A stretch of DNA of 64,000 nucleotides from an uncultured virus (IMG/VR IMGVR_UViG_3300036865_000084). Lineage: Duplodnaviria; Heunggongvirae; Uroviricota; Caudoviricetes. The notes under the pieces were generated by a model. The model was not told the origin of the DNA, ran no database searches, and worked only from the letters and a program-made list of their open reading frames with translations. The stretch is from IMG/VR virus record IMGVR_UViG_3300036865_000084. One strand, written 5' to 3'. The translations under genes were made by a program, and so were the position numbers. Numbering within the stretch: the first letter of the stretch is position 1; each line of letters opens with the position of its first letter. Shown here one piece after another: positions 1 to 64,000 of the stretch.

Positions 1-2187
1 TTTGTTCATGTACCGCTCGAAGGCGGCGGGTGCTCTTGCAATCGAAAGAGCTGCGGCAGCCCCGGCAAGCACCCGATCCTGAATCGTTGGCAAGCCATCG
101 CCACGAGCGACCCGATCGCGCTTCGGGAGCAGCGATCACAGATCGCCATCGACGAGCCGAACTTGGGCGTCGTACTCGGACAGCAAACCGGCGGCGAGTA
201 CGTCGTAGCGATCGATGTCGACGACCGAGAGAGATTCGTAGCGCTCCTCGCGGAGCACGGCGAGCTGCCCGAGACGGTCTCCGGCGAGTCAGGGCGAGGC
301 TCACGCCTCTTCTTCGCGCTCTCGCCGGACGTTCCGCTCGATCGTCTGAAGAACATCACCGGTCTCGGCGGCGTGAAAGGCGTCGACGTCAAGGCCGCCG
401 CCGGTCAGGTCGTTGTGGCTCCGTCGCTGCACGAGTCAGGCAAACGCTACACATGGACTCGCGGCGGCGACGTGGCGCTTCTTCCGCCGGCGTGGGCAAC
501 TGCGATTCTGCCCGTCAAGATCGATCCGCCGAAGTGGATCGCTGAATACACACCGCAGACGATGCGCAACGATGCCCGCGCGCAGAAGCGAGCCGAGAAG
601 TACCTCGAGAGCGCTGTCATGGACGACGCGCGCCTCATCGCGTCGTGCCAGAAGGGCCTACGCAACTCGACGCTTGCGAGCCGCGCGTACGCGCTCTTTT
701 CTCTCTGCGCGGGCCTCTACCTCGGCGGCTCGAGCTGGGACTACGTCCGCCGCGAGCTCGACTCCGCGGGGCTCGCCGCTGGGCTGCCGGCCAAAGAGGT
801 TCGGGACGTCATCGCTCGCGCCGAAAAGAAGATCACCGACGAAGGCGTTGTGCGCGTCCCGGTGGGCCTCTCTTCATCGACCGCGCGACCTATGGCTGGA
901 CCGCTGCCCACCGACGGCAACACCGCAGTAATGCCGACCGTGCAGCCGGTCTCCGATGAAGCTCTGTCACGCATCAAGCTCGAGATGGATCGCGGCTTTC
1001 CGGCCAAGATCTCTGAGAATGTAGCGAGACTTCTTCAACTTCACCCCGCGTGGAGCGGTGGTCCCGCGTTTGACACGTACTCACAGACCGTGCTGTGGCC
1101 GTTGCCGCTACCGGCGCCCATCGAAAGCGTCTATCGGTATCACCGAGAAATCGTCGACGCCGATCTAGACGCCATCCAGGGCTGGATCATGGCCCTCCCC
1201 GACTCGCATCGCGTGCGCGTTGGGACCGACGTTGTGCATGGGGGTGTCCGGCTATCGGCTGCGAAGAGAAGGGTTGATCTGCTCTCCCAGTTCATGCAGC
1301 TACTTCCGTCGTGGGATCAGAAGCCGCGAATAGACTCATGGACGATCGACTATCTCGGGTGTCCCGACACGAAGTACATCCGATCTACAGGGCGAGCTTG
1401 GATCATTGCCGCGATCGAGAGAGCGCTCGCTCCCGGCGGACAGGTAGACATGATCCCAGTGCTCGAGGGGAAGCAGGGGATCGGAAAAAATAGATCGCTG
1501 GAAGTTCTCTTCGACGGCGGCCCACGTCACGCTCCGTGGCTGCTCATCTTCGCCGGTCATGAGCTGAACAAAAAGGAGACGAAGCGACTGGCGTGCACGC
1601 GCTGGATCCTGCACGACGACGAGTTTCAGGGACGCGGAGAACGAAATGTTGATCGCCTCAAGAGCTGGGCGAGCGAGAGGTTTGAGACCTACCGCGTCGA
1701 ATGGGACAAGACGATCACCACATCGCCTCGACGGTCACTTCTCATCTGCTCTACGAACGAGCGCGAGTACCTTCACGACAGTACGGGCAACCGGCGATGG
1801 TTTCCGTGGCTCACGGGAAAGATTCGAGTGAATGAGCTCGAGAGAGATCGCTTGCAGCTCTTCGCGGAGGCTAAGAACTCGGTCTTCACCAACGGCGAGA
1901 AGTACCGCGACTCTCTGTCCGACGACGTCAAGAAGCAGTCCGAGGAGGAGACGGAGGCTCGCAGGCGTGAGGATCCGCTCGTGGAGCAGGTCAAGCTACT
2001 CCTGAGCGGTAACCTCGCTGGCCGTGCTCCTCCGACGAAGTTCACGACCCACAGCATAGGCACGAGCCTTGGTTACGGCATCGAGAGTATCGACCGATCG
2101 TTCGAGATGAAACTTGGCGCAGCCATGAGGGAATTGGGATACGAGGCACGCCGATCGAATGGGCTGCGCATCTACGAGAAGGTCTAA
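1..2187 (+). CDS. Prim-Pol domain fused to VapE-like P-loop helicase; 5'-truncated by the window edge
   Basis: Frame is open from base 1 (FVHVPLEGGGCSCNRKSCGSPGKHP, a Prim-Pol N-terminal motif). Also has IDVD, VVAPSLHESGKRY, Walker A GKQGIGKN and the VapE-type motif STNEREYLHDSTGNRRW. Confidence 0.88.
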   Translation, partial: FVHVPLEGGGCSCNRKSCGSPGKHPILNRWQAIATSDPIALREQRSQIAIDEPNLGVVLGQQTGGEYVVAIDVDDRERFVALLAEHGELPETVSGESGRGSRLFFALSPDVPLDRLKNITGLGGVKGVDVKAAAGQVVVAPSLHESGKRYTWTRGGDVALLPPAWATAILPVKIDPPKWIAEYTPQTMRNDARAQKRAEKYLESAVMDDARLIASCQKGLRNSTLASRAYALFSLCAGLYLGGSSWDYVRRELDSAGLAAGLPAKEVRDVIARAEKKITDEGVVRVPVGLSSSTARPMAGPLPTDGNTAVMPTVQPVSDEALSRIKLEMDRGFPAKISENVARLLQLHPAWSGGPAFDTYSQTVLWPLPLPAPIESVYRYHREIVDADLDAIQGWIMALPDSHRVRVGTDVVHGGVRLSAAKRRVDLLSQFMQLLPSWDQKPRIDSWTIDYLGCPDTKYIRSTGRAWIIAAIERALAPGGQVDMIPVLEGKQGIGKNRSLEVLFDGGPRHAPWLLIFAGHELNKKETKRLACTRWILHDDEFQGRGERNVDRLKSWASERFETYRVEWDKTITTSPRRSLLICSTNEREYLHDSTGNRRWFPWLTGKIRVNELERDRLQLFAEAKNSVFTNGEKYRDSLSDDVKKQSEEETEARRREDPLVEQVKLLLSGNLAGRAPPTKFTTHSIGTSLGYGIESIDRSFEMKLGAAMRELGYEARRSNGLRIYEKV

Positions 2188-2430
2188 CAGTGCCACCTCA
2201 AGGTGGCACTTTTTAGCGAGTAGCACTGCCTGGAGGCACTGTCTCATGATCTGGATACTACTTGAAAAAATGCCAGACAGTGTCACCAGTGCTACCTTAT
2301 TTATAAAATAGGGATATAAGGAAAGGTTGGCAGCCGGCGGCAGATGGCACTGGCGGCCGTGGTGGTCGTCGTCGACGTCTCGTCCCGAAAAGACAGACGC
2401 ATCGCAAAAAAGGTGGCACTGGTGACACTG
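2188..2430. promoter_or_regulatory. Putative replication origin: iteron-like CAGTGYYAC repeats around an AT-rich core
   Basis: About 9 copies of CAGTGYYAC / GTRRCACTG-like words in both orientations; CCTTATTTATAAAATAGGG at about 2295-2313; lies directly after the primase-helicase. Confidence 0.6.
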
Positions 2431-2437
2431 AGGCAGC

Positions 2438-3133
2438 ATGTCTAGGGGATATATCTCGAAAAAACGCAGGTTTGCGATCCTGTCGCGGTGGGATCATCGC
2501 TGCGCCTACTGCGGGCGAGGTAGCCCTGAGGTGGCACTGAAGATCGACCACATCATCCCAGTGGCGCAGGGCGGTTCCGATGACGACGGAAATCTCGCCC
2601 CGGCATGCGACGACTGCAACTTTGGCAAGCGCGACCGTGTGTACTCGCACCTTGTGCAACGAGTGGATGTCAGTGTGCGAGAGAATGCGCGCAGGCGTCG
2701 AGTCGAGTTTCTGCCATGGCTTCGCCGACAGCGAGGCCGCAACGACATCGTCGGCGACTTCGCAGACGACGAGGAGAAATGGCCGCTCGTGGAACCGTAC
2801 TCGTTTCCGGATCTCTCCAAGCAGCTCCGCAACAAGCACGCGAGCAGAGAGGCCCGTAACGCTGCCTGGCACGCGTGGCGCGAGTTTCAGCGCAACGGAA
2901 AACCTACGCGCGCGGTAGCGAAGATGCAGGCCGAGTTTCGCGCTGCGCTCGAGAGAGCGATGCAGCCCGGGAGCGGGACCAACTTCTACACGAAGCAGGG
3001 CATCTACAGCGAGGACACGCTCATAACGTACGAGGACAAGTCGAAGCGACGTCTGGACGACAAGAAGAGAGCCGCGAAGACGAAGAAGAAAGTCACAAAG
3101 AAACGAGTGAAGCGATCTCCTCGCACCACCTAG
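2438..3133 (+). CDS. HNH endonuclease with YozE/SAM-like domain
   Basis: CAYCG...IDHIIPVAQGG...NLAPACDDCNFGK, followed by FLPWLRRQRGRNDIVGDFADD. Confidence 0.8.
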   Translation: MSRGYISKKRRFAILSRWDHRCAYCGRGSPEVALKIDHIIPVAQGGSDDDGNLAPACDDCNFGKRDRVYSHLVQRVDVSVRENARRRRVEFLPWLRRQRGRNDIVGDFADDEEKWPLVEPYSFPDLSKQLRNKHASREARNAAWHAWREFQRNGKPTRAVAKMQAEFRAALERAMQPGSGTNFYTKQGIYSEDTLITYEDKSKRRLDDKKRAAKTKKKVTKKRVKRSPRTT

Positions 3134-3443
3134 TAACCGTCTCCTCGACGCTCTCCCCCTTCCTCGCGCGCAAGACGAGGTGAGGGATGCCCCAGCCGCG
3201 GCAGAACGCTTGCCAAGCTTCTTGCTCGGGGGTCATCCGCGTCGTCGGTCCCTTGAGCTCCAGCTCGATGGCGCGGCCGCCGCGGAAGTAGCCGTAGATG
3301 TCAGCTTGCCCGCGGATGCCGGCTTTGATCGTGCGGCCCTGCACTTGGACCGTCGCGACGTTCCGGCGGAACAGCCGGAGCTCTGGGATGCGCGCGGGCG
3401 CGGCGAGCAGGAGCGCGGCTTGAAGCTGGGACTCGAGGCTCAC
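3093..3443 (-). CDS. VRR-NUC / PD-(D/E)XK nuclease
   Basis: ESQLQ...GQADI...IELELKGPTTRMTPEQEAW; GTGA overlap with the upstream gene. Confidence 0.8.
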   Translation of the reverse strand: MSLESQLQAALLLAAPARIPELRLFRRNVATVQVQGRTIKAGIRGQADIYGYFRGGRAIELELKGPTTRMTPEQEAWQAFCRGWGIPHLVLRARKGESVEETVTRWCEEIASLVSL

Positions 3444-3769
3444 ACTTCCCATCTCTCCGCGCGCATTTGAGCATCCCAACGCCCCGCGCTCTCCGTGTAG
3501 TGCCGCGCCGCTTTGGTGCGCCCCTCCGCGAGCGCCACCGCCGCAATCGCGCGGTCCGCTGCCGCATGCCACGAGTACGACGGCGATCTGTCGTCGCACT
3601 GCCCGTCGCGGTATGTCGCCCAGACGCGACGCTGGAGCTCGCGCGGGACCATCCGCCAGTGCGGCTTGCACATGAGCATCTCGGGCGGCACCGGCTCGTC
3701 GCAGTCGACGGCGTGGCAGCGGTGCACGTTGGCGCGTGGTTCGGGCGCGAAGAGGGGGAGCTGCTTCAT
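3440..3769 (-). CDS. Cys/His-rich phage hypothetical protein
   Basis: HRCHAVDC...LMCKPHW; ATGA overlap. Confidence 0.6.
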   Translation of the reverse strand: MKQLPLFAPEPRANVHRCHAVDCDEPVPPEMLMCKPHWRMVPRELQRRVWATYRDGQCDDRSPSYSWHAAADRAIAAVALAEGRTKAARHYTESAGRWDAQMRAERWEV

Positions 3770-4305
3770 CGACCCTCTCGGATTGCGCGCTCGAGAGAGC
3801 GGCCGTGCGTCTCGCACAACGAGATCGTCACGCCGTTGAGGACGTAGGATCGACCGGGCATCGCGCACGCGACGCAGAAGCCTCCTTCACGGACCTCGAT
3901 CGGCGGCGTCTTCTCGGCAATTTGTTGGTGGCGGACGCAGTACGGAGAGTCGCCCTCCGCGGCACGCTTGCAAGGGCGCGGCTCGGGCAGGCGCCCGTAG
4001 GGACCGTACACCACGAGGTGTTGGCACATGGGCGTTCCTGGCGGCGGCGGCTTGAAGCATTTGCTGGGCTGCACCTTCCAGCCGCCCTTTCGGATCGAGG
4101 GAGCGGTGACAGCAGGTCGTAGGGCGGGAGCGGCAAGCGCCGCGTGCACCGAAGCCGCAGCTTCTGCGCTCGGCACGATCAACTCAGCCGCCGCGGTGGG
4201 CGCACGATCGTCGAACACCGTCTCGTCGAGTGCCGAGAGCGTCTGAGCGGCGTCCGCTTTTCCGTAGCGCCACTCGTCGAGGATGTCCTTCACCCGGTCG
4301 GTCAT
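3766..4305 (-). CDS. Hypothetical protein with Cys clusters
   Basis: ATGA-coupled start MTDRVK; CxxH and CxxC pairs. Confidence 0.55.
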   Translation of the reverse strand: MTDRVKDILDEWRYGKADAAQTLSALDETVFDDRAPTAAAELIVPSAEAAASVHAALAAPALRPAVTAPSIRKGGWKVQPSKCFKPPPPGTPMCQHLVVYGPYGRLPEPRPCKRAAEGDSPYCVRHQQIAEKTPPIEVREGGFCVACAMPGRSYVLNGVTISLCETHGRSLERAIREGR

Positions 4306-4632
4306 TCGAATCTGTCTCTCGCGATCCTCTTCGCCAGCTTGAGCGCCTTCTTCTTCGAGAGCCCCGTGATGCTCTCGCCCGTGCTCCTCTTCTCGACCAT
4401 CCACTCGTCGTCCTCGAGCGAGGCGGAGCAGGTGCGGGCGATGACGTCGCCGTAGCGGACTTCGGTGATCATAGGCTGACCAACGGGCCGAACCGCGCGC
4501 AGAGCACGCACCTTCGCTCGGTGCGACGGTTCACGCTTCGGCGAACCCAGTGCCCGCACTCTAGCTTTTGCCGCCCGTCCCTGAGTCTCAGGACGACCTT
4601 GCGCAACGGACCTCGCTCGCGATCCTCTTCCG

Positions 4633-6216
4633 TCATTGGCTCTCCCACCAGTCCGCGAAGTTCTCCTCCGGCATGTCGACCACTTCGCGCTCGATCGGTA
4701 CGGGTTTCGTTTCTTCCTTCTCGCGCAGGCGTCTTTCCAGACTGCGCTGCCAGTACGGGTCGCCCGCGAAGTCAGCCTTGACGGCGTCGCTCCACGCGTA
4801 GGGCGGCCACTCGCCGTAGCGCTCCTTATGCATGGCGGAGGCGTAGCCGGGCTTGAAGCCGCGCTCCTTGGCCTTCTTCACCATCGCGTCGAAATAAGCG
4901 CGCCGGATACCTTCGGGGGTCGTGTCCTTCTGGACCATCTCGCCGGCGACCTCGCGGGGCGGCTTCGGAGCAGATTTGGGGAAGTCGGTCCCGCAGTGCG
5001 GGCACAGCGTCAGCGAAACCGCGACGTACGCGAAGCACGTCTTGCAGATCTTGTGCGCCGACGGCTTCACGCGCACGGGCTCGCGAGTGAGCGACCAAAC
5101 CATGTCGTCGTGGGGCGCGCCATGGCGCTCGAAGTTGCCCGCGTGATCGAGGAGCAACGGCGTGACGTCGTTCCACGGGCGCATGGTGCGGCCCGTCGAC
5201 TGCCTGTAGAGCACAAGGCTCTGCGTCGGCCGGGCGTGCACGACGCACTTGATCGCGGGTACGTCGGTCCCCTCGAGAAGCACGTTGCAGTTGACGACGA
5301 CTTCGAGTTCACCGGACGCGATGCTTTGCAGGATCCGGACGCGGTCGCCGTCAGGAGTCGATCCGTCAAGAAGCGCCGTCTTGGCGACCTTCGAGAACTC
5401 GTCGACGAGCTTCGCCGCGTGCGCGAGGTTCACCGCGAAAACGACCGTCCGCCGGCGCGGACCCGCCTGATACTTCATGACGCCGGGGAGCTTGTACATG
5501 TGCGCGCGTTCGAGCCAGCGCTCGACGATGCCGCCCGTGAGGGGCGCCATGACCTCGGCGAGCGCGCCCTCCTCGTACTCGCCCATGCGCGTTCGCACTT
5601 GCGAGAGATCGGGCGCGACGGCGGCGCCCCAACACTCTGGCTCGTAGATGTGCTTCGCCTTGATGAGCTCCTGGTAGGTCGCGGCGACCTCGAGCGCGTC
5701 GAACGTGTTTCCGAGCGGCTTGCCGTCGAGACGCGTCGGCGTGGCGGTCGCGCCGAGCACGATCGCGCCCGGGTAGAGAGCGAGAAGATCCTGGTACGAG
5801 TCGCTCATCACGCGGTGCGCTTCGTCACAGATGATGATGCCGGCCTCCGGCTTATGGCGACGACGCATGATCGTCTGGATCGACGCGAGCTGCGTCGGCG
5901 CGCCAGGGTCGACGCGCTCATCGTCACCGCGGATGACGCCGATTCTGGAGACACCCAGCCGCGCGAGCTCGTTCGCGCACTGGTTGATGAGCTCCTGCCG
6001 GTGGCAAAGAAAGAGCACCGGCAGAGTCGAAGTGCGGATGATGTTCGCGATGACGTACATCTTGCCGGCGCCGCACGGGGCGACCATCAGAACGCGCTTT
6101 CGTCCCGCGACGACGTGCGCGCGAACGCGCTCGATGAGCCGCGCCTGGTAGGGGCGGAGCTCGGTCGCCTTGACGTCCATCAGGGCGGGGCGGTCGAAGA
6201 GGGGGAGCGTGCTCAT
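4633..6216 (-). CDS. SF2 DExH helicase (YejH/RadD-like) with C-terminal Zn finger
   Basis: LRPYQ, APCGAGK, DEAH, TATP, QSTGRTMR, CKTC...CPHCG. Confidence 0.9.
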   Translation of the reverse strand: MSTLPLFDRPALMDVKATELRPYQARLIERVRAHVVAGRKRVLMVAPCGAGKMYVIANIIRTSTLPVLFLCHRQELINQCANELARLGVSRIGVIRGDDERVDPGAPTQLASIQTIMRRRHKPEAGIIICDEAHRVMSDSYQDLLALYPGAIVLGATATPTRLDGKPLGNTFDALEVAATYQELIKAKHIYEPECWGAAVAPDLSQVRTRMGEYEEGALAEVMAPLTGGIVERWLERAHMYKLPGVMKYQAGPRRRTVVFAVNLAHAAKLVDEFSKVAKTALLDGSTPDGDRVRILQSIASGELEVVVNCNVLLEGTDVPAIKCVVHARPTQSLVLYRQSTGRTMRPWNDVTPLLLDHAGNFERHGAPHDDMVWSLTREPVRVKPSAHKICKTCFAYVAVSLTLCPHCGTDFPKSAPKPPREVAGEMVQKDTTPEGIRRAYFDAMVKKAKERGFKPGYASAMHKERYGEWPPYAWSDAVKADFAGDPYWQRSLERRLREKEETKPVPIEREVVDMPEENFADWWESQ

Positions 6217-6325
6217 GCTCCGCCGTCGTCTTCCCAGCGCGCGATCTCTTGCGCCGGCGGATCGAATCGCAAGCGCAGGATTACATTGCGCCATCGTCGG
6301 ACGAGGATCTCGATCATCACGGCAA

Positions 6326-6541
6326 TCACGGCAACCTCGAGAGCTTCTCGAGCACCCGCTCGCACGTCTTCACGCGCGACCGCCCTCGCTCCATACGCTT
6401 CAAGGTGCCGACGTCGACCCCCAGCGCCTCGGCGACTTTCTTCTTCGTGAGGTGACCCTTGCCGCCGCAGGTCGCGCAGCGCTCGGGCCACTCTCCGACG
6501 CCAGTAACGAAGCCGCGGCCGCGGCAGGCGTCGCAGATCAC
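6326..6541 (-). CDS. Small Zn-finger plus XRE-type HTH regulator
   Basis: CDACRGRG...CATCGGKG, then TKKKVAEALGVDVGTLKRMERG; sits beside the divergent control region. Confidence 0.6.
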   Translation of the reverse strand: MICDACRGRGFVTGVGEWPERCATCGGKGHLTKKKVAEALGVDVGTLKRMERGRSRVKTCERVLEKLSRLP

Positions 6542-6752
6542 GTGAGGGCCTCGGCGAGAATGAGCCGCACCGCCATGCTGAGCGTCACCCGCTGCTTTAG
6601 CTGGCGCGCCATCTCGGATCTTTTTTTCTCGATCTTTTTTCTGAGATCCTCGGGCACTCGGAGCGCGATCGTCGATTCCATGGAAAGAATGTTTGCACGT
6701 TTTGCAAACGCGCGCTAGGGTCGCCTTCGAGAAGAGGGAAGGAGAGAGGGAG

Positions 6753-7416
6753 ATGGGGCAGTTCTTCTGCCGTGACGCTTTCTTGCCCAAAGAGAGCGGA
6801 TGGCAACTCGTTGAGGCCGATGACGAAGAGCAGGCGGTCTCCGAGTTCATGAAGCTACCGTCGGCGCCAAAACCACCGACTCAAGTCGTGGTTCGCCTGG
6901 CCGGATCGGGTGTCATTTTTTCGGTATCGCTCCACGTCATGCGCAACAAGGAGCCGTTCTGATGAACCGCCGCGAACCGCGTCGTATGCTCCAGTGGCTC
7001 CTAGATCGCATCGGTTCGTGGACGAACGCGCGGTGGGATCAACACCTCCGGCACGAGTTCGGCGACGAGGCGACAGACGCGCTCATCGAGTACCTCGGCT
7101 TCGTGAAGACGGCGCATGCCCCCGCTCTAGCTCCGACACGTTCAGCCACGTGCGTCGGGTGCGCCATCGAGACTGAGATCGGAACGGAGGGGAACCCGCA
7201 TCCGGTGCCGGAACCGTTTCACACGTGTCGAGGTCCGATCACATGATCTCGATCCACGTGGACACTCAACGCGTCTGTACCCGCGAACCCGTCTGCCTCT
7301 GCTCCGGCGCCGAGTTCGACTGCCAGTGCGTCACGGGCGACGACACGGCGCTCGTCTGCCTCGAGTGCGACGAGAAGCTCACGACCGATTCGGGCGTGCC
7401 CGTGGAGCTTCGGTGA
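6753..7416 (+). other. Three small coupled hypothetical genes (6753-6962, 6962-7246, 7243-7416)
   Basis: RBS before 6753; TGATG/ATGA overlaps. Confidence 0.55.
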
Positions 7417-8306
7417 TGGCGCTCCACATCCTCGAGAACAAGACCTCCGGCGAGGACATCGGCCCCGGCTCGTCCTATTGGGCCCGACTTTCCTATGACC
7501 CCCAAATAAGCCTCTACATGCAGGGCGCCGAAGCGCTCGGCTACGCGCCGCACGGCGTCCTCTACGACGTCGTCCGTAAGCCGCAGCACAAGCCGTCGGA
7601 AGTAAAGCGCGAGTCCCCAGAGGCCTACGGCGAGCGCGTTCTGCGCGCGATGCTCGAAGAGCCGGACCGCTACTTTCAGCGCGGTGTCGTCGTGCGCCTC
7701 GACAACGAAAAGCTCGATGCGGCGACGGACGTCTGGCAGACGGGCCAGAACATCCTCGATGCGCGCCGGCGAGGGCGCTGGCCTCGCAACGTCGACGCGT
7801 GCATGCAGTGGTCTCGCGAGTGCGAGTACTTGAAGATCTGCTCGGGTCAGGTCGAGCCGTCGGACCGGCTCATCTACGACTTGAAGAAGAAGAAGAACCT
7901 CGAGCTCGAGACCGACGAAGATCTTCTCACGCAGTCGGCGCTCAAGACGTTCCGGGCGTGCGCTCGGCGGTACTACCACCGCTACGAGATGCTCTTGAAG
8001 CTCAAGGTGAACGACCCGGAGCCGCTCCGGCTCGGCAAGTCGGTGCACCGGGCGCTCGAGGTCTGGTGGTCGTCGGGCTACGACGTCGAGAAAGCGTTGC
8101 GGGAGCTCGACGACTCCGACGCGTTCAAGCGCGCCAAGGAGTCCGCGATGGTGCTCTCGCATCACGTGCGCTGGGAGGACAAGAAGATCAAGGTCGTCGC
8201 GGTCGAGCAAGAATGGCAGGCGACTTTGGTGAACCCGGACACGGGGCACCCGTCGCGGAGCTTCATCTTGGGGGGCAAGTTCGATGGCATCGTCGATCTC
8301 GCGTGA
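7416..8306 (+). CDS. PD-(D/E)XK (AddB/Cas4-like) exonuclease, circularly permuted
   Basis: Motif order is ENKT, QISLY, three Cys, then LTQSALKTFRAC, GKSVHRALE, E, GKFDG at the C-terminus. Confidence 0.75.
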   Translation: MALHILENKTSGEDIGPGSSYWARLSYDPQISLYMQGAEALGYAPHGVLYDVVRKPQHKPSEVKRESPEAYGERVLRAMLEEPDRYFQRGVVVRLDNEKLDAATDVWQTGQNILDARRRGRWPRNVDACMQWSRECEYLKICSGQVEPSDRLIYDLKKKKNLELETDEDLLTQSALKTFRACARRYYHRYEMLLKLKVNDPEPLRLGKSVHRALEVWWSSGYDVEKALRELDDSDAFKRAKESAMVLSHHVRWEDKKIKVVAVEQEWQATLVNPDTGHPSRSFILGGKFDGIVDLA

Positions 8307-8730
8307 GCTCTTCCTCGCGCTCATGAAGGGAGAGCCCGGCCCTCTCTTCCATCTGCCGCGCGCCCCGCGCGACGTGCAGCTCACGCTTACGCACGCGGAG
8401 CCCGAGTCGTGGGAAGAGAGCCAGTGCGTCGCGTGCCAGGCGCCGATCCGGTGGGCGCGGCACGACGGAGAGCGGTTGCCGGTGAACTTGGATGGGGTGC
8501 CGCACGCGAAGACGTGCATGGAGGTAGACAAGTGGCTGCCGTAAAGCGCTGCGTGAAGCCCCGCCCCGGCGAGAAGTGGACCCGCAAGCGCGACGGGATG
8601 AACGTCATCGTCGAGAAGACGGAGCGCGACGTCGTGACATTCTTCGAGCCGTTCATGTTGATCCAGCACGAGCGAAAGCTCGACGTCTTCGTGCGGAACT
8701 ACCGAAAAGTTTTCGACTGAGGGAGAAGCG

Positions 8731-9639
8731 ATGGTTGACCTGAAAAAGATCCACCGCGGCCGCCGATCGATGCCGCCCCGGGTGCTCATCTACGGCTTCG
8801 ACGGCACCGGCAAGACGACGTTCGCGATCAAGGCGCCCAAGGCGTTCACGATCGACGCCGACCGAGGGTCGCACAAGTTCGACATCGGCGAGAGCGTCAC
8901 ACCGGACACGTGGACCGAGTTCATCGATTGGCTCACGGCGATCGAGGCGGGGCACGTGAAGTGCGAGAGCGTCGTGCTCGACTCGATCACGCGACTCGAA
9001 ACGATGCTGCACGAGTCGATCTTCTCAGGCACGACGATTGACGAGTTCGGGGGCGGCTACGGCCGCGGAGACACGTACGCCGTCAACAAGTGGCGTGAGG
9101 TGCTCGCGCAGCTCGAGAGGCTCTGGGAGAAGGGCAAGACGATCGTGATGGTCGCGCACGCGCAGGTGAAGGCGTTCTCCGATCCGACCGGTCCCTCGTT
9201 CGACCGGTTCGAGATCGCGTGCCGGCCGAAGCTCGCGGCGGCGCTCCGACAATGGACCGACCACGTCTTGTTTTGTCGTGAGGAAGTGGTCACCGCCGGC
9301 AAGAAGAACGAGAAGCGTGCCGCAACGACAGGAGTGCGCTACGCGTACACGCGCCGCTGTCCGGCGTTCGACGCGAAGGCTCGGGCGTCACTCATGTTCC
9401 CCGAGCGCATTCTTCTCTCGTGGCAGTCGTTCGCCGACGAGCTCAAGAAAGACGAGACGCGAGACGCCGACATGCGCGAAGAGATTCGCGCGATGCTCAG
9501 CGAGATCGCGGACAAGACGCTCGATACGCAAGTCGACGCGTTTCTGAAGGAGCACCCGGAGAGCATCCTCGATGCGCGTAACCGCGTCGCCGAGAAGCTC
9601 GACGAGCATCGCAAGAACGCCGCACCAGCGGCCAGCTAG
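8731..9639 (+). CDS. AAA_24 / Sak4-like recombination ATPase
   Basis: LIYGFDGTGKTTFA, VVLDSIT, GGGYGRG, VAHAQ, DAKAR. Confidence 0.85.
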   Translation: MVDLKKIHRGRRSMPPRVLIYGFDGTGKTTFAIKAPKAFTIDADRGSHKFDIGESVTPDTWTEFIDWLTAIEAGHVKCESVVLDSITRLETMLHESIFSGTTIDEFGGGYGRGDTYAVNKWREVLAQLERLWEKGKTIVMVAHAQVKAFSDPTGPSFDRFEIACRPKLAAALRQWTDHVLFCREEVVTAGKKNEKRAATTGVRYAYTRRCPAFDAKARASLMFPERILLSWQSFADELKKDETRDADMREEIRAMLSEIADKTLDTQVDAFLKEHPESILDARNRVAEKLDEHRKNAAPAAS

Positions 9640-9648
9640 GAGACGAAC

Positions 9649-10095
9649 ATGGCAGACATCGCAGCGGGACGATACAAGGGCAAGGCGGTCAAGGGCTCTG
9701 AGCAGTACAACATGCTCGAGGGCAAGGCGCCGTGTGTGGCGATCGATCTCAAGATCGCGTCGGCGGCGGGCGACGTCTTCATGACGACGTTCCTCTACTT
9801 CTCGGAAGCGGCGGCGCCGTACTCGTACGAGCGGCTTCGCGCGCTCGGGTGGAAGGGGACGGGACCGGCGGACCTCGCGGATCTGTCGACTCTGGATCAG
9901 GAGGTCGACATCGAGGTGACCAAGGAGGTCTACGAGGGCAAGGAGCGGACGAAGGCGAACATCCTGACCGGCGCCTCTCGCGTGACCCTGACCGACAAGG
10001 TCGATCCCAAGATCTTCGCGGCGAAGGTCGCGGCGATGCTGGGCAACTCCGGAGCGGCGGCGCCGGCGCAGAGCGGCGTGAAGCCGCCGTTCTAG
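9649..10095 (+). CDS. Probable ssDNA-binding protein (DUF669-like)
   Basis: Follows the Sak4-like gene; starts IAAGRYK; low-complexity tail ending in PF. Confidence 0.55.
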   Translation: MADIAAGRYKGKAVKGSEQYNMLEGKAPCVAIDLKIASAAGDVFMTTFLYFSEAAAPYSYERLRALGWKGTGPADLADLSTLDQEVDIEVTKEVYEGKERTKANILTGASRVTLTDKVDPKIFAAKVAAMLGNSGAAAPAQSGVKPPF

Positions 10096-10099
10096 ACCC

Positions 10100-10477
10100 A
10101 TGGGCACAAAAAATAATCCCGGCACGTTCGACTGCTATGCGAACGCGGAGCCGGACGAGCCTATGTTCGTGCTTCTCGCACGCGATCCGGCGGCGCCGTA
10201 TCTGGTGCGGCGGTGGGCGGGACTTCGCCCTTCCGACAGAGCAAAGGTGATTGAGGCCATGGAGTGCGCCGACTCTATGGATGCGTGGCGCAAGGAGCAT
10301 CGGCCGCACAAGAAGCTCGATCTCGCGCTCGAGATCGCTCTCGCTCGCGACGTAGTCATTCAGGCTGCGCGCAGATGGCACGACACAGCAGGCGACGACG
10401 GGGCCAGCAACGAAGAGATGGAGCGAGATCTCGACACGGCGGTCGAGCTTCTTGATCTCCTGTTGGAGAAGTTGTGA
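10100..10477 (+). CDS. Conserved phage hypothetical protein
   Basis: FDCYANAEPDEPMFVLLARDPAAP motif. Confidence 0.65.
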   Translation: MGTKNNPGTFDCYANAEPDEPMFVLLARDPAAPYLVRRWAGLRPSDRAKVIEAMECADSMDAWRKEHRPHKKLDLALEIALARDVVIQAARRWHDTAGDDGASNEEMERDLDTAVELLDLLLEKL

Positions 10478-11124
10478 AGCGCGCCCTCATCGTCGACACC
10501 GAGACCACCGCGCTCACGCCGGAGACGGGCCGCTGCATCGAGATCGGGTGCATCTTGTACGATCTCGAGCACGCGGCCCCGATCGCGTCGTACGCGGGCC
10601 TCTTCCCGTCGGACGACAACCCGGCGATGGGGGTCAACGGCATCCGCCCCGAGCTCCTCAGGGAGACGTTCGGCGACTGGACTCTCCCTGTTGCATGGGC
10701 GAACAGCTCGGACGTGGTCCTCGCACACCGGGCGGAGTTCGATCGGCAGTGGGTGCCCGAAGAGATGCTCGCCCTGCCTTGGGTGTGCACGAAATTTCAC
10801 GTGCGCTGGCCCAGGGGCAAGTACGGCGATCACCTCGTGCATCTCGCGCTTGCGCACGGAGTGCCGCTCACGCACGCGCATCGGGCGCTCACCGACTGCG
10901 ACACGCTCGCGCGGCTCCTGACGCGCGTGGCGGAGTTCAGGGACATCTGCGAGATGATCAGACTGGCGATGCGCCCGCGCATGAAGGTGCGGGCGCTCGT
11001 CTCGTACGACAACCGCGAGCTCGCGAAGTCGGCGGGATTCGCGTGGGATGCGGATCGGAAGATCTGGTGGCGGGAAGTCTTCGAGGACGAGGAGTTCTCG
11101 TTCGAGGTGAAGAGGTTCGAGTGA
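10474..11124 (+). CDS. DEDDh 3'-5' exonuclease (DnaQ-like)
   Basis: VDTETT, AHRAEFD, AHRALTD. Confidence 0.85.
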   Translation: MKRALIVDTETTALTPETGRCIEIGCILYDLEHAAPIASYAGLFPSDDNPAMGVNGIRPELLRETFGDWTLPVAWANSSDVVLAHRAEFDRQWVPEEMLALPWVCTKFHVRWPRGKYGDHLVHLALAHGVPLTHAHRALTDCDTLARLLTRVAEFRDICEMIRLAMRPRMKVRALVSYDNRELAKSAGFAWDADRKIWWREVFEDEEFSFEVKRFE

Positions 11125-13055
11125 GCCGCCGCGAAGACGATCTCGAGCTCCTTCGCCGCGTGCTCGCTCTCGATTTGCGAGACAGCGAGCGCGAGGCGTT
11201 CGATAGCATGCTCGAAGCTCTCGAGGCGGAGGGGCTCGAGCGTCGTCACCAGCTCACCGAGAAGCAGCGCGCGTGGGTCGAGACACGCGCCGGCGATGCT
11301 GGCGACTATAAGAACCTCGTCTCGAGCGGGAAGGTCAAGAACGTGTGCACGGTGCCGACGGCGCCGGTGTTGCTCAACTTGCCGAAAAAGCCTCCGGGGC
11401 GAACATGAACAGGAACAACGCCGAAGACATCGTGAAGTCTCTGGAGATCAGCGGCGGGGAGCGCCGAAAGATGGCTGAGGAGATCGTTGCGGCGCAGAAC
11501 CTCACTACGCTCGAGGAGGCGAAGGAGTTCGCGACAGCCTGGATCGAAACGGCGGCGTTCCACGCGGCGAACGAGGAGTTCTACCGCACCGAGCGAGATC
11601 GACTTCTCGCAGAGAAAGAGGAGCGAGAGGCCGATGGACGAGCGCGCGATGAATGATCCCGTCCGCAACCCCGGCAACGCGCTCGAGGTGATGCGCGGCT
11701 TTCTGCGCGACATCCGCGTGGCGGTCGAGCGCGCAGAGGCGCAGCTCGCGGCACAAGACTCGCGCCCGGAGCCACCTCCTCCGGCGTCCACCCGCACGGA
11801 GCCCGCGGGGCGCGATGAGGGCTCCAACTCTTCCGAGCCGTCGCCGCTCGAGGCGGCGGTTCAAGCCGCGCGCGGCGTTGTGACAGGCGATTCGTTCGTG
11901 CCGCCGCCCCGCGCTACCGCGAACGCGACCAACATCCCGAACCCGCTCTCGAAGCTCGTCGACGACTTGCTCATCCAGGCCGGCGTCTGCGTCGATCTCG
12001 TCGATGTCGCAACGTGGGGAGAGACGAAATGGGACGTCGCCAGGGCGTGGCTCGATCAGGGGGCGAAGCCCGAGAACCGGCCGGCGTTCCTGCCAGAGAT
12101 CGAGGAAGCCATCGCCAAGATCGACTTACCTGACGCTCCTCAGGTGGCGCTCGCGCAGACTCGATCGGAGAACCTCCGCTCGGCGTTCGATGTCGCGCCA
12201 GAGCTCCCCGCGCACGTCGTGCCCGAGCTCGGGGAGCATCCGTCGGTGACGGAAGAGGAGAAGAGGAAGCGGCTCATTGCGTGCGCCTACGCCGAGAAGG
12301 TGCTCACCAACGAGACCTTGGACTTGAACGAGGCGTGGATCGAGCTCCAGTACAAGGCGCCAGCGGGGTGGTTCAAGAGCAAGGGGGCGGAGCCCGCGAA
12401 TCAGGAGCCCGCGAAGAAGCAAGTTGACCTTCTCGGCCTTCTTCGCGCGAACGTGTCCGCCTCTAAGAACGCGGGAGAGATCGCGGCCAAGGCGGCGAGT
12501 GCTCCGCCGCCGGAGAAGAAGAAGAGAGGGCGACCGCGCAAGGAAGAGACACCGGCACCGGCTCCACCGCCACCGGCGCAGGCGCAGATGGACTGGATCG
12601 AAGCCTCGGAGAGATGGAGTGGCTCCGCGGACTGATTGATATGGTCCCCAGAATTGATCCGCCGCCCTGCTACGACACGGAGCCGGAGCGAGGCAATGAC
12701 GGCAAGTGGGGGCGGCTCGTCAGAGAGCCGGAGGACAACAAGTACGGCGTTCTGAAGGTGCTGCTCCGGGCCGACGGGCTCTTCGTGGTGTTCGATCCGG
12801 GGCGCGAGTGTCCGGTGTTCACGGGGCCGCGGGCGGAAGAAGAAGCGAGAGCGTACGCGAAGGAGCACTGGCGTGAAGAATAGGGTGATTCGATGGCGCT
12901 GCGCCGCCGGCCACGAAGTGGAGCTCGTGCTCGGACCGGACACGGAACCTCCCCCCGGACGACTCGAAGAGATCCGGCATTCGTTTTCGCGCGGGTGCCC
13001 GCAACGCCTCAAAGGGGGCTCTATCTGCGGCCAGAAAGTGAGAGAGCATGGCTAA
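11121..13055 (+). other. Coupled hypothetical genes (11121-11408, 11405-11656, about 11634-12635, about 12614-12883, 12873-13055)
   Basis: Overlapping start/stop codons, GC3-rich codon use. Confidence 0.5.
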
Positions 13056-13899
13056 GAACAGCATCGACGCCTACGGCGCGAAGGGGAAGACAAACCTCCT
13101 GACCTTCGATCCCGACGACTTGGTCATCGTCGCGAAGGAGAAGGACGCGCTCTACGACGCCCGCGGCGTCGAAGCGGTCGAAGAGGAGTTCGTCCTCAAC
13201 ATCATGAAGTACGGCATCCTCCAGCCGATCGTGGTGCGGAAGAACGTCGAAACCGGCAAGACCGAAGTCGTCGCCGGTCGCCGGCGCGTCCTCGCGTGCC
13301 GCGAGGCCAACAAGCGCCTGAAGAAGCAGGGCGGAGAGCCGCATCAGGTACCGGCGACGATCAGGCGCGGCCCGGACGTGACGATGGCCGTGGCGATGGT
13401 CATCGAGAACGAGAACAGGAAGGCCGATTCCCTGCGTGGGCGCGCCGAGAAGATGCAGCGGCTCATCGACATGGGGAAGACCGAGGACGAGGTCGCCGTC
13501 ATCTGCGGCACCTCGAGAGCCACGGTGCGGAACTCGCTCGCGCTGCTCGAGGTGTCGGCCGTCGCGAGACGTGCCATCGAGACGGGGAAGGTGCCCGAGA
13601 GCGCCGGCTACAAGCTCGCGAAGATGACGCCCGAAGAGCAGAAGAGGGCCGTCGCCAAGATCGAGCGCGCGAATGGCGCCTCAGTGAAGTCGAACGGGCA
13701 CACGAACGGGGTGACCAAGCGTCGCAAGGGCGTCAAGGAAGCCCTCGGCGGCGGCCTCCGTGGCAAGCGCGAGATCCAGAAGATGCGCGAGAAGTTCAAG
13801 GGGGGCGAGGCCGACATGTTGAGCGAGGTGCATGACGCGGTCGTCAACGCTTTGAGCTGGGTGCTGGGGGAGGCGGAAGAGATTCCGATCAACGGATGA
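13048..13899 (+). CDS. ParB N-terminal domain protein
   Basis: GILQPIVVR, VVAGRRRVLAC, IENENR, then an HTH. Confidence 0.85.
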   Translation: MAKNSIDAYGAKGKTNLLTFDPDDLVIVAKEKDALYDARGVEAVEEEFVLNIMKYGILQPIVVRKNVETGKTEVVAGRRRVLACREANKRLKKQGGEPHQVPATIRRGPDVTMAVAMVIENENRKADSLRGRAEKMQRLIDMGKTEDEVAVICGTSRATVRNSLALLEVSAVARRAIETGKVPESAGYKLAKMTPEEQKRAVAKIERANGASVKSNGHTNGVTKRRKGVKEALGGGLRGKREIQKMREKFKGGEADMLSEVHDAVVNALSWVLGEAEEIPING

Positions 13900-16800
13900 G
13901 CGTCTTCGACGAGACGTGGACGAGCGAGGGCCGTCACGTCAGCAACGACGGGGGGCGCGTGATCGCGATGTCCATAGGCACCTCGATGGCGCTCTATCGT
14001 GCTCAGCTCGCGGCAGCGGCGCCCGACCTGTACCGCGCGCTGAAGCTTGTGGAGTTCGCGGGATGCAACACTAGCGACGTTCCATGCTGTCCGCTGTGCA
14101 TGGCTTGCAACAGCGAAACGCATACGGAAACTTGCGAGCTGAGAACGGCGCTCGCGAAAGCAGAGGGACGATGATGCTCACCAGGAAGTTCACCCTCGAC
14201 TCCGGCCGCGTCTTCTTAGTGACGGCGCCTCGGCTCTCCGATGCGGTTCGGCAGCTCCGTGCGAGCGACGACGGCAAGTTCTTTCAGACGAAGAAGATCG
14301 AGGGGCGCATCGTCAAGATCGAGATCGACGATGGGCACCGCGAGATCGTGCTCGTGGAGGGGCGCTACAAATGAAATGGATGCCTGTTATTATCCGGTGG
14401 CACTTCGACGATGGTGACTGGCACGGAAGCGTGCTTTCGCGGTCCGAGAACAACGTCAACTTCTGGACGTGGTTCGTAAAGCACAAGACGCTCAGCATCC
14501 TCGCCGAGGGTAAAGAGGAGAAGCCGGAGGAAGCCCTCAAGGCAGCGACCAACGCGTACGAGAAGCTCGCCGCTGCGTTTGGAGAGCGTCGTGAGTGACG
14601 TCCGCGCCGCCGCCGCCCGCCGCACCGAACCGTGGCCCGAGGACGCGCCTTGCTACGCGTGCGGCGAGCCTATCGGTCCGCCGATCGGGAAGCTGATCAC
14701 GTGGCGCCCGGTCTGCCCTCGGTGCGCCTGGGAGAACATCGTCGAGGCCTTGTCGGAGGACGAACCGTCATGAGCAACGCACGAGACGCCGCCGCCCGCC
14801 GCGCGCGGGAGCAGCTCATCGAGGAGACCGTCGCGTTCTGCGAGCGGATTGGCGTATCGATTGAGCGTGATGGCATCAATCCTGTGGATGTCGCAGTAGG
14901 TCGGCGCTCCGAAGTCCTCCTCGCCGAGCGCCGCGCCGCGCTGGCGGAGGTCGAGGCGATGCTGGATGCCGAGCACGAGCGAGCCCTCCAGCAAAGCGGC
15001 GGGCACGTGAGCGACGACGTGGTGATGACGTCGAGGCTCCTGACGAAGGTCCAGCACATGCTCGTGGAGCTGGGCGACGAGACGAAGGGCGGTGGGTGAT
15101 GGGTGAGCTGGGATGTGAGATCGCGTTGGCGGCCGCGCAGGTCAAGATCGCCGCCCTCGAATCCGCCCTCGCCGCCGCGCGGAGGGACCGTCAGGTGCTT
15201 CTTGACGCCGCGTCCTCCGCGATCCCGGAGGGCGAGCATCCGAAGGACCCGACCGCGGACAATTGGGCGTGGCAGATCCATGCGCTCGGAGAGGACCGGC
15301 GCGCCGCGTACAAGCAACGCGACGAGGCGCGGGCCGAGCTGGCGAAGAAGGGAGGCGGGCGGTGAGTCTCCGGGAACATCGGCCGCAACTTCCAGCGGCC
15401 CACTACGGCGGGGCGACGCGGTTCGAGCAACGCGCGTCCCAGGAATGGGGTCTGTCTCTTCTCGACGCGCGAGCCCTGCTCGTCGTCGTGAAGAACAACG
15501 GCATCACGTGCGCTCGGCTCGGCGACGAGCTTTGGGGCTGGCACACCGCCGGCAACTGCTCGTGTCCGTGGGCGCGCCCGGCGGGCGTCGTGATGAAGCG
15601 CCTCCGCGTCGCGGGGCTCGTCGAGCACGATCGGAGCGTCAAAGATCGCGTCTTCTACAGACCGTCTGGGAAGGTCGAGGCCCTCCTTCGGCGCGCACGG
15701 AGAGCGTCATGACCGACCCCACCGCCCGCATCCGCCAACTCGAGCAAGAGCGCGACGCCGCGGTGAGGGAGCGGGACGAGCTACAGGCGGCGCACGACCT
15801 GCGCGGGGGGTTGCTCGCCGGAGCGCACCAGGTGATCGCAGACCTGCAAGCGGAGCGCGACGAGGCCGTCGCGGCGTGCGCGGCTGCCACCGAGGTCGTG
15901 GTGCGGATCCGAGCGCTGTTCGATCGTGTGGCTGACAGCTACGAGAGAAGCGGCGCCATCATGCGAGTGCTCGACTCCACGCCGGTGGGGGCGATCGGTG
16001 TCGACACCCCACGCGCCGTCGCCCGCCTGCTCGAGGAGCGGCGGCTCCTGCGCGAGGTGATTCCTCACGCGCGGCAATTCCGAGAGAGCGCGATGCTCGC
16101 CAACGCGTGCGACTCGCTCTACGAGGAAGTGATCGGCCCGCTGGATACCGCGCTCGCCGAGCTCCGCCGGTTCGACGAGGGCGGAACGTGACGACGAAAC
16201 GAGGTGAAGGATGATCGAGTACGCGACCGAGGTGACCGTCGTGGTTCGCGCGACCTGCCCGAAGTGCAAGAAGAGCCTCGACGCCCGGAAGACAACGTCG
16301 TTGCCGATGTTCCGCGCCGGAGCCGCGAGGGAGCTTCGCGCTTCGCTGGAGCGGACTCTCGCGGAGCGGGGCTGGACAATCATCTGCGGGACGTGCCGCG
16401 ACTCGAGTGTGACCGACAAGGCGAGTTGCACGTGAAGTCGCTGCCCGCGATCAGTCCGAACGCGTGCGCGGTGCGCGAGCGGACCGCGGACGGCGTGTCG
16501 GTCGGGCGCTGCTATCACCACGTCGTCGACGGCAAGTGTCCGCGCCACGGCGACGTGACCGAGGTGCAGAAGCGCTATCGCGAGACGGGGCGGCTTACGG
16601 ACGAGCGGGACCTAAAGCCGAAGCTCGAGTGGCGCCGCGGACTCGCCGGGCACAGGAAGCGGCACGCCTACCGCGACGGGAAGGTGCTCTGCCATGCGCC
16701 GCCGAGCGCCGTCGACGAACCGTGCGAAGCGCCGCGCGTGGACGATCCAGGCACGTGCTCGCTGTGCTGGGCCTGCGCGCGCGGGGTCGAGAAAGGAACC

Positions 16801-17183
16801 GGATGACGCGCAACCGTGAGCTTGACTGCGAGGACCTTTTCGAGTGCGACCATGCACCGGAAGTGCCGATCAGCAAAGACGGCGAGATCGTCGAATGGCG
16901 CTGCCGCTGCGGGCGGCGCGTGCCGGCGCCCAAGCGGCGCGACAAGGACGGGAAGGGAGAGGGGTAGATGGCGATCACGTTCAAGGTCACGCTGAAATGC
17001 GACTTCGACGGCCTCGGTGGGTGCGCCAACGCCGTCGAATGCGACGCCAGTCTCCGCACGGGGCCGCAGGGCATCCCCATCCTCCGGATCGCGGCGCCCG
17101 ATCGCTGGGACCCCGAGCGGACGGAGTACGTCTACGGGCGCGAGTGGGTAGGCTGCCTCTGCCCGGAGCACAGCCAGCGATGA
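13896..17183 (+). other. Run of about 13 small coupled hypothetical genes, many Cys-rich
   Basis: Serial ATGA/GTGA overlaps (13896, 14171, 14371, 14770, 15362, 15709, 16432, 16803 and others). Confidence 0.55.
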
Positions 17184-18028
17184 CGCGTCCGCGCGACTAC
17201 GAGAACGACGCGCCGCTCGACGACGCGAGGACGGTGCTCGATCTCCTCGGAAAACGCCGAGGGGACAACACGACGCGCGAAATCAACCGCGTCTTTCGAC
17301 GCAGCGAGGAGCCCCCTTACGTCGAGGTGTGCTACTGCCACGACTTCTCGGATCCGACGATCTTGCGGTTCGAGATCACCGATCGCGTGGCCGACGAGCT
17401 GCTCGCGCAAGGGATGGTCGCCGGCAAGCCGGAATGCCGCGGACGCAGGACGTTTGTCAACAAGCCTGGCGACGAGAAGCTCCTCAAGTACCTCTGGGAC
17501 AACAAGCACGCGACGCCGTTCGAGATGGCCGGCGCCGTTTTTGAGATCCAGGCGCCGATCATCGTCTTCCGTGAGTGGCAGCGCCACCGAACGCAGAGCT
17601 ACAACGAGATGTCGGCGCGCTACACGCCGCTGCCGGACGTCAACTACATCCCGACGATCGAACGCCTCATGATCAACGCGGGCACGAGCAACAAGCAGGC
17701 GGGCGCCGTCAAGGACGCGGAGGCGTTGACCGCGGACATGGCGAAGTGCTTCCAAATCAACCTCCGCAACCGCTATGCGGACGCCGAGGAAGAGTACCAG
17801 CGCGCGTTGCGCACGGGCGTTCCCAAGGAGCTAGCGCGCCTCATCATCCCCGTCGCCTCCACGGGCTACTCGAAGATCTGGGACGAGATGGTGCGGCTTC
17901 AAGAACGTGTTCTCGAGCTCGAAGGGGGGCTCGTCTTGCCGGGATGGATGTGCGGCGCGTGCGGGGTCTTCAACGGGGAAGCGAAGGAGAAGCGGATGGA
18001 GTGCAGGGCGTGTGGAGGGAAGCGATGA
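17180..18028 (+). CDS. thyX: Chimeric protein with a partial ThyX (flavin-dependent thymidylate synthase) core and C-terminal Zn ribbon
   Basis: HATPFE...REWQRHRTQSYNEMSARY...KELARLIIP are present; the usual ThyX N- and C-terminal segments are not recognisable. Confidence 0.65.
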   Translation: MTRPRDYENDAPLDDARTVLDLLGKRRGDNTTREINRVFRRSEEPPYVEVCYCHDFSDPTILRFEITDRVADELLAQGMVAGKPECRGRRTFVNKPGDEKLLKYLWDNKHATPFEMAGAVFEIQAPIIVFREWQRHRTQSYNEMSARYTPLPDVNYIPTIERLMINAGTSNKQAGAVKDAEALTADMAKCFQINLRNRYADAEEEYQRALRTGVPKELARLIIPVASTGYSKIWDEMVRLQERVLELEGGLVLPGWMCGACGVFNGEAKEKRMECRACGGKR

Positions 18029-19245
18029 ACGTGCCGATTCATGAGATCATCGACGTCACGATCCTCTTTTTTGCGTCGTGGGCCGGTTTCAAGATCGGTC
18101 GTTACGAACGCAAAGAGGCAGCAAAGGTCGCCGTGCTGCCTGTGACTCCGTACCGATCTCCGGTTCCGCCGCCCAGCGAACCGTCCAAGCGGTTGTTGCC
18201 GCTGCCGCCGCAACGCGCGTGCCCTCGCTGTCGACGCGACGGAACGCGCGTTGATCGTGACGCCAAACACAACGAGGGGTGCCCCGACGATTTTCATCAG
18301 CACGCCGAATGCCCATCATGCAAAGCGTTCTGGCTCGAAGAAGCGGAGGAGACCTACGGGCCGCGCGGAGAGCTTGCTGCGGTGACGCCGCTGACGAGAA
18401 AGGATCGATCCGGATGACCGACTGGAACCCCCTCCTCCAGCTCGCGCGCGACGTCCTCTCGGGCAAGTCGCGCTCCTACGTCACCGACGCCCACAAGATG
18501 GCGCTGGCGCTCGAGACGCTCATCGTCGAGCACACGAGCTACTGCGTGAGCAGCAAGACGTATCTCGAGACGACGGAGAATCTCTCCGCCACGCAAGCGC
18601 GCTGCACCGAACTCCTCGAAGAGGCTCGTGTCGTGCGCGAGGAGAACAAGCGCCTCCGCGAGTCGCTCATCAAGCTCGCGACGGCCGAGCCGGGCCAAGC
18701 CCGAGCCTGCGGCTACGAGGTGAAACAGAACGAGTTCTGCAACTTGCCGGCGCCGCGGTTCTTCTACAAGTACGCGGACGGGCGGGTGGTGGACTTGTGC
18801 AGCTTGCACGCGCGGGAGATGAGGGGGAGTCAAGAGCGATGAGCTGGTGCCGCTTCGGTTGGGATGGCTCCGACCTCTACATCTTTGAGGACGTTCACGG
18901 TCACTTCGTCTGCATGGACTGTCTTCTCTTGCACGGCGACGACAACTTCGTCTGCGCGACCGCCCGCGAGATGTACAAGCACATCCTCGAGCACGAGAAG
19001 GCGGGGCATCACGTAATTCCGTCGCTGCTTGAGAAGGCGAGGGCGGCAACATGATCGAGCACAAGACCATGACCTACGAGCAGGTCGCATACAACCCCGC
19101 GCAAGACTGCACGACGACTCTGGAGGAAGGGCTAGATCGTCTCGGCCGGCAGGGATGGCTCTTGGTTGCGTCGTATCTCGCCCCCGTGCATCTACCGGTG
19201 GCGCAGCGGACGATCACGGTGTTCGTGTTTCGGTGCGTCCGATGA
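18025..19245 (+). other. Four coupled hypothetical genes (18025-18417, 18414-18842, 18839-19054, 19051-19245)
   Basis: ATGA overlaps. Confidence 0.55.
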
Positions 19246-19321
19246 TGCCAAGGATGACGGATGGCGGAGGCGGCGATTCGGGCGCTCGTGCGGGCGGAGA
19301 AGAAGCGGTAGACTCAGCCGC

Positions 19322-20809
19322 ATGAGCAGCGACATCCATGTGCACGTGCATGCCGGCCCCCAGGTCTCGACGTCGACGAAGACGACGCTCGCCGCCGAAG
19401 AGACACCGGAGTCCGCAGCTCTAGGACGCAAGATTGCGCGCGACGCTAGCGGCAGCGAGAAGGCGCTTCTCAGAATGCTTCAAGAAGCCGGCGCACGCGT
19501 ACTACGTGCGTACCCCGCGCCAAACTTCGGTCTGGCCCCTGATGATAGGCGTGACCTTCTGCAAGTTCATGTGCGGTTTCCAGACGGCACGATGGGATAT
19601 TTCGCGCCCGGCGGACCTCCGCGGCAGTGGAGCTATCGGTTCGTCGAGGGATCTAGGCCGGGCGATGAGAACTTGCCCGGAGTAGATCCGATCGACATCG
19701 GTCGCGTAACCGGTGCGCGCGAGGAGCACACGCCCGAGTGTCCGTGCGCTCACCGGCACGAGGGCGACAAGACGGTGAGGCCGTGTGCCGGCGAAGCTGG
19801 CGAAGCATCGCGCTACGACTTTGGTCCGAAGGATCCCGAGGTCCGTGCACAGTGGACGCGCGAGATTGAGGAGATGCTCCGTGCCGGCGGCTTCGTGAAC
19901 CCCGAGCAACACGCGAAGCGTCTCGTCGCGGAGGGGTACGGCCCCGAAGAGATCCGGTACCGAATCGCGACGGGGCAGATCCAGAACCAACTCGGCATTC
20001 AGATGATGAAGAAGGGCGACTTCGGAGCTCGAGAGACGGCGCCCGTCATCTACGAAGCTGCCGCTGGCGAAGACGTTCGCTGGGACAAGGCCCCCGACGG
20101 CAGCACCTTCGCGAAGGTCAACGGCATCTCCTATCGCGTGCGGCGCAAAGGCTCGCGATGGGAGCTCGTCAACCATACCGACGGAAAATCGCTCGGCACC
20201 TACTCGACGCAGAAGGATGCCAGGTGCGCGATCGTGAAGCCGAAGGCTGCCGAAGCCCCCCTCGTCGCCAACGCCGTCGGCGCCGCCACCGGGGCGCTCG
20301 TGGCGACGGCTCTGGCGGCGGAGGAGGATGCGCTCGGAGGCGACTGCATTCCGTGGGTCACCGTCGAAAGAAACGCCGAGAAGTACGAGGCGTGTGTCGC
20401 GCGCGGCAAGAAACTCGGCATGGTCGCTACGCCGAAAGCCGTCTACGAGATCATGGCGCCTTTCTACGACAAGACGGATCAGGAAGTTTTCTGCGTCCTC
20501 ATCGGCAACATCCGCGGAGAGCTGCGCGGCGTTGTTGAGGTGGCGCGAGGGCAGATCAGTCGCGTGTCTGTCGGTGTGCCCGAGATATTGCGCCCGGTGC
20601 TCATCATGCGCGGGGAATACATGATCTGTACACATAACCATCCAACAACGATCCCGAAGCCGTCGAAGGCTGATCTCGATTTGACGAAGGCCATCGCGGA
20701 AGCGGTGCGCCCGTACGCCTCAGAGATCACGTTCGCTGATCATGTAGTAATTGGCGGGAAGGGCAAATGGTACTCGATCCGCGAGCACCATCCTAAGTTG
20801 TTCGAGTGA
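19322..20809 (+). CDS. Multidomain protein with C-terminal RadC-like JAB domain
   Basis: QEVF...HNHPTTIPKPSKAD...DHVVIG. Confidence 0.8.
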   Translation: MSSDIHVHVHAGPQVSTSTKTTLAAEETPESAALGRKIARDASGSEKALLRMLQEAGARVLRAYPAPNFGLAPDDRRDLLQVHVRFPDGTMGYFAPGGPPRQWSYRFVEGSRPGDENLPGVDPIDIGRVTGAREEHTPECPCAHRHEGDKTVRPCAGEAGEASRYDFGPKDPEVRAQWTREIEEMLRAGGFVNPEQHAKRLVAEGYGPEEIRYRIATGQIQNQLGIQMMKKGDFGARETAPVIYEAAAGEDVRWDKAPDGSTFAKVNGISYRVRRKGSRWELVNHTDGKSLGTYSTQKDARCAIVKPKAAEAPLVANAVGAATGALVATALAAEEDALGGDCIPWVTVERNAEKYEACVARGKKLGMVATPKAVYEIMAPFYDKTDQEVFCVLIGNIRGELRGVVEVARGQISRVSVGVPEILRPVLIMRGEYMICTHNHPTTIPKPSKADLDLTKAIAEAVRPYASEITFADHVVIGGKGKWYSIREHHPKLFE

Positions 20810-21654
20810 TGGGACGCCTGAAGGTCATCAAGACGCTCGTCTGTCCGACGTGCGGGGCCACGTTTCAGAGGCATCCGAGCAATATGAAGCACACCAGATC
20901 TGCGCCGGTGTGCTCGCTGAAGTGTCGCGTCAGTGTGACCGCTGCCGCAAAGAAGCGCCGTGAGGCGCTTCCGTTGCCGCCCCCGGTTATGGGGGCGCGA
21001 TGGATTCCGCTCACCAAGGGAAAGTTCGCGCTCGTTGACGAAGATCTTTACGACGAACTCAGTCAATACAACTGGCACTACGGTAATGGTTACGCGGTCT
21101 GTGCGGCTCGTGGAGAGAAGCGGCGCGGCGGCGCGGCCATCAAGCTTCATCGCGTGGTAGTCGGTGCGCGCCGTGGAGACATCGTCGATCACATCAACTT
21201 CGACACGCTCGACTGCCGCCGCGTCAACCTTCGAAAGACGCGTTCTTGGCAAGCCAGCAACGCGCATCGCAGAAAACACGTCGGAGACGGATCGCGCAAC
21301 ATCCGATCGAAGTACAAGGGAGTGTGCCGGCCGGCAGACTACGCCAAGTGGATCGCGCTTATCACGATCGACGACAAAACCATTCGCTTGGGTACTTTCG
21401 CAACAGAAGAGGAGGCTGCGCGAGCTTACGACGACGCTGCGGCCAAGCATTTCGGCGAGTACGCGCATCTCAACTTTCCTCGCCAGCGTTGTCCCAGCTG
21501 TTCGCCGCTTCACAGCAGCGAGGCTGGCATCGCCGGGTTTTTCCGGCAACGGAGCATTCAAAAGAGCGTCTGCGCGGTTTGTGGCGGAACGCGTCGCGTT
21601 TCTGTCGAAGTTGCGGCTAGGTATCTTGCTGCGCTTCGCGACTTCGGCGGTTGA
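20809..21654 (+). CDS. HNH-AP2 homing-type endonuclease
   Basis: WIPLTKGKFALVDED, VDHINFDTLDCRRVNL, SKYKGV...LGTFATEEEAARAYD. Confidence 0.85.
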   Translation: MGRLKVIKTLVCPTCGATFQRHPSNMKHTRSAPVCSLKCRVSVTAAAKKRREALPLPPPVMGARWIPLTKGKFALVDEDLYDELSQYNWHYGNGYAVCAARGEKRRGGAAIKLHRVVVGARRGDIVDHINFDTLDCRRVNLRKTRSWQASNAHRRKHVGDGSRNIRSKYKGVCRPADYAKWIALITIDDKTIRLGTFATEEEAARAYDDAAAKHFGEYAHLNFPRQRCPSCSPLHSSEAGIAGFFRQRSIQKSVCAVCGGTRRVSVEVAARYLAALRDFGG

Positions 21655-21678
21655 CGCGGTCATGCGTGAGACTTATGC

Positions 21679-22227
21679 ATGTCGACTGCCATGGCCGACG
21701 AAAAATCCCCCGCCGTCATCGACCCCGCGAAGTTGCTCGAGGAGCTCGACAAGCTCCTCGGCGTCGATGAGCAAGGGGAGCTTACCCACATCCCGATCCC
21801 GGCTCTGCCGCGCGGGATGCGCTTCATGTGGGGTTGGCGCACGCGCCCGGGGGTCGTCAACGAAAACGGCAAGGACGTCATCAGGGAGTTCCCGACGATG
21901 TTCATTGTCGGCCAGCCGTGGCCCTTCGCCGACGGCATGACCATCATCGCGATGTTCAAGGACGACGACGAGGTGCGCGCTTACGCGCTCGGAAACCGCC
22001 CCGCCAACACGGGAGAGCGCCTGGCGCCGACGCGCTACTCGATCGACAAGCGTGGGCCGAACATCTTCTCGGAGTCGATGCCGATCGAGATCTTCAAAGC
22101 GGAGCTGGCGGCGGAGTACCAAGCGCTCGAGGAGGAGACGATGGAGCTCGAGGACTTCGAGGAGGAAGAGGAGACGCCGCCGCAGCCGAACGGCGAAGCC
22201 AAGACGCCGGCGCCCGCGACGAGCTAG
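21679..22227 (+). CDS. Hypothetical protein with acidic C-terminus
   Basis: Clean ORF with typical codon use. Confidence 0.65.
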   Translation: MSTAMADEKSPAVIDPAKLLEELDKLLGVDEQGELTHIPIPALPRGMRFMWGWRTRPGVVNENGKDVIREFPTMFIVGQPWPFADGMTIIAMFKDDDEVRAYALGNRPANTGERLAPTRYSIDKRGPNIFSESMPIEIFKAELAAEYQALEEETMELEDFEEEEETPPQPNGEAKTPAPATS

Positions 22228-22236
22228 GATTGCCGA

Positions 22237-23367
22237 ATGGCCTCTCAAGTGACCTTGATTTTTCGCGCCGAGCAGGTGGGCACCGAAGACGTGGCGACGC
22301 TCGCCGCCAAGATCGCCGCCGTGCCGGTGCCGCCGGACGTCGTCGCGGAGCTCGGCCTTCGCGTCACGAGCGACAACACGCCGGTGGCCGCGCCGGTCGT
22401 GCGCACGATCGTGCTTTCGTTCGTGCCGACGGCGCCCGCGACGGTGTCGGCGATCAGCCTGGTGCCGGGGGACCCGTCGGGCTCTCCCATCGAGGCGATC
22501 ACGCTCGCGGGCGCGGGCGTCGACTTCGTGCGGCCGCCGATTATCACGATCTCGCCGCCCGCGAACGACGTCGTGCCGCCGGCGCGAGCGCTCGCGAAGG
22601 CGTACCTCAAGGTCGTCGGCGGCACCATCGCGGCAGCCGGCAGCGGCTACACGGGGACGCCTCACGTCGGCTTCGTCGGCGGGCTTCCGCCAGCCGACGC
22701 GAACAAGCCGCCCTTCGCCGTCAACAGCGTCACGATCGCGAAGAAGGGCAAGAAATACTCCGTCAACGCCGTCGTGCAGTTCAATGGGAGCCTCGCTCCA
22801 GGCGGCCACCACGCGACGGCGACGCTGACGCTCGATGCGAAAGGAAGCGTCATCGCCGTCACCGTCACCGACCCCGGTAGCGGCTACCTCACGATCCCGA
22901 AGGCGTTCGTCTACGACGTGAGCTTCACCGGCGGCGAAGACCCCGACAACGCCGCCGTCCTGTCGGTGCAGCCCGGGAGCGGCACACCGGCGACGGCGCA
23001 CGCGATCGTCGCCGGCGGCGACTCGCACATCGTGGCGCTCGCGATGGATTCGTTCGGGAGCCACTACGTGAAGGCGCCCTCGGTCGTCATCACGGGCGGC
23101 GGCGGCTCCGGCGCTGTCGCCAAGGCCGCGATGGGCGTCGACTCGCCGCTCACGATCGTCTACGGCGGCAAGGGGTATCTCGCCTCGGCGCTCCCGACGG
23201 TGACGATCACGCCGTTCTTCCTGTCGCTCTTCCCCAACCTGACGCCCGCCGGCACCGATGCGGCGACACTGGCTTCGCAGGCGAAGCCGTTCTTCGACTT
23301 CATGACGACAGCGTTCGAGAGAGCTGCGCTCTCTGCGGTACGCGCCGATGCCCCGGTGGTGACGTGA
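22237..23367 (+). CDS. Beta-rich putative virion or spike protein
   Basis: Repeated GSGY..P.V...GG and A.A.A units, as seen in viral structural proteins. Confidence 0.55.
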   Translation: MASQVTLIFRAEQVGTEDVATLAAKIAAVPVPPDVVAELGLRVTSDNTPVAAPVVRTIVLSFVPTAPATVSAISLVPGDPSGSPIEAITLAGAGVDFVRPPIITISPPANDVVPPARALAKAYLKVVGGTIAAAGSGYTGTPHVGFVGGLPPADANKPPFAVNSVTIAKKGKKYSVNAVVQFNGSLAPGGHHATATLTLDAKGSVIAVTVTDPGSGYLTIPKAFVYDVSFTGGEDPDNAAVLSVQPGSGTPATAHAIVAGGDSHIVALAMDSFGSHYVKAPSVVITGGGGSGAVAKAAMGVDSPLTIVYGGKGYLASALPTVTITPFFLSLFPNLTPAGTDAATLASQAKPFFDFMTTAFERAALSAVRADAPVVT

Positions 23368-24770
23368 TGCCCCACGAAGATACCGCGAACTTCAACCTCG
23401 AAGACATCGACGACAACGACGAGGAGGTCGACGAGCGCGACGAGACGTCTACGCCCGAGGCTCCCGCCGCCGTCAAGCTGCCGAAGCATTCGCGCCGGCC
23501 GCGCAAGACGAACAACGGCGCTCACGCGGTCGGGATGGGCGCGCAGCCGCAGCCGGCGTGGAAGTACCAGGAAGCCGATCTCCTTTGGCCCGAGGTGCTC
23601 GAGAGTTTGCGGCGGAGCGGCTTGAGCCCGCACGATTTCGTCTGCCGCATCTCGAAGCTCCCCGAGAAGCAGCACCTCTACACGCTCGAGTGCGCTGATC
23701 TCACGGGGGAAGCCGAGGGCAAGGCGCCCGGCGACGCGCTCATCGATCGCGTCACCGACTACGTGCACCTGCGCTGGACGCAGTCGCCGCAGCGCTACGA
23801 CATCGCGTTCGTACAGAAGGTCGGCGCCAAGATCTACGCGCGCGGCATTCTGTCCCTGCCGAGCGGCGGCGAGATCATGGCCATCCGATCGGCGAAGGTG
23901 CAACTCGATCAGTCGAAGCCGCTCGGGATGGGGATGCCTCCGCCGGCGATGCCGCCGATGCACGTGCCGGCGCCGGTGCCTCCCCCTTCTTACACGCCGC
24001 CGTACGCCGGCGTCGGTGCTCCGCCGATGGCGTCAGCCTCGGACGAGGTCGCGTTCCTCCGCCGCCAGCTCGAGGCCAAGGAGCAGCAAGCCGAGGCGAT
24101 GCGCCAGGAAGTGCTCACGGCCGCGCGCGAGGGGCGGCAGCCGAACATCGCGGTGGCAGCGCAACCAGAGGACCGCATCGCGCGACTCGAGCGGCTCGTC
24201 GAGAGGCTCATCGAGACGCGTGCGGCGCCGGTCGGTGTCGGCGCTCCCCCTCCGCCGCCGGCAGCTCCGTCGGAGATGGCTGCGCAGACCGCTGACGGCG
24301 TCAACTCCTTCGAGGGGATGATCGGCAACTTCCGCCGCGTGAAGGCGGCGATGAAGCAAGCGCGCGAGCTCTTCGCTGAGTACGACGACGACGAAGAGGA
24401 AGAGGAGCCCGAGAAAAAGCCCGATCCGGTCGTCGCCGCGCCCGCGAAGCCCGAAGACACGCTCCCGTGGAACAACGCCGAGGTGCCTGGCGCGAAGTGG
24501 GGCAACGGGAGCTCCGTCCAATTCGCGCGGAACAAGGAGACCGGCGACATCGACTGGACCGGGCTCGCGATGAGCAATCCCCACATCGCCGAGAAGATCG
24601 TCGACATGGCGAACCGGCTCGGCGAGGGCATCCTCGGAGCGGCGCAGCGGTTCGCGCAGTCGAAGCTTCCGCCGGGTGTGGCGGGAGCGCCGGCGGCGAC
24701 CGAAGCGCTCCCTCAAGGTCAGACTGGCGGCGGCACTCCGTCCAGTGGAAGCGGCACACCCAACATCTAG
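23367..24770 (+). CDS. Pro-rich coiled-coil hypothetical protein
   Basis: TGATG coupling; several G-[VM]-G motifs. Confidence 0.65.
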   Translation: MPHEDTANFNLEDIDDNDEEVDERDETSTPEAPAAVKLPKHSRRPRKTNNGAHAVGMGAQPQPAWKYQEADLLWPEVLESLRRSGLSPHDFVCRISKLPEKQHLYTLECADLTGEAEGKAPGDALIDRVTDYVHLRWTQSPQRYDIAFVQKVGAKIYARGILSLPSGGEIMAIRSAKVQLDQSKPLGMGMPPPAMPPMHVPAPVPPPSYTPPYAGVGAPPMASASDEVAFLRRQLEAKEQQAEAMRQEVLTAAREGRQPNIAVAAQPEDRIARLERLVERLIETRAAPVGVGAPPPPPAAPSEMAAQTADGVNSFEGMIGNFRRVKAAMKQARELFAEYDDDEEEEEPEKKPDPVVAAPAKPEDTLPWNNAEVPGAKWGNGSSVQFARNKETGDIDWTGLAMSNPHIAEKIVDMANRLGEGILGAAQRFAQSKLPPGVAGAPAATEALPQGQTGGGTPSSGSGTPNI

Positions 24771-24783
24771 AAGGAGAGTGGTC

Positions 24784-25208
24784 ATGGATCTGAACGACTT
24801 CCGGAAGAAGCTGAAGAGCGGCGGCTACAAGGGCAAGGCAGGCGCGATGCGCGCCGCGGGCAAGGTCGACGGCGGCGAGAAGGCCGTCAAGAGCGCGAAG
24901 CTCAGCGTCGCGAAGAAGTACGGCGGATGAAAGCGCCGTTCGACATCGAAGCTGCGGGAAAACTTCTCTCGCACGCCGTCACGGACTTCAAGTGGACCAT
25001 CGTTCTCATGTGGGCCGCCAAAGCGCTCCTCGCGAGTCGTTCGCGTCTGCCCCCTGCGAAGCTTGCCGCGACAGCGAAGGCGTACGCCGACGCGCTGTCG
25101 GGCGTCATCGAAGAGCACGAAGCGCCCAACCGAGAGCTCTTCCTGAACAACGTCGAGAAGCTTGCGGCCAGCTACGAGAAGCCGGCCGTCGATTCGCCTC
25201 CGTCATGA
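24784..25208 (+). other. Two small genes (24784-24930 basic; 24927-25208)
   Basis: AAGGAG RBS and ATGA overlap. Confidence 0.55.
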
Positions 25209-25576
25209 ACATCCTCGAGCGCGTCGCGAAACTCGTCGCGCTCGCGGGAAGCTCGAACGAGAACGAGGCGAGGAACGCCGCTCACGAGGCGTGTCGACTG
25301 ATCCGGGAGCATCGACTTCTCATCGTGCCGACGCAGGCGGTTGCAGCACCCCCCAAGCCGCCGCCGAAGCCGACCGTCGTTGCCAAGAGGGTCGTCCTCA
25401 ACTTCATCAACATCGCGAAGGAGGCCAACGCCCGCCGCATCATCGAGGAGCGGCGGCCTGACCTCCGGCGCCTCACGCAGAACTACTCGTCTCAGGCGAC
25501 CTTGAAGCTCGCTGAGATCGCTGCCGCGATGGGCCTCACGGAGGAGGCGGCGGTGCTGCGGGCGGCGGCGTCGTAG
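25205..25576 (+). CDS. DUF2786-like protein
   Basis: ILERVAKLVALAGSSNENEARNAAHEACRLIREH. Confidence 0.7.
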   Translation: MNILERVAKLVALAGSSNENEARNAAHEACRLIREHRLLIVPTQAVAAPPKPPPKPTVVAKRVVLNFINIAKEANARRIIEERRPDLRRLTQNYSSQATLKLAEIAAAMGLTEEAAVLRAAAS

Positions 25577-25778
25577 TCCCCGCGCGGATCTGCGCGGCCT
25601 TCACCGTGGAGTCGGCGTGCGTCTCGATGGCCGAGCTCCCGCGAAGCACGGCGAGCACGCCGCCCATGAAGAGCGCGGCCTGCGCCGTCGTGAGCTGGTG
25701 GGTCACGAGGAGGTAGACCGTCAAGCCGAAGGCGGCGACGGTGATCCAGAAGTCCTTGCTCTGCACGAATGAGGGCAT
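25536..25778 (-). CDS. Small two-TM membrane protein (holin-like)
   Basis: SKDFWITV plus two hydrophobic helices; TACGCT 7 nt before ATG. Confidence 0.55.
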   Translation of the reverse strand: MPSFVQSKDFWITVAAFGLTVYLLVTHQLTTAQAALFMGGVLAVLRGSSAIETHADSTVKAAQIRAGTTTPPPAAPPPPP

Positions 25779-25824
25779 GAGCGGCAGCGTAGCGCCGGCG
25801 CAAGCCCGCGGCTAGCATCGATGC

Positions 25825-28800
25825 GTGGGCTGGACCGAACTCCCCGCTGGCCACGACATCGTCCTGAAGGCCGGCTACAGCTACAGCGCCATCGCACGCG
25901 TGAAGAAGAGCCACACGCGCGAGACTGTACTAGGGCTTCTCGCGTCGCGCGGGTTGAAGATCCTCACCTTCGACGATCCGCTCACGGGGCCGCAGTGTCC
26001 GAACACGAGCGACAACTATCGCTGCGTCGGCGCCACCGTGATGGCGACGCGTGACGCGGGGAGCATCCCTTGGAGTTCGCCCGTCCCCATCTTCGATGAG
26101 ACCGGGCTCGTGAAAGCTTGGTATGCGGGGCCGGGGCAGCTCCCTCAAGGGGCGCCGTCCTCTTCTGGGAGCGGCGCAACGACGGCGCTCGTTGTCGGTG
26201 GTGTCGCTGCGGGGCTCGCCGGCATCTGGTGGTGGCTCAAGAAGCATCGTAAGCTGCGAGCATGAAGCGCCGGCGCCGAGCCAAGTCGAACCCCACGGAC
26301 AAGCAGCTCCTCACGACCGGCGCCGGCGTCGTCATCGGCGCGACGCTCGGGGCGCTTCTGTCGCTCCCTCTGGCGAGCGCGGTCGGCGCGGTGGTGGGCG
26401 GCTTCGTCGGGTATGGAGCAGGGCGGTGAAGCGCTGGCAGTGGCTCGCTCTCCTCGGCGGCGGCGCTCTCGCCGTCGGTGGCGCGATGCTCATCGCGGGC
26501 GGAGCGTCCGCGCAACCGTTGCCGCCGCCCCCGCCCGATCCGCCGGCGCCGCCCGATTCGGGACCGGGCCAGGGGAGCTCCGACTACGTGTCCCAGCTCA
26601 AAGCATGGCGCGACGCACTCATCCCCGCCGCGAACCGGTACCGTGGCTTCTTCTACACGTGGCGCGAGCTCCTGAGCAGCGAGTACCACTGCCCAGGGCC
26701 ATACGACACCGCGACGAAGGTGGTCGAGTATATCGCTTCGCTCGACGAGGACATGAAGCTCAACCCGCCGAACGATCAGTCGCTCTACGCGACGGCGCAG
26801 ACGATCAAGCGCTTGATGGTGTCGCTCTACCAGGCGTCGATCGCGAAGGTGTGGCGCGTCGGCTCGGGATGCGCGTGGGGGCCGTGATGACCGACGTCGT
26901 CAGCCGCGTGCTCTTGCGTCTCGAGTACACGCCGAGCTTGGTCGGGGCGCCTCGATGCCCGATCTGCGAAGGAGCGAAGCCGCAACACGAGCCGATGTGT
27001 GAGCTCGACGAGTCGCTCAGCACGCGCGGCTTTGGCACCGCGCACGATCGCGATGCTGCGCGCACCCGCCTCAAGTTCACGACGGCGTCGACGCTGCCGC
27101 CGCGGGAAGATCTCGACGAGCTCGAAGACACGAAGTGACTCAAAAAAGAGTCTTCGACGTGTCAAGCCGGAAAACGTAGTCTGACGGCATGGCTATGACG
27201 TCGGGACAGAAGCGCGCGTTGATGGTCGGAGGACTCGCGGGCGTAGGAGTTCTCTTGTTCGCCGGCATCGCGCTCGCGTCGAACAAGTCTAGCGGCAACA
27301 ACCCTCCGCCGCCGCCGCCTAAGAACGGCGGCGATCAAGGGTGTTTCACGCCGCGCACGAACTGTTCTGACTGCGATCCGGCAGAAGTCGATTACGTCGT
27401 GCAGCACTCAGACGACCCGAGCGTATCTCCCGGCAGCTACGGTCCCGTTCTCATCCCGGCGTCGGGGAGGTACATCTACTGGACCAAGGTGTCGGCACAC
27501 GTCGGTCACATCACCAAAATCTGCAAGACGGCTGGGTGATTGCGATGAAGCACAAGCCCAAAGGAGACGCTCTCGCCTGGACGATCGGTCTCGTCGGCAT
27601 CGCGGCGGCGACCCTCGGCGGCGTGATGCTGCTCTCGTCGAAGCAGGCATCGGCCTCGCCGTCTCCGCCGCCTCCAGGGCCAGGGCCGCGCCCGTCGCCG
27701 CAGCCGAACCCCGGCGGCGGCTACACCTGTCCCGACGGCACCGTCGTCGCGGACCCCACGCAGTGCACCTACCCGACGGACGGATGACATGAGCCCGCAG
27801 ACCGAACGACTCGCGTGGGTGCTCGGGCTCGTCGGCGTCGCTGCGGCTGCCGTCGGCGTCACGGTCGCCATCACCTCGAAGGCGTCGACGTCACCCAATC
27901 CGCCGGCGCCGCCGAATCCGCCCGGCCCTCCCGTGCCGCACGGCAAATGGGTCGCCGCCGACGCCATCGCGCCCGCAGGCCACTACCGGATCAGCGTCGC
28001 GAACGCGCTATCGGCGCAAGTCGCTGCCTTGCTGACGGCTGTCATGTCGACGACCGGCGCGAACTCGAGCGTGTGGCCGCCCGGCAAGGCGCCGCCGGCC
28101 GACTGGCCGAGCGACGACACGGCAAACGATCGCTGGCGCGCCGACTTCGTGAACACGACGGGGCTCGCGGTGCCGCTGCCGTCGAGTCAGGCCGGCGACA
28201 TCAAGCTGTGGGTCTGGATGCTGGGAGCGTGACGAGATGGACAAGCGAATTGGATGGGCGCTCGGTCTCGGCGCGCTCGCTGCGGGCGCGTTCGGACTCA
28301 TGGCGTGGACGGCGAAGAACGCGCAGGCGAAGACCGGCGGCTTCAATCAGCTTCCGGTGAAGCCCGGCAACCAGACGGCTGCCTTGAACAAAGGCGGCAC
28401 CATCGACATCATCGTGCCGGTGGGCTCGACGCCGATCGGCGCCGAAGCCTCGCCGAACGTCTTCTCGCCGGAGCCGTCGCCGGCGCCGCTCACGTTCCGG
28501 TTCTCGGCGTTCGCGGCGGGACAGGGCGCGATCAACGTCGCGTGGCAGGACGCTAGCGGGGCGAGGCAGGACGCCTTCGTCACCGTAAACGTCTCGTAGG
28601 TCCCAATGCCTGCCAAGTTCGACCGCTGCGTGCGCAAGGTGAAGCGCCGGATCAAGATGGGCGGGCTGCCCGCCGACTCGAGCCCCTACGCCATCTGCAA
28701 GGCCGCCATCAAGCGTTCCTCGCGCCGCATCCGCTACTACGCGCACGAGCTCAATCCCATCCCGATGGGGCACGGCGCCGAGCACGCGGTCCATTGGAAG

Positions 28801-31185
28801 CCGCTTCTTTTGATCCTCGGTGCGGCTGTCGGGGTCGGAGCGCTCATCGCGTTGACGAGCAAGCCCACGCAAGCCGCGCAGTCTCCGAAGCAGCAAGGCG
28901 GTCCCGCGCTGCCGCCGAACCTTCCGCCGCCGCCCGGAGAGTCCTATGCAGGCTGATATCTACGTCTTCTACAGCGGCCAGTACGTCTACCTGGGAAGAT
29001 TCCCCGTCGCGCAGGTCGGCGCGATCATCGGCGCCATCGGCACCGCCGGGAGTCTCCTTCCGCCGTGGGTGCCGCCGGGCAGCTACATGCTCGTGAGGCC
29101 GGCGTGAACCGGCTCGTTTGGGTTGGCGGTCTAGGCGCCGCCGCGATCCTCGCGGCCGTCGCCGCCCTATCGATGGCGAAGCCTGCGGCCGCCGCGACTC
29201 CGCCGCCCAACGCGACGACGCTCGTCCAGGGGCACCGCTACAAGATCACGTTTCCGACCCCCGCGACGACCGCGCCGAGCGTCGCCGAGGTGCAAGCGGT
29301 CTACGACAAGATCGTGCCCGGCATGATCCACATCGTCGACGTCGGCTTCGTCAAGCCCGGCACCGGCTACACCACCTTCGACTGGAAGGGCGCGACGATG
29401 CCGGTCCTGCAAGCGTTCGACAAGATCGAGCCGGGGTCTACGATCGTCGACCTGGGAGCGTCGCCATGAAGGCATCGACCGAGAGACTGCTATGGATCGG
29501 AGGGCTCGGCGCGCTCGTCGTGGGCGGCCTTGCCGCGGTGGCGTTCTCGGGCAAGTCGACGCCGCAAGGTGGCGGCCAGGGGGGCGTGAATCCGTTCCCG
29601 CCGTTTCCGTTCCCTCCCGGACCCCTCCCCGGCGGTCAGGGCGGCGGCGGCGTCCACGCGTGCGACAACAACTTCGTCGCGTCGATCGACGGCCCCTACG
29701 TCGCGGTCGTGTGCCTCGGCGGAGAGCTCACGCTTCGGGCGTCTCTTCTCTGGGTCATGACGACGGCGCCCGACCCGGGCGTCTTGCGCGTCGAGTCGCA
29801 TCCCGCGTCGGGCTACTTCCTCCGCGCGGTCGGCCGAGGCAAGACGACGATCGTGCTCGCCAACGAGCGTGACGCGGTCGCGCGAAGCTACGAGGTGATC
29901 GTCCCGTGAAGACCGATCGCCTCCTCTGGATCGGCGGCTTGGGAGCGCTCGTGGTAGGCGGGATCGCCGCCATCGCGCTCTCGGGCAAATCGTCCGGTCA
30001 GGCGCCGCTCGAGCCGAGAAAGAGACCTCTCCCTATTCCGCAGGGTCCGCCGCCTCCGCCCGTCGACATCAACAGCGTCAGCGGCACGAGCATCAACCTT
30101 GTCGTCGGGCAGCATCTCCTTACGGCGGTCAAGATCCCGGGCATCACCGTGAGCGACAATTCGAACCCGAATGTGCTCTCGAAGATCGCCGACAACGACT
30201 ACGTCGCCCAAACGCCTGGGACGAGCACGCTCACGTTCTCGAGCGCCTTCGGAGAGAAGTTTCCGTACGCGATCACGGTGAAGTGATGTCGGCGAAGACC
30301 GACAAGGCGCAGTCTGATCCGTGGAGCGTTCTCTACGACGACATCGCGAGCTTCACGAGCGGTAACGTTCCGTCGCGTGAAGACGTAGAGGCCACCGTCG
30401 TCGCTGTTGCGGTGCTCGCTGAGGCGGCTCCCGCCGTTGTTGCGGCTCTCATTCTCGTCATCGCGCTGATCGACGCGTACGCATGGCTCGCGAGCAAGCT
30501 TGGTGCAGAAGATTACTGCCAGCACCCACCGATCGACACGAACGACGTTCGATGGCTCCACTTCGGCGACGATTCGGCCGTGTCGTGGCCCGAGGGCACC
30601 ATCTCTTCGGGCCCGTGGAGTAACTTCAAGCCAGGAAGCTTCGAGGCGTGGGCCTTTCCTGTGCTCGCGCTCAATTGGGAGTATCGACTCAACTGTCGCG
30701 CGTTCATCGACTACCGAGAGCTTCTCTCGCGACTCGTCGACGCGTGGAACAAGACCCATCTCGTTCGCGGCGACGAGGCGGCTGTAAACACGGCCGTCTA
30801 TCAGCTTCCGGTAGTCCAGGCGCCGGGCGGTCCGCCCGTCATCTACCGGGCGCAGTGGCCGATGACCGTGAAGATCGTGAGCGGCGCTCCCCCCTCGCTG
30901 CCGCCGTGGCAGCACGTCTCTGGCACGTTTGGCGACTTTACGTTCATCTCGACCGATGACCATACTATCGTCGTGAACCGAGGACCCGCTTCTCCGCATC
31001 TGCACCTTCCACCCGGACCTCTTCAGGGCGCGTCCACCGGCACCAAGGTCGCCGCCGGAGCTGCGGCAGTGGGCGGCGCCGCCGTTGTGGGCACGCTCGT
31101 CTACGCGTGGGCGACCGGGAAGACGATCGACGCGGTGCTGTCGCGTTTCTGGGGGGCGGTCAAGCGTGCCGCGCACGCCAAATGA
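25825..31185 (+). other. Cluster of about 14 small genes, mostly single-TM Pro-rich membrane proteins (25825-26265, 26262-26429, 26426-26887, 26887-27138, 27189-27539, 27536-27787, 27789-28232, 28237-28599, 28606-28956, 28946-29107, 29104-29469, 29466-29909, 29906-30286, 30286-31185)
   Basis: Shared R-L-x-W-x-x-G-L-[GV] anchor in several, followed by poly-Pro linkers; tight translational coupling. Confidence 0.7.
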
Positions 31186-32618
31186 GTGACTTCGCGCCCG
31201 GTGTCGCCGCCGCCCAAGCTGCGGGCGTGAAGGTCTCGCAGGCGCCCTATCCGACGGGCCCCGAAGGCGCTCGCGTGAGCCTCGAAACGATCGCGAAACG
31301 TATCCGCGAGGGACAGAGCGATCCACGCATCGTGGAGCTCGCCGGCAAGATCCTCATCGAGGCAGGCTTCAACGGCCGCGGGATGGGCGCTGGCTCCAAC
31401 AGCGAGCGCGTTGGCGCGCTGCTCGGCTGGGTGCGTGGGTGGCTTCTCTACGTGCCCGACGCGCCAGGCACCGAACGGATCGCGTCGGCCGCGGCGCTCG
31501 CGTGCGTCTCGAAGGATCTCTGCATCCGCATCGGCGACTGCGACGATCAGCTCGTGCTTCTCGGATCTCTTGTCGGCGCGATCGGGATTCACGTACGCAT
31601 CGTCAAGCAGAACTTCGGCCCTGATGTGCAAGAGCACGTACTACTCGAAGCCTCGGACGAGAGCGGAGCGTGGTTCTACGCCGACCCGTCGACGAATCAG
31701 CCCATCGGCGGCGCCCCTCGAGCCCTCTCCGAGGTTAGAGTAGATCCCATGGACCCGAACGTTAGCGACGTCGGCGCAGGCGCCGTGATCGTCACGATGG
31801 GAAGGCCCCACGGCGGCGGTTTTCACAGCCGCCCGCTCCGCCATCACTTCCACGAAGGCCGGTGGTGGGCGCACTGGCCGGAGCACGGCTGGCTCGTCGT
31901 CGAAGGCGAGACGTGCGGCAAGTGGAGTGACCCGATCGCCGCCAGCGCCGACGTCTACGCCGAAGGGTTGCGGCAGCTCCAGGCGTCGAACGGCACGCCC
32001 GTCAGCGAGGAGTACGGCGGGCGGCTGTATCTTTTCACCGTCGAGAACGACCACGTCGCCGTCAGGACGTGCGTCAGCGCCGTCGGGGTTGGCGCGCCCG
32101 TCAGCGTCGGCGTCGGCTTCTGCGACTACGACCTGATCAAGTCGGTGCGCGCGCGTCTTGTTGCGCCTTGGTACGCGCTCAACGGCGACGTCGACGCGTG
32201 CAAGGCGTTCCCGATCGATCAAAAGTACGCGTTCAAGGGTGACTTCGAGAGCTTCAAGAACTGGTACTCGGGCGCCTTGCCGGACGACTGGTTCTGCTCG
32301 AACGCCGAGCGCGACGAGATCGAGCAGGGTCGCGACTTCGAGGCGCGCCTCAACAACTGGCGACGCATCCTCGCGGCGACCAACTGCGCTTTGAGCGCGC
32401 CCGATCTGCCGCCGCTCACGCAAGATGATCCCCGAAGCCGCGACTACAAGCCGCCGGAGGGAAACAACACGCTCGATCAGGTGAAGTCGCTCCTCATTAC
32501 GGTCGGCATCGTTGGCGGTGTGGCGGCTGGCGTCTACCTGGCCTTCCCGGTTCTACGCGCGGGCGCCGAGGCGGGAGCGGCGGCGCTCAAGGGGCGCAGA
32601 CGCTCGAAAGTGAAGTAG
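31182..32618 (+). CDS. Transglutaminase-like (Cys-His-Asp) protein with C-terminal TM; putative virion protease
   Basis: GDCDD...EHV...WFYADPS catalytic-triad pattern. Confidence 0.75.
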   Translation: MSDFAPGVAAAQAAGVKVSQAPYPTGPEGARVSLETIAKRIREGQSDPRIVELAGKILIEAGFNGRGMGAGSNSERVGALLGWVRGWLLYVPDAPGTERIASAAALACVSKDLCIRIGDCDDQLVLLGSLVGAIGIHVRIVKQNFGPDVQEHVLLEASDESGAWFYADPSTNQPIGGAPRALSEVRVDPMDPNVSDVGAGAVIVTMGRPHGGGFHSRPLRHHFHEGRWWAHWPEHGWLVVEGETCGKWSDPIAASADVYAEGLRQLQASNGTPVSEEYGGRLYLFTVENDHVAVRTCVSAVGVGAPVSVGVGFCDYDLIKSVRARLVAPWYALNGDVDACKAFPIDQKYAFKGDFESFKNWYSGALPDDWFCSNAERDEIEQGRDFEARLNNWRRILAATNCALSAPDLPPLTQDDPRSRDYKPPEGNNTLDQVKSLLITVGIVGGVAAGVYLAFPVLRAGAEAGAAALKGRRRSKVK

Positions 32619-32630
32619 AAGAAAAGATCA

Positions 32631-32745
32631 TTGCGTTGATATGCGTTACCGCGCGACACGGCGCTGTGCTTAGCTCTGCGACACGTTGCTGGGCGACGCG
32701 TCGCCTTACGTCTCGTGGCATTGCTGAACTACGCACGACTACGCG
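32631..32745 (-). ncRNA. 5-nt-periodic NGY-NN array 2 (23 units); candidate gapped guide RNA
   Basis: Plus strand reads tt-gcg tt-gat at-gcg tt-acc gc-gcg ac-acg gc-gct gt-gct ta-gct ct-gcg ...; 21 of 23 units fit NN-RC-N. Confidence 0.75.
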
Positions 32746-33389
32746 GCGTTGTGAATCTTGCTTCGACCGTCTCTGACGTCCCAGCCGACGACGTCGAACA
32801 CGCCGAAGACGCCGAACTTCTCCGGACGCCAGCTCCCCACGCCGATCTGTTGACCGCCCTCGGTGAAGAGCTGCCGAACGACGCTCTCGGCCATCAAGTC
32901 GGTGTTGATGCGGACGAGCAGCCGGAAGCTCCACTCGTCGAGTCGCGGGCGGTGGCTCATCACGCGACCCTTCGTGAACGGGTTCACCGCCGAGCAAGAG
33001 TGAACCTCAAACGTTGTCAGGCGCGTCTTCCGATCCTTCGCGAAGAGCGGCACGGGTCCGGCCTTCTCGTCGCCGCCGAGCACGAGTACCGCCGCCGGCA
33101 CGCGGTACTTGAGGGTCTTGCGGGTGCCGCGCTCCTTGTGGTTTGAGCCCGCGTTGACGAGCATCCGTTGGAACATCTCGCGCGGCAGGACGAGTGGTGA
33201 TCCCGGGCCGCTCTCGCGGTACGCGAAGTCTTCCGCGATCTCGCGAGGGAGCGGCTTCTCCCCAGCTGTCGTCGTGGCTCGCGTGCCCTTGCCGCTGCCG
33301 CCTGGTAGGTTTGCTTCGGCCTTCTCGGTGAACCTGTGCATGAGGAGCGGCATCACGCCGGCCCCCCAGACTTCGACGTACGAGTACAT
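32739..33389 (-). CDS. Stand-alone RAMP/Cas7-like protein (Vipr-like candidate)
   Basis: N-terminal strand VEVWG..VMPLLMH; LVLPREMFQRMLVNAG; RPRLDEWSF; Gly-rich loop IGVGSWRPEKFGVFGVFDV. GAGGTG RBS precedes the ATG at 33389. Confidence 0.7.
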   Translation of the reverse strand: MYSYVEVWGAGVMPLLMHRFTEKAEANLPGGSGKGTRATTTAGEKPLPREIAEDFAYRESGPGSPLVLPREMFQRMLVNAGSNHKERGTRKTLKYRVPAAVLVLGGDEKAGPVPLFAKDRKTRLTTFEVHSCSAVNPFTKGRVMSHRPRLDEWSFRLLVRINTDLMAESVVRQLFTEGGQQIGVGSWRPEKFGVFGVFDVVGWDVRDGRSKIHNAA

Positions 33390-33408
33390 GACGTCACCTC
33401 TTGGATAG

Positions 33409-33503
33409 AGACGTTGCTTTGCTAGGCGCTGCCGCGCCATACGGTACGTGGCTACGCTGCGCTAAGCAGTGCATCGCGCAGCATGGCGATGCACAGCCAC
33501 GCT
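33409..33503 (-). ncRNA. 5-nt-periodic NGY-NN array 1 (19 units); candidate gapped guide RNA
   Basis: Plus strand reads ag-acg tt-gct tt-gct ag-gcg ct-gcc gc-gcc at-acg gt-acg tg-gct ...; 19 of 19 units fit NN-RC-N. Confidence 0.8.
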
Positions 33504-33652
33504 TACTTCGTTTCTTCTCGCTTGATCAGCATCCGCAGCACACTCGCCACCGTGAGCCCGTAATGATCGGCGACGCGCTTGAACAAGCGGTGCTCCTCTT
33601 CACTGAGCCTGAGGGTAACGACCACGCTGCGAGCTTTCTTTTTCGCAGCCAT
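33503..33652 (-). CDS. Small ribbon-helix-helix regulator (49 aa, absent from ORF track)
   Basis: MAAKKKARSVVVTLRLSEEEHRLFKRVADHYGLTVASVLRMLIKREETK. Confidence 0.7.
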   Translation of the reverse strand: MAAKKKARSVVVTLRLSEEEHRLFKRVADHYGLTVASVLRMLIKREETK

Positions 33653-33732
33653 GGTTGATGTATAGCCGTTTCAAGCGACTAGTCAAGAGAAGCGCAATTG
33701 ATTTTGGCTCCGCGTTGTCGCACCATAAAGGC

Positions 33733-34185
33733 ATGATCATCGCGAAGGGATACGCCGTCTCGTTCGAGATGAAGGACGGCAGCGACGTCGACGCGCCTCG
33801 TTCCGCGGCGATGCTTCACGACGAGAAGGGCAAGCACTGGCCGAAGTGCTCGATGCTCATCATGCCGTTCCGTAAGGGCGGCGCCGCTGTCGAGATGACC
33901 GGCGATGAAGCCGACTACTTCGGCGGCGACTACGACGCGCGCCAGGGCAGCGTGACGCTTCCGCCGAAGCCTCTCTCTGAGTGGACGTGCCTCGGCGAGG
34001 TGCACAAGATCTTCTACGAGCGGCCGGGCAAGCACCGCGGCCTCTTCAAGCACGAGTTCGGGAAGCGGCGGCTCGTCGGTCTCTTCAAGACGGGCAAGGC
34101 GACGCTCTACAAGCGCGGCAGCGCGCTGCGCCTCGAGCTCGGAAAGAGCTGCATCGCCGACGCGCGCGGAATCGTCAGGCCGTAG
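33733..34185 (+). CDS. Hypothetical protein
   Basis: Clean ORF with typical codon use. Confidence 0.6.
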   Translation: MIIAKGYAVSFEMKDGSDVDAPRSAAMLHDEKGKHWPKCSMLIMPFRKGGAAVEMTGDEADYFGGDYDARQGSVTLPPKPLSEWTCLGEVHKIFYERPGKHRGLFKHEFGKRRLVGLFKTGKATLYKRGSALRLELGKSCIADARGIVRP

Positions 34186-34408
34186 CTGTCTCCGACGGCG
34201 GCCGCCCGCGCCTTCGCACGCCGACGACTCCGAGTTCGCGAATGAGCCGTTGAAGATGCGTGCGCCTTGCGCCCGCGAGACGCGCGGCTTCGGTGAGATT
34301 GCCGCGCGTCTTCTTGAGGAGCGCCTTCAGGTACTCGCGAGTCCACTCGTCGCGCGCCTTGCGGCGGCCTTGCGTCAACTTCGTCTCGAGGAGTTCTTCG
34401 TCGCGCAT
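34175..34408 (-). CDS. Stand-alone Fis/NtrC-type HTH protein
   Basis: REYLKALLKKTRGNLTEAARLAGARRTHLQRLIRELG. Confidence 0.75.
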   Translation of the reverse strand: MRDEELLETKLTQGRRKARDEWTREYLKALLKKTRGNLTEAARLAGARRTHLQRLIRELGVVGVRRRGRPPSETATA

Positions 34409-34650
34409 CCTAGGGATGCCTCAATTCTGGTTCGAGTGCCGCCGAAACGCTAGATGCGTAAAACGCCAGAAAATAAAGGCGCTGACGCGATCACAAATCG
34501 CGCGGTACCGTTTGAAGCGCGGTGCTCGACTACCTCGACTTGCTCGCCAAGAACAGAGAGTCCGCACCAGAGCATGCGGCGGTGCCGGTGCTCTATGCGA
34601 AAACGAAGAAGAAGTCGAAGTCGAAACCGACTCGCACAACGGAGAAGAAG

Positions 34651-35826
34651 ATGGCCCGAAAGCGCAAGAAGGCGTCGCGCCCCCGTCGTCGTGATGGCAA
34701 GTTCGCCAAGGTGCGCCGCAAGCGCAAGTCGCGAGCCGGTGAAGAGGCTCCGCGCCGCCGTCGGCGTCGTCGGGCGCGTCGGGCGGCGGCTGTGACTCCG
34801 CGTCGGCGCCGTCGGCGTCGGGCGCGTCGCGCAGCGGTTGCTCCGCGGCGTCGGCGCCGCCGTCGGGCGCGCAGGGCGGCCGCGGCAGCGCCGCGTCGTC
34901 GACGTCGTCGTCGGAGCCGCGCGCGTGAGGTGCCGCATCAGGTGCGGCGCAATCGGCGCGGCCGCTTCTCGAAGAGCGCGCGTGCGCGCCGGGTCGGCAC
35001 GATCAGCCACGAGGCCCCGCGCCGTCGCGGCCGAAGCCGTCGCCGCCGGAGCCGCGAGCGCTACGCGATGGAGAACCCGCTCAGAGGGATGGAGCTCTTC
35101 ATCGGCGGCGTGACGATGCTGACGGGGGCCGGCGTCGCCGATCTCCTCGATCGGTTCCTCGCTACGCACCCGCTTCAGGTGAAGGACGCGGCAAACAACC
35201 TCTACGCCGATCAGCCGCCGACCGACGGCAACTACAAGGGCATGTTCAACGGTGCCGCGGTCGACGCGCCGATGGACATGAAGCGCTGGCTCGCGGGCGG
35301 CGCGGTCGTGCTCGTGCCGTTCGCGGCGTCGGGCTTCGTCAAGTCGGGCGCCGGCCGAAGCGCGCTCCAGCTCTTCGCCTTCGGCGCGCTCGTGCGCGTC
35401 GCCGGCAAGGCTGCGCGGGACGGCATCGCCGCCCTCCTCAAGAAGAACGCCACGGGCCAGCGGCTCTACATCGACGAGATGAGGGCGGCGGCCCTGAAGA
35501 AGGGCGACGGCAGCGAGGCCAACCTCGTCGCCGCCGGCCTCGGCGCTCCGTACCGTCAGCTCCCCGCGGGCGTCGGCGGGTGCGGCTGCGCCAACTGCCG
35601 GACCGGACAGGGCGCGTGCTGCGGCAAGATGCAGCCGGCGCCGGCTCCGGCCCCCGCCCCGGCTCCGCAACCGCCGCCGGCCCCGACGGGCCCCATCGGC
35701 ATCTCGCCGCCGCAGTTCGTTCCGGGCGGCGGTCACCCGCTGCCGTCTCCGAACCCGGGCGTCAGCGGAGCTCCGCTCCGTCAGCGCCCCCCGATGATGG
35801 GCGGGTTCACTCACCCCGACGACTGA
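34651..35826 (+). CDS. Arg-rich protamine-like protein with TM segments and Cys/Pro-rich tail
   Basis: GGAG RBS; about 135-aa Arg-rich N-terminus, hydrophobic helices, CGCANC..CC. Confidence 0.75.
   Translation: MARKRKKASRPRRRDGKFAKVRRKRKSRAGEEAPRRRRRRRARRAAAVTPRRRRRRRARRAAVAPRRRRRRRARRAAAAAPRRRRRRRSRAREVPHQVRRNRRGRFSKSARARRVGTISHEAPRRRGRSRRRRSRERYAMENPLRGMELFIGGVTMLTGAGVADLLDRFLATHPLQVKDAANNLYADQPPTDGNYKGMFNGAAVDAPMDMKRWLAGGAVVLVPFAASGFVKSGAGRSALQLFAFGALVRVAGKAARDGIAALLKKNATGQRLYIDEMRAAALKKGDGSEANLVAAGLGAPYRQLPAGVGGCGCANCRTGQGACCGKMQPAPAPAPAPAPQPPPAPTGPIGISPPQFVPGGGHPLPSPNPGVSGAPLRQRPPMMGGFTHPDD
34750..34926 (+). repeat. Four 45-48 bp coding repeats (PRRRRRRRARRAA-like)
   Basis: Units start at 34750, 34798, 34843 and 34891, with synonymous codon variation. 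Confidence 0.85.
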
Positions 35827-35896
35827 TTTTCGAACGCGTGGCGCCGGCCCTTAGGATAGAGACCACCGGCGCCTCGCAGCAAAGGAAGACGCGATC

Positions 35897-37366
35897 ATGG
35901 CAACCCGTGGAATCGAACACCCCCTCGTCAAGACCCGAGGCGACAGCCGCTTCAAGACCACCTTCAAGCAGCTCGATCGGCCGAAGCAGGAGACGCCGCG
36001 CGTCGTCGGCATGGGTCGCTCGCAGCTCCCCTCGAACGCCGGCATCCAGGCGATCCGCACAGCCGCCGGCGTCGGCGTCGGCGCCCCGCTCGACCTCGAG
36101 AAGATCCGCAAGGCGGAGAACGCCCGCACCGGTCTCGGCGCCGCGATCGACTTGATTCGCGACGCCGTCAACTGCCCGATCTGGAACATGCCCACGATCG
36201 AGCAGACCAAGTGGACGTTCGAGGGGCCGATCCCCGACTCGTGCGTCAAGCGCTACTTCTGCGACGAGATCGATCTCTTCGGCGTCGGCAAGGGCAACGA
36301 CTGCGCCGACTACGTCGAGACGACACTCGCGCAGCCGGGCGAGACGCAGACGCACATGCTCGTCTGCGGCGTCGGCTTTCACATCTGCCCCGACCCGCGC
36401 AACTACACCGTCAAGGGCAACGCGTGGACCGCTCCGCAGAGCGGCGAAGCGCAGCCGCCGTCCCCCGACGTCTTCACGGTCAACGATCGCGTCAACGGCG
36501 CGCTCGGCTCCAGGCTCGCGGGCGCGACGCCGACCGAGATCATGCTCCCGGCCGTCCTCGAGTGGGGCAACTGGGCGCACCTCGTCGCGTGGCACATGGC
36601 GCGCGGCTACAACTACCGGTGGCGGATCGGGCAGCACACGAACCTCATCGACACGCTGCTCCGGCACATCGCCTACACGCCTGCGAGCGGCATGAACGGC
36701 AGCTCGTCGAGCTCCGAGGTCGACGTCCTCTACGACGTCCGCCGGACGAACGACCGCTACGAGGCGTTCGGGTCCGGGCTCGTCTTCCTCAAGCAGAACC
36801 GCGTCCGCGTCGGCTCGATCGGCTCGGGCGGCACCGGAGCCGCGCTGACGGCCACCGGTCCCAACATCGGCGTCTTCGCGCCGAGCCGCGACGACGAGCT
36901 CACGGGCGTCACCTTCGGCGGCAACGATCTCGGGCACGCGCTCAAGATCAACCAGGAGTTCTTCCGGATGTCGATCCCGGCCTGGATCAAGGCCGGCATC
37001 CCGTTCGGCATCTTCGCGCAGGAAGCCGACTGCTCGCACGCGGAGCTCATGCGCGCGTACCTGTCGATCACGCAGGGCTACCAGACGAGCATCCCGCCGC
37101 TCCTCACCGACGCCAACAACATCAACCCCGTCGGCGACGGCTCGGGCCTGACGACGGTGTCGATCGAGCAGACGCTCGACACGACCCCGAACCTCGTCCC
37201 GCAGCAGGTCGACGCGGTGCGCGCCCTCTTCAAGATGGGCAACCTCGACATCGCGCAGGTGATCAAGGGCTTCGAGGTGACGGACGACTGGTACACCCAG
37301 CTCGCCAATAACCCCGATCTGCGCGACGTCATCATGTGCGAGTGCGGCTGCCGCTGGCCGGGATAA
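35897..37366 (+). CDS. Candidate major capsid protein (489 aa)
   Basis: Strong RBS (AAAGGAAG), very biased codon use, beta-rich, central in the structural module. The fold cannot be verified by eye. Confidence 0.5.
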   Translation: MATRGIEHPLVKTRGDSRFKTTFKQLDRPKQETPRVVGMGRSQLPSNAGIQAIRTAAGVGVGAPLDLEKIRKAENARTGLGAAIDLIRDAVNCPIWNMPTIEQTKWTFEGPIPDSCVKRYFCDEIDLFGVGKGNDCADYVETTLAQPGETQTHMLVCGVGFHICPDPRNYTVKGNAWTAPQSGEAQPPSPDVFTVNDRVNGALGSRLAGATPTEIMLPAVLEWGNWAHLVAWHMARGYNYRWRIGQHTNLIDTLLRHIAYTPASGMNGSSSSSEVDVLYDVRRTNDRYEAFGSGLVFLKQNRVRVGSIGSGGTGAALTATGPNIGVFAPSRDDELTGVTFGGNDLGHALKINQEFFRMSIPAWIKAGIPFGIFAQEADCSHAELMRAYLSITQGYQTSIPPLLTDANNINPVGDGSGLTTVSIEQTLDTTPNLVPQQVDAVRALFKMGNLDIAQVIKGFEVTDDWYTQLANNPDLRDVIMCECGCRWPG

Positions 37367-37375
37367 GGCCGGGCC

Positions 37376-38035
37376 GTGAACGACACTCCCCAGAAGTCGC
37401 CGCGCCTCGGAATGGGGTGCGGCGACGGCTCTCTCGGGCCGCTCGAGGCCGGCGTGTGGGCGATGCTCGCCGCCGGCTCTCCGCGACTCGCGCTGGCGAA
37501 GGCGCTCGGGGTGCCTCTCGCGCCGTACCTCATCAACGTGCGCGCCGAGTTCCCGGACGTCGACACCGCGGACGTCCCCGACGTCGGGAGCGACGTCAAG
37601 ATCGTTCAGGACACGCTCATCGACGCGCTCGTCGTGCGCCTCCAGAACGACAACACGCCGGAGAACGTCTTCCAGCCGCAGTCGGACTTCTACTTCGGCT
37701 TCCAGAGCGGCATCGAGGCGACGCTCGACGTGATGGGCGCGCCTCGTTACGGCGTGGCGCCGAAGTTCACGCCGCTGTCGACGCTCGCGGACATGGTCAA
37801 CGGCAACAGCCATTGGCCCGGCGGCTGGGTGCTCACGTACCAGCAACAGCTCTTCATGAGCTTCCACTCGCGCGTCACGCTTCCGGCGGCGCCGTACGAG
37901 GTCATTTGCACGTTCCGCGGCTGGTGCCCCATCAACGAGATGTTCGTGAGCATGAGCAATCGCGAGGCTCTCGACAGGCTCGCCGAGTGCGGCATCGTCT
38001 GCGGCGACGCCTACCGCCAGATGTATTGCAGGTAA
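37376..38035 (+). CDS. Candidate minor capsid / single jelly-roll-like protein
   Basis: Alternating beta pattern ending EVICTFRGW; follows the capsid candidate. Confidence 0.4.
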   Translation: MNDTPQKSPRLGMGCGDGSLGPLEAGVWAMLAAGSPRLALAKALGVPLAPYLINVRAEFPDVDTADVPDVGSDVKIVQDTLIDALVVRLQNDNTPENVFQPQSDFYFGFQSGIEATLDVMGAPRYGVAPKFTPLSTLADMVNGNSHWPGGWVLTYQQQLFMSFHSRVTLPAAPYEVICTFRGWCPINEMFVSMSNREALDRLAECGIVCGDAYRQMYCR

Positions 38036-38039
38036 GACG

Positions 38040-38930
38040 ATGACGACGCCGGCCCTTCGCTGTCTTCCGGGCGGCTGCGGCGAAGAGCCGGCGTTCGCCA
38101 AGACGGGGTGCGCCTGGGAGGAGCTCCGGCGTCTCGACCGGCATCGTCATCACTACGTCGAGATCGCGTCGACGGGCATCGACGAAGCGCTCCAGGGCGT
38201 CGGCAGCGACCCACGCGGCGGGCTCTCTCGCATCGGCTTGCGCGTGCCGTTCCTTGCGACCCCGGACAAGGACAGCCGCTACCTCTTCATGCTCGCGAGC
38301 TTCACGATCGCCGAGGGTGCGCGCGTACGCATCCGCGGTTATCGCCTCGGCTGGACGATCGGAGCGAAGTTCACGACGACCGCCACCGGCGTTTCGCGCG
38401 TCGTCGAACAAGAAGTGACGTCGCAGTTCTGGCAGCCGCCGAACGCGAACGTGAGCTGGCACCTCCAGCACATCGACGACGGCGAGATGCCGAAGCCGCG
38501 CGGTGTGGGCGCCCCCATCAACAAGCGCGTGCGCGGTATCGCGTACCGCGATTCAACGGCGTCGACCCTCCTCTACGAGTCCATGACGACGGCGTCGCCG
38601 TGGTACGTCAACGCCTCAACGTACGTCCCGCCGGGCAAGGGAAGGCCCCCCGGCGTCCCGCTCGATGTCAACCAGGGCACCTTCTACGATCTGCGCGTGC
38701 CGTGGCAGACGCATGGCGGGTGGCTCGACACGCGCGTCGACGGCCCCGGCAAGATCGCGCTCTACGCGAGCGTGAAGCAGGCGGTCTTCACGGCGTCGCC
38801 GATCGCCGTGCCGTCGCCCGAAGAGACGTTCATCCGCGACGTCGTCAACGCGGACCTCAGCGGCGTCACAACGGCCGGTCCGATGATCTGGCGCGTCGCT
38901 GGCGGTCTTCTTCTGGAGCTCGATCGATGA
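38040..38930 (+). CDS. Beta-rich putative structural protein
   Basis: Position in operon and composition. Confidence 0.45.
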   Translation: MTTPALRCLPGGCGEEPAFAKTGCAWEELRRLDRHRHHYVEIASTGIDEALQGVGSDPRGGLSRIGLRVPFLATPDKDSRYLFMLASFTIAEGARVRIRGYRLGWTIGAKFTTTATGVSRVVEQEVTSQFWQPPNANVSWHLQHIDDGEMPKPRGVGAPINKRVRGIAYRDSTASTLLYESMTTASPWYVNASTYVPPGKGRPPGVPLDVNQGTFYDLRVPWQTHGGWLDTRVDGPGKIALYASVKQAVFTASPIAVPSPEETFIRDVVNADLSGVTTAGPMIWRVAGGLLLELDR

Positions 38931-39340
38931 ATCGAACAGGCGTCGGACAGGGACTTGCGGAGCATCATCGGCTCTTGACCGCCGGCATCCAGCCCCCCGG
39001 CGGCATTCACCCCGGCGGCGGTCAACTCGGCGGCGGCCAAGGAGGCACCATGGATCCTCTCGATCAACTCCAGCAAGCCATCGACAACGCGTTGCCGGCG
39101 AACGCGCCCGAGCGCACCGCGATCGACGCGGGCATCGCAGCGCTGAAGGCGTCTCCCGAGGCCGCCGCGGTTCGGATGGCGCTCTCGCAGTTCTGCGCGT
39201 CCATGACCCCCGTCAATCCGCCCGCGCAGACGCCCGCGACGGGCGTTTCCCCCGGAGCTGCGGCCGGCATCGGCGCCGGCGGTCTCGTCGTCGGCGCGCT
39301 CGTGGGGTTCGGCATCGGCAGAAGCGGGAAGCGGCGATGA
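38927..39340 (+). CDS. Membrane protein with C-terminal TM
   Basis: GAAAGIGAGGLVVGALVGFGIG followed by a basic tail. Confidence 0.6.
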   Translation: MNRTGVGQGLAEHHRLLTAGIQPPGGIHPGGGQLGGGQGGTMDPLDQLQQAIDNALPANAPERTAIDAGIAALKASPEAAAVRMALSQFCASMTPVNPPAQTPATGVSPGAAAGIGAGGLVVGALVGFGIGRSGKRR

Positions 39341-40179
39341 GTTGCTGCGCGTCCTGCGCGCGCGGTGAGCCGTGCGAGTCGCTCTCGGGGGCGGGGCCGT
39401 TCGCCGGCACCCCCGGCTATGGCGACTACCCCGGCGTCGGCTACAGCCCGACGCGGCCGCCGCAGGGCAGCTACAGCGGCGGCTACCACGTGGTGCCGCC
39501 GGAGTACGAGAACCCGCCGCGCAAGGACGTCATGGCGGGGAGCGCGTCCTTCTACCCCCGCCGGCGGCCCGGCGTCGGGCAAGACATGTTCGAGCATCGC
39601 CGTATCGGCATCGGCGACGCCGCCGCCTTCGGCGCGGCCCAACGCGATCTCGCGACGAGCATGGGCACCGTCGTGGCGCAGGGCGACTTCTCGTTCACCG
39701 CGGGCGACTACCAGGCGGCGATGCAGTCGTACAAGAACGCCGGCGCCTACGGCGCGCAGACGCTCGGCCCTGAGATCGACGCCGCCGGCGCACCGAACGT
39801 CACGCAGCCGCTCACGCAGGAAGCCTGGACCCTCAACGACAGCCAGCTCGCGCACATCGATCCGACGACGAACGATCAGAACCTCGCGCAAATGGCGCAG
39901 TCGACGGCGCACAGCATGGTGGCGCTCTACCAGCGCGCCATCGCCGCCGGCATCGCTGCGCTCGGCCAGCCGCAGCCGCCGGCGCCTCCGCAGCCTCCAC
40001 CGCAGCCGCCTGCTCCGCCGCAGCCAGCGCAGCCGGCGCAGACCGATTACACGGTGCCGATCCTCGTTGGCGCCACCATCATCGGCGCCGGCATCGTCGG
40101 ATGGGCGCTCTATACGAAGAGGCCGGCGCGGCACGTGGCGGCAGAGAACCCCGTCCGGCGTCGAAGGAGACGGCGATGA
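39337..40179 (+). CDS. Membrane protein with PQ-rich linker, C-terminal TM and poly-Arg tail
   Basis: MSCCASC start; ends ENPVRRRRRR. Confidence 0.65.
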   Translation: MSCCASCARGEPCESLSGAGPFAGTPGYGDYPGVGYSPTRPPQGSYSGGYHVVPPEYENPPRKDVMAGSASFYPRRRPGVGQDMFEHRRIGIGDAAAFGAAQRDLATSMGTVVAQGDFSFTAGDYQAAMQSYKNAGAYGAQTLGPEIDAAGAPNVTQPLTQEAWTLNDSQLAHIDPTTNDQNLAQMAQSTAHSMVALYQRAIAAGIAALGQPQPPAPPQPPPQPPAPPQPAQPAQTDYTVPILVGATIIGAGIVGWALYTKRPARHVAAENPVRRRRRRR

Positions 40180-40715
40180 GGAATCGCAAAGCCAGTCGCA
40201 GAGCCGATGTCTACCTCGTGCAGCTCGCGGGTGTACGCGCCAGAAACGCGTTCGATGCCGCCGTGGGCCTCATCAACGGCATCCCGAACGGCCAGATTCC
40301 GTTCCCCGCGGTGGCGGCGCCGCTCCAGTGGAGCTACGCGACAACGCCAGCCGGCGGGGCCGCGGCGCAGGTCACGATCCCGTTGCCGCCTTTTTTCCGC
40401 GGTCACTCCGCGCTCGTCGTGACGACTTGGGACGTCACCGATCGCGCTGCGGCAGCGCCGCCGAACGACGTCATCGCGTTCGGAGGCCGCATCGAGGTCA
40501 TGTGCATCGTGTCGGCGGACGGTCATGCGCGCGTCGTTCCGACCGGCGGTGGTCAGGCCAGCGAGCCGGATTCGCTCGTCGGCGACGCCGCGCTCAACAC
40601 TTCGACCTGCACGGTCACGCACATCGGAATCGACGTCACGATCGTCTTTACCCCGCCGGCGGGGTACCCTCGAGCGCTCGACTGGACAGCGCGCTCGGAG
40701 CTGATTCTCAACTGA
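40176..40715 (+). CDS. Beta-rich hypothetical protein
   Basis: AAGGAG RBS and ATGA overlap. Confidence 0.55.
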   Translation: MRNRKASRRADVYLVQLAGVRARNAFDAAVGLINGIPNGQIPFPAVAAPLQWSYATTPAGGAAAQVTIPLPPFFRGHSALVVTTWDVTDRAAAAPPNDVIAFGGRIEVMCIVSADGHARVVPTGGGQASEPDSLVGDAALNTSTCTVTHIGIDVTIVFTPPAGYPRALDWTARSELILN

Positions 40716-40936
40716 AGGAGTCGCGGTATGAACAAGCGTCGACAAGCCCTCACGGCCCTCGCCCTCGTGCGCCTGCGCACGACCGGCATCCACACCGCGC
40801 TCTTCAAGACGCAATTCGTACGGCTCGCGTGGGCGCTCGGTAGCGGCCACGGCACGTATGCCGCCGTCACGGATCACGGGGCAGCGGCCGCGCCTCCGGG
40901 GTGACGCCGCAAAAAAGATGCGCTAGCCTCAAGCGC

Positions 40937-41323
40937 ATGTCGAGACTCCATCTCCTCCAAGATCGCGTCGTCATCATCCAAGACGAAGCCGACTGGGCGG
41001 TCGGTTACATCATTATCCCGGACGACTGCCGCCAGAAGCCGAGCAGGGGCACCGTGCTCCACGTCGGTCCCGGCATGCGAACGAAGAAGGGTGGCGTCTT
41101 CCCGATGCCCGAGGAGCTCGTGCCCGGCGCGCGCGTGACCTATCACCCGTATGCCGGCGAGCACCGAAAGCTCGACGGCGAAGACGTCATCGTCGTGAGG
41201 GACTCCGACTGCCTCGCGGTCGACGTCGACGACGAAGGCAACGTCGTCATCGACGCGGCGGTTGCGGCGCGCGGCGTCCGAGAAGAGTTTCGGCCGCGAG
41301 AGATCGTGGAGGCTGCGGAATGA
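40937..41323 (+). CDS. groES: GroES/Cpn10 co-chaperonin
   Basis: LQDRVVI...IIIPD..RQKPSRGTVLHVGPG...YAG..KLDGEDVIVVRDSDCLAV. Confidence 0.85.
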   Translation: MSRLHLLQDRVVIIQDEADWAVGYIIIPDDCRQKPSRGTVLHVGPGMRTKKGGVFPMPEELVPGARVTYHPYAGEHRKLDGEDVIVVRDSDCLAVDVDDEGNVVIDAAVAARGVREEFRPREIVEAAE

Positions 41324-41598
41324 AAGCGCGTTGGATCTTCGTGTCGGCGGCGCTCGGTATGCTCGCCGTCTCGCTGCTCGCTTGTCCGCAGGCGGTGAAG
41401 ACGGCCGTCGACGGCGGCAACTACGCCGTCTGCATCCTCAACCACTCGACCGAGACGCCTGCGCAGATCGTCGATGACTGCCAGAAGCAGGGCTACAACG
41501 TCGACATCGACATCGTGCAGGCTGTTCTTCTCGCGCACCGCGCGGCGGCGGAGCGGGAGACGAGTCGCGCGAGGCTTCTCGACGGTGGGAGAGACTGA
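41320..41598 (+). CDS. Small lipoprotein
   Basis: Signal peptide ending LLAC. Confidence 0.6.
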   Translation: MKARWIFVSAALGMLAVSLLACPQAVKTAVDGGNYAVCILNHSTETPAQIVDDCQKQGYNVDIDIVQAVLLAHRAAAERETSRARLLDGGRD

Positions 41599-41599
41599 C

Positions 41600-42415
41600 A
41601 TGGAGATCGCGTTCATCGTCATCGATGAGTCAACGCTCACGGGTCCCGAGTTCGGCGGAGAGCTCACCCAGAAGATCCTCGCCGACATCGCCAAGGCGCT
41701 CGACGCCTACGCCAACGAAGACGTCGCACCTGTCTACGGCGGCGGCTACGTCGTCCGTCCAGGGAAGCTCGAAGATGCCGACGGCCACGACACTTGCGCC
41801 GTCCGCATTGTTGACGGCCTTCCGAACGTTCCAGGAGCGGCAGCTCTACACGATCGGACGGATACCGGCGCTGCGATCATTTGGGTCGCCCGAGACGAAT
41901 TCTCGTCCTTGACCGATGGACCAAGCGCGATGAGTGAGGGCATCGGCCACGAAATCGTAGAGACGATTGTGGACCCGGGAGCAAACAGGTGGGTCGACCG
42001 CACCGATGGCACTGAGGAGGCGATGGAGGCGGCCGATCGGCTGCAAGGCTCTCGCTACCAGAAGGGCGGCATCGTCGTCCCCGACTTCCTGCTTCCGTCA
42101 GCGTTCGCGCCAGGTTCATCGCGTCCCTTCTCGAAGCTCGACGCGCTCGGCGGCATCTACGACACGACCATCGACGGCTACGTGATCCTGCGAAGCCAAG
42201 GCGCGATGCTTCAACCGGCCGCGCAGCACGACGAGAATGCCCCGCCGCTGCCGCCTGGGACGCCGAAGCTCGAAGCTGTGCACGTCAAGACGGTCGCCGC
42301 CCACGGCACGGGCGTGCACAAGCTCCTCAACCCGATGAATCCCTACGAGGCCGCGAAACTCGCGAGGAAGCAGCATCCGATCTCGCGTAGCTACGCGCGC
42401 GGCGTGCGCCTTTGA
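41600..42415 (+). CDS. Zincin-like metallopeptidase candidate
   Basis: GHEIVETIVDPGAN...EAAD (HExxE variant). Confidence 0.5.
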   Translation: MEIAFIVIDESTLTGPEFGGELTQKILADIAKALDAYANEDVAPVYGGGYVVRPGKLEDADGHDTCAVRIVDGLPNVPGAAALHDRTDTGAAIIWVARDEFSSLTDGPSAMSEGIGHEIVETIVDPGANRWVDRTDGTEEAMEAADRLQGSRYQKGGIVVPDFLLPSAFAPGSSRPFSKLDALGGIYDTTIDGYVILRSQGAMLQPAAQHDENAPPLPPGTPKLEAVHVKTVAAHGTGVHKLLNPMNPYEAAKLARKQHPISRSYARGVRL

Positions 42416-43506
42416 TTCCCGGCTTCGCTGTCGCCGCCGACGCCATCGTGAAGTGCGGCGCGTGCGGCGCCGCCGCCGGAGTGCCGTGCAAGAAGCTCGG
42501 CGGCGGCAAGGTACACATCGGCCGCCGAGTAAAGCGCCTGCTCCTCACTGCCAAAGCAACCCGCGAAGAGCGCGAGGTCATCGAGGAAGAGCTTCTGGAA
42601 CTCCTCCGCGAGGAGCTGGCGGCCAAGAAGCGCAAGCCGGCACGCCGCCAGCGGTCGTGATACGCTTCATCTGATGCCTGCGCCCAAACCCCCCTTCGAT
42701 GCCGTCGTGGAAGAGCTGCTCGGCGCGGTCTTCCGCGTCGGCGCCAAGGCCGCCAAGCGCGGAGCCGCCGCTGTCGTCTCGAGCGCGCTCGAGGACGCCG
42801 ACAAGCTCCGGGCGCGCGCCGACGGCATCATGAAGCACGCGAGGGCGCGCATCGAGAAGATCATGGAGAACCCCGAGGAGAAGAACGATGGCCGACACTA
42901 AGCAGCGCCGCGGGCGCACGTACATGCCGCCGAAGCCGCTCTGCAAGTCGTGCGGCAAGGAGCCGTACCACGGCAACCCCGAGAAGCTCTGCAAGAGCTG
43001 CGCGCACATCAACAACGTCAAAAACCAACTCGCCGGAGGCTCGTGATGCCTATCAACGTTCCCGACCGCGTCAACAAGCTCGCTCAGCGAGCGTTCTTCC
43101 AGGCGACCGCCAACTTCCTCTCGCACTGCCCGAACAACGTGCCGCTCGGCACGGGGGAGCATCCGACCGGCGGCGCCCCCCAGAGCGCGCTCGGCAAGCC
43201 GCAAGGCTTCCCGACGTGGGTCTCCGGCAACAACGGCATAGCGTATCGCGACCCCAACGCGCAGAAGAACGCCATGGCCGGCTTCTTCTCGGGGTCCGCG
43301 TTCGCCGCCACCGACGGCGTGCCCTGCAAGGGGTGTCGGCCGCCGGTCTCGAACAACGGCGCCTGTCCCGTCATCTCGTGACCGCCCTCGCCGTCGTCAC
43401 CCTCATGATCGTGTGCGTCGCCGTGGCGCACACGATCTACGAGTGCAAGCGCTTCTGGCGCCTTCGGCGAGAGTGCTCGGAGATCGAGCGGCGGATGCGG
43501 CGCTAG
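42412..43506 (+). other. Small hypothetical genes (42412-42660, 42674-42901, 42888-43046, 43046-43381 and one more)
   Basis: Coupled ORFs, several with CxxC. Confidence 0.5.
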
Positions 43507-44486
43507 CTGACGACGCGCAGCCACACGCTGTGTGTCGCGGCGGCGCCGCCGACGCTCTCCCAGGATAGCCACTGCGCTCGCGCGCGGCCGATCGGGTCCG
43601 ACGCGCGGTAGAACGGATTCCCGGTCAAGAAGCTGTCCTCGACGGCTTCGTAGCGGCGGAGCGATAGCTCGCTGACCCTTCCCGCCGCCGTCTTCCCCCA
43701 GCTCCCCTCGACCTCGACGCGCCGTTTCGCATCGAACATGCGCGCGAGGAGTCGCGCGTCGAGGCACACGCAGTCGTGACCGAGGAGAGCCAGCGTGAAG
43801 GAGAGCTTCGCGAGCGACAGGCCGGTGGGAAGGTCCGTCTCGGTCGCGAGGTGCCGCCGGAGCTTTCGGTCCTTGAGGCCCGACTCGATGGCTTTCCGAA
43901 TCGTCGGCGCGTAGGCGGCGACCTCACTGAACACCTTCGCTTTTGTGTTCTGAAGGCCGCGGAAGCATCCGCGGATGTCGTCGACGCTCACCTGCTCCAT
44001 CTGCCGGCCGCCGCGTTCGTAGAGCTCGACGAAGCAGTCGAAGGAGCGCTCGGCTTCCTCGATCGAGGTGCGCACGGTGCTGACGGCGAAGAGCGCCGAC
44101 AGGCGAATCGTGTCGATCGACGGCATCTCTTGCCGGTGGCGCATCAAAGCCGGCCGCACCTCGCCGTAGCCCGTGATGATGGGCGCGTCGGCGAAGAGCT
44201 GCGACGGCATCGGCGCAAAGCGGTAGCCCTTGGGCGCGAAGCGGCGGACAGACGCCTCCGAGGCAAGCCGTAACGGCGCGGCCGCGCGCGCCCACTGGGC
44301 TTCCATCCCCCAGTAGATCGCCGCCGGCGAGACGCTCACCGCGGCGATGGCGTCGCCGGGCTCGAAGTCGAAGACGCGCAAGCCGACGACGTCAACGCCG
44401 ACGAGACGGCCGGGGACGTCGCCCGTGCCGACGAGAAGAGGGACCGCGGCGGAGCCGTGGCGCACGAGGAGGAAGGGGAGGCCCAC
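43503..44486 (-). CDS. HhH-type DNA glycosylase-like protein
   Basis: GLSLAKLSFTLALLGHDCVCLDARLL resembles the Ogg-type HhH-K...D motif; TAGACT 6 nt before GTG. Confidence 0.45.
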   Translation of the reverse strand: MGLPFLLVRHGSAAVPLLVGTGDVPGRLVGVDVVGLRVFDFEPGDAIAAVSVSPAAIYWGMEAQWARAAAPLRLASEASVRRFAPKGYRFAPMPSQLFADAPIITGYGEVRPALMRHRQEMPSIDTIRLSALFAVSTVRTSIEEAERSFDCFVELYERGGRQMEQVSVDDIRGCFRGLQNTKAKVFSEVAAYAPTIRKAIESGLKDRKLRRHLATETDLPTGLSLAKLSFTLALLGHDCVCLDARLLARMFDAKRRVEVEGSWGKTAAGRVSELSLRRYEAVEDSFLTGNPFYRASDPIGRARAQWLSWESVGGAAATHSVWLRVVS

Positions 44487-44498
44487 GAGAGAAGTCTA

Positions 44499-45008
44499 CT
44501 AGCATCCGCAAGGATCGACATCGATTGCCGGCCACGCGCGACGGCTCCACCCCGCTTTTCGTCGTTCGAAATCCTTGCAGCCGCCGCACTGCCAGTGCGC
44601 AGGCGTCTGGAGCAGTAAGCGTTCGTCGTAAGTCCGAGACGCCGGCGGAGTATCCCAGCCCGCGCGGTAGAGGGACGCCCAGGATTCGCGGCCAGGCACC
44701 ACGATCCGCGCGCCGCACGCGCAATCGAACTCGAGTTGCGCCGGACGCTCCCAGTACCTCTTCGGCTCTTTCGGCATCGTGTAGATCTCGCCGTAGAAGC
44801 CTCTCTTGACGCTGCGGCTGCAATTCATCGCCAGTTGCGCGCGCCACTCTTCGATCGTCATGCTGCCCTTCACCAAGTTGCAGCTCGGGCAAGCTGGGAC
44901 GAGATTGCGCCCTTCACCGCCTCCGCGTTGCTTGGGAATCTTGTGCTCGCGGTAGCGAGGGCCCGGAACGACGCTCCCGCAGTACCAGCACGGCATCACC
45001 TTGGTCAT
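44499..45008 (-). CDS. HNH endonuclease
   Basis: CWYCG...EHKIPKQRGG...NLVPACPSCNLVKG. Confidence 0.8.
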   Translation of the reverse strand: MTKVMPCWYCGSVVPGPRYREHKIPKQRGGGEGRNLVPACPSCNLVKGSMTIEEWRAQLAMNCSRSVKRGFYGEIYTMPKEPKRYWERPAQLEFDCACGARIVVPGRESWASLYRAGWDTPPASRTYDERLLLQTPAHWQCGGCKDFERRKAGWSRRAWPAIDVDPCGC

Positions 45009-46045
45009 TGCTCTCTCTTCTTGCCGAACAGTCCGCGCGTCGCCCCCGCATCGAACGGAGACTCGAGCCGGCGATATTTGTCGAACTGAAAGTGGCTCCG
45101 GTGCCCCGTCTGACCCATCGCCGACGCGCGATCGATGCCGGCTAGATGCGCGGAGGTCACGTAGCCGGCGCGTAGAGAGTGACCGGCGAAATCGCCCGGA
45201 ATGTTTCCCGCCTTGGCGGCGCGCTGCACGATTTCGGCGACGATGCGCGGATCAAGCCTCCGATCGATCACAACGCCGTTCTCGATGGGGCGATAGATCA
45301 ACCCCCGGGTGATGCCGGCGGCGCGCAGCCATCGCGAGAGAGCGCGAACGGCGCATAGTTCGGGGTAGTCGCGGTTGCGCTCGAACGTCTTCACCGTGGG
45401 CTTGTCGCCGGTCTGGCTTGTCTTTGAGCGCCGGACAGTGATCGCAAACTCGCCGCGCGCCTTGTCGGTTGCGATGTCGGCTGTGACGACAGCCACCAGC
45501 TCGGAGCGGCGAAAGCCGCCGTACAAGCCGGTGAGAAACATCGAGAGGTCTCTGAGCGCCTCGAGCTCGGTAACGCCGTCGCCGATGTGCTCGACAAACT
45601 GCCACACCAGGTTCGGCGTGATGGCCGTGACGCGCCGTTCGAACAGCCCAAGCTCGGCGCAACGGACCGCGGCGCCCTCTAGAGCGTCATCGATCGCCGC
45701 CGGGCGCCCCTTCTCTGGCCATCCGCGCGCCCCGTTACCGCGAAGTTTGTCCGCGATGCCCGCGTACGCGCGGCGGATCGTGGAGATCTTGCGGTAGTTA
45801 TCTGCGAGCCATGTGAGGTGCGTCGCTACGGCGCGCGGGGTCGCAGCCTCCGCGTTGATGCCTCGCTCACGACACCATCGCTCGAACGCGGCCCAATCGG
45901 CCGCGTACGCGTCGTACGTGGCTTCGGAGCGCCGCTTGCGTACGATCTCGGCCGATCGTCGTACGTCCTCGGCTAGCTGTATAGATAGCGCGTAACTATC
46001 GGGAATTACTACGATTTTCGCGTTTTTAGCCTCGTCGTCCGGCAT
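45005..46045 (-). CDS. Tyrosine recombinase (Cre-like)
   Basis: SAM-like N-domain; RD...GGFRRSEL, RSKT, GHSLRAG, TGHRS...KY. Confidence 0.9.
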   Translation of the reverse strand: MPDDEAKNAKIVVIPDSYALSIQLAEDVRRSAEIVRKRRSEATYDAYAADWAAFERWCRERGINAEAATPRAVATHLTWLADNYRKISTIRRAYAGIADKLRGNGARGWPEKGRPAAIDDALEGAAVRCAELGLFERRVTAITPNLVWQFVEHIGDGVTELEALRDLSMFLTGLYGGFRRSELVAVVTADIATDKARGEFAITVRRSKTSQTGDKPTVKTFERNRDYPELCAVRALSRWLRAAGITRGLIYRPIENGVVIDRRLDPRIVAEIVQRAAKAGNIPGDFAGHSLRAGYVTSAHLAGIDRASAMGQTGHRSHFQFDKYRRLESPFDAGATRGLFGKKREQ

Positions 46046-46221
46046 CGCGATAAGGGCAAGTTACCGCAAGGGTTTCGAGGAATCCAGGCAAAGCAGCCCA
46101 AGGGAGCTCGCGCGAGGCCTCCCGCGCAAGCCTTCCAAGCGCCCCTCGAGCGCTTGGCGCCCGCGCGCCCAGCTGGACGCGCCTCCGCGCGAGAGGGCCC
46201 CGCGCTCGCGCCAGGACGCTC

Positions 46222-46413
46222 TCAGGCTGGCTTTTGCTCGTACGCCCTAAGCATCGCGTGCAAGGTCCGGGTGACGTTCCAAGCGCCGTCCGGATCGTTC
46301 TTTTGGCGCCGATCTCGCTCGGCTAGCACCTTGGCGTAGACATCGCCTTTGAGCCGGAGCGTCATCACGTGGTCATCGGGTGTCGATTCGGCTTTCGCTT
46401 GTTTTCGTGCCAC
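46222..46413 (-). CDS. Small RHH-like regulator
   Basis: HVMTLRLKGDVYAKV...NVTRTLHAML. Confidence 0.55.
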   Translation of the reverse strand: MARKQAKAESTPDDHVMTLRLKGDVYAKVLAERDRRQKNDPDGAWNVTRTLHAMLRAYEQKPA

Positions 46414-46431
46414 GCCAGAGCGCCAGCAAAA

Positions 46432-46605
46432 GGTATACCTTCGATACTTGGCACGTATCTACGCGATACGTCACTAGCGCGCCTCGAACGAGTGGGGCGA
46501 GACGCCCTAGCGTAAGTCCCTGATGTCCCGTAGACACCTAGGCGATATGTCCCAGATACCCAAAAGTGACCAAGTGATATCGGGTAGATACCTCTGGCAT
46601 ACCAC
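46432..46605. promoter_or_regulatory. Helically phased GATAC-like operator array
   Basis: Cores at 46522, 46533, 46544, 46555, 46566, 46576, 46587, 46598; also 46443 and 46465. Confidence 0.55.
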
Positions 46606-46630
46606 TAGCAATGTACCCTGATTGACGGGA

Positions 46631-47080
46631 CGAGAGACGCGACGCGAAGAAGGTCTCTCGCACCGGTTACGCGCAGCATAGGCACAGGGTGTCCGGGAGC
46701 CATCCCTACACCCCAAGTCGAGGCCGAACCGTACGGCACGGCAAGTAGCGCCGCCCTGGCGAAAGCAACTTGAGGGGCGGGTCACGCGAAAACCGGCACA
46801 CGTCGGGATCGTTGGCAACGCTTGGGGCTACGAAGGAAGGGCGAGGATCGGCGAAACGCGGGCAAAGCCGCAACCCATAGCAACGCGCAAAGCGCCGAAA
46901 GCGCGCCCTACGAAGCGTCGAAGGACGTTGGGCGCGCCCTTTCGGTCGACGAACTACCGGGTGACCCGCTTGGGCCCGAGATGGGGTGCCTCGACGCGTT
47001 CACGAGTCATGACTTGGGACGCGCTCGGAGCGAGCGTGCGATTGCGCTCCTAGCCCGGTAGGGCGTCGACCGAAGGGAGA
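46631..47080 (+). ncRNA. Candidate large structured RNA or leader
   Basis: Several nested long-range helices, GNRA-like loops, no convincing ORF. Confidence 0.55.
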
Positions 47081-47088
47081 GACGCGAG

Positions 47089-47370
47089 ATGGATCGACCG
47101 GTCAGACACGGCGCATGCGACGCATGCGCGAGCGACGTTTTCGCAGAGGGCGAGAGCTTGTGCGTAGCTTGCAGGGTGCGCCTCGGAAGCGTCGTTCGCA
47201 TCGGGCTCGGCTACCGCATGGGCGGGAGGTACGAGCCGGACGAATGCAGCGGAACGAAGGCTCGCATCACGAGGATCGAAGGAAACGAGTACGTGCTCGA
47301 AACCGATGCGGGGCGCGAGCTATACGTGCACCGGAGTAGGCTTCAAACGAGCTACGTGCTTCATCGCTGA
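47089..47370 (+). CDS. Hypothetical protein
   Basis: GGAGAGACGCGAG RBS motif before ATG. Confidence 0.55.
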   Translation: MDRPVRHGACDACASDVFAEGESLCVACRVRLGSVVRIGLGYRMGGRYEPDECSGTKARITRIEGNEYVLETDAGRELYVHRSRLQTSYVLHR

Positions 47371-47436
47371 CGGTTTCGCTGACAGCCTCGCGTGCGGGGC
47401 TGTAAGCGGCATCGCCGCACTACAGGAGACGCGAAC

Positions 47437-47616
47437 ATGAAGATCGGACGTTGCCCCGTGACGGGGCGCGCCCGCGTCGTCGTGATCCACGATGGCAAGA
47501 TCGTGGGCCACGCGTGCTACCCGGAAAAGCTCTCGAAGCTCTTCCGGGAGTACCCCGGCGCGGTCGCATTCGGGACGCTCGAAGCTATCGCCAACATCAA
47601 TCCGGAGTTGTCGTGA
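47437..47616 (+). CDS. Hypothetical protein
   Basis: GGAGACGCGAAC-ATG. Confidence 0.55.
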   Translation: MKIGRCPVTGRARVVVIHDGKIVGHACYPEKLSKLFREYPGAVAFGTLEAIANINPELS

Positions 47617-49148
47617 GCATCGGCGCCAAGGTGCAAAGCGACGTGACTGCGCTTCTCAAGGCGCGGCACACGCTGCTCTGGATCGTGACGCGGGAAGAGA
47701 CGCGCGTGGAGCGCGCGCTCATCGACGCGTGCGCGGACGCGAAGTATGCGCCGCTTTTCTGGGACTGCGCGACGGGCCTTTCGGACGCGTCGGGCAAGTC
47801 GGTGGACGCGCGCTTGCGCGACCCTGGCGCCTGCCTCGACCGCGTGCGCGACCGCTTGGAGCGCAACGTGTACGTGATGCGTGACCTGCACAAGTGGTTC
47901 GATCCGGTCGTGCTCCGCAACGTGCGGAGCTTGGCGCGGTCGCTCCAAGGTGCGTCGCGCGGTGAGGCTCGCGCGATCGTGATCTTGACGCCATCTTCTG
48001 AGGTGCCGCCCGAGCTCGCGGGGCACGCGACCGTGATCGACTGGCCGATCCCCGATCGGGCCGAGATCTCCAAGCTCTTGGACGACGTCCTTGCAGCGCT
48101 CCCCCCGGGGCTCGCCGCGTCGGCGGCACCCGAGCGCGACGCCGCGATCGACGCTGCCGTCGGCCTCTCGGCCGAGGAAGCCTCGAATTGCTACGCGAAG
48201 TCTCTCGTTGCGACCAAGCGCATCGACCCCGCGATCGTCGCGGGCGAGAAGAAGCGCGTGATCGCTCGCGAGAAGGTTCTCACGTGGCACGATCCGGACC
48301 CGCGCGGCCTCGACGCGGTCGGGGGGCTCGACACGCTGAAAGCGTGGCTCGCGCAACGCCGGCAAGCGTTCTCGCCGGAAGCGCGCGCCTACGGGCTGCC
48401 CTCTCCCAAGGGATGCATGCTCGTCGGCGTCCCGGGGTGCGGCAAGTCGCTCACGGCGAAAGCCGTCGCGAGCGCGTGGGGAATGCCGCTCCTCCGGCTC
48501 GACATGGGCGCGCTCAAGTCGAAGTGGGTGGGCGAGAGCGAGGCGAACATTCGTCGCGCGCTGCAAGTTGCCGAGGCGGTCTCGCCGTGCATTCTCTGGC
48601 TCGACGAGATCGAAAAGGCGCTCGCGGGAAGCACCGGCCCGCAAGGGGACGGTGGCGTGGCAGCCGATGCGCTCGGCGCGGTCCTCTCGTGGATGCAAGA
48701 GCGCTCGGGAAGCGTCTTCGTCGTCGCGACCGCGAACGACGTACGGGCGCTCCCCCCGGAGCTCCTTCGCAAGGGTCGGTTTGACGAGGTGTTCTTCGTC
48801 GACCTTCCTACGGCGCGCGAGCGCGAAGACATCGCCCGAGCGGCCCTCAAGGCGCACGGGCGAGAGCTCGACATGCGCGAGATCGCGATTGCGACCGCTG
48901 GTTTCACCGGCGCCGAAATCGCGGCCCTCGTCCCCGATGCGCTCTTTACCGCGTTTGCGGACGGGGCGCGCAGCTTGACGGTGCGGGACGTGCTCGACGC
49001 GGCATCGTGCGTGGTGCCGCTCAGCAAGACCGCTGCCGAGCGAATCGAAAACTTGCGAGCGTGGGCGAAGGGACGCGCCAGGCTCGCCTCGAAACCGGAG
49101 GTTCAGGAAAGCGGCCCGGCAAGGTCGCTCGACATCGACGCAAACTGA
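47613..49148 (+). CDS. AAA+ ATPase (Ycf46/SpoVK-like)
   Basis: GVPGCGKSLTAK, LWLDEIEK, ATAN, LPPELLRKGRFDE. Confidence 0.9.
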   Translation: MSIGAKVQSDVTALLKARHTLLWIVTREETRVERALIDACADAKYAPLFWDCATGLSDASGKSVDARLRDPGACLDRVRDRLERNVYVMRDLHKWFDPVVLRNVRSLARSLQGASRGEARAIVILTPSSEVPPELAGHATVIDWPIPDRAEISKLLDDVLAALPPGLAASAAPERDAAIDAAVGLSAEEASNCYAKSLVATKRIDPAIVAGEKKRVIAREKVLTWHDPDPRGLDAVGGLDTLKAWLAQRRQAFSPEARAYGLPSPKGCMLVGVPGCGKSLTAKAVASAWGMPLLRLDMGALKSKWVGESEANIRRALQVAEAVSPCILWLDEIEKALAGSTGPQGDGGVAADALGAVLSWMQERSGSVFVVATANDVRALPPELLRKGRFDEVFFVDLPTAREREDIARAALKAHGRELDMREIAIATAGFTGAEIAALVPDALFTAFADGARSLTVRDVLDAASCVVPLSKTAAERIENLRAWAKGRARLASKPEVQESGPARSLDIDAN

Positions 49149-49221
49149 CATGCTGCGCGGTCGCGCCCTCAGGGAAGACTTGGGGGCGCGCACGCGACGT
49201 ACGTCGCAGGAGACGCGAACC

Positions 49222-49956
49222 ATGAAAACTCAGATCATCAAGCCGGGGCTGTTGGTGGTGTTGAAGAGCACCGTGGCGGGGGGCGTGAGCTACAAGCGCG
49301 TGGACCTCGAAAACGACGCGAACCGCTCGCGCTGGGAGACCACGCGCATCGTCGACGATCCTCAGGAGCACGATCGCGCGACGAAGGCTCGCAGCAAGGC
49401 GAGCGCCGAGATCCGCGCCGTGTGCAGCGCGACCGCGTTCGGGCTCTTGTGCCCTGAGGACCGGGAGAAGGACCTCGACGGCGCCATCGCGCGGGCTCGC
49501 GCCATCGTGGACGAGCACAACCAGAGCGCGACGTTCACCAGGATCGCGATCTACGCCCTCAAGGGGCGCATCGCGTCGACCGACGAGGAGGCCGCGCGCG
49601 CCATCGGCGAGGAGGTGCGCAGCCTCGTGGACGCGATGGGCGTCGGCATCGACAAGCTCGATCCGGAAGCCATCCGAGAGGCCGCGACGAAGGCGAAGGC
49701 GCTCACCGCGATGCTGGACGATTCACAAGTCGAGAAGGTCAGCGAAGCGATCAAGCAGGCGCGCAGCGCGGCTCGCGCCATCGTCAAGCGCGTCGAGAAG
49801 GAGGGCGAGGCGGCTGCCGTGGTCTTGGCCGATATCCAGCGGGGCGCCATCGAGAAGGCGCGCATGGCTTTCCTCGACTTGGACGACGCGCCGGCGCGCG
49901 AGGAGTCGATGCCTCACGTAGACGTGCAGCGGTTCGACGGCATCGAGGTGCAGTGA
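49222..49956 (+). CDS. Helical hypothetical protein, likely ATPase partner
   Basis: RBS motif; follows the AAA gene. Confidence 0.65.
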   Translation: MKTQIIKPGLLVVLKSTVAGGVSYKRVDLENDANRSRWETTRIVDDPQEHDRATKARSKASAEIRAVCSATAFGLLCPEDREKDLDGAIARARAIVDEHNQSATFTRIAIYALKGRIASTDEEAARAIGEEVRSLVDAMGVGIDKLDPEAIREAATKAKALTAMLDDSQVEKVSEAIKQARSAARAIVKRVEKEGEAAAVVLADIQRGAIEKARMAFLDLDDAPAREESMPHVDVQRFDGIEVQ

Positions 49957-50291
49957 TGGCGTGCATGAACATGCTCGCTCCGGGGCAGACGCTCATCGAG
50001 CGCATGGCCCAGGTGGAAGAGGCGCTCGCGAGGTTGCGGGCGTCGCTCACGAGCGGACGCGTACGCGTCGCAATCGGTCCGAGGGGCGAGGTCTCGTTCT
50101 CGGGCTGGGAAGACCGGGACGGCGTGAACGACGCGTGCGCCTACCGGGCCCTCGCGGTCGCGAACAGCTGGGAGCTCCGGCAAGCGGTCGCCCGCGCCGA
50201 AGCTCAGAGCGGACGCAAGGTGAACGCGCACGCGGTCGCCAGCGGCGCGCACTCGCACGACGGGGGCAAGACCTGGCACAAGGGACACTGA
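49956..50291 (+). CDS. Hypothetical protein with His-rich C-terminus
   Basis: TGATG coupling; ends HSHDGGKTWHKGH. Confidence 0.6.
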   Translation: MACMNMLAPGQTLIERMAQVEEALARLRASLTSGRVRVAIGPRGEVSFSGWEDRDGVNDACAYRALAVANSWELRQAVARAEAQSGRKVNAHAVASGAHSHDGGKTWHKGH

Positions 50292-50366
50292 CGGTTACGC
50301 GGGCGCGCTCTCTCCGGAGACGAGGGGGCGCGCACGCGGCATCGTGAGCCGCAGGGAGACGCGAAG

Positions 50367-53300
50367 ATGAAGAAGCTGGTAGAGCTGAACGCAGGCAACG
50401 CAAAGCGCGTGCTGTCAATGCTCGTCGCGCTCGCGAAAGAGCACGGCGAGGCGCGTGTCCGCTGCGTGGAAGGATCGCACGACTCGATCTGTGTCGAGGT
50501 CTACACGCGCCCGACCGACTTCTCGCACGGCAACCTCGTCGACTCCGCGAGCGTGTGGATCGCTGGCCCGTACGCCGACGAAGGCGCGTGCTTTGCGAGC
50601 GGGCCGGCGATTCGCGGGGTCGTGGGGCGGTACTACCCGGAGCATCGCGAGGAGAAGGGGCGATGAAAACCGGCGTCCGCCACCTGCTCGACCGCGCCAT
50701 CGCCGACGGCATCGAACCGAAGCGACGTCGCCGCCCCTGCGGCGGCACGTTCCGCAACGGTCCGAGCAAGAAGTTCGCGCGCTGCGACCGCTGCGGCGTC
50801 GTCGATTACGAGAAGTACGAAGGAGACCGCCATGGATCCTGACGCAAACCTCGCGCGCCAGCTGGAGCTCGCGCAGGAGATTATCGACAAGATCGACGAC
50901 GGCGACGAGAGTGCGGTCGATAAGGCCTGCGCGCTCGCCGAGCTCGTCCTCGCCCTCAACGAATGGCTCGCGCGGGGCGGGTTCAAGCCGAAGGCGTGGG
51001 AGGTGAAGCCGAACGTCGAAGGCCATTCTGAACGGTGCAGTCGCGCGAACGGAAGGGGGTGCACAAGCGACTGCCCGAACTACGATCCGAAGTTCGACGA
51101 CAACGTTTAGGCGGCTCGATTCGCGTCTCGCCGCCCGCCGTCTCTCGGAATGGTCCGAGGGGCGGCGCCTGCGGGGCGCGAGTCGCGAAGGAAGCGCACG
51201 AGGCGAGGGTGCCCCTCGTAGTCGCGAGACGTCTCGTGCGCTTCCTTCGCGGCAACGAACGCGAGCAAACGAGGAGACGCGAACATGAACAAGTCGAAGA
51301 ATTGGAAGGACGAGCCGTACCTCGACAACTACCCGCCGCTCAAAGAGTGGCTCCGCAAGATCAAGGCGAATTGCGTTCGTCAGGAGCGCTTCGGTCCGGA
51401 CATGATCGAAACGTGGATGGCGAACGGACGCGGGTTCGTGCTCGTCATCCGTGCGCGGGGTCACGGGTGGAACATCTACACCGACTGCGACGACAACGGC
51501 ATCGAGGCGACGCTCCGCGACGCCGAGAAGCGGCTCGGCATCGAGGGCTCGTCGTCGTGAAGCTCGCCGACATCAAGCCCGGCCGCTGGTACGCGACCCG
51601 TGTCGGGATGGGCGAGTGCCTTAGACACTTCGACGGCGCGGTCTTCTTCAAGATCGACGGGCGCGAGCGCATCGTCCATCCGCGCGACGTCTACGGCGAG
51701 ACGAAGAAGCCGGAGGGTGCGCCGTGAGGATCACCATGGGCGCATGGGCGCTGCTCGGCGATCTGCGCGACGCTGCCGAGGAGTTCCGCAGCGAGCGTCT
51801 TGCCGTACCGACTCGATACGCTGCGGCGAAAAAGAAACTCGACGCCGCACGCGAAGCTTTGGAGCAAAACCTAATCGACCACCCTGAGTGGTTTGGAGTG
51901 TCGTCATGAAAATCGTCGTCGACGGCGTGGAGCACGAGGTGCCGCGGCTCACGCCCGCGCAGAGACTTGCGATGGTGTGTTGGTTCGACGGAACCGGCGC
52001 GTTGCTCAACATCGAGAAGAGCGCTACGCCGGTCTGGCGCGAGCTACTTTCTCTCGGGCTCGTTGTAGAGGGCGATCGGTCCAAGCACATTGCACCGTGC
52101 TTTCTGAATGGTTTGACCCCTCTCGGATGCGCGGTCGCCGCCGCCCTCGCTTCGCGGGTGCCGTCGTGACGAAGCTCGTCATCGGTCGCGGCATGAAGCA
52201 GCGGCTCACCAAGGCAGGCCTTCGCGCTGAGGAGCACTTCAAGAAACTCGCGGACGCGTACCTAGCCACCGTCGGGACGAAGCCGGGCCGCCTCGGCTAC
52301 GAATGGAACGTCGAGACGCGCGCTGGCACGCTCTCACTCACCGCGTACGGGCATTCGATTGCCGGCCGATTCGGGGACGTCGAGCGCGCGAAGGCGCTCG
52401 GTCTCGGCTACCTCAACCCGTACAGCGGCAAGTGGAACCACCACTACGAGATCGGGGCCGCGGAGGCGGAACTCGAGGACTTCAAGCGGCAGCTCGGGCG
52501 CGTGCTGCCGAAACCGGAAGGTGCTCCGTGAAGACGTGCTTGCATGGCTACTACGTGTGTCCCGAAGGCTGCTCGGCACTCGACTTCGCGAAGGCAGAAG
52601 CGAAAACTCTCGCCGCAGAGTATTCGCGCGACGTCCGAGCGCGACGCGCCGCGGGTGATGCGCGTCCCGAGTACCACGCGCAGCGTCCCAAGGTGAGGGC
52701 CTACGCCATCCTGATGCGTCGCGGGATGACCCCGCGCGAGGCTGTCGATTACTTCCGCTCCGTCTCGGAGGAACAATGATCCGAACCATCACCCCCACCG
52801 GCCAATTCTTCCTCTTCCCGCCCGACGTCCACGCCAAGCGCCTCGGCTTCGCGTTCGAGGTCATCGCGCTGACGACCCGCGCAAGGAAGTGGATCAAGAA
52901 GCGCGTCGCCCGAGGCGTCTCGTGGCCTCTCGTCGAGCCGCGCTACTTCCACGACATGGCGGAAGGGATGCAGCGGGACGGCCTGTTCTTGGTGGTGTCA
53001 TGACGCCCGCGGACACGCGCAAGCTCGAGTCTCTGCACCGACAGCTCGCCACCGCTCAGCGCAAAGCTCAGAAGTGGAAGCGCGCAGAGGCGACAACGAG
53101 CCTGGCGCTTGCGCGCGCGGAGCGCGCCCACGAACGTGCGCGGATCGCCCGCGCGGGCTGGCAAAGCCGCGTCAACAACATCAACGACATGATCGTCATC
53201 ATCCTCTTGGAGGAGGCTAATCATGGCTGACATCGTCATCAAGTTGCCGGACACGTCCGCGATGCGCGAGGTGCTCGCGTACTTTATCGGGGTCGCGAGG

Positions 53301-54276
53301 GTGGGGCGTGGCAATCTCTTCCGAAGGATCCGTCGGTCCATGGCATGTGCGCGCATCTCGTGGAGGCGGGGTGGCGCCCCGTCTGCGTGCGGATCTTCCC
53401 CGACCGCGCAAGGCGCTACACCGAACGCGAGATGTTGCTAGCTCGCGGCGGATGGATTTGCAGCAACTGCACGAAGAGGTATACGCGATGAACATCACCC
53501 ACCTCGGCGGCAACGCCTTTCGCCTCCGCGCCGAAGTTCAAGGCGCGTCGTTCGCTGTCGACCTGACGCTCTCGCAGGTCTTCGCGCTGCTCGAGGACGG
53601 GCTCGAAGCCGTCGTCGCGCATGTGGGGGAGCTCGACGCGTGCCCGTTCTGCGACGACGACGGCGCGTGCGACCTCACGACGCTGCTCATGAACATGCGC
53701 GAAGAAGTGAGAAAGGCGCATCCGTGAAGCCCTACTCGCCCCCCAAGCTCTCCGAGCTCCCGCCCCGCTCCGGCGAGGCGTGCGCCGCCATCGAGGCGTA
53801 CATCGTCAAGAACGGGTACGCGCCGACCTACAGCCACGCGTGTTTCCAGCACGACGTCGCTTGCGTTCAAGCGATGCTCGAGGCGGGACTCATCGAGAAG
53901 GCGCCGCTCTACGAAGGCGGTCCGCTCGTGAAGGTGCTCCTGACCGAGAAGGGGGCCGCGGTGGCGGCGCTCTATCGAGACGCGAGGAGGAGGTCGTAAG
54001 ATGCCCCGCGCGACCCGCATCTGCATCGGCGAGGCGAAGCTCGTCTACCGCAAGTGGCTCCAGCACTTCGCGGGCCGCCGCGTTGGCGACAGATTTCGCC
54101 AGGCCCAATTCATCGGGCACTGGACCTACTGGGCCGTCATGAGCGCGCTCGGCCACGAGCGTCGGATGATGATCTCCAAGAGCTTCTACAACGTCCTCGT
54201 CGAGCGCGGAGTGAAGCGCGGCAAGGACATCGTCGACCGCAAGTTCAAACCGCTACCGCCGAAGGACGACAAATGA
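50367..54276 (+). other. About 15 small coupled hypothetical genes (early/host-takeover-like region)
   Basis: Serial overlaps: 50367, 50663, 50832, 51285, 51557, 51724, 51906, 52166, 52528, 52776, 53000, 53223, 53488, 53724, 54001. Confidence 0.55.
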
Positions 54277-54605
54277 ACGCCTACGAAGAGCTCATCGACC
54301 GCATCAAGAAGATCCCGATCTCCCGACTCGGCGACGTCGTCGCGGCGATGGAGGGGCGCCTCGAATCAAGAGGTTTCACCAAGCAGCAGCTCGACGAAGC
54401 GGGCCGCGTCGCCGCAAGCCTGCCGAATGCCGCCGCGGCGGTGCTCGAGTCCTCCGAGGGAGACAAGCTCGCGGCGATGGAGCGCGAGGTCTGTAAGCTC
54501 GCTCTCTCGCGCTCCGGAGGCAACGTGTCGGCGGCGGCGCGACTCGTCGGCATGGATCGCAAGAGCTTCGACAGGCTGGCGCGGAAGCTGGGGGCGAGGC
54601 GATGA
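54273..54605 (+). CDS. Fis/NtrC-type HTH protein
   Basis: EREVCKLALSRSGGNVSAAARLVGMDRKSFDRL. Confidence 0.8.
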   Translation: MNAYEELIDRIKKIPISRLGDVVAAMEGRLESRGFTKQQLDEAGRVAASLPNAAAAVLESSEGDKLAAMEREVCKLALSRSGGNVSAAARLVGMDRKSFDRLARKLGARR

Positions 54606-55700
54606 ACGCTCACGTTGAACGCGCTCAACGAGAGCTCGTGCGCGCACTAGACGCGCTCCATGCGGCGGAAGACGCACTTTCGGGGCATGTCTTGCACGCA
54701 GATGCGGTTCGAGATATTCGCGACGCACAACGCGAAGTCTCATTCGCCATCAGAAAAATTCAGGATGCATCATGAGCCCCCGCCTCAAGAAGCCCACCGT
54801 CGAAGTCCCTCGCGACTACTACATCGCGCTCGAAGACGCCGCCAACGCCGCCGCAGAACTCTTCTCTGGCTTCTCTACCGACGCGGTCGAGAAGCTCGAA
54901 GAGTCGCTCGAGAAGCTCGACGGGCTGACGCCCGACGATGCCGGCGACTACCCGTACGCGCCGGAAGAGGAGAGGGGCGATGGCGGCGAAGAGAGCTAGA
55001 CAGCCGGCCGAAACTGAGGCATTGGAGTCGATCGTTCACGAGTGGATGTCGCCGACGCCGGCGCGGCCCGACGGCGTCTCCCCCGTCGATGCCGCCGCCG
55101 AGGTGCCGCCCGCGTGGGAAATCACTCCCGGTACCCCGATCGGACTCGACTACGAGGAGCCGCCCCGCCGACGACGGCGCCGACGAGTACGCTCGTGGCG
55201 CCGTTCTGCGCCGAAAAGCTCTCTTCCGGTGCTTGTCGCCACCGCTCTCGTACTCATGGAGAGCAAGGGCAAGAAGACGACCGACGTCCTCTGGGTAGGC
55301 ACCCACGACGGCGAGTTCGCGGGCACGTGGGACGACTTCAAGTCGATGAGCATCATGCGCGGGGACCTCGTCATCTGCGGCGACGGATGGTGGCTCGTAC
55401 GCGAGCCCGCTAGCTACCGGAGCGGCGGCAAGCGTTGGCGCTACATCGAGCCGCCGATCTGCTTGACGACGGCGAAGCCGCTTCGAGAGTGCTGGAGGAA
55501 GAAGCGATGCAACGAATAATCGAAGTCAGGACAGAGGGACACGTCTACGAGCTAGACCGTCTCGAGAATGCGCGAGGCGCGGAGCATCCGCCGGTCTTCG
55601 CTGTGACCTTCGACCGCCATCACAGAAAGCCGTTCACGACGCTCGAAAGTGCTTGGGCGTCTATCGAACGGTCGGTGCGCGAAGAGATCGAGAGGTACAT

Positions 55701-56231
55701 GTGAAGCGTCTCGCCCTCCTCTTCCTCAACGGCTGCGCGCTTCTCGCAGGGCTCGACGGCTACGAGCAAGCCTCTCTCGATAGCGGTGCCGCCGAGGCCG
55801 CGCCGGCAGCCGACAGTGGAAGCCTGGACGCCGACGCAAGCCTCGACAGCGGCGCGGAGTCTAGCATCGACGGCGGCACCGACAGCGGCAGTAGCGACGC
55901 CTCAAGCAGCGACGCCGCCATCGACGCCTCAAGCCCCGACGCCGACGCCGACACGTGCCCGCTCCCGACGTCGCCCGCGACGTGCTCCGGCGGCCAGCCC
56001 GGCTACGACAGGCCTGCCACGTTCTTCTTCACCGGTCACGCCGGTTGCGCGGGCGGCTTCACGCAATGTGCTCCCGTCGCGACGCCGGCGCAGTGTCAAT
56101 GCGCAGGCACGTACAACTGCGCGTGCGTCATGGCGGCGCACGCGGGCGGATACTCGAACTGCGCGCCCGACTCGGGCTACAACGTTACGTGCGATGATTC
56201 GTCGGGCACCGTCAACGTCAACATCTACTGA
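55701..56231 (+). CDS. D/S/A/G low-complexity, Cys-rich lipoprotein-like protein
   Basis: Short signal ending LNGC, DSG/DAS repeats, Cys-rich C-domain. Confidence 0.6.
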   Translation: MKRLALLFLNGCALLAGLDGYEQASLDSGAAEAAPAADSGSLDADASLDSGAESSIDGGTDSGSSDASSSDAAIDASSPDADADTCPLPTSPATCSGGQPGYDRPATFFFTGHAGCAGGFTQCAPVATPAQCQCAGTYNCACVMAAHAGGYSNCAPDSGYNVTCDDSSGTVNVNIY

Positions 56232-56240
56232 GGCACCCCC

Positions 56241-56735
56241 ATGATCGTGCACGCATACCTTGGAGAGATCGTCCATCACATGAGCACGGACAAGCGCCGC
56301 CGCTTCAGACCGTCCGGGCCCATCATGCTGTGCGAGCCGGGCGGCAAGATGCGAAAAGCGTCCGAGCGCCCGAAGGAGAACCCGCGGCAGATGTTCGGCG
56401 GCGGAGGCCTCTCGGCGCGCCTCTTCGTGGGCCTCAATGTCGGCGACACGCCGACGCACTCGATCGAGGACGTCGTCAAGGTCGTCGGCGACAACTACAA
56501 GGGCTCGGCGAGCTTCATCGCGCAGAAGGGCATCTACATCGACGATCACAACCACGCGATTCACGAGGACAGCGTTCAAGTCTTGCTCTTCGCCGACACC
56601 GACAGCGAGGAGAAGTTTCTCGACGAGATGACGAAGCTCGGAGAGACGCTCGCGTCGAAGCTCCAGCAAGAGAGCGTCGTCTTGGAGCTCCAGAAGAAGG
56701 GGATCTCGCAGGGGGTCTACGGCGTGAGGCCGTAA
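56241..56735 (+). CDS. DUF3574 / SAM-lyase-like protein
   Basis: LFVGLN...ASFIAQKGIY...EDS...LQQESV. Confidence 0.4.
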   Translation: MIVHAYLGEIVHHMSTDKRRRFRPSGPIMLCEPGGKMRKASERPKENPRQMFGGGGLSARLFVGLNVGDTPTHSIEDVVKVVGDNYKGSASFIAQKGIYIDDHNHAIHEDSVQVLLFADTDSEEKFLDEMTKLGETLASKLQQESVVLELQKKGISQGVYGVRP

Positions 56736-56752
56736 GCTGCTACTCTCGACCC

Positions 56753-57154
56753 ATGGCCGACTGCCCCCTCGAGAGCCCGCCCGCCCCCTGGCGCGTCTGG
56801 CCTTGGGCCGTGCCCGCGGAGCTCGGAGCGTTCGCGCAGGCCGCGCGCGTGCGCGCGTCGGCGCGGCCGGGCGGCTACCCCTACGGCGTCGTCACCGAGA
56901 CGATCCCCTACGGCAGCCTGCTCGTCGGCGCGTTTGCTTGTCACCATGACCGCACGGTCAAGCCCGACGGCACCGTCCAGTATGGATGCTACGACGCAGT
57001 CACCCTCGTCTACCAAGCCGCGGCGACCCCCGAGCCGCCGATGCCAGCGAAGACCGATTGGGGCGCCATCGCCGCGGGTACCGCCGCCATCGCGGTCGTC
57101 GTGGCCGGGTTTCTGACCGTCATCCGCACATCGCCCGCGAGGGCTGCGCGGTGA
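56753..57154 (+). CDS. Membrane-anchored hypothetical protein
   Basis: C-terminal TM; TACTCT 6 nt before ATG. Confidence 0.6.
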   Translation: MADCPLESPPAPWRVWPWAVPAELGAFAQAARVRASARPGGYPYGVVTETIPYGSLLVGAFACHHDRTVKPDGTVQYGCYDAVTLVYQAAATPEPPMPAKTDWGAIAAGTAAIAVVVAGFLTVIRTSPARAAR

Positions 57155-57555
57155 GCGCTCTCGCGCGCGCGCTCGTCGGCTTCGCGGCCGGCGGCTTCGC
57201 CGGCTACATCGCCGAGACGCTATACACCGGTGAAGCAAGATACAGCCACTTCTTCGACGACCGGAAGATCCCCTTTCTCCCCATCTACGGCGTCGGCGCG
57301 GCAGCCATCGCCGCAGCGGCGCCGGCGCTGCATGAAGCCGACGCGCCGTGGTGGCTGCGCTTCGTTTTCTACTCGGCCGGGCTCACCGTCGTCGAGATGG
57401 CTGGCTGCGCCATCGACAGAAGTGCCGGCGATGCATCTTGGAACTACGACAATTCTAAGGCTCTAGCGACGGCGGCCGGCGGCTGCGTGAGTCTTCCGCA
57501 CTCGCTTCTCTGGGGAGCTCTCGGCCTTGCCGTTGACCAGCTTGTGATGTTGTAG
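57151..57555 (+). CDS. CmpB/TMEM229-like (putative ABC permease) membrane protein
   Basis: GYIAETLY, PFLPIYGVG, VE..G, WNY, SLLWG. Confidence 0.65.
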   Translation: MSALARALVGFAAGGFAGYIAETLYTGEARYSHFFDDRKIPFLPIYGVGAAAIAAAAPALHEADAPWWLRFVFYSAGLTVVEMAGCAIDRSAGDASWNYDNSKALATAAGGCVSLPHSLLWGALGLAVDQLVML

Positions 57556-57683
57556 CGCCGTCACGTTGTCGGCCTGAAGTAGCTCCAAGATGCGCGGCTT
57601 CTCGGCTTCGGTGAACGCGACGGTGCCGTCGCCGACGTGCAGGATCAGGACGTTGCTTCCGATGCGTTCGAGTTTGATCCTGG

Positions 57684-58109
57684 TCATTCGTCTTCTCCTG
57701 GCGGCAGCGTGGCGGCGCCCGAGCGCACAACGCGCACGATGACGCTGGAAAGCTCGTCGATCGAGGTCACGGGCTTCGGTACGAACAATGTTGCGCCCTC
57801 AAGGCTCCGCGGGTCAATGCCCGAGGCCGCTCCAGAGAAGACGATGATGGGGATGTTCTCGAAGAACTCGTCGTCGCGCTTGATCTCGAGAAACCGCTGG
57901 CCGGACATACGCGGCATGATGAGATCCAAGATGATGCAGTCGGGCCGCCGCTTCGGGTCGTAGAGGACTCTCAAGCCCTCGACACCGTCGGCCGCCTCGA
58001 TGACCTCGAAGCCGTCGCCGCGCAGGAGCCGCGCCACGACATGACGAACGTGCTCGTCATCGTCGATGAGGAGGATGCGGACGCCGATGCCGGGCTGCCC
58101 TCTCGTCAC
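57684..58109 (-). CDS. Single-domain response regulator (receiver)
   Basis: ILLIDDD, PDCIILDLIMPRMSG, IPIIVFSG, VPKP. Confidence 0.85.
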   Translation of the reverse strand: MTRGQPGIGVRILLIDDDEHVRHVVARLLRGDGFEVIEAADGVEGLRVLYDPKRRPDCIILDLIMPRMSGQRFLEIKRDDEFFENIPIIVFSGAASGIDPRSLEGATLFVPKPVTSIDELSSVIVRVVRSGAATLPPGEDE

Positions 58110-58513
58110 GGATGCCCGCCCTTGTCGTAGTAGTGCTTCACGACGAGCAGGATGATCGCGATGACGATGTACACCGCGCGCTCGCGCCACATCTTGGCCG
58201 CCGACACCGACGTCTGGATGATGAAGCGCCCGGTGTCGCTGAGCTCGTCTTTCACGCGCTTCTCGCCGCTCTCGAGGCTCCCGAGACGGCGCCCCTGCTC
58301 GCGTACGCGGAGCTCCACCGCGCGAAGGCGCGCGAGGGCGTCTTCTGCCGTCGGCGGCTCGTAGTCGCGGCGGTAGTCGAGGTGGTCAGGCTGCACCTCT
58401 TCGCGTACGGGCGAGAAATCGCGCGACGGCGATCGTGGCCGCATCCCCGGGTCGTCGCGGGGCGCAAGCGGCGGTCTCGGTTGACCCGGTCGGGGCGGCC
58501 TCGGCGGCTCCAT
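58106..58513 (-). CDS. Pro-rich coiled-coil protein with C-terminal TM
   Basis: AVYIVIAIILLVV; TAGTCT 6 nt before ATG. Confidence 0.6.
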   Translation of the reverse strand: MEPPRPPRPGQPRPPLAPRDDPGMRPRSPSRDFSPVREEVQPDHLDYRRDYEPPTAEDALARLRAVELRVREQGRRLGSLESGEKRVKDELSDTGRFIIQTSVSAAKMWRERAVYIVIAIILLVVKHYYDKGGHP

Positions 58514-58531
58514 GGGCGAAGACTACTATAG

Positions 58532-58885
58532 CTAGAGCTTCATCGCCCGCCGCACGCTCGCGGCCTTCGGGATGTCCGACGCATCGTTCGGCGCGCACGC
58601 GTCGCACCAGTAGCCGGCGACGAGCCGCCGCGTCGCGGGGCCGGCGCACTTGCCGCACGGGGTCACCAGAAGCAAAAGATCGTGAATGAGCTCGTTACGG
58701 CCGTTGATCTGGAGCTCGACGACGCGGCCGAGGCCCTCAAGCAAACTCGCCGTCACCTCGTCGGCGCGCTGGCGCGCGAGCCGCGCCTCGTGGTCGATTC
58801 GGACGAGCAAGGCGTCGAGGCTGAAGGTCTCGACGCTGGACTTCGACCGCGGAGAGTCAGGGCGCGTATCCGGCTCATCGGGCAT
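58532..58885 (-). CDS. Hypothetical Zn-finger protein
   Basis: CGKC...CDAC; TATACT 7 nt before ATG. Confidence 0.5.
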   Translation of the reverse strand: MPDEPDTRPDSPRSKSSVETFSLDALLVRIDHEARLARQRADEVTASLLEGLGRVVELQINGRNELIHDLLLLVTPCGKCAGPATRRLVAGYWCDACAPNDASDIPKAASVRRAMKL

Positions 58886-58906
58886 CGGATCGAGTATACT
58901 CGCGTC

Positions 58907-59119
58907 ATGGTCGTCAGAATTCTCCATTGCTCGATCTGAGGCTACAAGACGAAGGCCGCCGGTCTGGCGGCTGCGCTCCGCGCCAAAGGTGCTGAGGTGA
59001 CGCTCGGTCTCGGCAACCGCGAGGCGTTCGACGTCATTGTCGACGGGGAGCTCGTCTACTCGAAGCTCGAGGACGGGCTACTCACGAACGATGCCATTCT
59101 GAAACGGATGGGCGTGTAG
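58907..59119 (+). CDS. SelW/Rdx-family selenoprotein (CxxU) with in-frame UGA at 58937
   Basis: MVVRILHCSI-U-GYKTKAAGLAAALRAKGAEVTLGLGNREAFDVIVDGELVYSKLEDGLLTNDAILKRMGV. Confidence 0.85.
58955..58971 (+). promoter_or_regulatory. Bacterial SECIS-like hairpin
   Basis: GCCGCC-GGTCT-GGCGGC with the loop 21 nt after the UGA. Confidence 0.75.
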
Positions 59120-59746
59120 ATACGCGACCGCGCTCGGACGATTGAGGCGCTTGTCGGCCGCGAGACCGAGCCACGGCTTCGACGGGAGACTCCACGCGCC
59201 GGGGGCGTGAATGAGCAAGTCGAGCGCTGTCGCCGCGCGTGCGCGGTCCATCCCCTTCCATTCGTGAATCTGCCATGGCCCGAAGGCGAGACCTTCGTCT
59301 TCGTTGCCGACGTGCCGCGGGTTCTTCGCCAAAACACTCTCGCGATGGGCGATGAAGATCAAGCTGACGACGTACTCCGCTTGCTCCTTCACGCCCGCGG
59401 CTTCGACGGCGTCAGCGCACTCGTTCGCGAACGTCGTCCAGCGCGCGAGCCGATCCTCTTTCGTCTCGAGGTTTCTCTCGGCGTACGCCGGCATCAAGCC
59501 GACGACGGCGTCGACGGCGTAGCGGTGGAGCGCGTCGGGAGGCGGCACCTCGGAGGCGGCGGCGGCGGGCTGAGGCGGCGCCGCGGCTGTCGGCGGCACC
59601 GCGATCGATGTCGGCGCCACCGGAGCTACCGCGGCAGGTAGCGCCAGATCGGGAATCGGGCTCGCCTCCGACATCATCAAGCGCATCACGAGCGCAGAGC
59701 CGATGAGAACGAACCCGAGAAACGCGACGGTGGCGATGAGTTTCAT
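59078..59746 (-). CDS. N-terminally anchored lysozyme/transglycosylase-like protein
   Basis: TM, Pro/Ala linker, AHRES...DEGLAFGPWQI. Confidence 0.5.
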   Translation of the reverse strand: MKLIATVAFLGFVLIGSALVMRLMMSEASPIPDLALPAAVAPVAPTSIAVPPTAAAPPQPAAAASEVPPPDALHRYAVDAVVGLMPAYAERNLETKEDRLARWTTFANECADAVEAAGVKEQAEYVVSLIFIAHRESVLAKNPRHVGNEDEGLAFGPWQIHEWKGMDRARAATALDLLIHAPGAWSLPSKPWLGLAADKRLNRPSAVAYLHAHPFQNGIVRE

Positions 59747-59789
59747 GCGGGCGACGCTGCCACGAGGCGGAGCGCGCGGCAAGCGCTGT

Positions 59790-60734
59790 TCAGCCTCCGC
59801 CGGCCGGCTCGCTGAAGCCCGGAGCGCTCGCCTCGATGTAGACCGCGAGGCCCTCTGCGTCGCCGGCGAAGCGCTGAAGATCGACGTGTGTCGCGATGCC
59901 GGGGCACGTGCCCGTGTCGCTGTACTGGTGGAAGTCGTAGCTCGGCGTCGCCGGCAGGCGCACGCCGTAGTGCGCGATCGAGAGGTCGGCGGCAACGCCG
60001 TAGAGGTTCATGCTCTTCAAGAGCGTGTCGCCGATGTAGAGGACGGGCTGCCGCATCGACAGAATCGTCAGCGCGTCGATGCACACAAGCACCTCGTCGC
60101 GCGTCGGCGTCACATACCGACCGTTCACGAGGTACGGCTCGACGTCGATCATCGGCGGGAGCTCTCCCGGGTCGTCGCCGAGCTGCGCGACGAAGTGCTG
60201 CATTTGAAGCTTCACGTCGACGCCGGTGTAGAGGAAGTGGTAGGCGCCGCGGGGGAGGCACCCCTTCGAGTCGGGCCAATTGTCGACGAACGTCTTGTCG
60301 ACGCCCGAGGCTCCCATCGTCGCGCGGATGTACGCGTAGAGCTTCTGCCGCCAGTAGAGCGGCGGGGCCGAAGCCGCTTTCTTCCAGTCGATGCTCTTCT
60401 GATACTCGCTGACGTCGATGCCTTCGGCGGGCATCGACACGACGTTCGTATCGGTGATGTCGCCGGTGACTTCGTAGATGGTGACGCCGCGGTGGCGGAT
60501 GTGATTCTGGAAGTCGGGCGGATGAACGTTGACCCACGCAAGGAGCGGTACGCCAGACTTCGCGTCGACGGTGAACTCCCCCGTCGTCGATTGGAAGAGA
60601 TCCAAGGGCCCGTGGAGAATATCCACAGCCCACGCGCTGATCGCGGGCGTCACCTCGCTGTCGTGGAGGGGACGGCAGCCGCCCGGGGGCGGAGGGTTCG
60701 GCGGCAGCGGCAACAGCGTCGCAGGTTGCGTCAC
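59790..60734 (-). CDS. GH25 muramidase (endolysin-like) with extra N-domain
   Basis: GIDVSEYQ..IDW, YIRATMG, GAYHF, IDVE, HQYSDTG..PGI. Confidence 0.85.
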   Translation of the reverse strand: MTQPATLLPLPPNPPPPGGCRPLHDSEVTPAISAWAVDILHGPLDLFQSTTGEFTVDAKSGVPLLAWVNVHPPDFQNHIRHRGVTIYEVTGDITDTNVVSMPAEGIDVSEYQKSIDWKKAASAPPLYWRQKLYAYIRATMGASGVDKTFVDNWPDSKGCLPRGAYHFLYTGVDVKLQMQHFVAQLGDDPGELPPMIDVEPYLVNGRYVTPTRDEVLVCIDALTILSMRQPVLYIGDTLLKSMNLYGVAADLSIAHYGVRLPATPSYDFHQYSDTGTCPGIATHVDLQRFAGDAEGLAVYIEASAPGFSEPAGGG

Positions 60735-61015
60735 GTCGTCTGCTTTCGCGCTTGCACCGCGCCCGCGAACCCCGTGACGAGCCATGCCGCGAGGCCGAGC
60801 CCCGCAGTCGCGAGCCCGGCTTCACGCCAGCGAGGGGATAGCGCGGCGGTGACGAGCCCGCCTCCCGCCGCCAGCGCGAGCCCGGCTTGCGGATTCGCGA
60901 CCAAGGCGCCCGCGCCTGCGCCGAGCGCCAACGCGCCGAGGCCGAAGGCGACGTTTCCGATCGAAGTCGTCGGCGGCGACAACGGGTTTTCGCGGCGACG
61001 CTTCGCGAGCTTCAT
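60731..61015 (-). CDS. Small multi-TM membrane protein
   Basis: MKLAKRRRENPL followed by three Gly/Ala-rich helices. Confidence 0.6.
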   Translation of the reverse strand: MKLAKRRRENPLSPPTTSIGNVAFGLGALALGAGAGALVANPQAGLALAAGGGLVTAALSPRWREAGLATAGLGLAAWLVTGFAGAVQARKQTT

Positions 61016-61207
61016 CGCTGGGGCCTCACTGGGCCGCGCCGAGGCGCGCGGCTCGAGTTGCCCATGCCGTCGGCGACACTGCCTCCATGGCCCGCCGTCA
61101 GATCGGCGATCGTGCCGAGGAAGACGAGCTCGGGCTTCACATAGGGCTTCTTGACGGGCTGCTTCTTCTCGTCGTCGGGCATGCCTCGAGCGTATCATGA
61201 AGCCAGG

Positions 61208-61861
61208 ATGGCGCTCGACCCCGACTTCTTCCCCGACTTGCGCGCCGTCGCCGCAAGCCTTCAGGCGAACCCCGCGGACGTGATGCTTGTGCTCTACGGA
61301 GAATCTGGGTTGGATCCCGCCTCCCATCGCGCGGGCTCTGACTACTACGGTATCAATCAGATGAACGGCGGCTACTTGCGACGCGCGGGCATCGACCCCG
61401 CGGACTACCTCACGTGGCCCGCGTCGCGGCAGCTCGACGCCGTCGTCGCGCCGTTTCTGAAAGGGCTCGTGGCGAGTCAGCTCAAGAAGCCCGTGCGAAG
61501 CGCGGGGGTGCTCGAGGCCCTGAACCTCTATCCCGCCGCCGTCGGCAAGCACGGCGACGCGCCCGACGCCATCGTCATCGACGGAAATTCAAACGACGCC
61601 GCGGAGCGCGCCGCATATCGTGCGAATCAAGCGCTCGATCAAGATCACTCGGGCGCGATCACGATCTCGGATCTCGACACATGGCTTCTCACGCGCTCGA
61701 AAGACAAGCCGTATCAACAGGCGCTCGCGCAACTCGGCGGCGCGCCAACGCCTTCGCCCCCGACTCAAAAAAGCAGCATCACGGGCGCCTTCGGCAAGGC
61801 GTTCGCGATCATCGGAGCGGCGAGCTTCTTTGCGTGGGCGCTGAGGAAGAGACGCGTGTAG
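61208..61861 (+). CDS. Lytic transglycosylase-like protein with C-terminal TM
   Basis: VLYGESGLDP...YGINQM...YRANQALD. Confidence 0.65.
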   Translation: MALDPDFFPDLRAVAASLQANPADVMLVLYGESGLDPASHRAGSDYYGINQMNGGYLRRAGIDPADYLTWPASRQLDAVVAPFLKGLVASQLKKPVRSAGVLEALNLYPAAVGKHGDAPDAIVIDGNSNDAAERAAYRANQALDQDHSGAITISDLDTWLLTRSKDKPYQQALAQLGGAPTPSPPTQKSSITGAFGKAFAIIGAASFFAWALRKRRV

Positions 61862-61870
61862 GCTCAGCCC

Positions 61871-62692
61871 ATGGGCCAATTCACCAACTCGTGGCGCCTG
61901 CGCGTCCGGCGTCTCGAATACCTCATCGAGCGCGCCTTGCGCGCCGGTCAGGCGGTCGCCAACGCGTGGCTCCAGGGCGGCAACGCGTTCGGCGCCACGG
62001 GGGTCTTCGGCACGCTCGACAATAACCCCGTCAACGTCATCACGAACAGCGTCACGCGGTTCGCGTTCGACACGAGCGGCAACATCGTGCCGGCAGTCGA
62101 CAACAGCGGCTCCGTCGGAACGTCGGCGCGCCGCTGGGGGTCGTTCATCGGCGTCAGCGTCACCGCCGGCGGAGGCGCCAGCATCATCACGGTGAACCCC
62201 GCGGCTGGGCTCGTCGTCCGCTGGGGCGCGACGCAAGCGGCGCTCGCCGCGGGCGACATCGGCATGGACCTCGCGACGGGGCGCGGGACGCTCTTCGTCG
62301 GCGGCGTGAGCCAGGAGATGGCGGTTTTGGGGGATCTCCCCGGCGGCGGCGCGGCGACGTTCCCCGCGACCATCACATCAGCCTCACCGCAGTACACCGC
62401 CATCGGCACAGATCGGCTGATCGAGGTCGACGTCTCGGGAGGGCAGCCCTCCGGCGGCCTGCCGATCAAGTTCGACGCCGCTGCCACTACCGGCACGCAG
62501 CATACCGTCAAGGTCGTCGCCGGAGACGCCGCGGTCAACACCGTCGGAGTCAGCGGCAACGGACAAAACATCGAGGACCCCAACAACCTGGGGACGTTCA
62601 CCGCCTCTACCGTCTTCATCAAGTCGCCCGGCGGCGCCGTCACGTGGATGTTCGACGCCAACAACCGCTGGGCCGTCATCGCGAGCGCATGA
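61871..62692 (+). CDS. Fibre/spike-like protein
   Basis: AWLQGGNAFG..GTLDN, SGNIVPAVDN..SVGTSARRW, ending TWMFDANNRWAVI. Confidence 0.6.
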   Translation: MGQFTNSWRLRVRRLEYLIERALRAGQAVANAWLQGGNAFGATGVFGTLDNNPVNVITNSVTRFAFDTSGNIVPAVDNSGSVGTSARRWGSFIGVSVTAGGGASIITVNPAAGLVVRWGATQAALAAGDIGMDLATGRGTLFVGGVSQEMAVLGDLPGGGAATFPATITSASPQYTAIGTDRLIEVDVSGGQPSGGLPIKFDAAATTGTQHTVKVVAGDAAVNTVGVSGNGQNIEDPNNLGTFTASTVFIKSPGGAVTWMFDANNRWAVIASA

Positions 62693-64000
62693 AAGCCATG
62701 AAAAACCATCTCGCTCTTCTCGTCGCGCTGTTTTTGATCGCGTGCCCCGGCGATACGACGCCTGTCGCCGTCGACGCCGGCGCGAAGCCTGCGCCTACGG
62801 ATGCACCCCCGCCGCCTCTGCCGCTCGACAACGCGCCGGCGCAGCCGACGCCCGACTGGATGCTCAAGCCGCGGCCGCCGCTCGGCAACGTCAGAGCCGC
62901 CGGCACGCGCCCGCCCATCATCCCCGCGAGCTGGACGGTGCCCGCGTGGTTCATCGATCCTGCGAATAGTTCTGGTGCCGCGAGCGACAACAATACCTGC
63001 ACGACATCGGGAGCTCCGTGCCTGACGTACGCCGAAATAGCGGCGCGATGGGGCACGTACTTTCCCAGGCTTCGACAGACGACCACGTTCACGTGGATGT
63101 CGAGCCACACCGATGGCACGGATCCTGTCATCCAGAACCCGTACCTCGAGAACGGCGCGTCGCTCTTCAACAACGGGACGTTGGTGCAGACGTGCACGGG
63201 CACATTGGCTGGCGTCGTTGCCAAGAATCGGAACACGCCGCAGCTCCTCAACGCGACGTTGCCGGCGGGAGCGGCGATCAATCAGCTCATCATCAACACG
63301 ACCCACGCTTCGCGCGCCTGGACGTACACGTCGCTCGGAGCCGGCGCCTTCTCGATCTCGCAGCCGCTCGTCAGCCAAACGTTGCCGCACAACTTTATCT
63401 TAGCGGGCTCCGAAGTCGACACGTGGGCTAACACCGATGCCGTCACGTGCAACACGCTCTCGAACATCAACTTCGTGCAGCTTTATCCAACGGTCACGGA
63501 CCTCGGAACTGGATCCGCGAACGCGGGGATCTACCTGCAACAGATCGGGGTCTTTGCCCCGTTTTCGACCTCGGATCTCGTCCTCATCAACAGTCAGGTC
63601 CGCTTCTTCGAGGTATTCTCGAACAAGGGGATACAGACGGTCCTCTCGACAAGTAATGCGACGAATGGCGTCTACAACACCGACGTCCTCGGGAACTTTC
63701 AGAAGCAAACATGCGCGCAAGGAAGTACGGCGTTCGTTGGCGGTATCGCGCGCGGCCCACAGCTCTCCGGATGCACCGTCATCATTGACGGCGACGCAAT
63801 CGCTGCTGCGACCAACAACATCATTCAAGGGCTTTCATCGACTGTTGCCGGCGTTACCGGCCTCGGTCTCGTCTACATCGAATCAGGCAAGTCGCTCCAA
63901 GCTTCCGCCGGCGCTACCGGTATCGCCAATAACCTCTCCATCGGCACACCGATCCTCTGGGGTCCAGGTAACTTTCGCCTCGTACAGACTGCGCACGTGA
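62689..64000 (+). CDS. Large lipoprotein-signal, probable beta-helix protein; runs off the window
   Basis: LFLIAC lipobox, Pro linker, WFIDPANSSGAASDNNTC..GAPCLT motif; frame appears open to the window end. Confidence 0.65.
   Translation, partial: MKAMKNHLALLVALFLIACPGDTTPVAVDAGAKPAPTDAPPPPLPLDNAPAQPTPDWMLKPRPPLGNVRAAGTRPPIIPASWTVPAWFIDPANSSGAASDNNTCTTSGAPCLTYAEIAARWGTYFPRLRQTTTFTWMSSHTDGTDPVIQNPYLENGASLFNNGTLVQTCTGTLAGVVAKNRNTPQLLNATLPAGAAINQLIINTTHASRAWTYTSLGAGAFSISQPLVSQTLPHNFILAGSEVDTWANTDAVTCNTLSNINFVQLYPTVTDLGTGSANAGIYLQQIGVFAPFSTSDLVLINSQVRFFEVFSNKGIQTVLSTSNATNGVYNTDVLGNFQKQTCAQGSTAFVGGIARGPQLSGCTVIIDGDAIAAATNNIIQGLSSTVAGVTGLGLVYIESGKSLQASAGATGIANNLSIGTPILWGPGNFRLVQTAHV

What the first reader, a model, noticed from the sequence alone, without database searches (positions are those of the whole stretch)
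32631..33690. Non-CRISPR RNA-guided system candidate: RHH + NGY-NN array + RAMP/Cas7-like gene + second NGY-NN array
Seen: a compact minus-strand cassette sits antisense inside the virion module. Its order is RHH gene (33652-33503), 19 x 5-nt array, 216-aa gene (33389-32739), 23 x 5-nt array. On the transcribed strand both arrays read NGY-NN: GY is nearly invariant and the dinucleotide varies freely. They are not simple tandem repeats and the period is not a multiple of 3. Knowledge: the protein has the RAMP/Cas7 layout (first strand then PLLMH, P-x-x-x-F-x-x-x-L helix, terminal Gly-rich loop GVGSWRP..FG.F). RAMPs oligomerise along RNA with a fixed nucleotide step. From memory and unverified here, this resembles reported viral VIPR systems with GGY/NN guides, but here the first base is relaxed (C/A/G/T-GY). 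Inference: one protomer binds each NGY and displays NN, so the NN series encodes a gapped DNA target. No nuclease or cas gene is adjacent, which suggests silencing of competing viruses or host genes.
Basis: partly seen in the sequence, partly recalled or inferred. Interest (0 to 1): 0.97.

Follow-up and report, generated by a model that had tools for sequence, protein, structure and literature searches.

The report
Phage VIPR system, relaxed NGY guides
A phage-like contig from a wetland metagenome carries a VIPR system, a CRISPR-related RNA-guided DNA silencer first described in 2026: one small Cas7-like protein flanked by two guide-RNA tracts written in five-base steps, so it is a further example of a known kind, from a branch that fixes two bases per step instead of three.

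Summary
On the minus strand lie a 49-aa RHH gene, 19 five-base units, a 216-aa gene and 23 more units. G-pyrimidine recurs every 5 nt in 19 of 19 and 21 of 23 units. The best of 100 simulated windows reached 13 of 19.

The protein is a Vipr. Its family profile matches the solved SUSP1 Vipr protein (PDB 36pp, E 2.9e-10, full length). Its model has the Cas7/Csm3 fold (Z 12). 79 of 80 viral relatives carry period-5 arrays beside the gene. So this is a member of the published VIPR family, in the variant already listed there as YNNNG repeats. This scan has found such systems before on other DNA.

Two additions:
- The relaxed first base tracks loss of the G-loop Asp that reads G1 in SUSP1. It is Ser186 here. 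All 6 proteins with Ser/Ala have G1 at or below 0.31, against 3 of 63 that keep Asp.
- Position 1 is G-depleted and A/C-biased, not free.

The RHH gene is not conserved beside relatives. No natural target was found. No RNA data exist.

The parts
33659..33686 (-). Promoter-like site TTGACT, 16 nt, TATACA. It ends 6 nt before the RHH start codon, which implies a leaderless or near-leaderless transcript.
   Evidence: Read directly from the sequence. The consensus scan found no site under its own rule, which needs T at position 6 of the -10 hexamer. This is inference only.
33503..33652 (-). 49-aa ribbon-helix-helix gene (DUF6290/RelB/CopG-like). It is a neighbour of the system and possibly its regulator. 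It is not a conserved accessory gene.
   Evidence: Pfam gives DUF6290 at E 6.5e-6 (26.7 bits, cut-off 27), plus NikA-like, RHH_7 and RelB below cut-off. NCBIfam gives RelB antitoxin at 2.8e-5, below cut-off. No homologue lies beside vipr in 97 loci. One weak homologue was found in the protein collection.
33409..33503 (-). vrRNA array 1: 19 units of N-G-Y-N-N, all 19 with GY. The last variable units read AA, AA, CT.
   Evidence: Its fold energy is not unusual (z -1.57).
33390..33408 (-). 3' flank of array 1. It holds the vipr ribosome-binding site AAGAGGTGA (33402-33394) and a small, non-significant hairpin.
   Evidence: z -0.56.
32739..33389 (-). vipr gene, 216 aa: a Cas7-like RAMP. Equivalents of the SUSP1 RNA-contact residues are H17 = H18, R138 = R147, D177 = S186, W178 = W187 and R179 = R188.
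   Evidence: The profile hits PDB 36pp_D 'SUSP1 Vipr protein' at E 2.9e-10, and the single sequence at E 7.5e-4. The AlphaFold2 model has pLDDT 82.4. Foldseek's top hits are Csm complexes at E 2.5e-7. VIA-align gives Z 12.1-11.1 to Cmr, Csm3 and type VII Cas7 chains. It also matches phrog_4652 at E 7.3e-12.
32631..32745 (-). vrRNA array 2: 23 units, 21 with GY. It begins in the last two codons and the stop codon of vipr, and ends ...ATCAA CGCAA.
   Evidence: Fold z is -0.82.
32600..32630 (-). T-rich 3' tail of array 2, with CACTTTC at 32612-32606. The CACTTT(T)C motif also follows arrays in the related loci L001 and L002. The tail is antisense to the 3' end of the convergent gene 31107-32618.
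   Evidence: array ends of the window, L097, L001 and L002. No terminator-like site was found on the minus strand.

Best explanation
This is a VIPR (Viral Interference Programmable Repeat) system carried by a phage.

Proposed mechanism:
1. The cassette is transcribed on the minus strand, probably from the promoter-like site in front of the RHH gene.
2. The two intergenic tracts give two guide RNAs (vrRNAs) of about 19 and 23 five-base repeats.
3. One Vipr protomer binds each repeat and the protomers form a helical filament.
4. G2 and Y3 of each repeat are held by the thumb Arg (R147) and by the G-loop Trp and Arg (W187, R188).
5. The two following bases (N4, N5) are presented for pairing with double-stranded DNA whose matching dinucleotides are separated by one skipped base.
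6. Binding blocks transcription of the target, most likely a gene of a competing phage, satellite or prophage.

The difference from the studied SUSP1 system is in the pocket that reads the first guanine. It has lost its G-loop Asp (Ser186 here), so position 1 is no longer G. It is A or C in about 72% of units.

What is shown here: the arrays, the fold, the homology, the array association across relatives, the residue mapping and the covariation.

What is inferred from the published SUSP1 work: transcription, filament formation, the one-base-skip code and silencing.
For: Arrays:
- GY at period 5 in 19 of 19 and 21 of 23 units. Simulations reach at most 13 of 19.
- These are the only such sites in the window.

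Protein:
- The profile of 25 homologues matches PDB 36pp_D 'SUSP1 Vipr protein' at E 2.9e-10. The match covers profile positions 3-189 of 202 and chain residues 1-187 of 202.
- The window protein alone matches at E 7.5e-4.
- The model (pLDDT 82.4) matches Csm3, Cmr and type VII/IV Cas7 chains: Foldseek E 2.5e-7, VIA-align Z 12.1, 11.9, 11.8 and 11.1.

Family:
- 257 of 311 pattern matches in viral contigs encode relatives, and 80 were kept.
- 79 of those 80 have a period-5 G array of 9 or more units on the gene's strand within 700 nt upstream or 1500 nt downstream.
- The family has 1142 representative clusters at E <= 0.001.

Residues:
- The equivalents of R138, W178 and R179 are kept. The D177 equivalent is Ser.
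- 71 distinct Vipr proteins were examined, 69 with arrays.
- All 6 with Ser/Ala at that site have G at position 1 in 0.05-0.31 of units.
- 60 of the 63 that keep Asp have 0.47-1.0.
- The Ser/Ala cases fall in three separate places of the tree.

Guide content:
- The window and L097 share 79% aa and 73% nt identity in vipr, yet their arrays cannot be aligned. This is as expected for guide content that turns over.
- The NN dinucleotides fit codon positions 1-2 of this phage's genes better than the other registers. The log2 likelihood is -156.6, against -165.3 for the antisense 1-2 register and -173.9 to -195.5 for the rest. This agrees with a wobble-skipping code.

Context:
- The window is phage-like: primase/helicase, Sak4, ParB, integrase, endolysin and HNH genes.
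- No CRISPR-like repeats and no cas hits were found.

Published mechanism: bioRxiv 10.64898/2026.04.26.720920 (Results, Methods sections 18 and 20) and 10.64898/2026.04.26.720927 (sections 5 and 6).
Against: - No natural target was found under the one-base-skip rule, in any of these searches:
  - the window itself;
  - 97 related loci;
  - IMG/VR seeds;
  - five records and 401 genomes.
- There is no evidence of expression. No RNA run holds the locus.
- In SUSP1 a D177A change abolished silencing. A natural Ser at this site therefore means either an adapted pocket, as argued here, or a weakened protein.
- Three Asp-keeping proteins (L026, L044, L056) also have relaxed position 1, so the Asp is not the whole explanation.
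- The arrays have 19-23 repeats, longer than the 9-16 reported for SUSP1-type vrRNAs. Processing into shorter RNAs cannot be excluded.
- The codon-composition fit may only reflect that NN is AT-richer than the genome.
Confidence: 0.9

Rival explanations
1. It is a VIPR system with an altered reading code. With the G1 pocket lost, position 1 is released and pairs with the base that SUSP1 skips. Each repeat would then read three contiguous target bases (N4 N5 N1), with only G-Y flipped out.
For: - Position 1 varies among all four bases.
- The Asp that sequesters G1 in SUSP1 is Ser here.
- The discovery paper lists YNNNG repeats without giving their targeting rule in the text I read.
Against: - Position 1 is not free. 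It is A/C in 29 of 40 units, and G in only 5 of 40 against 34% background.
- The same bias holds in the sister loci L001 (42 of 57) and L002 (40 of 55). Other lineages fix it as A (L090, 20 of 23) or T (L044, 12 of 15). This looks like a protein pocket with changed preference, not a coding position.
- If position 1 read the wobble base of GC-rich genes (GC3 0.73-0.95 in this window), it should be G/C-rich. It is 33% A.
- No target was found to test the code directly.
Confidence: 0.06
2. It is a decaying or inactive VIPR remnant. The protein has lost a residue essential in SUSP1 (D177), and the arrays are relics.
For: D177A abolished silencing in SUSP1. No target and no RNA evidence were found.
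Against: - The arrays are near perfect: 19 of 19 and 21 of 23.
- The ORF is intact, and 17 columns are invariant across 25 homologues, including the thumb Arg and the G-loop.
- The Ser/Ala state is shared by a well-supported clade (100/99) whose members all keep long arrays.
- Codon position 3 has diverged far more than positions 1 and 2 between the window and L097 (identity 0.51 against 0.83 and 0.85). This is the mark of purifying selection.
Confidence: 0.03
3. The RHH gene and the 216-aa gene form a toxin-antitoxin or other two-gene regulatory module, and the pentamer tracts are incidental regulatory leaders.
For: The RHH protein resembles RelB/DUF6290 antitoxin-type proteins, below the curated cut-offs. 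It sits directly upstream on the same strand.
Against: - The 216-aa protein is a Vipr/Cas7 homologue, not a known toxin.
- Relatives lack the RHH gene but keep the arrays.
- The arrays are far beyond chance.
Confidence: 0.01

Closest known systems
Type II VIPR of Escherichia phage SUSP1 (Vipr, PDB 36pp; vap1; four vrRNAs). bioRxiv 10.64898/2026.04.26.720920 and 10.64898/2026.04.26.720927
   Same: - A small single-RRM RAMP protein that is homologous over its full length (profile E 2.9e-10).
- Conserved equivalents of R138, W178, R179 and H17.
- Guide tracts of five-base repeats on both sides of the gene, on its strand.
- Phage-borne, with no nuclease gene beside it.
- No self-target, as the paper reports for its own systems.
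   Different: - The relationship is remote. The single sequence matches only at E 7.5e-4, over the C-terminal third.
- The repeat is N-G-Y-N-N, not G-G-Y-N-N, and the D177 equivalent is Ser.
- There are 19-23 repeats per tract, against 9-16.
- No pseudoknot-type tail was recognised.
- The neighbouring small gene is an RHH protein. It is not a homologue of any gene beside the relatives, and the words 'RHH' and 'ribbon' do not occur in the discovery paper's main text.
VIPR systems with alternative repeats (NNNGG, YNNNG, NNNNG), listed in the Methods of 10.64898/2026.04.26.720920
   Same: Written in that paper's register, the window's units are Y-N-N-N-G. This is one of the listed alternatives.
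   Different: The text I could read gives no locus, type, residue basis or targeting rule for this class. The supplementary figures and data (fig. I therefore cannot say which of the seven types this is, or whether this clade is among the 667 systems.
Cas7 backbone subunits of class 1 CRISPR effectors (Csm3, Cmr4, type VII and type IV Cas7)
   Same: The fold is the same (VIA-align Z 12.1-10, 135-170 residues aligned; Foldseek E 2.5e-7). So is the presumed mode of action: one protomer per fixed step of guide RNA.
   Different: - Sequence identity is 7-14%.
- There is no CRISPR array in the window.
- No other cas gene appears among the 80 ORFs scanned.
- The step is 5 nt, not 6.
- The guide is written inside the repeat itself.
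RelB/ParD/CopG-type RHH proteins (Pfam DUF6290)
   Same: The 49-aa protein has the N-terminal strand and two helices that these profiles match.
   Different: All matches are below the curated cut-offs. There is no toxin partner, and no conserved link to vipr.

Membership tests
VIPR system | Vipr protein with RAMP architecture (RRM core, glycine-rich loop, thumb) | tested here: met
   - The model has pLDDT 82.4.
- VIA-align gives Z 12.1 (rmsd 3.7, 161 aligned) to a Cmr chain, and 11.8 to Csm3.
- Foldseek gives E 2.5e-7.
- The G-loop GVGSWRP..FG.F aligns with the SUSP1 G-loop.
VIPR system | Sequence homology to an experimentally characterised Vipr | tested here: met
   The profile against PDB 36pp_D 'SUSP1 Vipr protein' gives E 2.9e-10 over nearly the full length. 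The single sequence gives E 7.5e-4.
VIPR system | Tandem five-base repeats (GGY/NN or a related consensus, at least four units) flanking vipr on its strand | tested here: met
   There are 19 and 23 units of N-G-Y-N-N. This is the variant the paper lists as YNNNG. 79 of 80 viral relatives have flanking arrays.
VIPR system | Protein contacts to G2 and Y3 (SUSP1 R138, W178, R179) and to G1 (H17, D177) | tested here: inconclusive
   R147, W187, R188 and H18 are conserved. The D177 equivalent is S186. The change goes with loss of G at position 1 in 6 of 6 Ser/Ala proteins. This is a variant state rather than a failure. Binding itself was not tested.
VIPR system | Minimal non-CRISPR locus in a virus or provirus | tested here: met
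   The window has phage-type genes, including an integrase and an endolysin. No CRISPR-like direct repeats were found. No cas family appeared among 80 ORFs.
VIPR system | Accessory gene (vap) conserved beside vipr | tested here: inconclusive
   An RHH gene lies directly upstream. It has no homologue in 97 related loci, and one weak homologue elsewhere. The closest relative, L097, has no RHH gene upstream. The paper says loci 'typically' hold a vap.
VIPR system | vrRNAs expressed and bound by Vipr | not testable with these tools
   No RNA run holds the locus. This needs small-RNA sequencing and pull-down.
VIPR system | DNA targets that match the NN series with one skipped base | tested here: inconclusive
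   No match above shuffled or other-skip controls was found in the window, the held loci, IMG/VR seed scans, or 5 records plus 401 genomes. The searches were seed-limited, and the host is unknown.
VIPR system | Conserved 3' tail after the repeat tract | tested here: inconclusive
   Arrays of the window clade end in ..GCAA-type units. Array 2 shares a CACTTT(T)C motif with the tails of L001 and L002. There is no significant fold and no Rfam match.
Class 1 CRISPR-Cas effector | CRISPR repeat-spacer array and further cas genes (Cas5, Cas6, large subunit) | tested here: not met
   No repeat-spacer array was found in 64 kb. No cas family was found among 80 ORFs, and Pfam found none in 14 neighbours.
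Type II toxin-antitoxin pair (RelB-type) | RHH antitoxin above the family cut-off, with an adjacent toxin gene | tested here: not met
   RelB models score below cut-off (24.3 bits against 50; 16.4 against 22.4). The downstream gene is a Vipr homologue.

The most novel reading that the evidence does not exclude
In this clade the first repeat position has left the Asp/His pocket that locks G1 in SUSP1. It is either re-specified (A/C-preferring) or free to pair with the base that SUSP1 skips. If it pairs, the code becomes contiguous triplets (three read, two flipped) instead of two read and one skipped. That would be a second natural VIPR code, with higher information per protomer. The natural Asp-to-Ser/Ala switch would be the handle for converting one code into the other.
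Probability: 0.08. Interest if true: 0.6.

Novelty: new member of a known kind. Interest (0 to 1): 0.3.

Why it matters
VIPR systems were described only in 2026. The studied examples are from Escherichia and Pseudomonas phages with strict GGY/NN guides. This locus is a clean, compact example from a high-GC environmental phage: two tracts, one protein, about 1.1 kb. It belongs to the less described branch that fixes only G-Y.

The useful result is a residue-level rationale for that branch. Every protein in my sample that has lost the G-loop Asp has lost G at position 1, in three separate lineages. Position 1 then shows its own lineage-specific bias. That gives a direct mutational test of how the repeat code is read, and a natural starting point for asking whether variant VIPRs use the same one-base-skip rule.

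It does not open a new kind of system.

Tried and rejected
Target searches under the published one-base-skip rule:
- Window against its own two guides. The best skip-1 scores were 22 of 38 and 27 of 46. Shuffled guides averaged 21.6 and 25.4, with maxima of 25 and 30.
- 22 guides from 8 relaxed-repeat sources against the window and 97 loci. Skip-1 top scores of 10-14 were no better than the skip-0, skip-2 and reversed-order controls at 10-15.
- IMG/VR exact seeds. Two 9-unit seeds of array 1 gave 0 hits. Three 8-unit seeds gave 22, 32 and 4 loci. None extends: totals were 20-28 of 46, 22-27 of 46 and 18-23 of 38.
- One hit (L112) matches 21 of 22 bases over 11 A-rich units of array 2 and then stops. 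I read it as chance.
- A 16-unit pattern of array 1 with up to 3 mismatches gave 0 of 5 records and 0 of 401 genomes of the phylum of one MAG that carries a relative. That phylum was a guess, because the host is unknown.

Host and relatives:
- No whole genome is held for the window.
- Isolated phages: no tblastn match to Vipr.
- An AAA-ATPase gene matches Mycobacterium phages at 44%, among many other hosts. This is not used as host evidence.
- The window has no tRNA gene.
- Genome contigs gave only 42-46% relatives, in MAGs.
- The metagenome scan gave one close relative, L097.

Expression:
- No RNA holder is listed. Two DNA runs from wetland metagenomes hold the locus, and one is probably the source.
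- Laying their contigs showed no variants.

Structure and RNA families:
- No Rfam match at E <= 1 in 32300-33900.
- The arrays and tails fold no better than shuffles (z -1.57, -0.82, -0.63, -0.56).

Other checks:
- Self-association of Vipr (two copies): the complex job returned 'no answer' (score 0.00, mark 0.42). This is not evidence either way.
- Operator search upstream of RHH found only 6-nt palindromes.
- Vipr has no Pfam or NCBIfam family.
- Earlier notes of this scan hold nothing for this genome.
- Type assignment among the seven published VIPR types is not possible. The defining tree and data are in closed supplements.
Full report
**What is there**

The window is 66% G+C. On its minus strand between 33690 and 32600 lie, in order:
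- A promoter-like TTGACT, 16 nt, TATACA (33686-33659). I read it by eye. The consensus scan did not list it.
- A 49-aa ORF (33652-33503).
- A tract of 19 five-base units (33503-33409) that begins on the last base of that ORF's stop codon.
- A ribosome-binding site.
- A 216-aa ORF (33389-32739).
- A second tract of 23 units (32745-32631) that begins in the last codons of the ORF.
- A T-rich stretch that runs into the 3' end of a convergent plus-strand gene (31107-32618).

Each unit reads N-G-Y-N-N. G-pyrimidine is present in 19 of 19 and 21 of 23 units.

**Is it more than chance?**

GY has a background frequency of 0.18. In 12-unit sliding windows, only these two places in the 64 kb reach 10 of 12 on the minus strand. 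In 100 first-order Markov simulations, the best 19-unit score averaged 11.4 and never passed 13. The observed score is 19. Tandem Repeats Finder does not see the tracts, because only two of five positions are fixed.

**The protein**

- Pfam and NCBIfam give nothing. PHROGs gives an unnamed family, phrog_4652.
- The word-indexed protein search found 31 relatives, none named. The exhaustive search found 1142 representative clusters at E <= 0.001.
- A profile of 25 relatives matches one solved chain, PDB 36pp_D 'SUSP1 Vipr protein'. The match has E 2.9e-10 and covers almost the whole length of both. The window protein alone matches it at E 7.5e-4.
- The AlphaFold2 model (pLDDT 82.4, pTM 0.77) finds Csm complex chains first in Foldseek (E 2.5e-7; 98 matches at E <= 0.001).
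- In the all-against-representatives search it finds Cmr, Csm3, type VII and type IV Cas7 chains at Z 12.1 to 10.

So the protein is a Cas7-like RAMP and a homologue of Vipr.

**What is known**

One literature search found three 2026 preprints.
- I read the abstract, the whole Results, two Methods sections and searched passages of 10.64898/2026.04.26.720920.
- I read the abstract, two Results sections and searched passages of 10.64898/2026.04.26.720927.
- I read only the abstract and outline of 10.64898/2026.10.15.759431.

They describe VIPR systems as follows:
- A phage-borne Vipr protein polymerises on a vrRNA made of GGY/NN repeats, one protomer per repeat.
- The protein hides GGY and presents NN.
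- NN pairs with double-stranded DNA in which every third base is skipped.
- Binding represses transcription of competing phages and satellites.

The Methods list alternative repeats NNNGG, YNNNG and NNNNG. The window's units, written in that register, are YNNNG. The finding is therefore a member of a published family, in a published variant class. Earlier notes of this scan record several such loci on other DNA.

**Relatives**

- 257 of 311 pattern matches in viral contigs encode relatives, and the best 80 were kept.
- 79 of those 80 have a period-5 G array of at least 9 units on the gene's strand, within 700 nt upstream or 1500 nt downstream. L067 misses by that rule, but has 15 GY units by the rule.
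- Representative prokaryote genomes hold only 42-46% relatives, in MAGs.
- The metagenome scan gave one close relative, L097, at 79%.
- Isolated phages gave none.

**Why the first base is relaxed**

In SUSP1, G1 is read by H17 and the G-loop D177. G2 is read by R138 and W178, and Y3 by R179 and neighbours. D177A abolishes silencing. A second solved Vipr has the same set: H17, D175, R136, Y176 and R177.

By the HMMER alignment and a MAFFT alignment of the relatives, the window protein keeps H18, R147, W187 and R188. It has S186 in place of the Asp.

I translated the Vipr gene of every held locus. That gave 96 full-length proteins, 71 distinct, of which 69 have 10 or more GY units. I then measured how often G precedes GY.
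- All 6 proteins with Ser or Ala at the Asp site have G at 0.05-0.31. They are the window, L097, L001, L002, L021 and L090.
- Of the 63 that keep Asp, 60 have 0.47-1.0.
- The three exceptions are L026 (0.07), L044 (0.07) and L056 (0.10). L056 has Gln in place of the His.
- Ten proteins with Asn for the His range from 0.47 to 1.0.

On a maximum-likelihood tree, the low-G1 state needs six changes, at least four of them forced by well-supported branches. The Ser/Ala proteins sit in three places. The window, L097, L001 and L002 form one clade (100/99). L021 and L090 stand apart. L090 is on a long branch, so its place is unsure.

This is correlation among related sequences, not proof. It does give a simple structural reason for the variant. 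The searched passages of the structure paper do not mention it: the terms 'YNNNG', 'other VIPR' and 'types' have no occurrences. The supplements are closed.

**Position 1 is not free**

- Among the window's 40 GY units it is A 13, C 16, T 6, G 5. That is A/C 29 of 40 (p 0.006), and G 12% against 34% background.
- L001 (42 of 57 A/C) and L002 (40 of 55) agree.
- L090 is almost always A (20 of 23) and L044 mostly T (12 of 15).

I read this as a pocket with changed preference rather than a third coding base. This argues against a three-base code but does not exclude it.

**Guide content**

- The window and L097 share 79% aa and 73% nt identity in vipr. Codon position 3 is at 0.51, against 0.83 and 0.85 for positions 1 and 2.
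- Their arrays cannot be put in register. The best NN identity is 0.5 and 0.62, taken as the best of many registers.
- The NN dinucleotides resemble codon positions 1-2 of the window's 59 longer genes more than any other register. The log2 likelihood is -156.6, against -165.3 for the antisense 1-2 register and -173.9 to -195.5 for the rest.
- This fits wobble-skipping targets in coding DNA. It may also only reflect AT-richer NN.
- Arrays of the clade end in ..GCAA-type units. Array 2 shares CACTTT(T)C with the tails in L001 and L002.
- No significant fold or Rfam family was found.

**The RHH gene**

It matches DUF6290, RelB and CopG-type profiles just below their cut-offs. It has no homologue in any of the 97 loci, and one weak homologue among 5.8 billion proteins. 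L097, L001 and L002 have other genes or none upstream.

It may regulate the cassette's promoter, or be a locus-specific DNA-binding accessory. I put that at about even odds. Membership in the system is not shown.

**Context**

The window is phage-like:
- primase/helicase
- helicase
- exonuclease
- Sak4
- ParB
- thymidylate-synthase-like
- integrase (45005-46045)
- endolysin (59790-60785)
- several HNH genes

It comes from a 75-kb contig of a wetland metagenome. The genes on either side of the cassette have no family, so 'virion module' stays unverified. The cassette is the only minus-strand block between plus-strand genes, like an inserted moron. No CRISPR-like repeats occur in the window.

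**Targets and expression**

No target and no expression data were found. Details are under Tried and rejected. The host is unknown.

**Verdict**

The system is VIPR, which is already published, so this is a new member of a known kind.
- Confidence that it is a functional VIPR working by the published mechanism is about 0.9 for membership. It is lower for the exact code.
- Interest is 0.3. This rests on the clean example, the Asp-to-Ser/Ala link and the open question of the code in this branch.

Noticed in passing
window 34522-35826 (+), repeats at 34748-34888: A 434-aa ORF holds three tandem 45-48-nt repeats that encode runs of PRRRRRRRARRAA. This is an extremely arginine-rich segment in a protein with no family match. 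It may be a DNA-binding or internal virion protein.
   Followed up: partly
window 34175-34408 (-): A 77-aa ORF with a Fis-type HTH_8 match just below cut-off (E 2.8e-4). It lies on the same strand as the VIPR cassette, but is separated from it by the plus-strand gene 33655-34185.
   Followed up: no
window 33650-33690: The RHH start codon lies 6 nt after a -10-like hexamer. The divergent plus-strand ORF (33655-34185) starts 3 nt from the RHH start. The arrangement is back-to-back, with a probably leaderless RHH transcript.
   Followed up: no
L090 (Acidobacteriota MAG), L044 and L056 (viral contigs): Other Vipr relatives have arrays with position 1 fixed differently: A-G-Y in 20 of 23 units (L090) and T-G-Y in 12 of 15 (L044). 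L044 and L026 keep both G1-contact residues yet lack G1, which is unexplained.
   Followed up: partly
L016 and L052 (viral contigs): Some GGY-type relatives carry very long guide regions downstream of vipr, with about 378 and 357 period-5 units counted.
   Followed up: no
L001 and L002, downstream arrays: The tails of the downstream vrRNAs (ACCAAAGGAC..) resemble the ribosome-binding region in front of vipr in the same loci. The repeat-plus-tail units may have arisen by duplication of the upstream tract.
   Followed up: no
L112 (viral contig, 58 kb): Eleven consecutive units of array 2 match 21 of 22 bases under the one-skip rule, and the match then stops. The stretch is A-rich and this is probably chance.
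   Followed up: partly
window 2438-3133, 44499-45008, 50832-51110: Three separate HNH endonuclease genes lie in one phage contig.
   Followed up: no

What the first reader, a model, noticed from the sequence alone, without database searches (positions are those of the whole stretch)
33409..33503. Array 1 decoded: 19 variable dinucleotides
Seen: plus-strand NN series AG TT TT AG CT GC AT GT TG AC GC AA GT TC CA TG AT CA AC, each followed by RCN (19/19). The NN positions are 16/38 G+C, far below the window average. The array starts exactly at the RHH stop codon and ends just before the RAMP gene RBS. Inference: the NN series carries information copied from a lower-GC or promoter-like target. RAMP binding here could also autoregulate its own translation.
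Basis: partly seen in the sequence, partly recalled or inferred. Interest (0 to 1): 0.85.

Follow-up and report, generated by a model that had tools for sequence, protein, structure and literature searches.

The report
Phage VIPR guide-RNA repeat array

Summary
Positions 33409-33503 are 19 of 19 five-base units NNRCN on the + strand, which read NGYNN on the - strand. A second array of about 21 units lies at 32641-32745.

The two arrays flank a 216-aa gene on the - strand (33389-32739). Its predicted fold is a Cas7/Csm3-type RAMP. Its family profile matches the Vipr protein of Escherichia phage SUSP1 (E 2e-18) and the PDB chain named "SUSP1 Vipr protein" (E 2.3e-16).

Of 96 fetched loci that encode relatives of this protein, 94 carry the same period-5 arrays. 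The variable dinucleotides turn over far faster than the protein.

This is therefore a VIPR locus, as described in three 2026 preprints. There, Vipr protomers coat a GGY/NN repeat RNA, and the NN letters pair with double-stranded DNA while skipping every third base.

The window's copy has the relaxed repeat NGY/NN. This goes with a Ser in place of the G-loop Asp that reads the first G in SUSP1. All 6 Asp-less loci show the same loss of that G.

I found no target for the window's guides, either in the window or in IMG/VR. The idea that the array regulates its own gene's translation has no support.

Verdict: a new member of a known kind, of modest interest.

The parts
33653..33733 (.). Divergent intergenic region. 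It is the likely promoter of the minus-strand cassette, with TTGACT at 33686..33681, a 16-nt spacer, then TATACA at 33664..33659 on the - strand, 7 nt before the RHH ATG.
   Evidence: Read from the sequence; inference only. The tool's consensus scan lists no promoter here.
33503..33652 (-). 49-aa ribbon-helix-helix-like protein (P0001). It is the first gene of the cassette, and may be a regulator or an accessory (vap-like) DNA binder.
   Evidence: Pfam DUF6290 at 6.5e-6 (26.7 bits against a cut-off of 27), plus NikA-like, RHH_7 and RelB. NCBIfam RelB antitoxin at 2.8e-5. It is not conserved beside vipr in other loci.
33409..33503 (-). vrRNA1 repeat tract: 19 units NGYNN. Units 1-16 (33503..33424) are the likely guide. 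Units 17-19 (AGCAA AGCAA CGTCT, 33423..33409) resemble the conserved 3' end seen in relatives.
   Evidence: unit list; shared GCAA units at the 3' ends.
33397..33402 (-). Shine-Dalgarno AAGAGG of vipr, 7 nt before the ATG at 33389.
   Evidence: Sequence.
32739..33389 (-). vipr: a 216-aa RAMP protein (P0002). G-loop G183-V-G-S186-W187-R188-P. Thumb hairpin at about 128-150, with the invariant R147.
   Evidence: phrog_4652 at 6e-12. AlphaFold model with pLDDT 87.5. Csm3/Cas7 matches. Homology to SUSP1 Vipr. Residue map.
32631..32745 (-). vrRNA2 repeat tract: 21 units NGYNN in register, one of them off consensus (CGAGA), followed by ATCAA CGCAA. It starts across the vipr stop codon (TAG 32741..32739).

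Best explanation
The array is the repeat tract of a VIPR guide RNA (vrRNA). It sits in a compact minus-strand cassette of a phage genome: RHH gene, vrRNA1, vipr (RAMP), vrRNA2.

By homology with the SUSP1 system, one Vipr protomer binds each 5-nt unit. The protein sequesters the conserved G-Y, and G-G-Y in most relatives, and presents the two following variable bases. The string of dinucleotides then pairs with a DNA target in which every third base is skipped. This holds the filament on double-stranded DNA and silences a gene of a competing mobile element.

Shown here:
- the array and its statistics;
- the RAMP fold;
- family membership of the protein;
- the universal linkage of the protein family with period-5 arrays;
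- the rapid turnover of NN;
- the loss of the first G together with loss of the Asp that reads it.

Inferred from the preprints: expression of the RNA, filament formation, the one-base-skip pairing and silencing.

Unknown: the target, the exact RNA ends and the role of the RHH protein.
For: 1. Array: 19 of 19 units, p about 7e-15; the maximum in 100 simulated windows was 9. A second array flanks the same gene.

2. Strand: the off-consensus units are GT on the - strand (3 of 19, and 6 of 22), not AC. The signal is therefore on the gene's strand, as for an RNA.

3. Protein fold: model pLDDT 87.5, pTM 0.82. Foldseek top hits are Csm3 and type VII Cas7, E 5e-7, prob 1.00. VIA-align gives Z 12.8 (rmsd 4.8, 163 aligned) to 8yhe_F and Z 11.7 to 6ifn_E.

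4. Membership:
- Profile A2, seeded on the window protein, finds one ORF in phage SUSP1 (KT454805.2, 28474-29061, - strand) at E 2e-18.
- hhalign gives probability 98.6%, E 7.8e-16, over 170 columns.
- The PDB chain 36pp_D 'SUSP1 Vipr protein' is hit at E 2.3e-16.
- That SUSP1 ORF has one upstream and three downstream GGTNN arrays with conserved tails, as the preprint describes.

5. Linkage: 94 of 96 loci encoding relatives (80 IMG/VR, 16 GTDB) carry NGYNN arrays of score 7 or more on the gene's strand. The rest of the window has none in about 126 kb of both strands.

6. NN turnover, measured as shared 4-unit NN words:
- median 0.91 (minimum 0.22) at 100% Vipr identity, 77 pairs;
- 0.16 at 95-99.9% identity, 55 pairs;
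- 0.00 below 95% identity, 146 pairs;
- 0.00 for the window against L097, at 80% profile-column identity in that call.

7. Protein-RNA covariation:
- SUSP1 residues map to the window as H17 to H18, R138 to R147, W178 to W187 and R179 to R188, all kept, and D177 to S186, changed.
- The 76 loci with His and Asp have a median first-G frequency of 0.94.
- All 6 loci without the Asp have 0.00-0.23; the window has 0.13.

8. Phage context: helicase, Sak4-like, exonucleases, ParB, GroES, endolysin and virion-protein PHROGs.

9. Mechanism: taken from the preprints 10.64898/2026.04.26.720920 (Results, Discussion and Methods parts 1-2 read) and 10.64898/2026.04.26.720927 (Results part 1 read).
Against: - The tract has 19 units and the second about 21, above the 9-16 repeats stated for vrRNAs. 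The last 2-3 units look like a conserved end.
- The first G of GGY is absent (5 of 39 units), so the repeat is not the canonical motif. The preprint does list YNNNG repeats as an alternative.
- No structured 3' tail was detected. Fold z-scores were +0.21 and +0.92 for the two 3' regions.
- The RHH gene is not a conserved neighbour of vipr. None of 90 neighbouring ORFs from 45 loci hit an RHH family, and tblastn with P0001 gave nothing better than E 0.27.
- One locus with both His and Asp (L044) still has a first-G frequency of 0.07, so the covariation is not perfect.
- The six Asp-less loci are few and partly related.
Confidence: 0.87

Rival explanations
1. The repeat RNA (or DNA) is only a scaffold or decoy for the RAMP protein, much as TRAP binds spaced triplets. 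On this view the NN positions are neutral spacers that carry no target information.
For: A conserved core with 2-3 free bases per 5-nt unit looks like a pure protein-binding site.
Against: - In the homologous SUSP1 system, changing only NN retargets silencing (preprint 10.64898/2026.04.26.720920, Results read).
- The guide content differs between phages with identical Vipr proteins, with shared words as low as 0.22.
- Guides holding both TG and CA units are rarer than in shuffles: 35 against 48.7, sd 4.9. This fits copying from one strand of coding DNA.
Confidence: 0.06
2. The array is a DNA operator: tandem half-turn sites for the RHH protein (as heptad arrays are for the omega repressor) or for another DNA binder, controlling the downstream gene.
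For: The array lies between an RHH gene and the next gene's ribosome-binding site. RHH proteins are known to bind tandem short repeats (general knowledge, recalled).
Against: - The arrays follow the RAMP gene, not the RHH gene. 94 of 96 loci have arrays, while 0 of 90 neighbouring ORFs are RHH.
- A second array lies downstream of the RAMP gene, away from any promoter.
- The variants are strand-specific (GT, not AC).
- Arrays reach 152 units in relatives.
Confidence: 0.03
3. The locus is a decaying VIPR remnant. On this view the loss of the first G reflects erosion, and the RNA no longer works.
For: The repeat departs from GGY, the tract is longer than the stated range, and array 2 has off-consensus units.
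Against: - Positions G and Y are intact in 19 of 19 units.
- The vipr ORF is full length, and the residues that read the second G and the Y are kept.
- The same relaxed repeat recurs with Asp-less G-loops in 6 loci, which points to a co-adapted variant.
Confidence: 0.03

Closest known systems
VIPR (Viral Interference Programmable Repeat) system of Escherichia phage SUSP1 (preprints 10.64898/2026.04.26.720920, 10.64898/2026.04.26.720927, 10.64898/2026.10.15.759431)
   Same: - A homologous ~200-aa RAMP protein.
- Tandem 5-nt repeats with a conserved core and two hypervariable bases, on the gene's strand.
- One array upstream and array(s) downstream of vipr.
- Phage-borne, with no cas genes and no CRISPR array.
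- The residues reading the second G and the pyrimidine are kept.
   Different: - The repeat is NGYNN, not GGYNN (first G in 5 of 39 units). The G-loop Asp (D177 in SUSP1) is Ser186.
- There are 19 and about 21 units rather than 12-15.
- The SUSP1-type tail (about 40 nt, repeated after each array) is not seen. Only GCAA-type terminal units are shared with close relatives.
- The neighbouring small gene is RHH-like and lies upstream. SUSP1 has a 146-aa gene downstream with no Pfam hit.
- The host is unknown and has high G+C; the contig comes from a wetland metagenome.
Cas7/Csm3 backbone subunits of class 1 CRISPR-Cas effector complexes
   Same: The RRM-based RAMP fold, with a G-rich loop and thumb hairpin (Z 11.7-12.8). 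One protomer binds per fixed number of guide nucleotides (from the preprints and established structures).
   Different: - The period is 5 nt, not 6.
- The guide is itself a tandem repeat, and only 2 of 5 bases pair.
- There is no CRISPR repeat-spacer array, no Cas1/Cas2, no Cas10 and no large subunit nearby.
- Sequence identity is 8-13%.
TRAP (trp RNA-binding attenuation protein) binding sites
   Same: The RNA has a short conserved core repeated with 2-3 free spacer bases, at a period of about 5 nt, and one protein subunit binds per repeat (recalled knowledge, not tested here).
   Different: The fold is unrelated and TRAP forms a ring, not a filament. In TRAP the spacers carry no information. 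I considered this only as an analogy before the family was identified.

Membership tests
VIPR system | A Vipr protein homologous to the described Vipr family | tested here: met
   Profile A2 against the SUSP1 genome gives one ORF at E 2e-18, covering 183 of 189 positions. hhalign gives 98.6%, E 7.8e-16. PDB 36pp_D 'SUSP1 Vipr protein' is hit at E 2.3e-16.
VIPR system | RAMP fold with a glycine-rich loop and thumb | tested here: met
   Model pLDDT 87.5. Csm3/Cas7 matches at Z 12.8 and Foldseek E 5e-7. G-loop GVGSWRPEKFGVFG, and a beta hairpin at 128-150 with the invariant R147.
VIPR system | vipr flanked by tandem pentanucleotide repeats of GGY/NN or a related consensus | tested here: met
   19 of 19 and about 20 of 21 units NGY/NN on the gene's strand. 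This corresponds to the YNNNG alternative named in the preprint's Methods.
VIPR system | Canonical first G of the GGY motif, read by His and Asp | tested here: not met
   The first position is G in 5 of 39 units, and the Asp is replaced by Ser186. This is a variant within the family, not an exclusion, because the preprint lists such repeats.
VIPR system | 9-16 repeats followed by an invariable, structured 3' tail | tested here: inconclusive
   The arrays have 19 and about 21 units. The last units (GCAA type) are shared with L097, L001 and L002. No fold rises above shuffles, with z +0.21 and +0.92. Pseudoknots cannot be predicted with these tools.
VIPR system | NN positions hypervariable among close relatives | tested here: met
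   Shared NN words fall to a median of 0.16 at 95-99.9% Vipr identity and to 0 below 95%. The window against L097 gives 0.
VIPR system | A natural DNA target matching NN with a one-base skip | tested here: inconclusive
   The best window match is 22 of 38, equal to shuffles, for skips 0-3. Five 10-unit patterns had 0 exact hits in IMG/VR. One 8-unit seed gave 4 hits that matched 2-7 of 22 letters outside the seed, which is chance level.
VIPR system | vrRNA expressed and bound by Vipr | not testable with these tools
   This needs small-RNA sequencing of an expressed cassette and a pull-down of the tagged protein.
VIPR system | An accessory vap gene beside vipr | tested here: inconclusive
   An RHH-like gene lies upstream in the same cassette, but no RHH was seen among 90 neighbouring ORFs of 45 loci. 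HTH or HU-type neighbours occur in 4 loci. The list of vap families is in supplements I could not open.
VIPR system | Encoded by a virus or provirus | tested here: met
   Phage replication, lysis and virion PHROG/Pfam hits across the window.
CRISPR-Cas (class 1) | A repeat-spacer CRISPR array and further cas genes (Cas1/2, Cas10 or Cas8, Cas5, Cas6) | tested here: not met
   No direct-repeat array of CRISPR type appears in the tandem-repeat scan. There was no PADLOC hit for the four proteins P0001, P0002 and the two flanking ORFs. No cas family was found among the 38 window ORFs scanned with Pfam.

The most novel reading that the evidence does not exclude
In the clade that has lost the G-loop Asp (the window, L097, L001, L002, L090, L021), the first repeat position is no longer read by the protein. 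It may have been recruited as a third guide letter, or it may alter the skip rule. That would give a second, denser decoding rule (GY/NNN) within VIPR.

The evidence does not exclude this, because no target was found. It leans against it, however. The freed position avoids G (5 of 39 units). It is also only about half G+C, unlike the wobble bases of a high-GC target that it would face.
Probability: 0.1. Interest if true: 0.6.

Novelty: new member of a known kind. Interest (0 to 1): 0.3.

Why it matters
VIPR is a newly described way for an RNA to address double-stranded DNA, and it has been proposed as a forerunner of CRISPR.

This window adds a member from an uncultured high-GC wetland phage. 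Its repeat has lost the first G together with the Asp that reads it. That natural protein-RNA co-variation supports the published structural read-out, and it could guide engineering of the repeat.

The result also shows that the first-stage reader can recover such a code from raw sequence. The family is large: 3,905 cluster representatives at E 1e-10. Similar arrays will therefore recur in this scan and can now be named at once.

Tried and rejected
- Rfam: no family at gathering score in the window or in 5 loci.
- PADLOC and NCBIfam: nothing for P0002.
- Earlier findings of this scan: three look-ups returned nothing.
- Whole genome: none is held, so host and prophage targets could not be searched.
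- Self-targets: none above shuffles, for 2 or 3 variable letters and skips 0-3.
- IMG/VR pattern scans for the window's guides found no target:
  - five 10-unit patterns, 0 hits;
  - one 8-unit seed, 4 chance hits.
- Positive control: a 10-unit pattern from a guide of locus L046 also gave 0 hits. My search therefore has unproven power.
- Guides of all loci against all loci gave only short, low-complexity matches, none at 80% or more over 9 units.
- RHH conservation: tblastn gave nothing better than E 0.27, and no RHH was found among 90 neighbours.
- Promoter and terminator scan: no promoter; the 4 terminator-like sites are all on the wrong strand.
- RNA folds of the arrays and 3' regions were not different from shuffles.
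- Host inference: a Sak4-like protein search of isolated phages gave only hits at 35% identity or less, from many hosts. No tRNA was found.
- Sequencing runs: no RNA holder is listed.
- Laying contigs of two DNA runs showed the source contig and identical low-depth fragments, with no informative variant.
- A test for a sense/antisense split of guides by G-first/C-second bias was not significant: 0.0409 against 0.0372, sd 0.0028.
- I considered a TRAP-like ring, an RHH operator, a G-quadruplex (GGNNN) and a coding repeat before the family was identified. I dropped them for the reasons given under the rival explanations.

Full report
**The observation**

Read on the + strand, 33409-33503 is 19 consecutive 5-mers of the form NNRCN. 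Position 4 is C in 19 of 19 units, and position 3 is G in 16 and A in 3.

The RC dinucleotide has a frequency of 0.18 in the window. Nineteen in register therefore has a probability of about 7e-15. In 100 Markov-1 simulated windows the longest such run was 9.

The tract shares one base with the TAA of a 49-aa ORF on the - strand (33652-33503). It ends 6 nt before AAGAGG, which is followed 7 nt later by the ATG (33389) of a 216-aa ORF on the same strand.

A second tract of about 21 units lies directly after that ORF, at 32641-32745, and runs across its stop codon. A scored scan found no other such array on either strand of the 64-kb window.

On the - strand the unit reads N-G-Y-N-N, and the exceptions to GC are GT. 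The signal therefore belongs to the strand of the two genes.

**The two genes**

The small ORF gives weak but consistent ribbon-helix-helix hits:
- DUF6290 at 6.5e-6;
- NikA-like, RHH_7 and RelB;
- NCBIfam RelB antitoxin at 2.8e-5.

The 216-aa protein has no Pfam, NCBIfam or PADLOC hit. It matches phrog_4652, of unknown function, at 6e-12.

An AlphaFold model built on 48 relatives has pLDDT 87.5 and pTM 0.82. Its best structural matches are the Cas7-type backbone subunits of type III-A (Csm3) and type VII CRISPR complexes:
- Foldseek gives E 5e-7, probability 1.00.
- VIA-align gives Z 12.8, rmsd 4.8 Å over 163 residues, to 8yhe_F.
- VIA-align gives Z 11.7 to 6ifn_E.

The protein has a glycine-rich loop (GVGSWRPEKFGVFG) and a beta hairpin that carries an invariant Arg. 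'RAMP' is therefore correct.

**Relatives**

A word-indexed search gave 31 relatives, all from metagenomes. A full profile search of 1.84 billion cluster representatives gave 8,127 at E 1e-3, 3,905 at 1e-10 and 424 at 1e-30.

I fetched 80 IMG/VR loci, 16 GTDB loci and one metagenome locus that encode relatives. Of the first 96 loci, 94 carry period-5 NGYNN arrays of score 7 or more on the gene's strand, next to the gene.

In most loci the unit is GGTNN or GGCNN. Arrays often come in series of 10-17 units separated by a conserved linker, and some are very long (152 units in L052). The linkage between protein and array is therefore a property of the family, not of this window.

**What is in print**

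A full-text search for pentanucleotide repeats, phage and noncoding RNA returned a 2026 bioRxiv preprint. Two more preprints from the same laboratory followed. What I read of each:
- 10.64898/2026.04.26.720920: Results, Discussion and Methods parts 1-2 of 4.
- 10.64898/2026.04.26.720927: outline and Results part 1 of 2.
- 10.64898/2026.10.15.759431: outline and abstract only.

The preprints describe VIPR systems as follows:
- A roughly 20-kDa RAMP protein (Vipr) and vrRNAs of 9-16 YNNGG repeats, followed by a conserved tail.
- A locus usually holds vipr, one accessory gene (vap), and arrays in the flanking intergenic regions.
- Most loci are in phages and prophages.
- One protomer binds each repeat and sequesters GGY.
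- The NN bases pair with a DNA target in which every third base is skipped, giving transcriptional silencing.
- Natural targets lie mostly in competing satellites and prophages.
- Alternative repeats NNNGG, YNNNG and NNNNG are mentioned in the Methods.

**Membership, tested here**

The record KT454805.2 is Escherichia phage phiSUSP1 (the accession was recalled, and the record's title confirms it).

- The profile built on the window's family finds a single ORF there, at 28474-29061 on the - strand, E 2e-18, covering 183 of 189 positions.
- hhalign gives 98.6% probability and E 7.8e-16.
- The same profile hits the PDB chain 36pp_D, deposited as 'SUSP1 Vipr protein', at E 2.3e-16.
- That SUSP1 ORF is preceded by one GGTNN array of 13 units and followed by three of 12-15 units. 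Each array is followed by a conserved tail of about 40 nt, matching the preprint's description.

The window's protein is therefore a Vipr, and its two arrays are vrRNA repeat tracts.

**The window's variant**

In the window the first G of GGY is not conserved. It is G in only 5 of 39 units, and the position is mostly A or C. In the preprint's register this is the YNNNG type.

The structural preprint states that the first G is read by H17 and D177, the second G by R138 and W178, and the pyrimidine by a pocket that includes R179. Mapping through the family alignment gives these equivalents in the window:

| SUSP1 residue | Window residue | Status |
|---|---|---|
| H17 | H18 | kept |
| R138 | R147 | kept |
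| W178 | W187 | kept |
| R179 | R188 | kept |
| D177 | S186 | changed |

Across the 95 loci with at least 10 units:
- the 76 with His and Asp have a median first-G frequency of 0.94;
- the 11 with Asn and Asp have 0.70;
- all 6 without the Asp (window, L097, L001, L002, L090, L021) have 0.00-0.23.

One His/Asp locus (L044) is an exception, at 0.07. The Asp-less loci are few and partly related, so this is suggestive rather than proven. It does explain why exactly the G and Y that are still read stay invariant here.

**Do the NN letters carry information?**

It is not. The closest fetched relative (L097, 79% identical protein) shares no 4-unit NN word with the window. Across all pairs, the shared fraction of 4-unit NN words was:

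| Vipr identity | Pairs | Median shared fraction |
|---|---|---|
| 100% | 77 | 0.91 (minimum 0.22) |
| 95-99.9% | 55 | 0.16 |
| below 95% | 146 | 0.00 |

The 3' ends of the arrays in the window, L097, L001 and L002 share GCAA-type units. Units 17-19 of array 1 are therefore probably part of a conserved end, which leaves 16 guide units.

**The target search, told fully**

No whole genome is held for this window. What I tried:
- **The window itself.** The best match to either guide was 22 of 38 or 25 of 44 letters. Shuffled guides did as well, for 2 or 3 variable letters and skips of 0-3. This agrees with the preprint's report of no self-targets.
- **IMG/VR, 10-unit patterns.** Five one-base-skip patterns from the two guides had no exact match.
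- **IMG/VR, 8-unit seed.** One seed had 4 matches, which agreed at 2-7 of 22 further letters. That is chance level.
- **Control.** A pattern from a guide of L046 also found nothing, so the power of exact-match scans is unproven.
- **Guides of all loci against all loci.** This gave only short, low-complexity matches.

The window's phage clade is itself absent from IMG/VR, where the best relative is 56% identical. Its competitors may be absent too. The target is therefore unknown, and 'lower-GC or promoter-like' is untested.

One weak hint concerns TG and CA units. Guides that hold both are rarer than in shuffles (35 against 48.7, sd 4.9), as expected if guides copy one strand of coding DNA. vrRNA1 holds two of each, which would fit a non-coding target.

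**Context and the RHH gene**

The window is phage-like. It encodes a helicase, a PD-(D/E)XK exonuclease, a Sak4-like protein, ParB, GroES, an AAA ATPase, an endolysin and a virion-protein match.

The RHH-vrRNA1-vipr-vrRNA2 cassette is the only minus-strand unit among plus-strand genes. It faces a divergent 81-nt intergenic region, so the RHH gene is most likely co-transcribed with the rest.

RHH is not a conserved partner, however. tblastn with it against all loci found nothing better than E 0.27. None of 90 ORFs next to vipr in 45 loci hit an RHH family, whereas HTH or HU-type proteins occur in 4 loci and replication or recombination genes are common.

Its role as an autoregulator or an accessory DNA binder is inference. 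Nothing supports the idea that the array controls translation of vipr. An upstream vrRNA abutting the gene is also the SUSP1 layout.

**Verdict**

The thing itself is a VIPR locus, a system published as preprints in 2026. That makes it a new member of a known kind.

Two points are new here. The instance comes from an uncultured high-GC wetland phage. And its relaxed NGY repeat coincides with loss of the Asp that reads the first G.

Noticed in passing
L052:3649-4408; L032:2406-2890 and 3557-3871; L028 (10 arrays): Some relatives carry very long period-5 arrays: 152, 97 and 63 units, and 243 units in all in L028. This is far above the 9-16 repeats per vrRNA given in the preprint. They may be concatenated or overlapping guides.
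   Followed up: no
window 33659-33686 (- strand): TTGACT, 16 nt, then TATACA ends 7 nt before the RHH ATG at 33652, and there is no Shine-Dalgarno sequence. The cassette mRNA may therefore be leaderless. The tool's own promoter scan lists nothing here.
   Followed up: partly
all loci, 325 unique guide chunks: The pooled NN dinucleotides are rich in GA, AA, AT, GG and GC and poor in TA, CC and CA. Guides holding both TG and CA units are fewer than in shuffles (35 against 48.7, sd 4.9). Both points fit guides copied from codon positions 1-2 of one DNA strand.
   Followed up: partly
L046:3570-4060 and L077:3570-4075: Downstream arrays alternate 7-15 GGCNN units with a conserved linker of about 26 nt (GGAACTACTGAGGCCAATATTCTC type). 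This gives a CRISPR-like look. The two phages have 99.5% identical Vipr proteins but share only 11% of 4-unit NN words.
   Followed up: partly
window 34747-34914: A 48-nt tandem repeat (3.6 copies, 75% matches) lies inside the plus-strand ORF 34522-35826, which has no family hit.
   Followed up: no
L044 and L056: Two loci keep the G-loop Asp yet have a first-repeat-base G frequency of about 0.1, and the position is mostly T. L056 has Gln in place of the His. L044 is unexplained.
   Followed up: no

Follow-up and report, generated by a model that had tools for sequence, protein, structure and literature searches.

The window, a 64,000-nt stretch of DNA from an uncultured virus (IMG/VR IMGVR_UViG_3300036865_000084) analysed here over its full length, probably carries an intact gene for a SelW-like selenoprotein of the Rdx family (58907..59119, plus strand), in which selenocysteine (Sec) would be inserted by way of a hairpin and host machinery, on a circular virus-like element. 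The gene comprises 70 codons and a TAG, with the TGA at codon 11 proposed to specify Sec. What is demonstrated below is that the product belongs to this family and has its fold, that the UGA lies at the homologous position, and that a conserved, covarying hairpin is specific to UGA forms. A virus-carried CxxU SelW/Rdx gene with a SECIS element inside the ORF had been proposed in a first-pass annotation of this DNA, and family, fold, TGA, covariation, covariance model and Cys-form controls all agree with this core reading.

Reading frame, protein family and fold

Read from the sequence, the frame begins with an ATG (58907-58909, plus strand) and ends at a TAG (59117..59119), with the TGA at 58937..58939, the proposed codon for Sec at residue 11, as its sole interruption. 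The TGC at 58928..58930 encodes Cys8 of the C-x-x-U redox motif, which is invariant in alignments A1 and A5. In translation, the read-through product has 70 residues, with C-S-I-U-G-Y near the N terminus and FDVIVDGELVYSK in its core; the ORF, both motifs and the hairpin described in the first-pass annotation are all in place. The GC content at the three codon positions of this frame is 0.65/0.39/0.79, and a GC3 of 0.79–0.82 is that of the element's own genes. As had been foreseen, gene callers overlook the gene: the protein collection contains just a 40-residue stub starting from GTG 58997, and this stub illustrates how virome gene calls miss genes of this kind.

With Sec entered as Cys, the protein exceeded the curated cut-offs of both Pfam PF10262 (Rdx; 41.8 bits vs. 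22.6, E = 1.3e-10) and NCBIfam TIGR02174 (CXXU_selWTH; 39.3 bits vs. 34.2). The Pfam match covers residues 3-66 of the 70 and spans both sides of the TGA, in line with the Rdx assignment made earlier. A score of 40 bits against the cut-off of 88 for the equivalog NF041051 (SelTWH_Campy) places the window protein outside the narrow Campylobacter subfamily. A HMMER search of 1.84 billion representatives yielded just 14 relatives at E ≤0.001, with 35–52% identity and mostly with CxxC. The C8-S-I-U11 motif aligns with CxxC or CxxU in the aligned relatives, the exceptions at the second redox position being P0008 (W) and P0009 (S). In P0008 the motif reads C-S-L-W, and its W is probably a TGA Sec codon translated as Trp under another genetic code. 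Homologues with Cys at the UGA position, named as a check in the first-pass annotation, exist both among the database homologs and as one metagenomic relative with TGT.

The AlphaFold2 model of the SelW-like protein, built with 35 sequences, has a pLDDT of 92.7 and a pTM of 0.80. It contains a strand at residues 2-7 and a helix at residues 14-26, with Cys8 at the end of the first strand and the CxxU motif between this strand and the first helix. In a Foldseek search of the PDB, ranks 1-20 were occupied by SelW-related/Rdx structures and thioredoxins appeared only from rank 24; the top matches were 3dex, 2ljk, 2ojl, 2fa8, 2p0g, and 2npb, which include SelW-related proteins of Agrobacterium and Vibrio. 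The predicted fold is similar to those of SAV_2001 of Streptomyces avermitilis (3dex; TM 0.83 normalised to the query), mouse SelW (2npb; TM 0.73, sequence match with E = 0.09) and human MIEN1 (2ljk; TM 0.71, sequence match with E = 2.7e-6), all TM values being normalised in the same way. Identity between the window protein and the solved proteins of the Rdx fold is just 26–31% over the structural alignment. On the strength of the model, the product is assigned the thioredoxin-like beta-alpha-beta-beta-beta-alpha fold of SelW/Rdx proteins; it would be a 70-residue thioredoxin-fold protein with Cys8-x-x-Sec11 as its redox centre.

Two near-invariant features of the Sec-type relatives are missing from the window protein, which has His7 in place of the Tyr preceding Cys8, and G-L-L-T in place of G-R-F-P after DGELVYSK. 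Tyr7 and Gly57 are each at least 90% conserved in alignment A5, in which the window protein also has the shortest C terminus. The Tyr before Cys and the G-R-F-P motif are typical of Sec-type relatives and do not define the family. The departures from Tyr7 and G-R-F-P would suit a silent or decaying passenger, namely an acquired bacterial SelW-like gene whose UGA is not, or no longer, translated and which yields a 10-residue peptide or nothing. This state of affairs, which would apply if the host lacked Sec machinery or if its SelB failed to read the hairpin, appears unlikely: all 70 codons are open save the Sec codon, GC3 agrees with the genes of the element, the hairpin has all seven of its pairs (above the family mean of 85.9%) and the predicted fold is modelled with high confidence. 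Further points on the side of a passenger come from the surroundings of the gene and are given with them below.

The in-frame UGA and the SECIS-like hairpin

A scan of metagenome contigs for SelW-like relatives retrieved 80 loci with 33–53% identity, which represent a chosen subfamily because the scan patterns contained DGELVYSK. The aligned codon is TGA in 79 of the 80 relatives and TGT in the remaining one. They yield 68 distinct small ORFs (58-85 residues) whose start precedes the Cys by a few codons; 65 of these are complete, at 70-85 residues. Rdx matches are also present in 38 of 401 Chloroflexota genomes, and one in-frame TGA is found in 10 of these 41 matches; both Sec and Cys forms of Rdx thus occur in Chloroflexota. 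Judged from these sequences, the apparent stop TGA 58937, seen in assemblies that may stem from one sample, very probably encodes selenocysteine.

General reassignment of TGA in the element was rejected, since TGA is the commonest stop codon of the window (it closes 43 of the 74 ORF calls and, among the 24 with family support, 16). A screen of the window for C-x-x-TGA and TGA-x-x-C found seven sites, including that of the SelW-like gene. Another candidate selenoprotein, at 16067 on the minus strand, was discarded; it has no start codon, and its frame is of low complexity and rich in Arg and Ser.

The SECIS-like hairpin (58954..58972, plus strand) begins 14 nt past the TGA and consists of a 7-pair stem (58954-58960 with 58966-58972) and a GGUCU loop (58961-58965). 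Its core, GCCGCC/GGTCT/GGCGGC, is located at 58955-58971, and a G.U pair between 58954 and 58972 lengthens the stem to seven pairs. The folding energy is ordinary for DNA of 67% GC (z = -0.58), so the hairpin alone proves nothing.

All of these relatives show a hairpin whose register relative to the UGA is that of the window, its loop being GGUCU or AGUYU. In 65 distinct sequences, 85.9% of the cells of the 7-pair helix are paired, compared with 72.4 ± 1.0% after shuffling (0 of 500 shuffles), and two-sided changes affect 56 cells vs. 12.4 in the shuffled set (0 of 500). A covariation score of 0.419 was obtained, which falls to at most 0.164 with partners slid by 1-3 columns. The conserved residues A-A-G-L-A-A account for part of the conservation of the hairpin. 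The compensatory changes alter residues (A-A...A-A, A-V...T-A, A-T...V-V, A-S...E-A), and amino-acid conservation alone therefore fails to explain the helix.

The covariance model R1, describing the TGA plus hairpin, was built from 64 relatives with the window left out. Applied to both strands of the 64 kb, it gave one strong match, exactly at 58937-58984 on the plus strand (45.3 bits, E = 2.8e-9), the next-best match in the window scoring 11.8 bits. All seven pairs are in register in the window gene and six of seven in a Sec-form Chloroflexota gene; in all six Cys-form relatives with readable DNA, 2-4 of the seven pairs form in register and 3-5 when shifted by one codon. At the level of sequence, the hairpin shows both conservation and covariation, and it is a feature specific to UGA forms. 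Rfam returned nothing at gathering thresholds in the window, and near the gene just a chance-level narK match.

A minus-strand copy of the hairpin (58971-58955), together with its T-containing tail, is flagged as terminator-like in a consensus scan; on that strand, the ORF ending at 59078 is some 100 nt upstream of it. The hairpin could on these grounds serve the lysis genes of the minus strand as an intrinsic terminator, or else be a by-product of the codons for A-A-G-L-A-A, with the TGA acting as a true stop. We regard this as highly improbable. Across unrelated genomic contexts, compensatory changes that alter residues preserve the register between helix and UGA, the helix is missing in Cys forms with similar residues, and the residues on either side of the TGA fit the family. 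The scan rule is moreover a loose one, giving two sites where 0.5 are expected.

A resemblance to the SECIS element of Escherichia coli fdhF had been pointed out in the first-pass annotation and is real: both are stem-loops inside the ORF that present GGUCU after the UGA. Numbered from the first base of the UGA, the pentamer occupies positions 22-26 in fdhF and 25-29 in the window, where it is thus one codon (3 nt) further away. The fdhF element has a bulged U, to which the plain 7-pair GC-rich helix of the window has no counterpart. In the proposed mechanism, a ribosome reaching the UGA at 58937 would encounter the in-CDS hairpin at 58954-72, whose GGUCU loop would recruit the host SelB.GTP.Sec-tRNA(Sec) complex, and Sec would be inserted in place of termination, as for E. 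coli fdhF and many bacterial SelW-like genes. A small apical loop containing G serves as a criterion for bacterial SECIS elements in the survey of Zhang, Fomenko, and Gladyshev (PMC1088965), and the GGUCU loop of the window stem-loop is of this type.

Carrier element, gene setting and host

The window has a GC content of 62.5–69% in 4-kb windows. It encodes replication and recombination functions (a Prim-Pol/VapE primase-helicase, a ResIII helicase, a PD-(D/E)XK exonuclease, Sak4 and a DnaQ-like exonuclease), as well as ParB, ThyX, RadC, GroES, four HNH proteins, a tyrosine integrase and a GH25 endolysin. Matches to PHROG families include DNA helicase, Sak4, ParB, endolysin and integrase, and an AAA ATPase matches phrog_8638 with an E-value of 1e-162. 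This ATPase (47451-50288, plus strand) shares 44% identity with that of Corndogvirus-type Mycobacterium phages, and the next two genes also match phage families (phrog_11021 and phrog_11784).

The element is about 75 kb in size, as judged from two assemblies of 75,222 and 75,123 nt. Window position 56000 corresponds to position 1579 of the second assembly; the two assemblies begin at different points, as expected for a circular or circularly permuted genome. Its DNA is present in three wetland metagenome runs, one of which is perhaps the source of the window; contigs of two further runs are identical over parts of the region. The carrier would be a circular virus-like element of ~75 kb, and a temperate virus infecting a high-GC bacterium of the wetland is its most likely identity.

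A conserved 489-residue protein without a family assignment (35897-37363, plus strand) has 50 homologs; the longest contigs on which these occur often measure 58-78 kb. Nine of the homologs lie in viral records of IMG/VR with sizes of 37-78 kb. Direct terminal repeats are present in four of these records, and CheckV rates six of the nine as at least 90% complete. The model of this protein (pLDDT 75) is beta-rich and bears a weak resemblance to jelly-roll capsid proteins, with Z ≤6.2, which is within the chance range for the tool; Foldseek found no match at E ≤0.001 in the PDB and BFVD. Two other genes of the putative structural block have unusual compositions: the product of 34522-35823 (plus strand) contains runs of 6-7 arginines between A-R-R-A-A, plus a Cys cluster, and that of 39337-40176 (plus strand) begins M-S-C-C-A-S-C and has seven arginines at its end. 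No family match was obtained for either.

Neither Pfam nor PHROGs recognises a capsid, portal or terminase gene in the 64 kb of the ~75-kb element, and the "virus" label therefore rests on the relatives and on non-structural genes. Terminase_6N and 6C likewise gave no match above cut-off in five complete relatives. No matches to phages were obtained by tblastn with two large family-less proteins or by megablast with 50000-64000, and IMG/VR scans made singly with the endolysin, the minus-strand ORF 58532-58927 and the 489-residue protein found no relatives. These gaps in the structural genes, the weakness of the fold matches of the 489-residue protein and the presence of ParB and an integrase would be consistent with a plasmid, another mobile element or mis-binned bacterial DNA carrying an ordinary bacterial SelW-like gene. 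We consider such a carrier quite improbable. The GH25 endolysin and many PHROG families are encoded, the relatives come from IMG/VR as viral genomes bearing direct terminal repeats and rated complete by CheckV, the longest contigs with homologs cluster at 58-78 kb, the weak fold matches are mostly to viral jelly-roll capsid proteins, and a tblastn search of 72,556 plasmids with the window protein found nothing. In all likelihood, as far as its gene content and relatives indicate, the carrier is a virus, and it may represent an undescribed, perhaps non-tailed, clade.

The SelW-like gene is located antisense within a block of minus-strand genes on the lysis side of the element. The block includes the GH25 endolysin (59790-60785), an ORF with an N-terminal hydrophobic segment (59078-59743) and an ORF with a C-x2-C...C-x2-C pattern (58532-58927), the latter two without Pfam or PHROG matches, a further ORF call (58106-58513) and a stand-alone response-regulator receiver domain protein (57684-58190), all on the minus strand. 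Near the lysis genes is also a CmpB-like membrane protein (PF06541; 56986-57552, plus strand). The 5' end of the SelW-like gene overlaps the start of ORF 58532-58927 by 21 nt and its 3' end overlaps the end of ORF 59078-59743 by 42 nt; the former overlap vanishes if ORF 58532-58927 begins at its second Met.

None of the nine related viral records contains an Rdx match, even at E = 1, and the two flanking ORFs were not found in five of them, which indicates a variable region and a lineage-specific acquisition. The SelW-like gene would accordingly be a lineage-specific "moron" pointing against the lysis-side block. A consensus promoter scan found no promoter-like site for the gene, and no ribosome-binding site is clear by eye upstream of it. 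A TATACT at 58895-58900 (plus strand), 6 nt before the ATG, would fit a leaderless transcript; it was skipped by the scan because a -35 partner is missing. Among the sequencing runs, no RNA run carries the stretch. The singleton status of the gene, its antisense position with overlaps on both sides and the outcome of the promoter scan speak for the passenger considered above, as does the reliance on an assumed Sec-competent host. An intact, working selenoprotein gene remains the preferred reading in view of the open frame, the hairpin, the GC3 and the modelled fold.

No tRNA gene was found in the 64 kb of the ~75-kb element and none of the 80 ORFs scanned there encodes a Sel protein; with no Sec machinery of its own in this stretch, the SelW-like gene can soundly be taken to rely on that of the host. 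The sole genome-linked lead to the latter, a weak one, comes from a Chloroflexota MAG into which a 4.4-kb contig was binned and which also contains selB above cut-off and a CxxC Rdx gene. Chloroflexota was rejected as an established host because the virus family marker occurs in just one of the 401 Chloroflexota genomes, i.e., in that same MAG, and because the Rdx genes of this phylum, 34–51% identical to the window gene, are no closer to it than the metagenomic relatives.

We infer that the SelW-like gene is translated, that Sec is inserted with the use of host factors, and that the product has a redox role. It may act as a small thiol/selenol oxidoreductase, changing the redox state of its host cell during infection or lysogeny. 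The narrower suggestion of the first-pass annotation, a redox factor for the many Cys-rich proteins of the element, finds no support: the 74 ORF calls have 1.33% Cys overall, and nine ORFs, among them HNH and zinc-finger proteins, have at least 3%. For the full combination of a working Sec-containing SelW-like gene of a bacterial virus, decoded via host SelB and tRNA-Sec, with a carrier from an undescribed clade of 64-78 kb that has no recognisable terminase and perhaps a jelly-roll capsid protein, we see an even chance.

Comparison with known selenoprotein systems

The sole proven viral selenoproteins named in the available text of two reviews are a GPx1-like protein of molluscum contagiosum virus and a GPx4-like protein of fowlpox virus (PMC6769590, PMC8310308), and a re-analysis of the GOS data, in its available portion, describes selenoprotein families with no or very few viral sequences (PMC9402790). 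No report of a phage selenoprotein was found in a full-text search of the literature, the coverage of which excludes subscription journals. The poxvirus genes are likewise captured cellular redox genes that are carried by a virus and reliant on the Sec machinery of the host. They belong, however, to animal viruses, use eukaryotic SECIS elements and encode glutathione peroxidases, whereas the gene described here has a bacterial-type SECIS element, is SelW-like and would belong to a virus of prokaryotes.

Relatives on other mobile elements were sought in several collections. The window protein and a typical relative, compared by tblastn with 50,697 phage records, gave nothing, and PHROGs contains no family matching the SelW-like protein. 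A scan of IMG/VR with this protein found no relatives, and one with alignment A5 gave 0 loci. A degenerate DNA pattern for DGELVYSK matched four IMG/VR stretches, none of which is an Rdx gene; this motif scan is a narrow test because the pattern covers CTN leucine codons only.

If the reading is true, the gene represents the first kind of virus-encoded selenoprotein outside the two poxviruses, and its SECIS element marks the host, by its very presence, as Sec-competent. Expression of the gene would mean that phages can exploit the selenocysteine recoding machinery of their hosts, and that selenium-dependent redox proteins are to be added to the auxiliary genes of phages. Expression would also impose a testable constraint on the host, namely Sec decoding with a SelB that reads the hairpin of the window.

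The closest known systems are the prokaryotic SelW-like selenoproteins, which Zhang, Fomenko, and Gladyshev described from bacterial genomes and marine metagenomes (PMC1088965, PMC2398784). According to these surveys of the Sargasso Sea and GOS data, SelW-like proteins form the most abundant prokaryotic selenoprotein family, with 427 Sec vs. 56 Cys forms in GOS (PMC1088965, PMC2398784); phages go unmentioned in the available text of both (PMC1088965, PMC2398784), and the function of the bacterial CxxU proteins is given as unclear (PMC1088965). The window protein resembles them in size (70 vs. 70-85 residues), in the start located seven codons before the Cys, in the CxxU motif and the F-[DE]-V...DGELVYSK core, in the thioredoxin-like fold, and in the register and G-containing loop of the hairpin inside the ORF. 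It differs from them in its sequence, with none of the relatives found exceeding 53% identity, and in its carrier, a virus-like element rather than a bacterial chromosome. Overall, the gene belongs to a known family, of which it is an ordinary representative, and has the recoding signal of that family; the novelty lies in its virus-like carrier.
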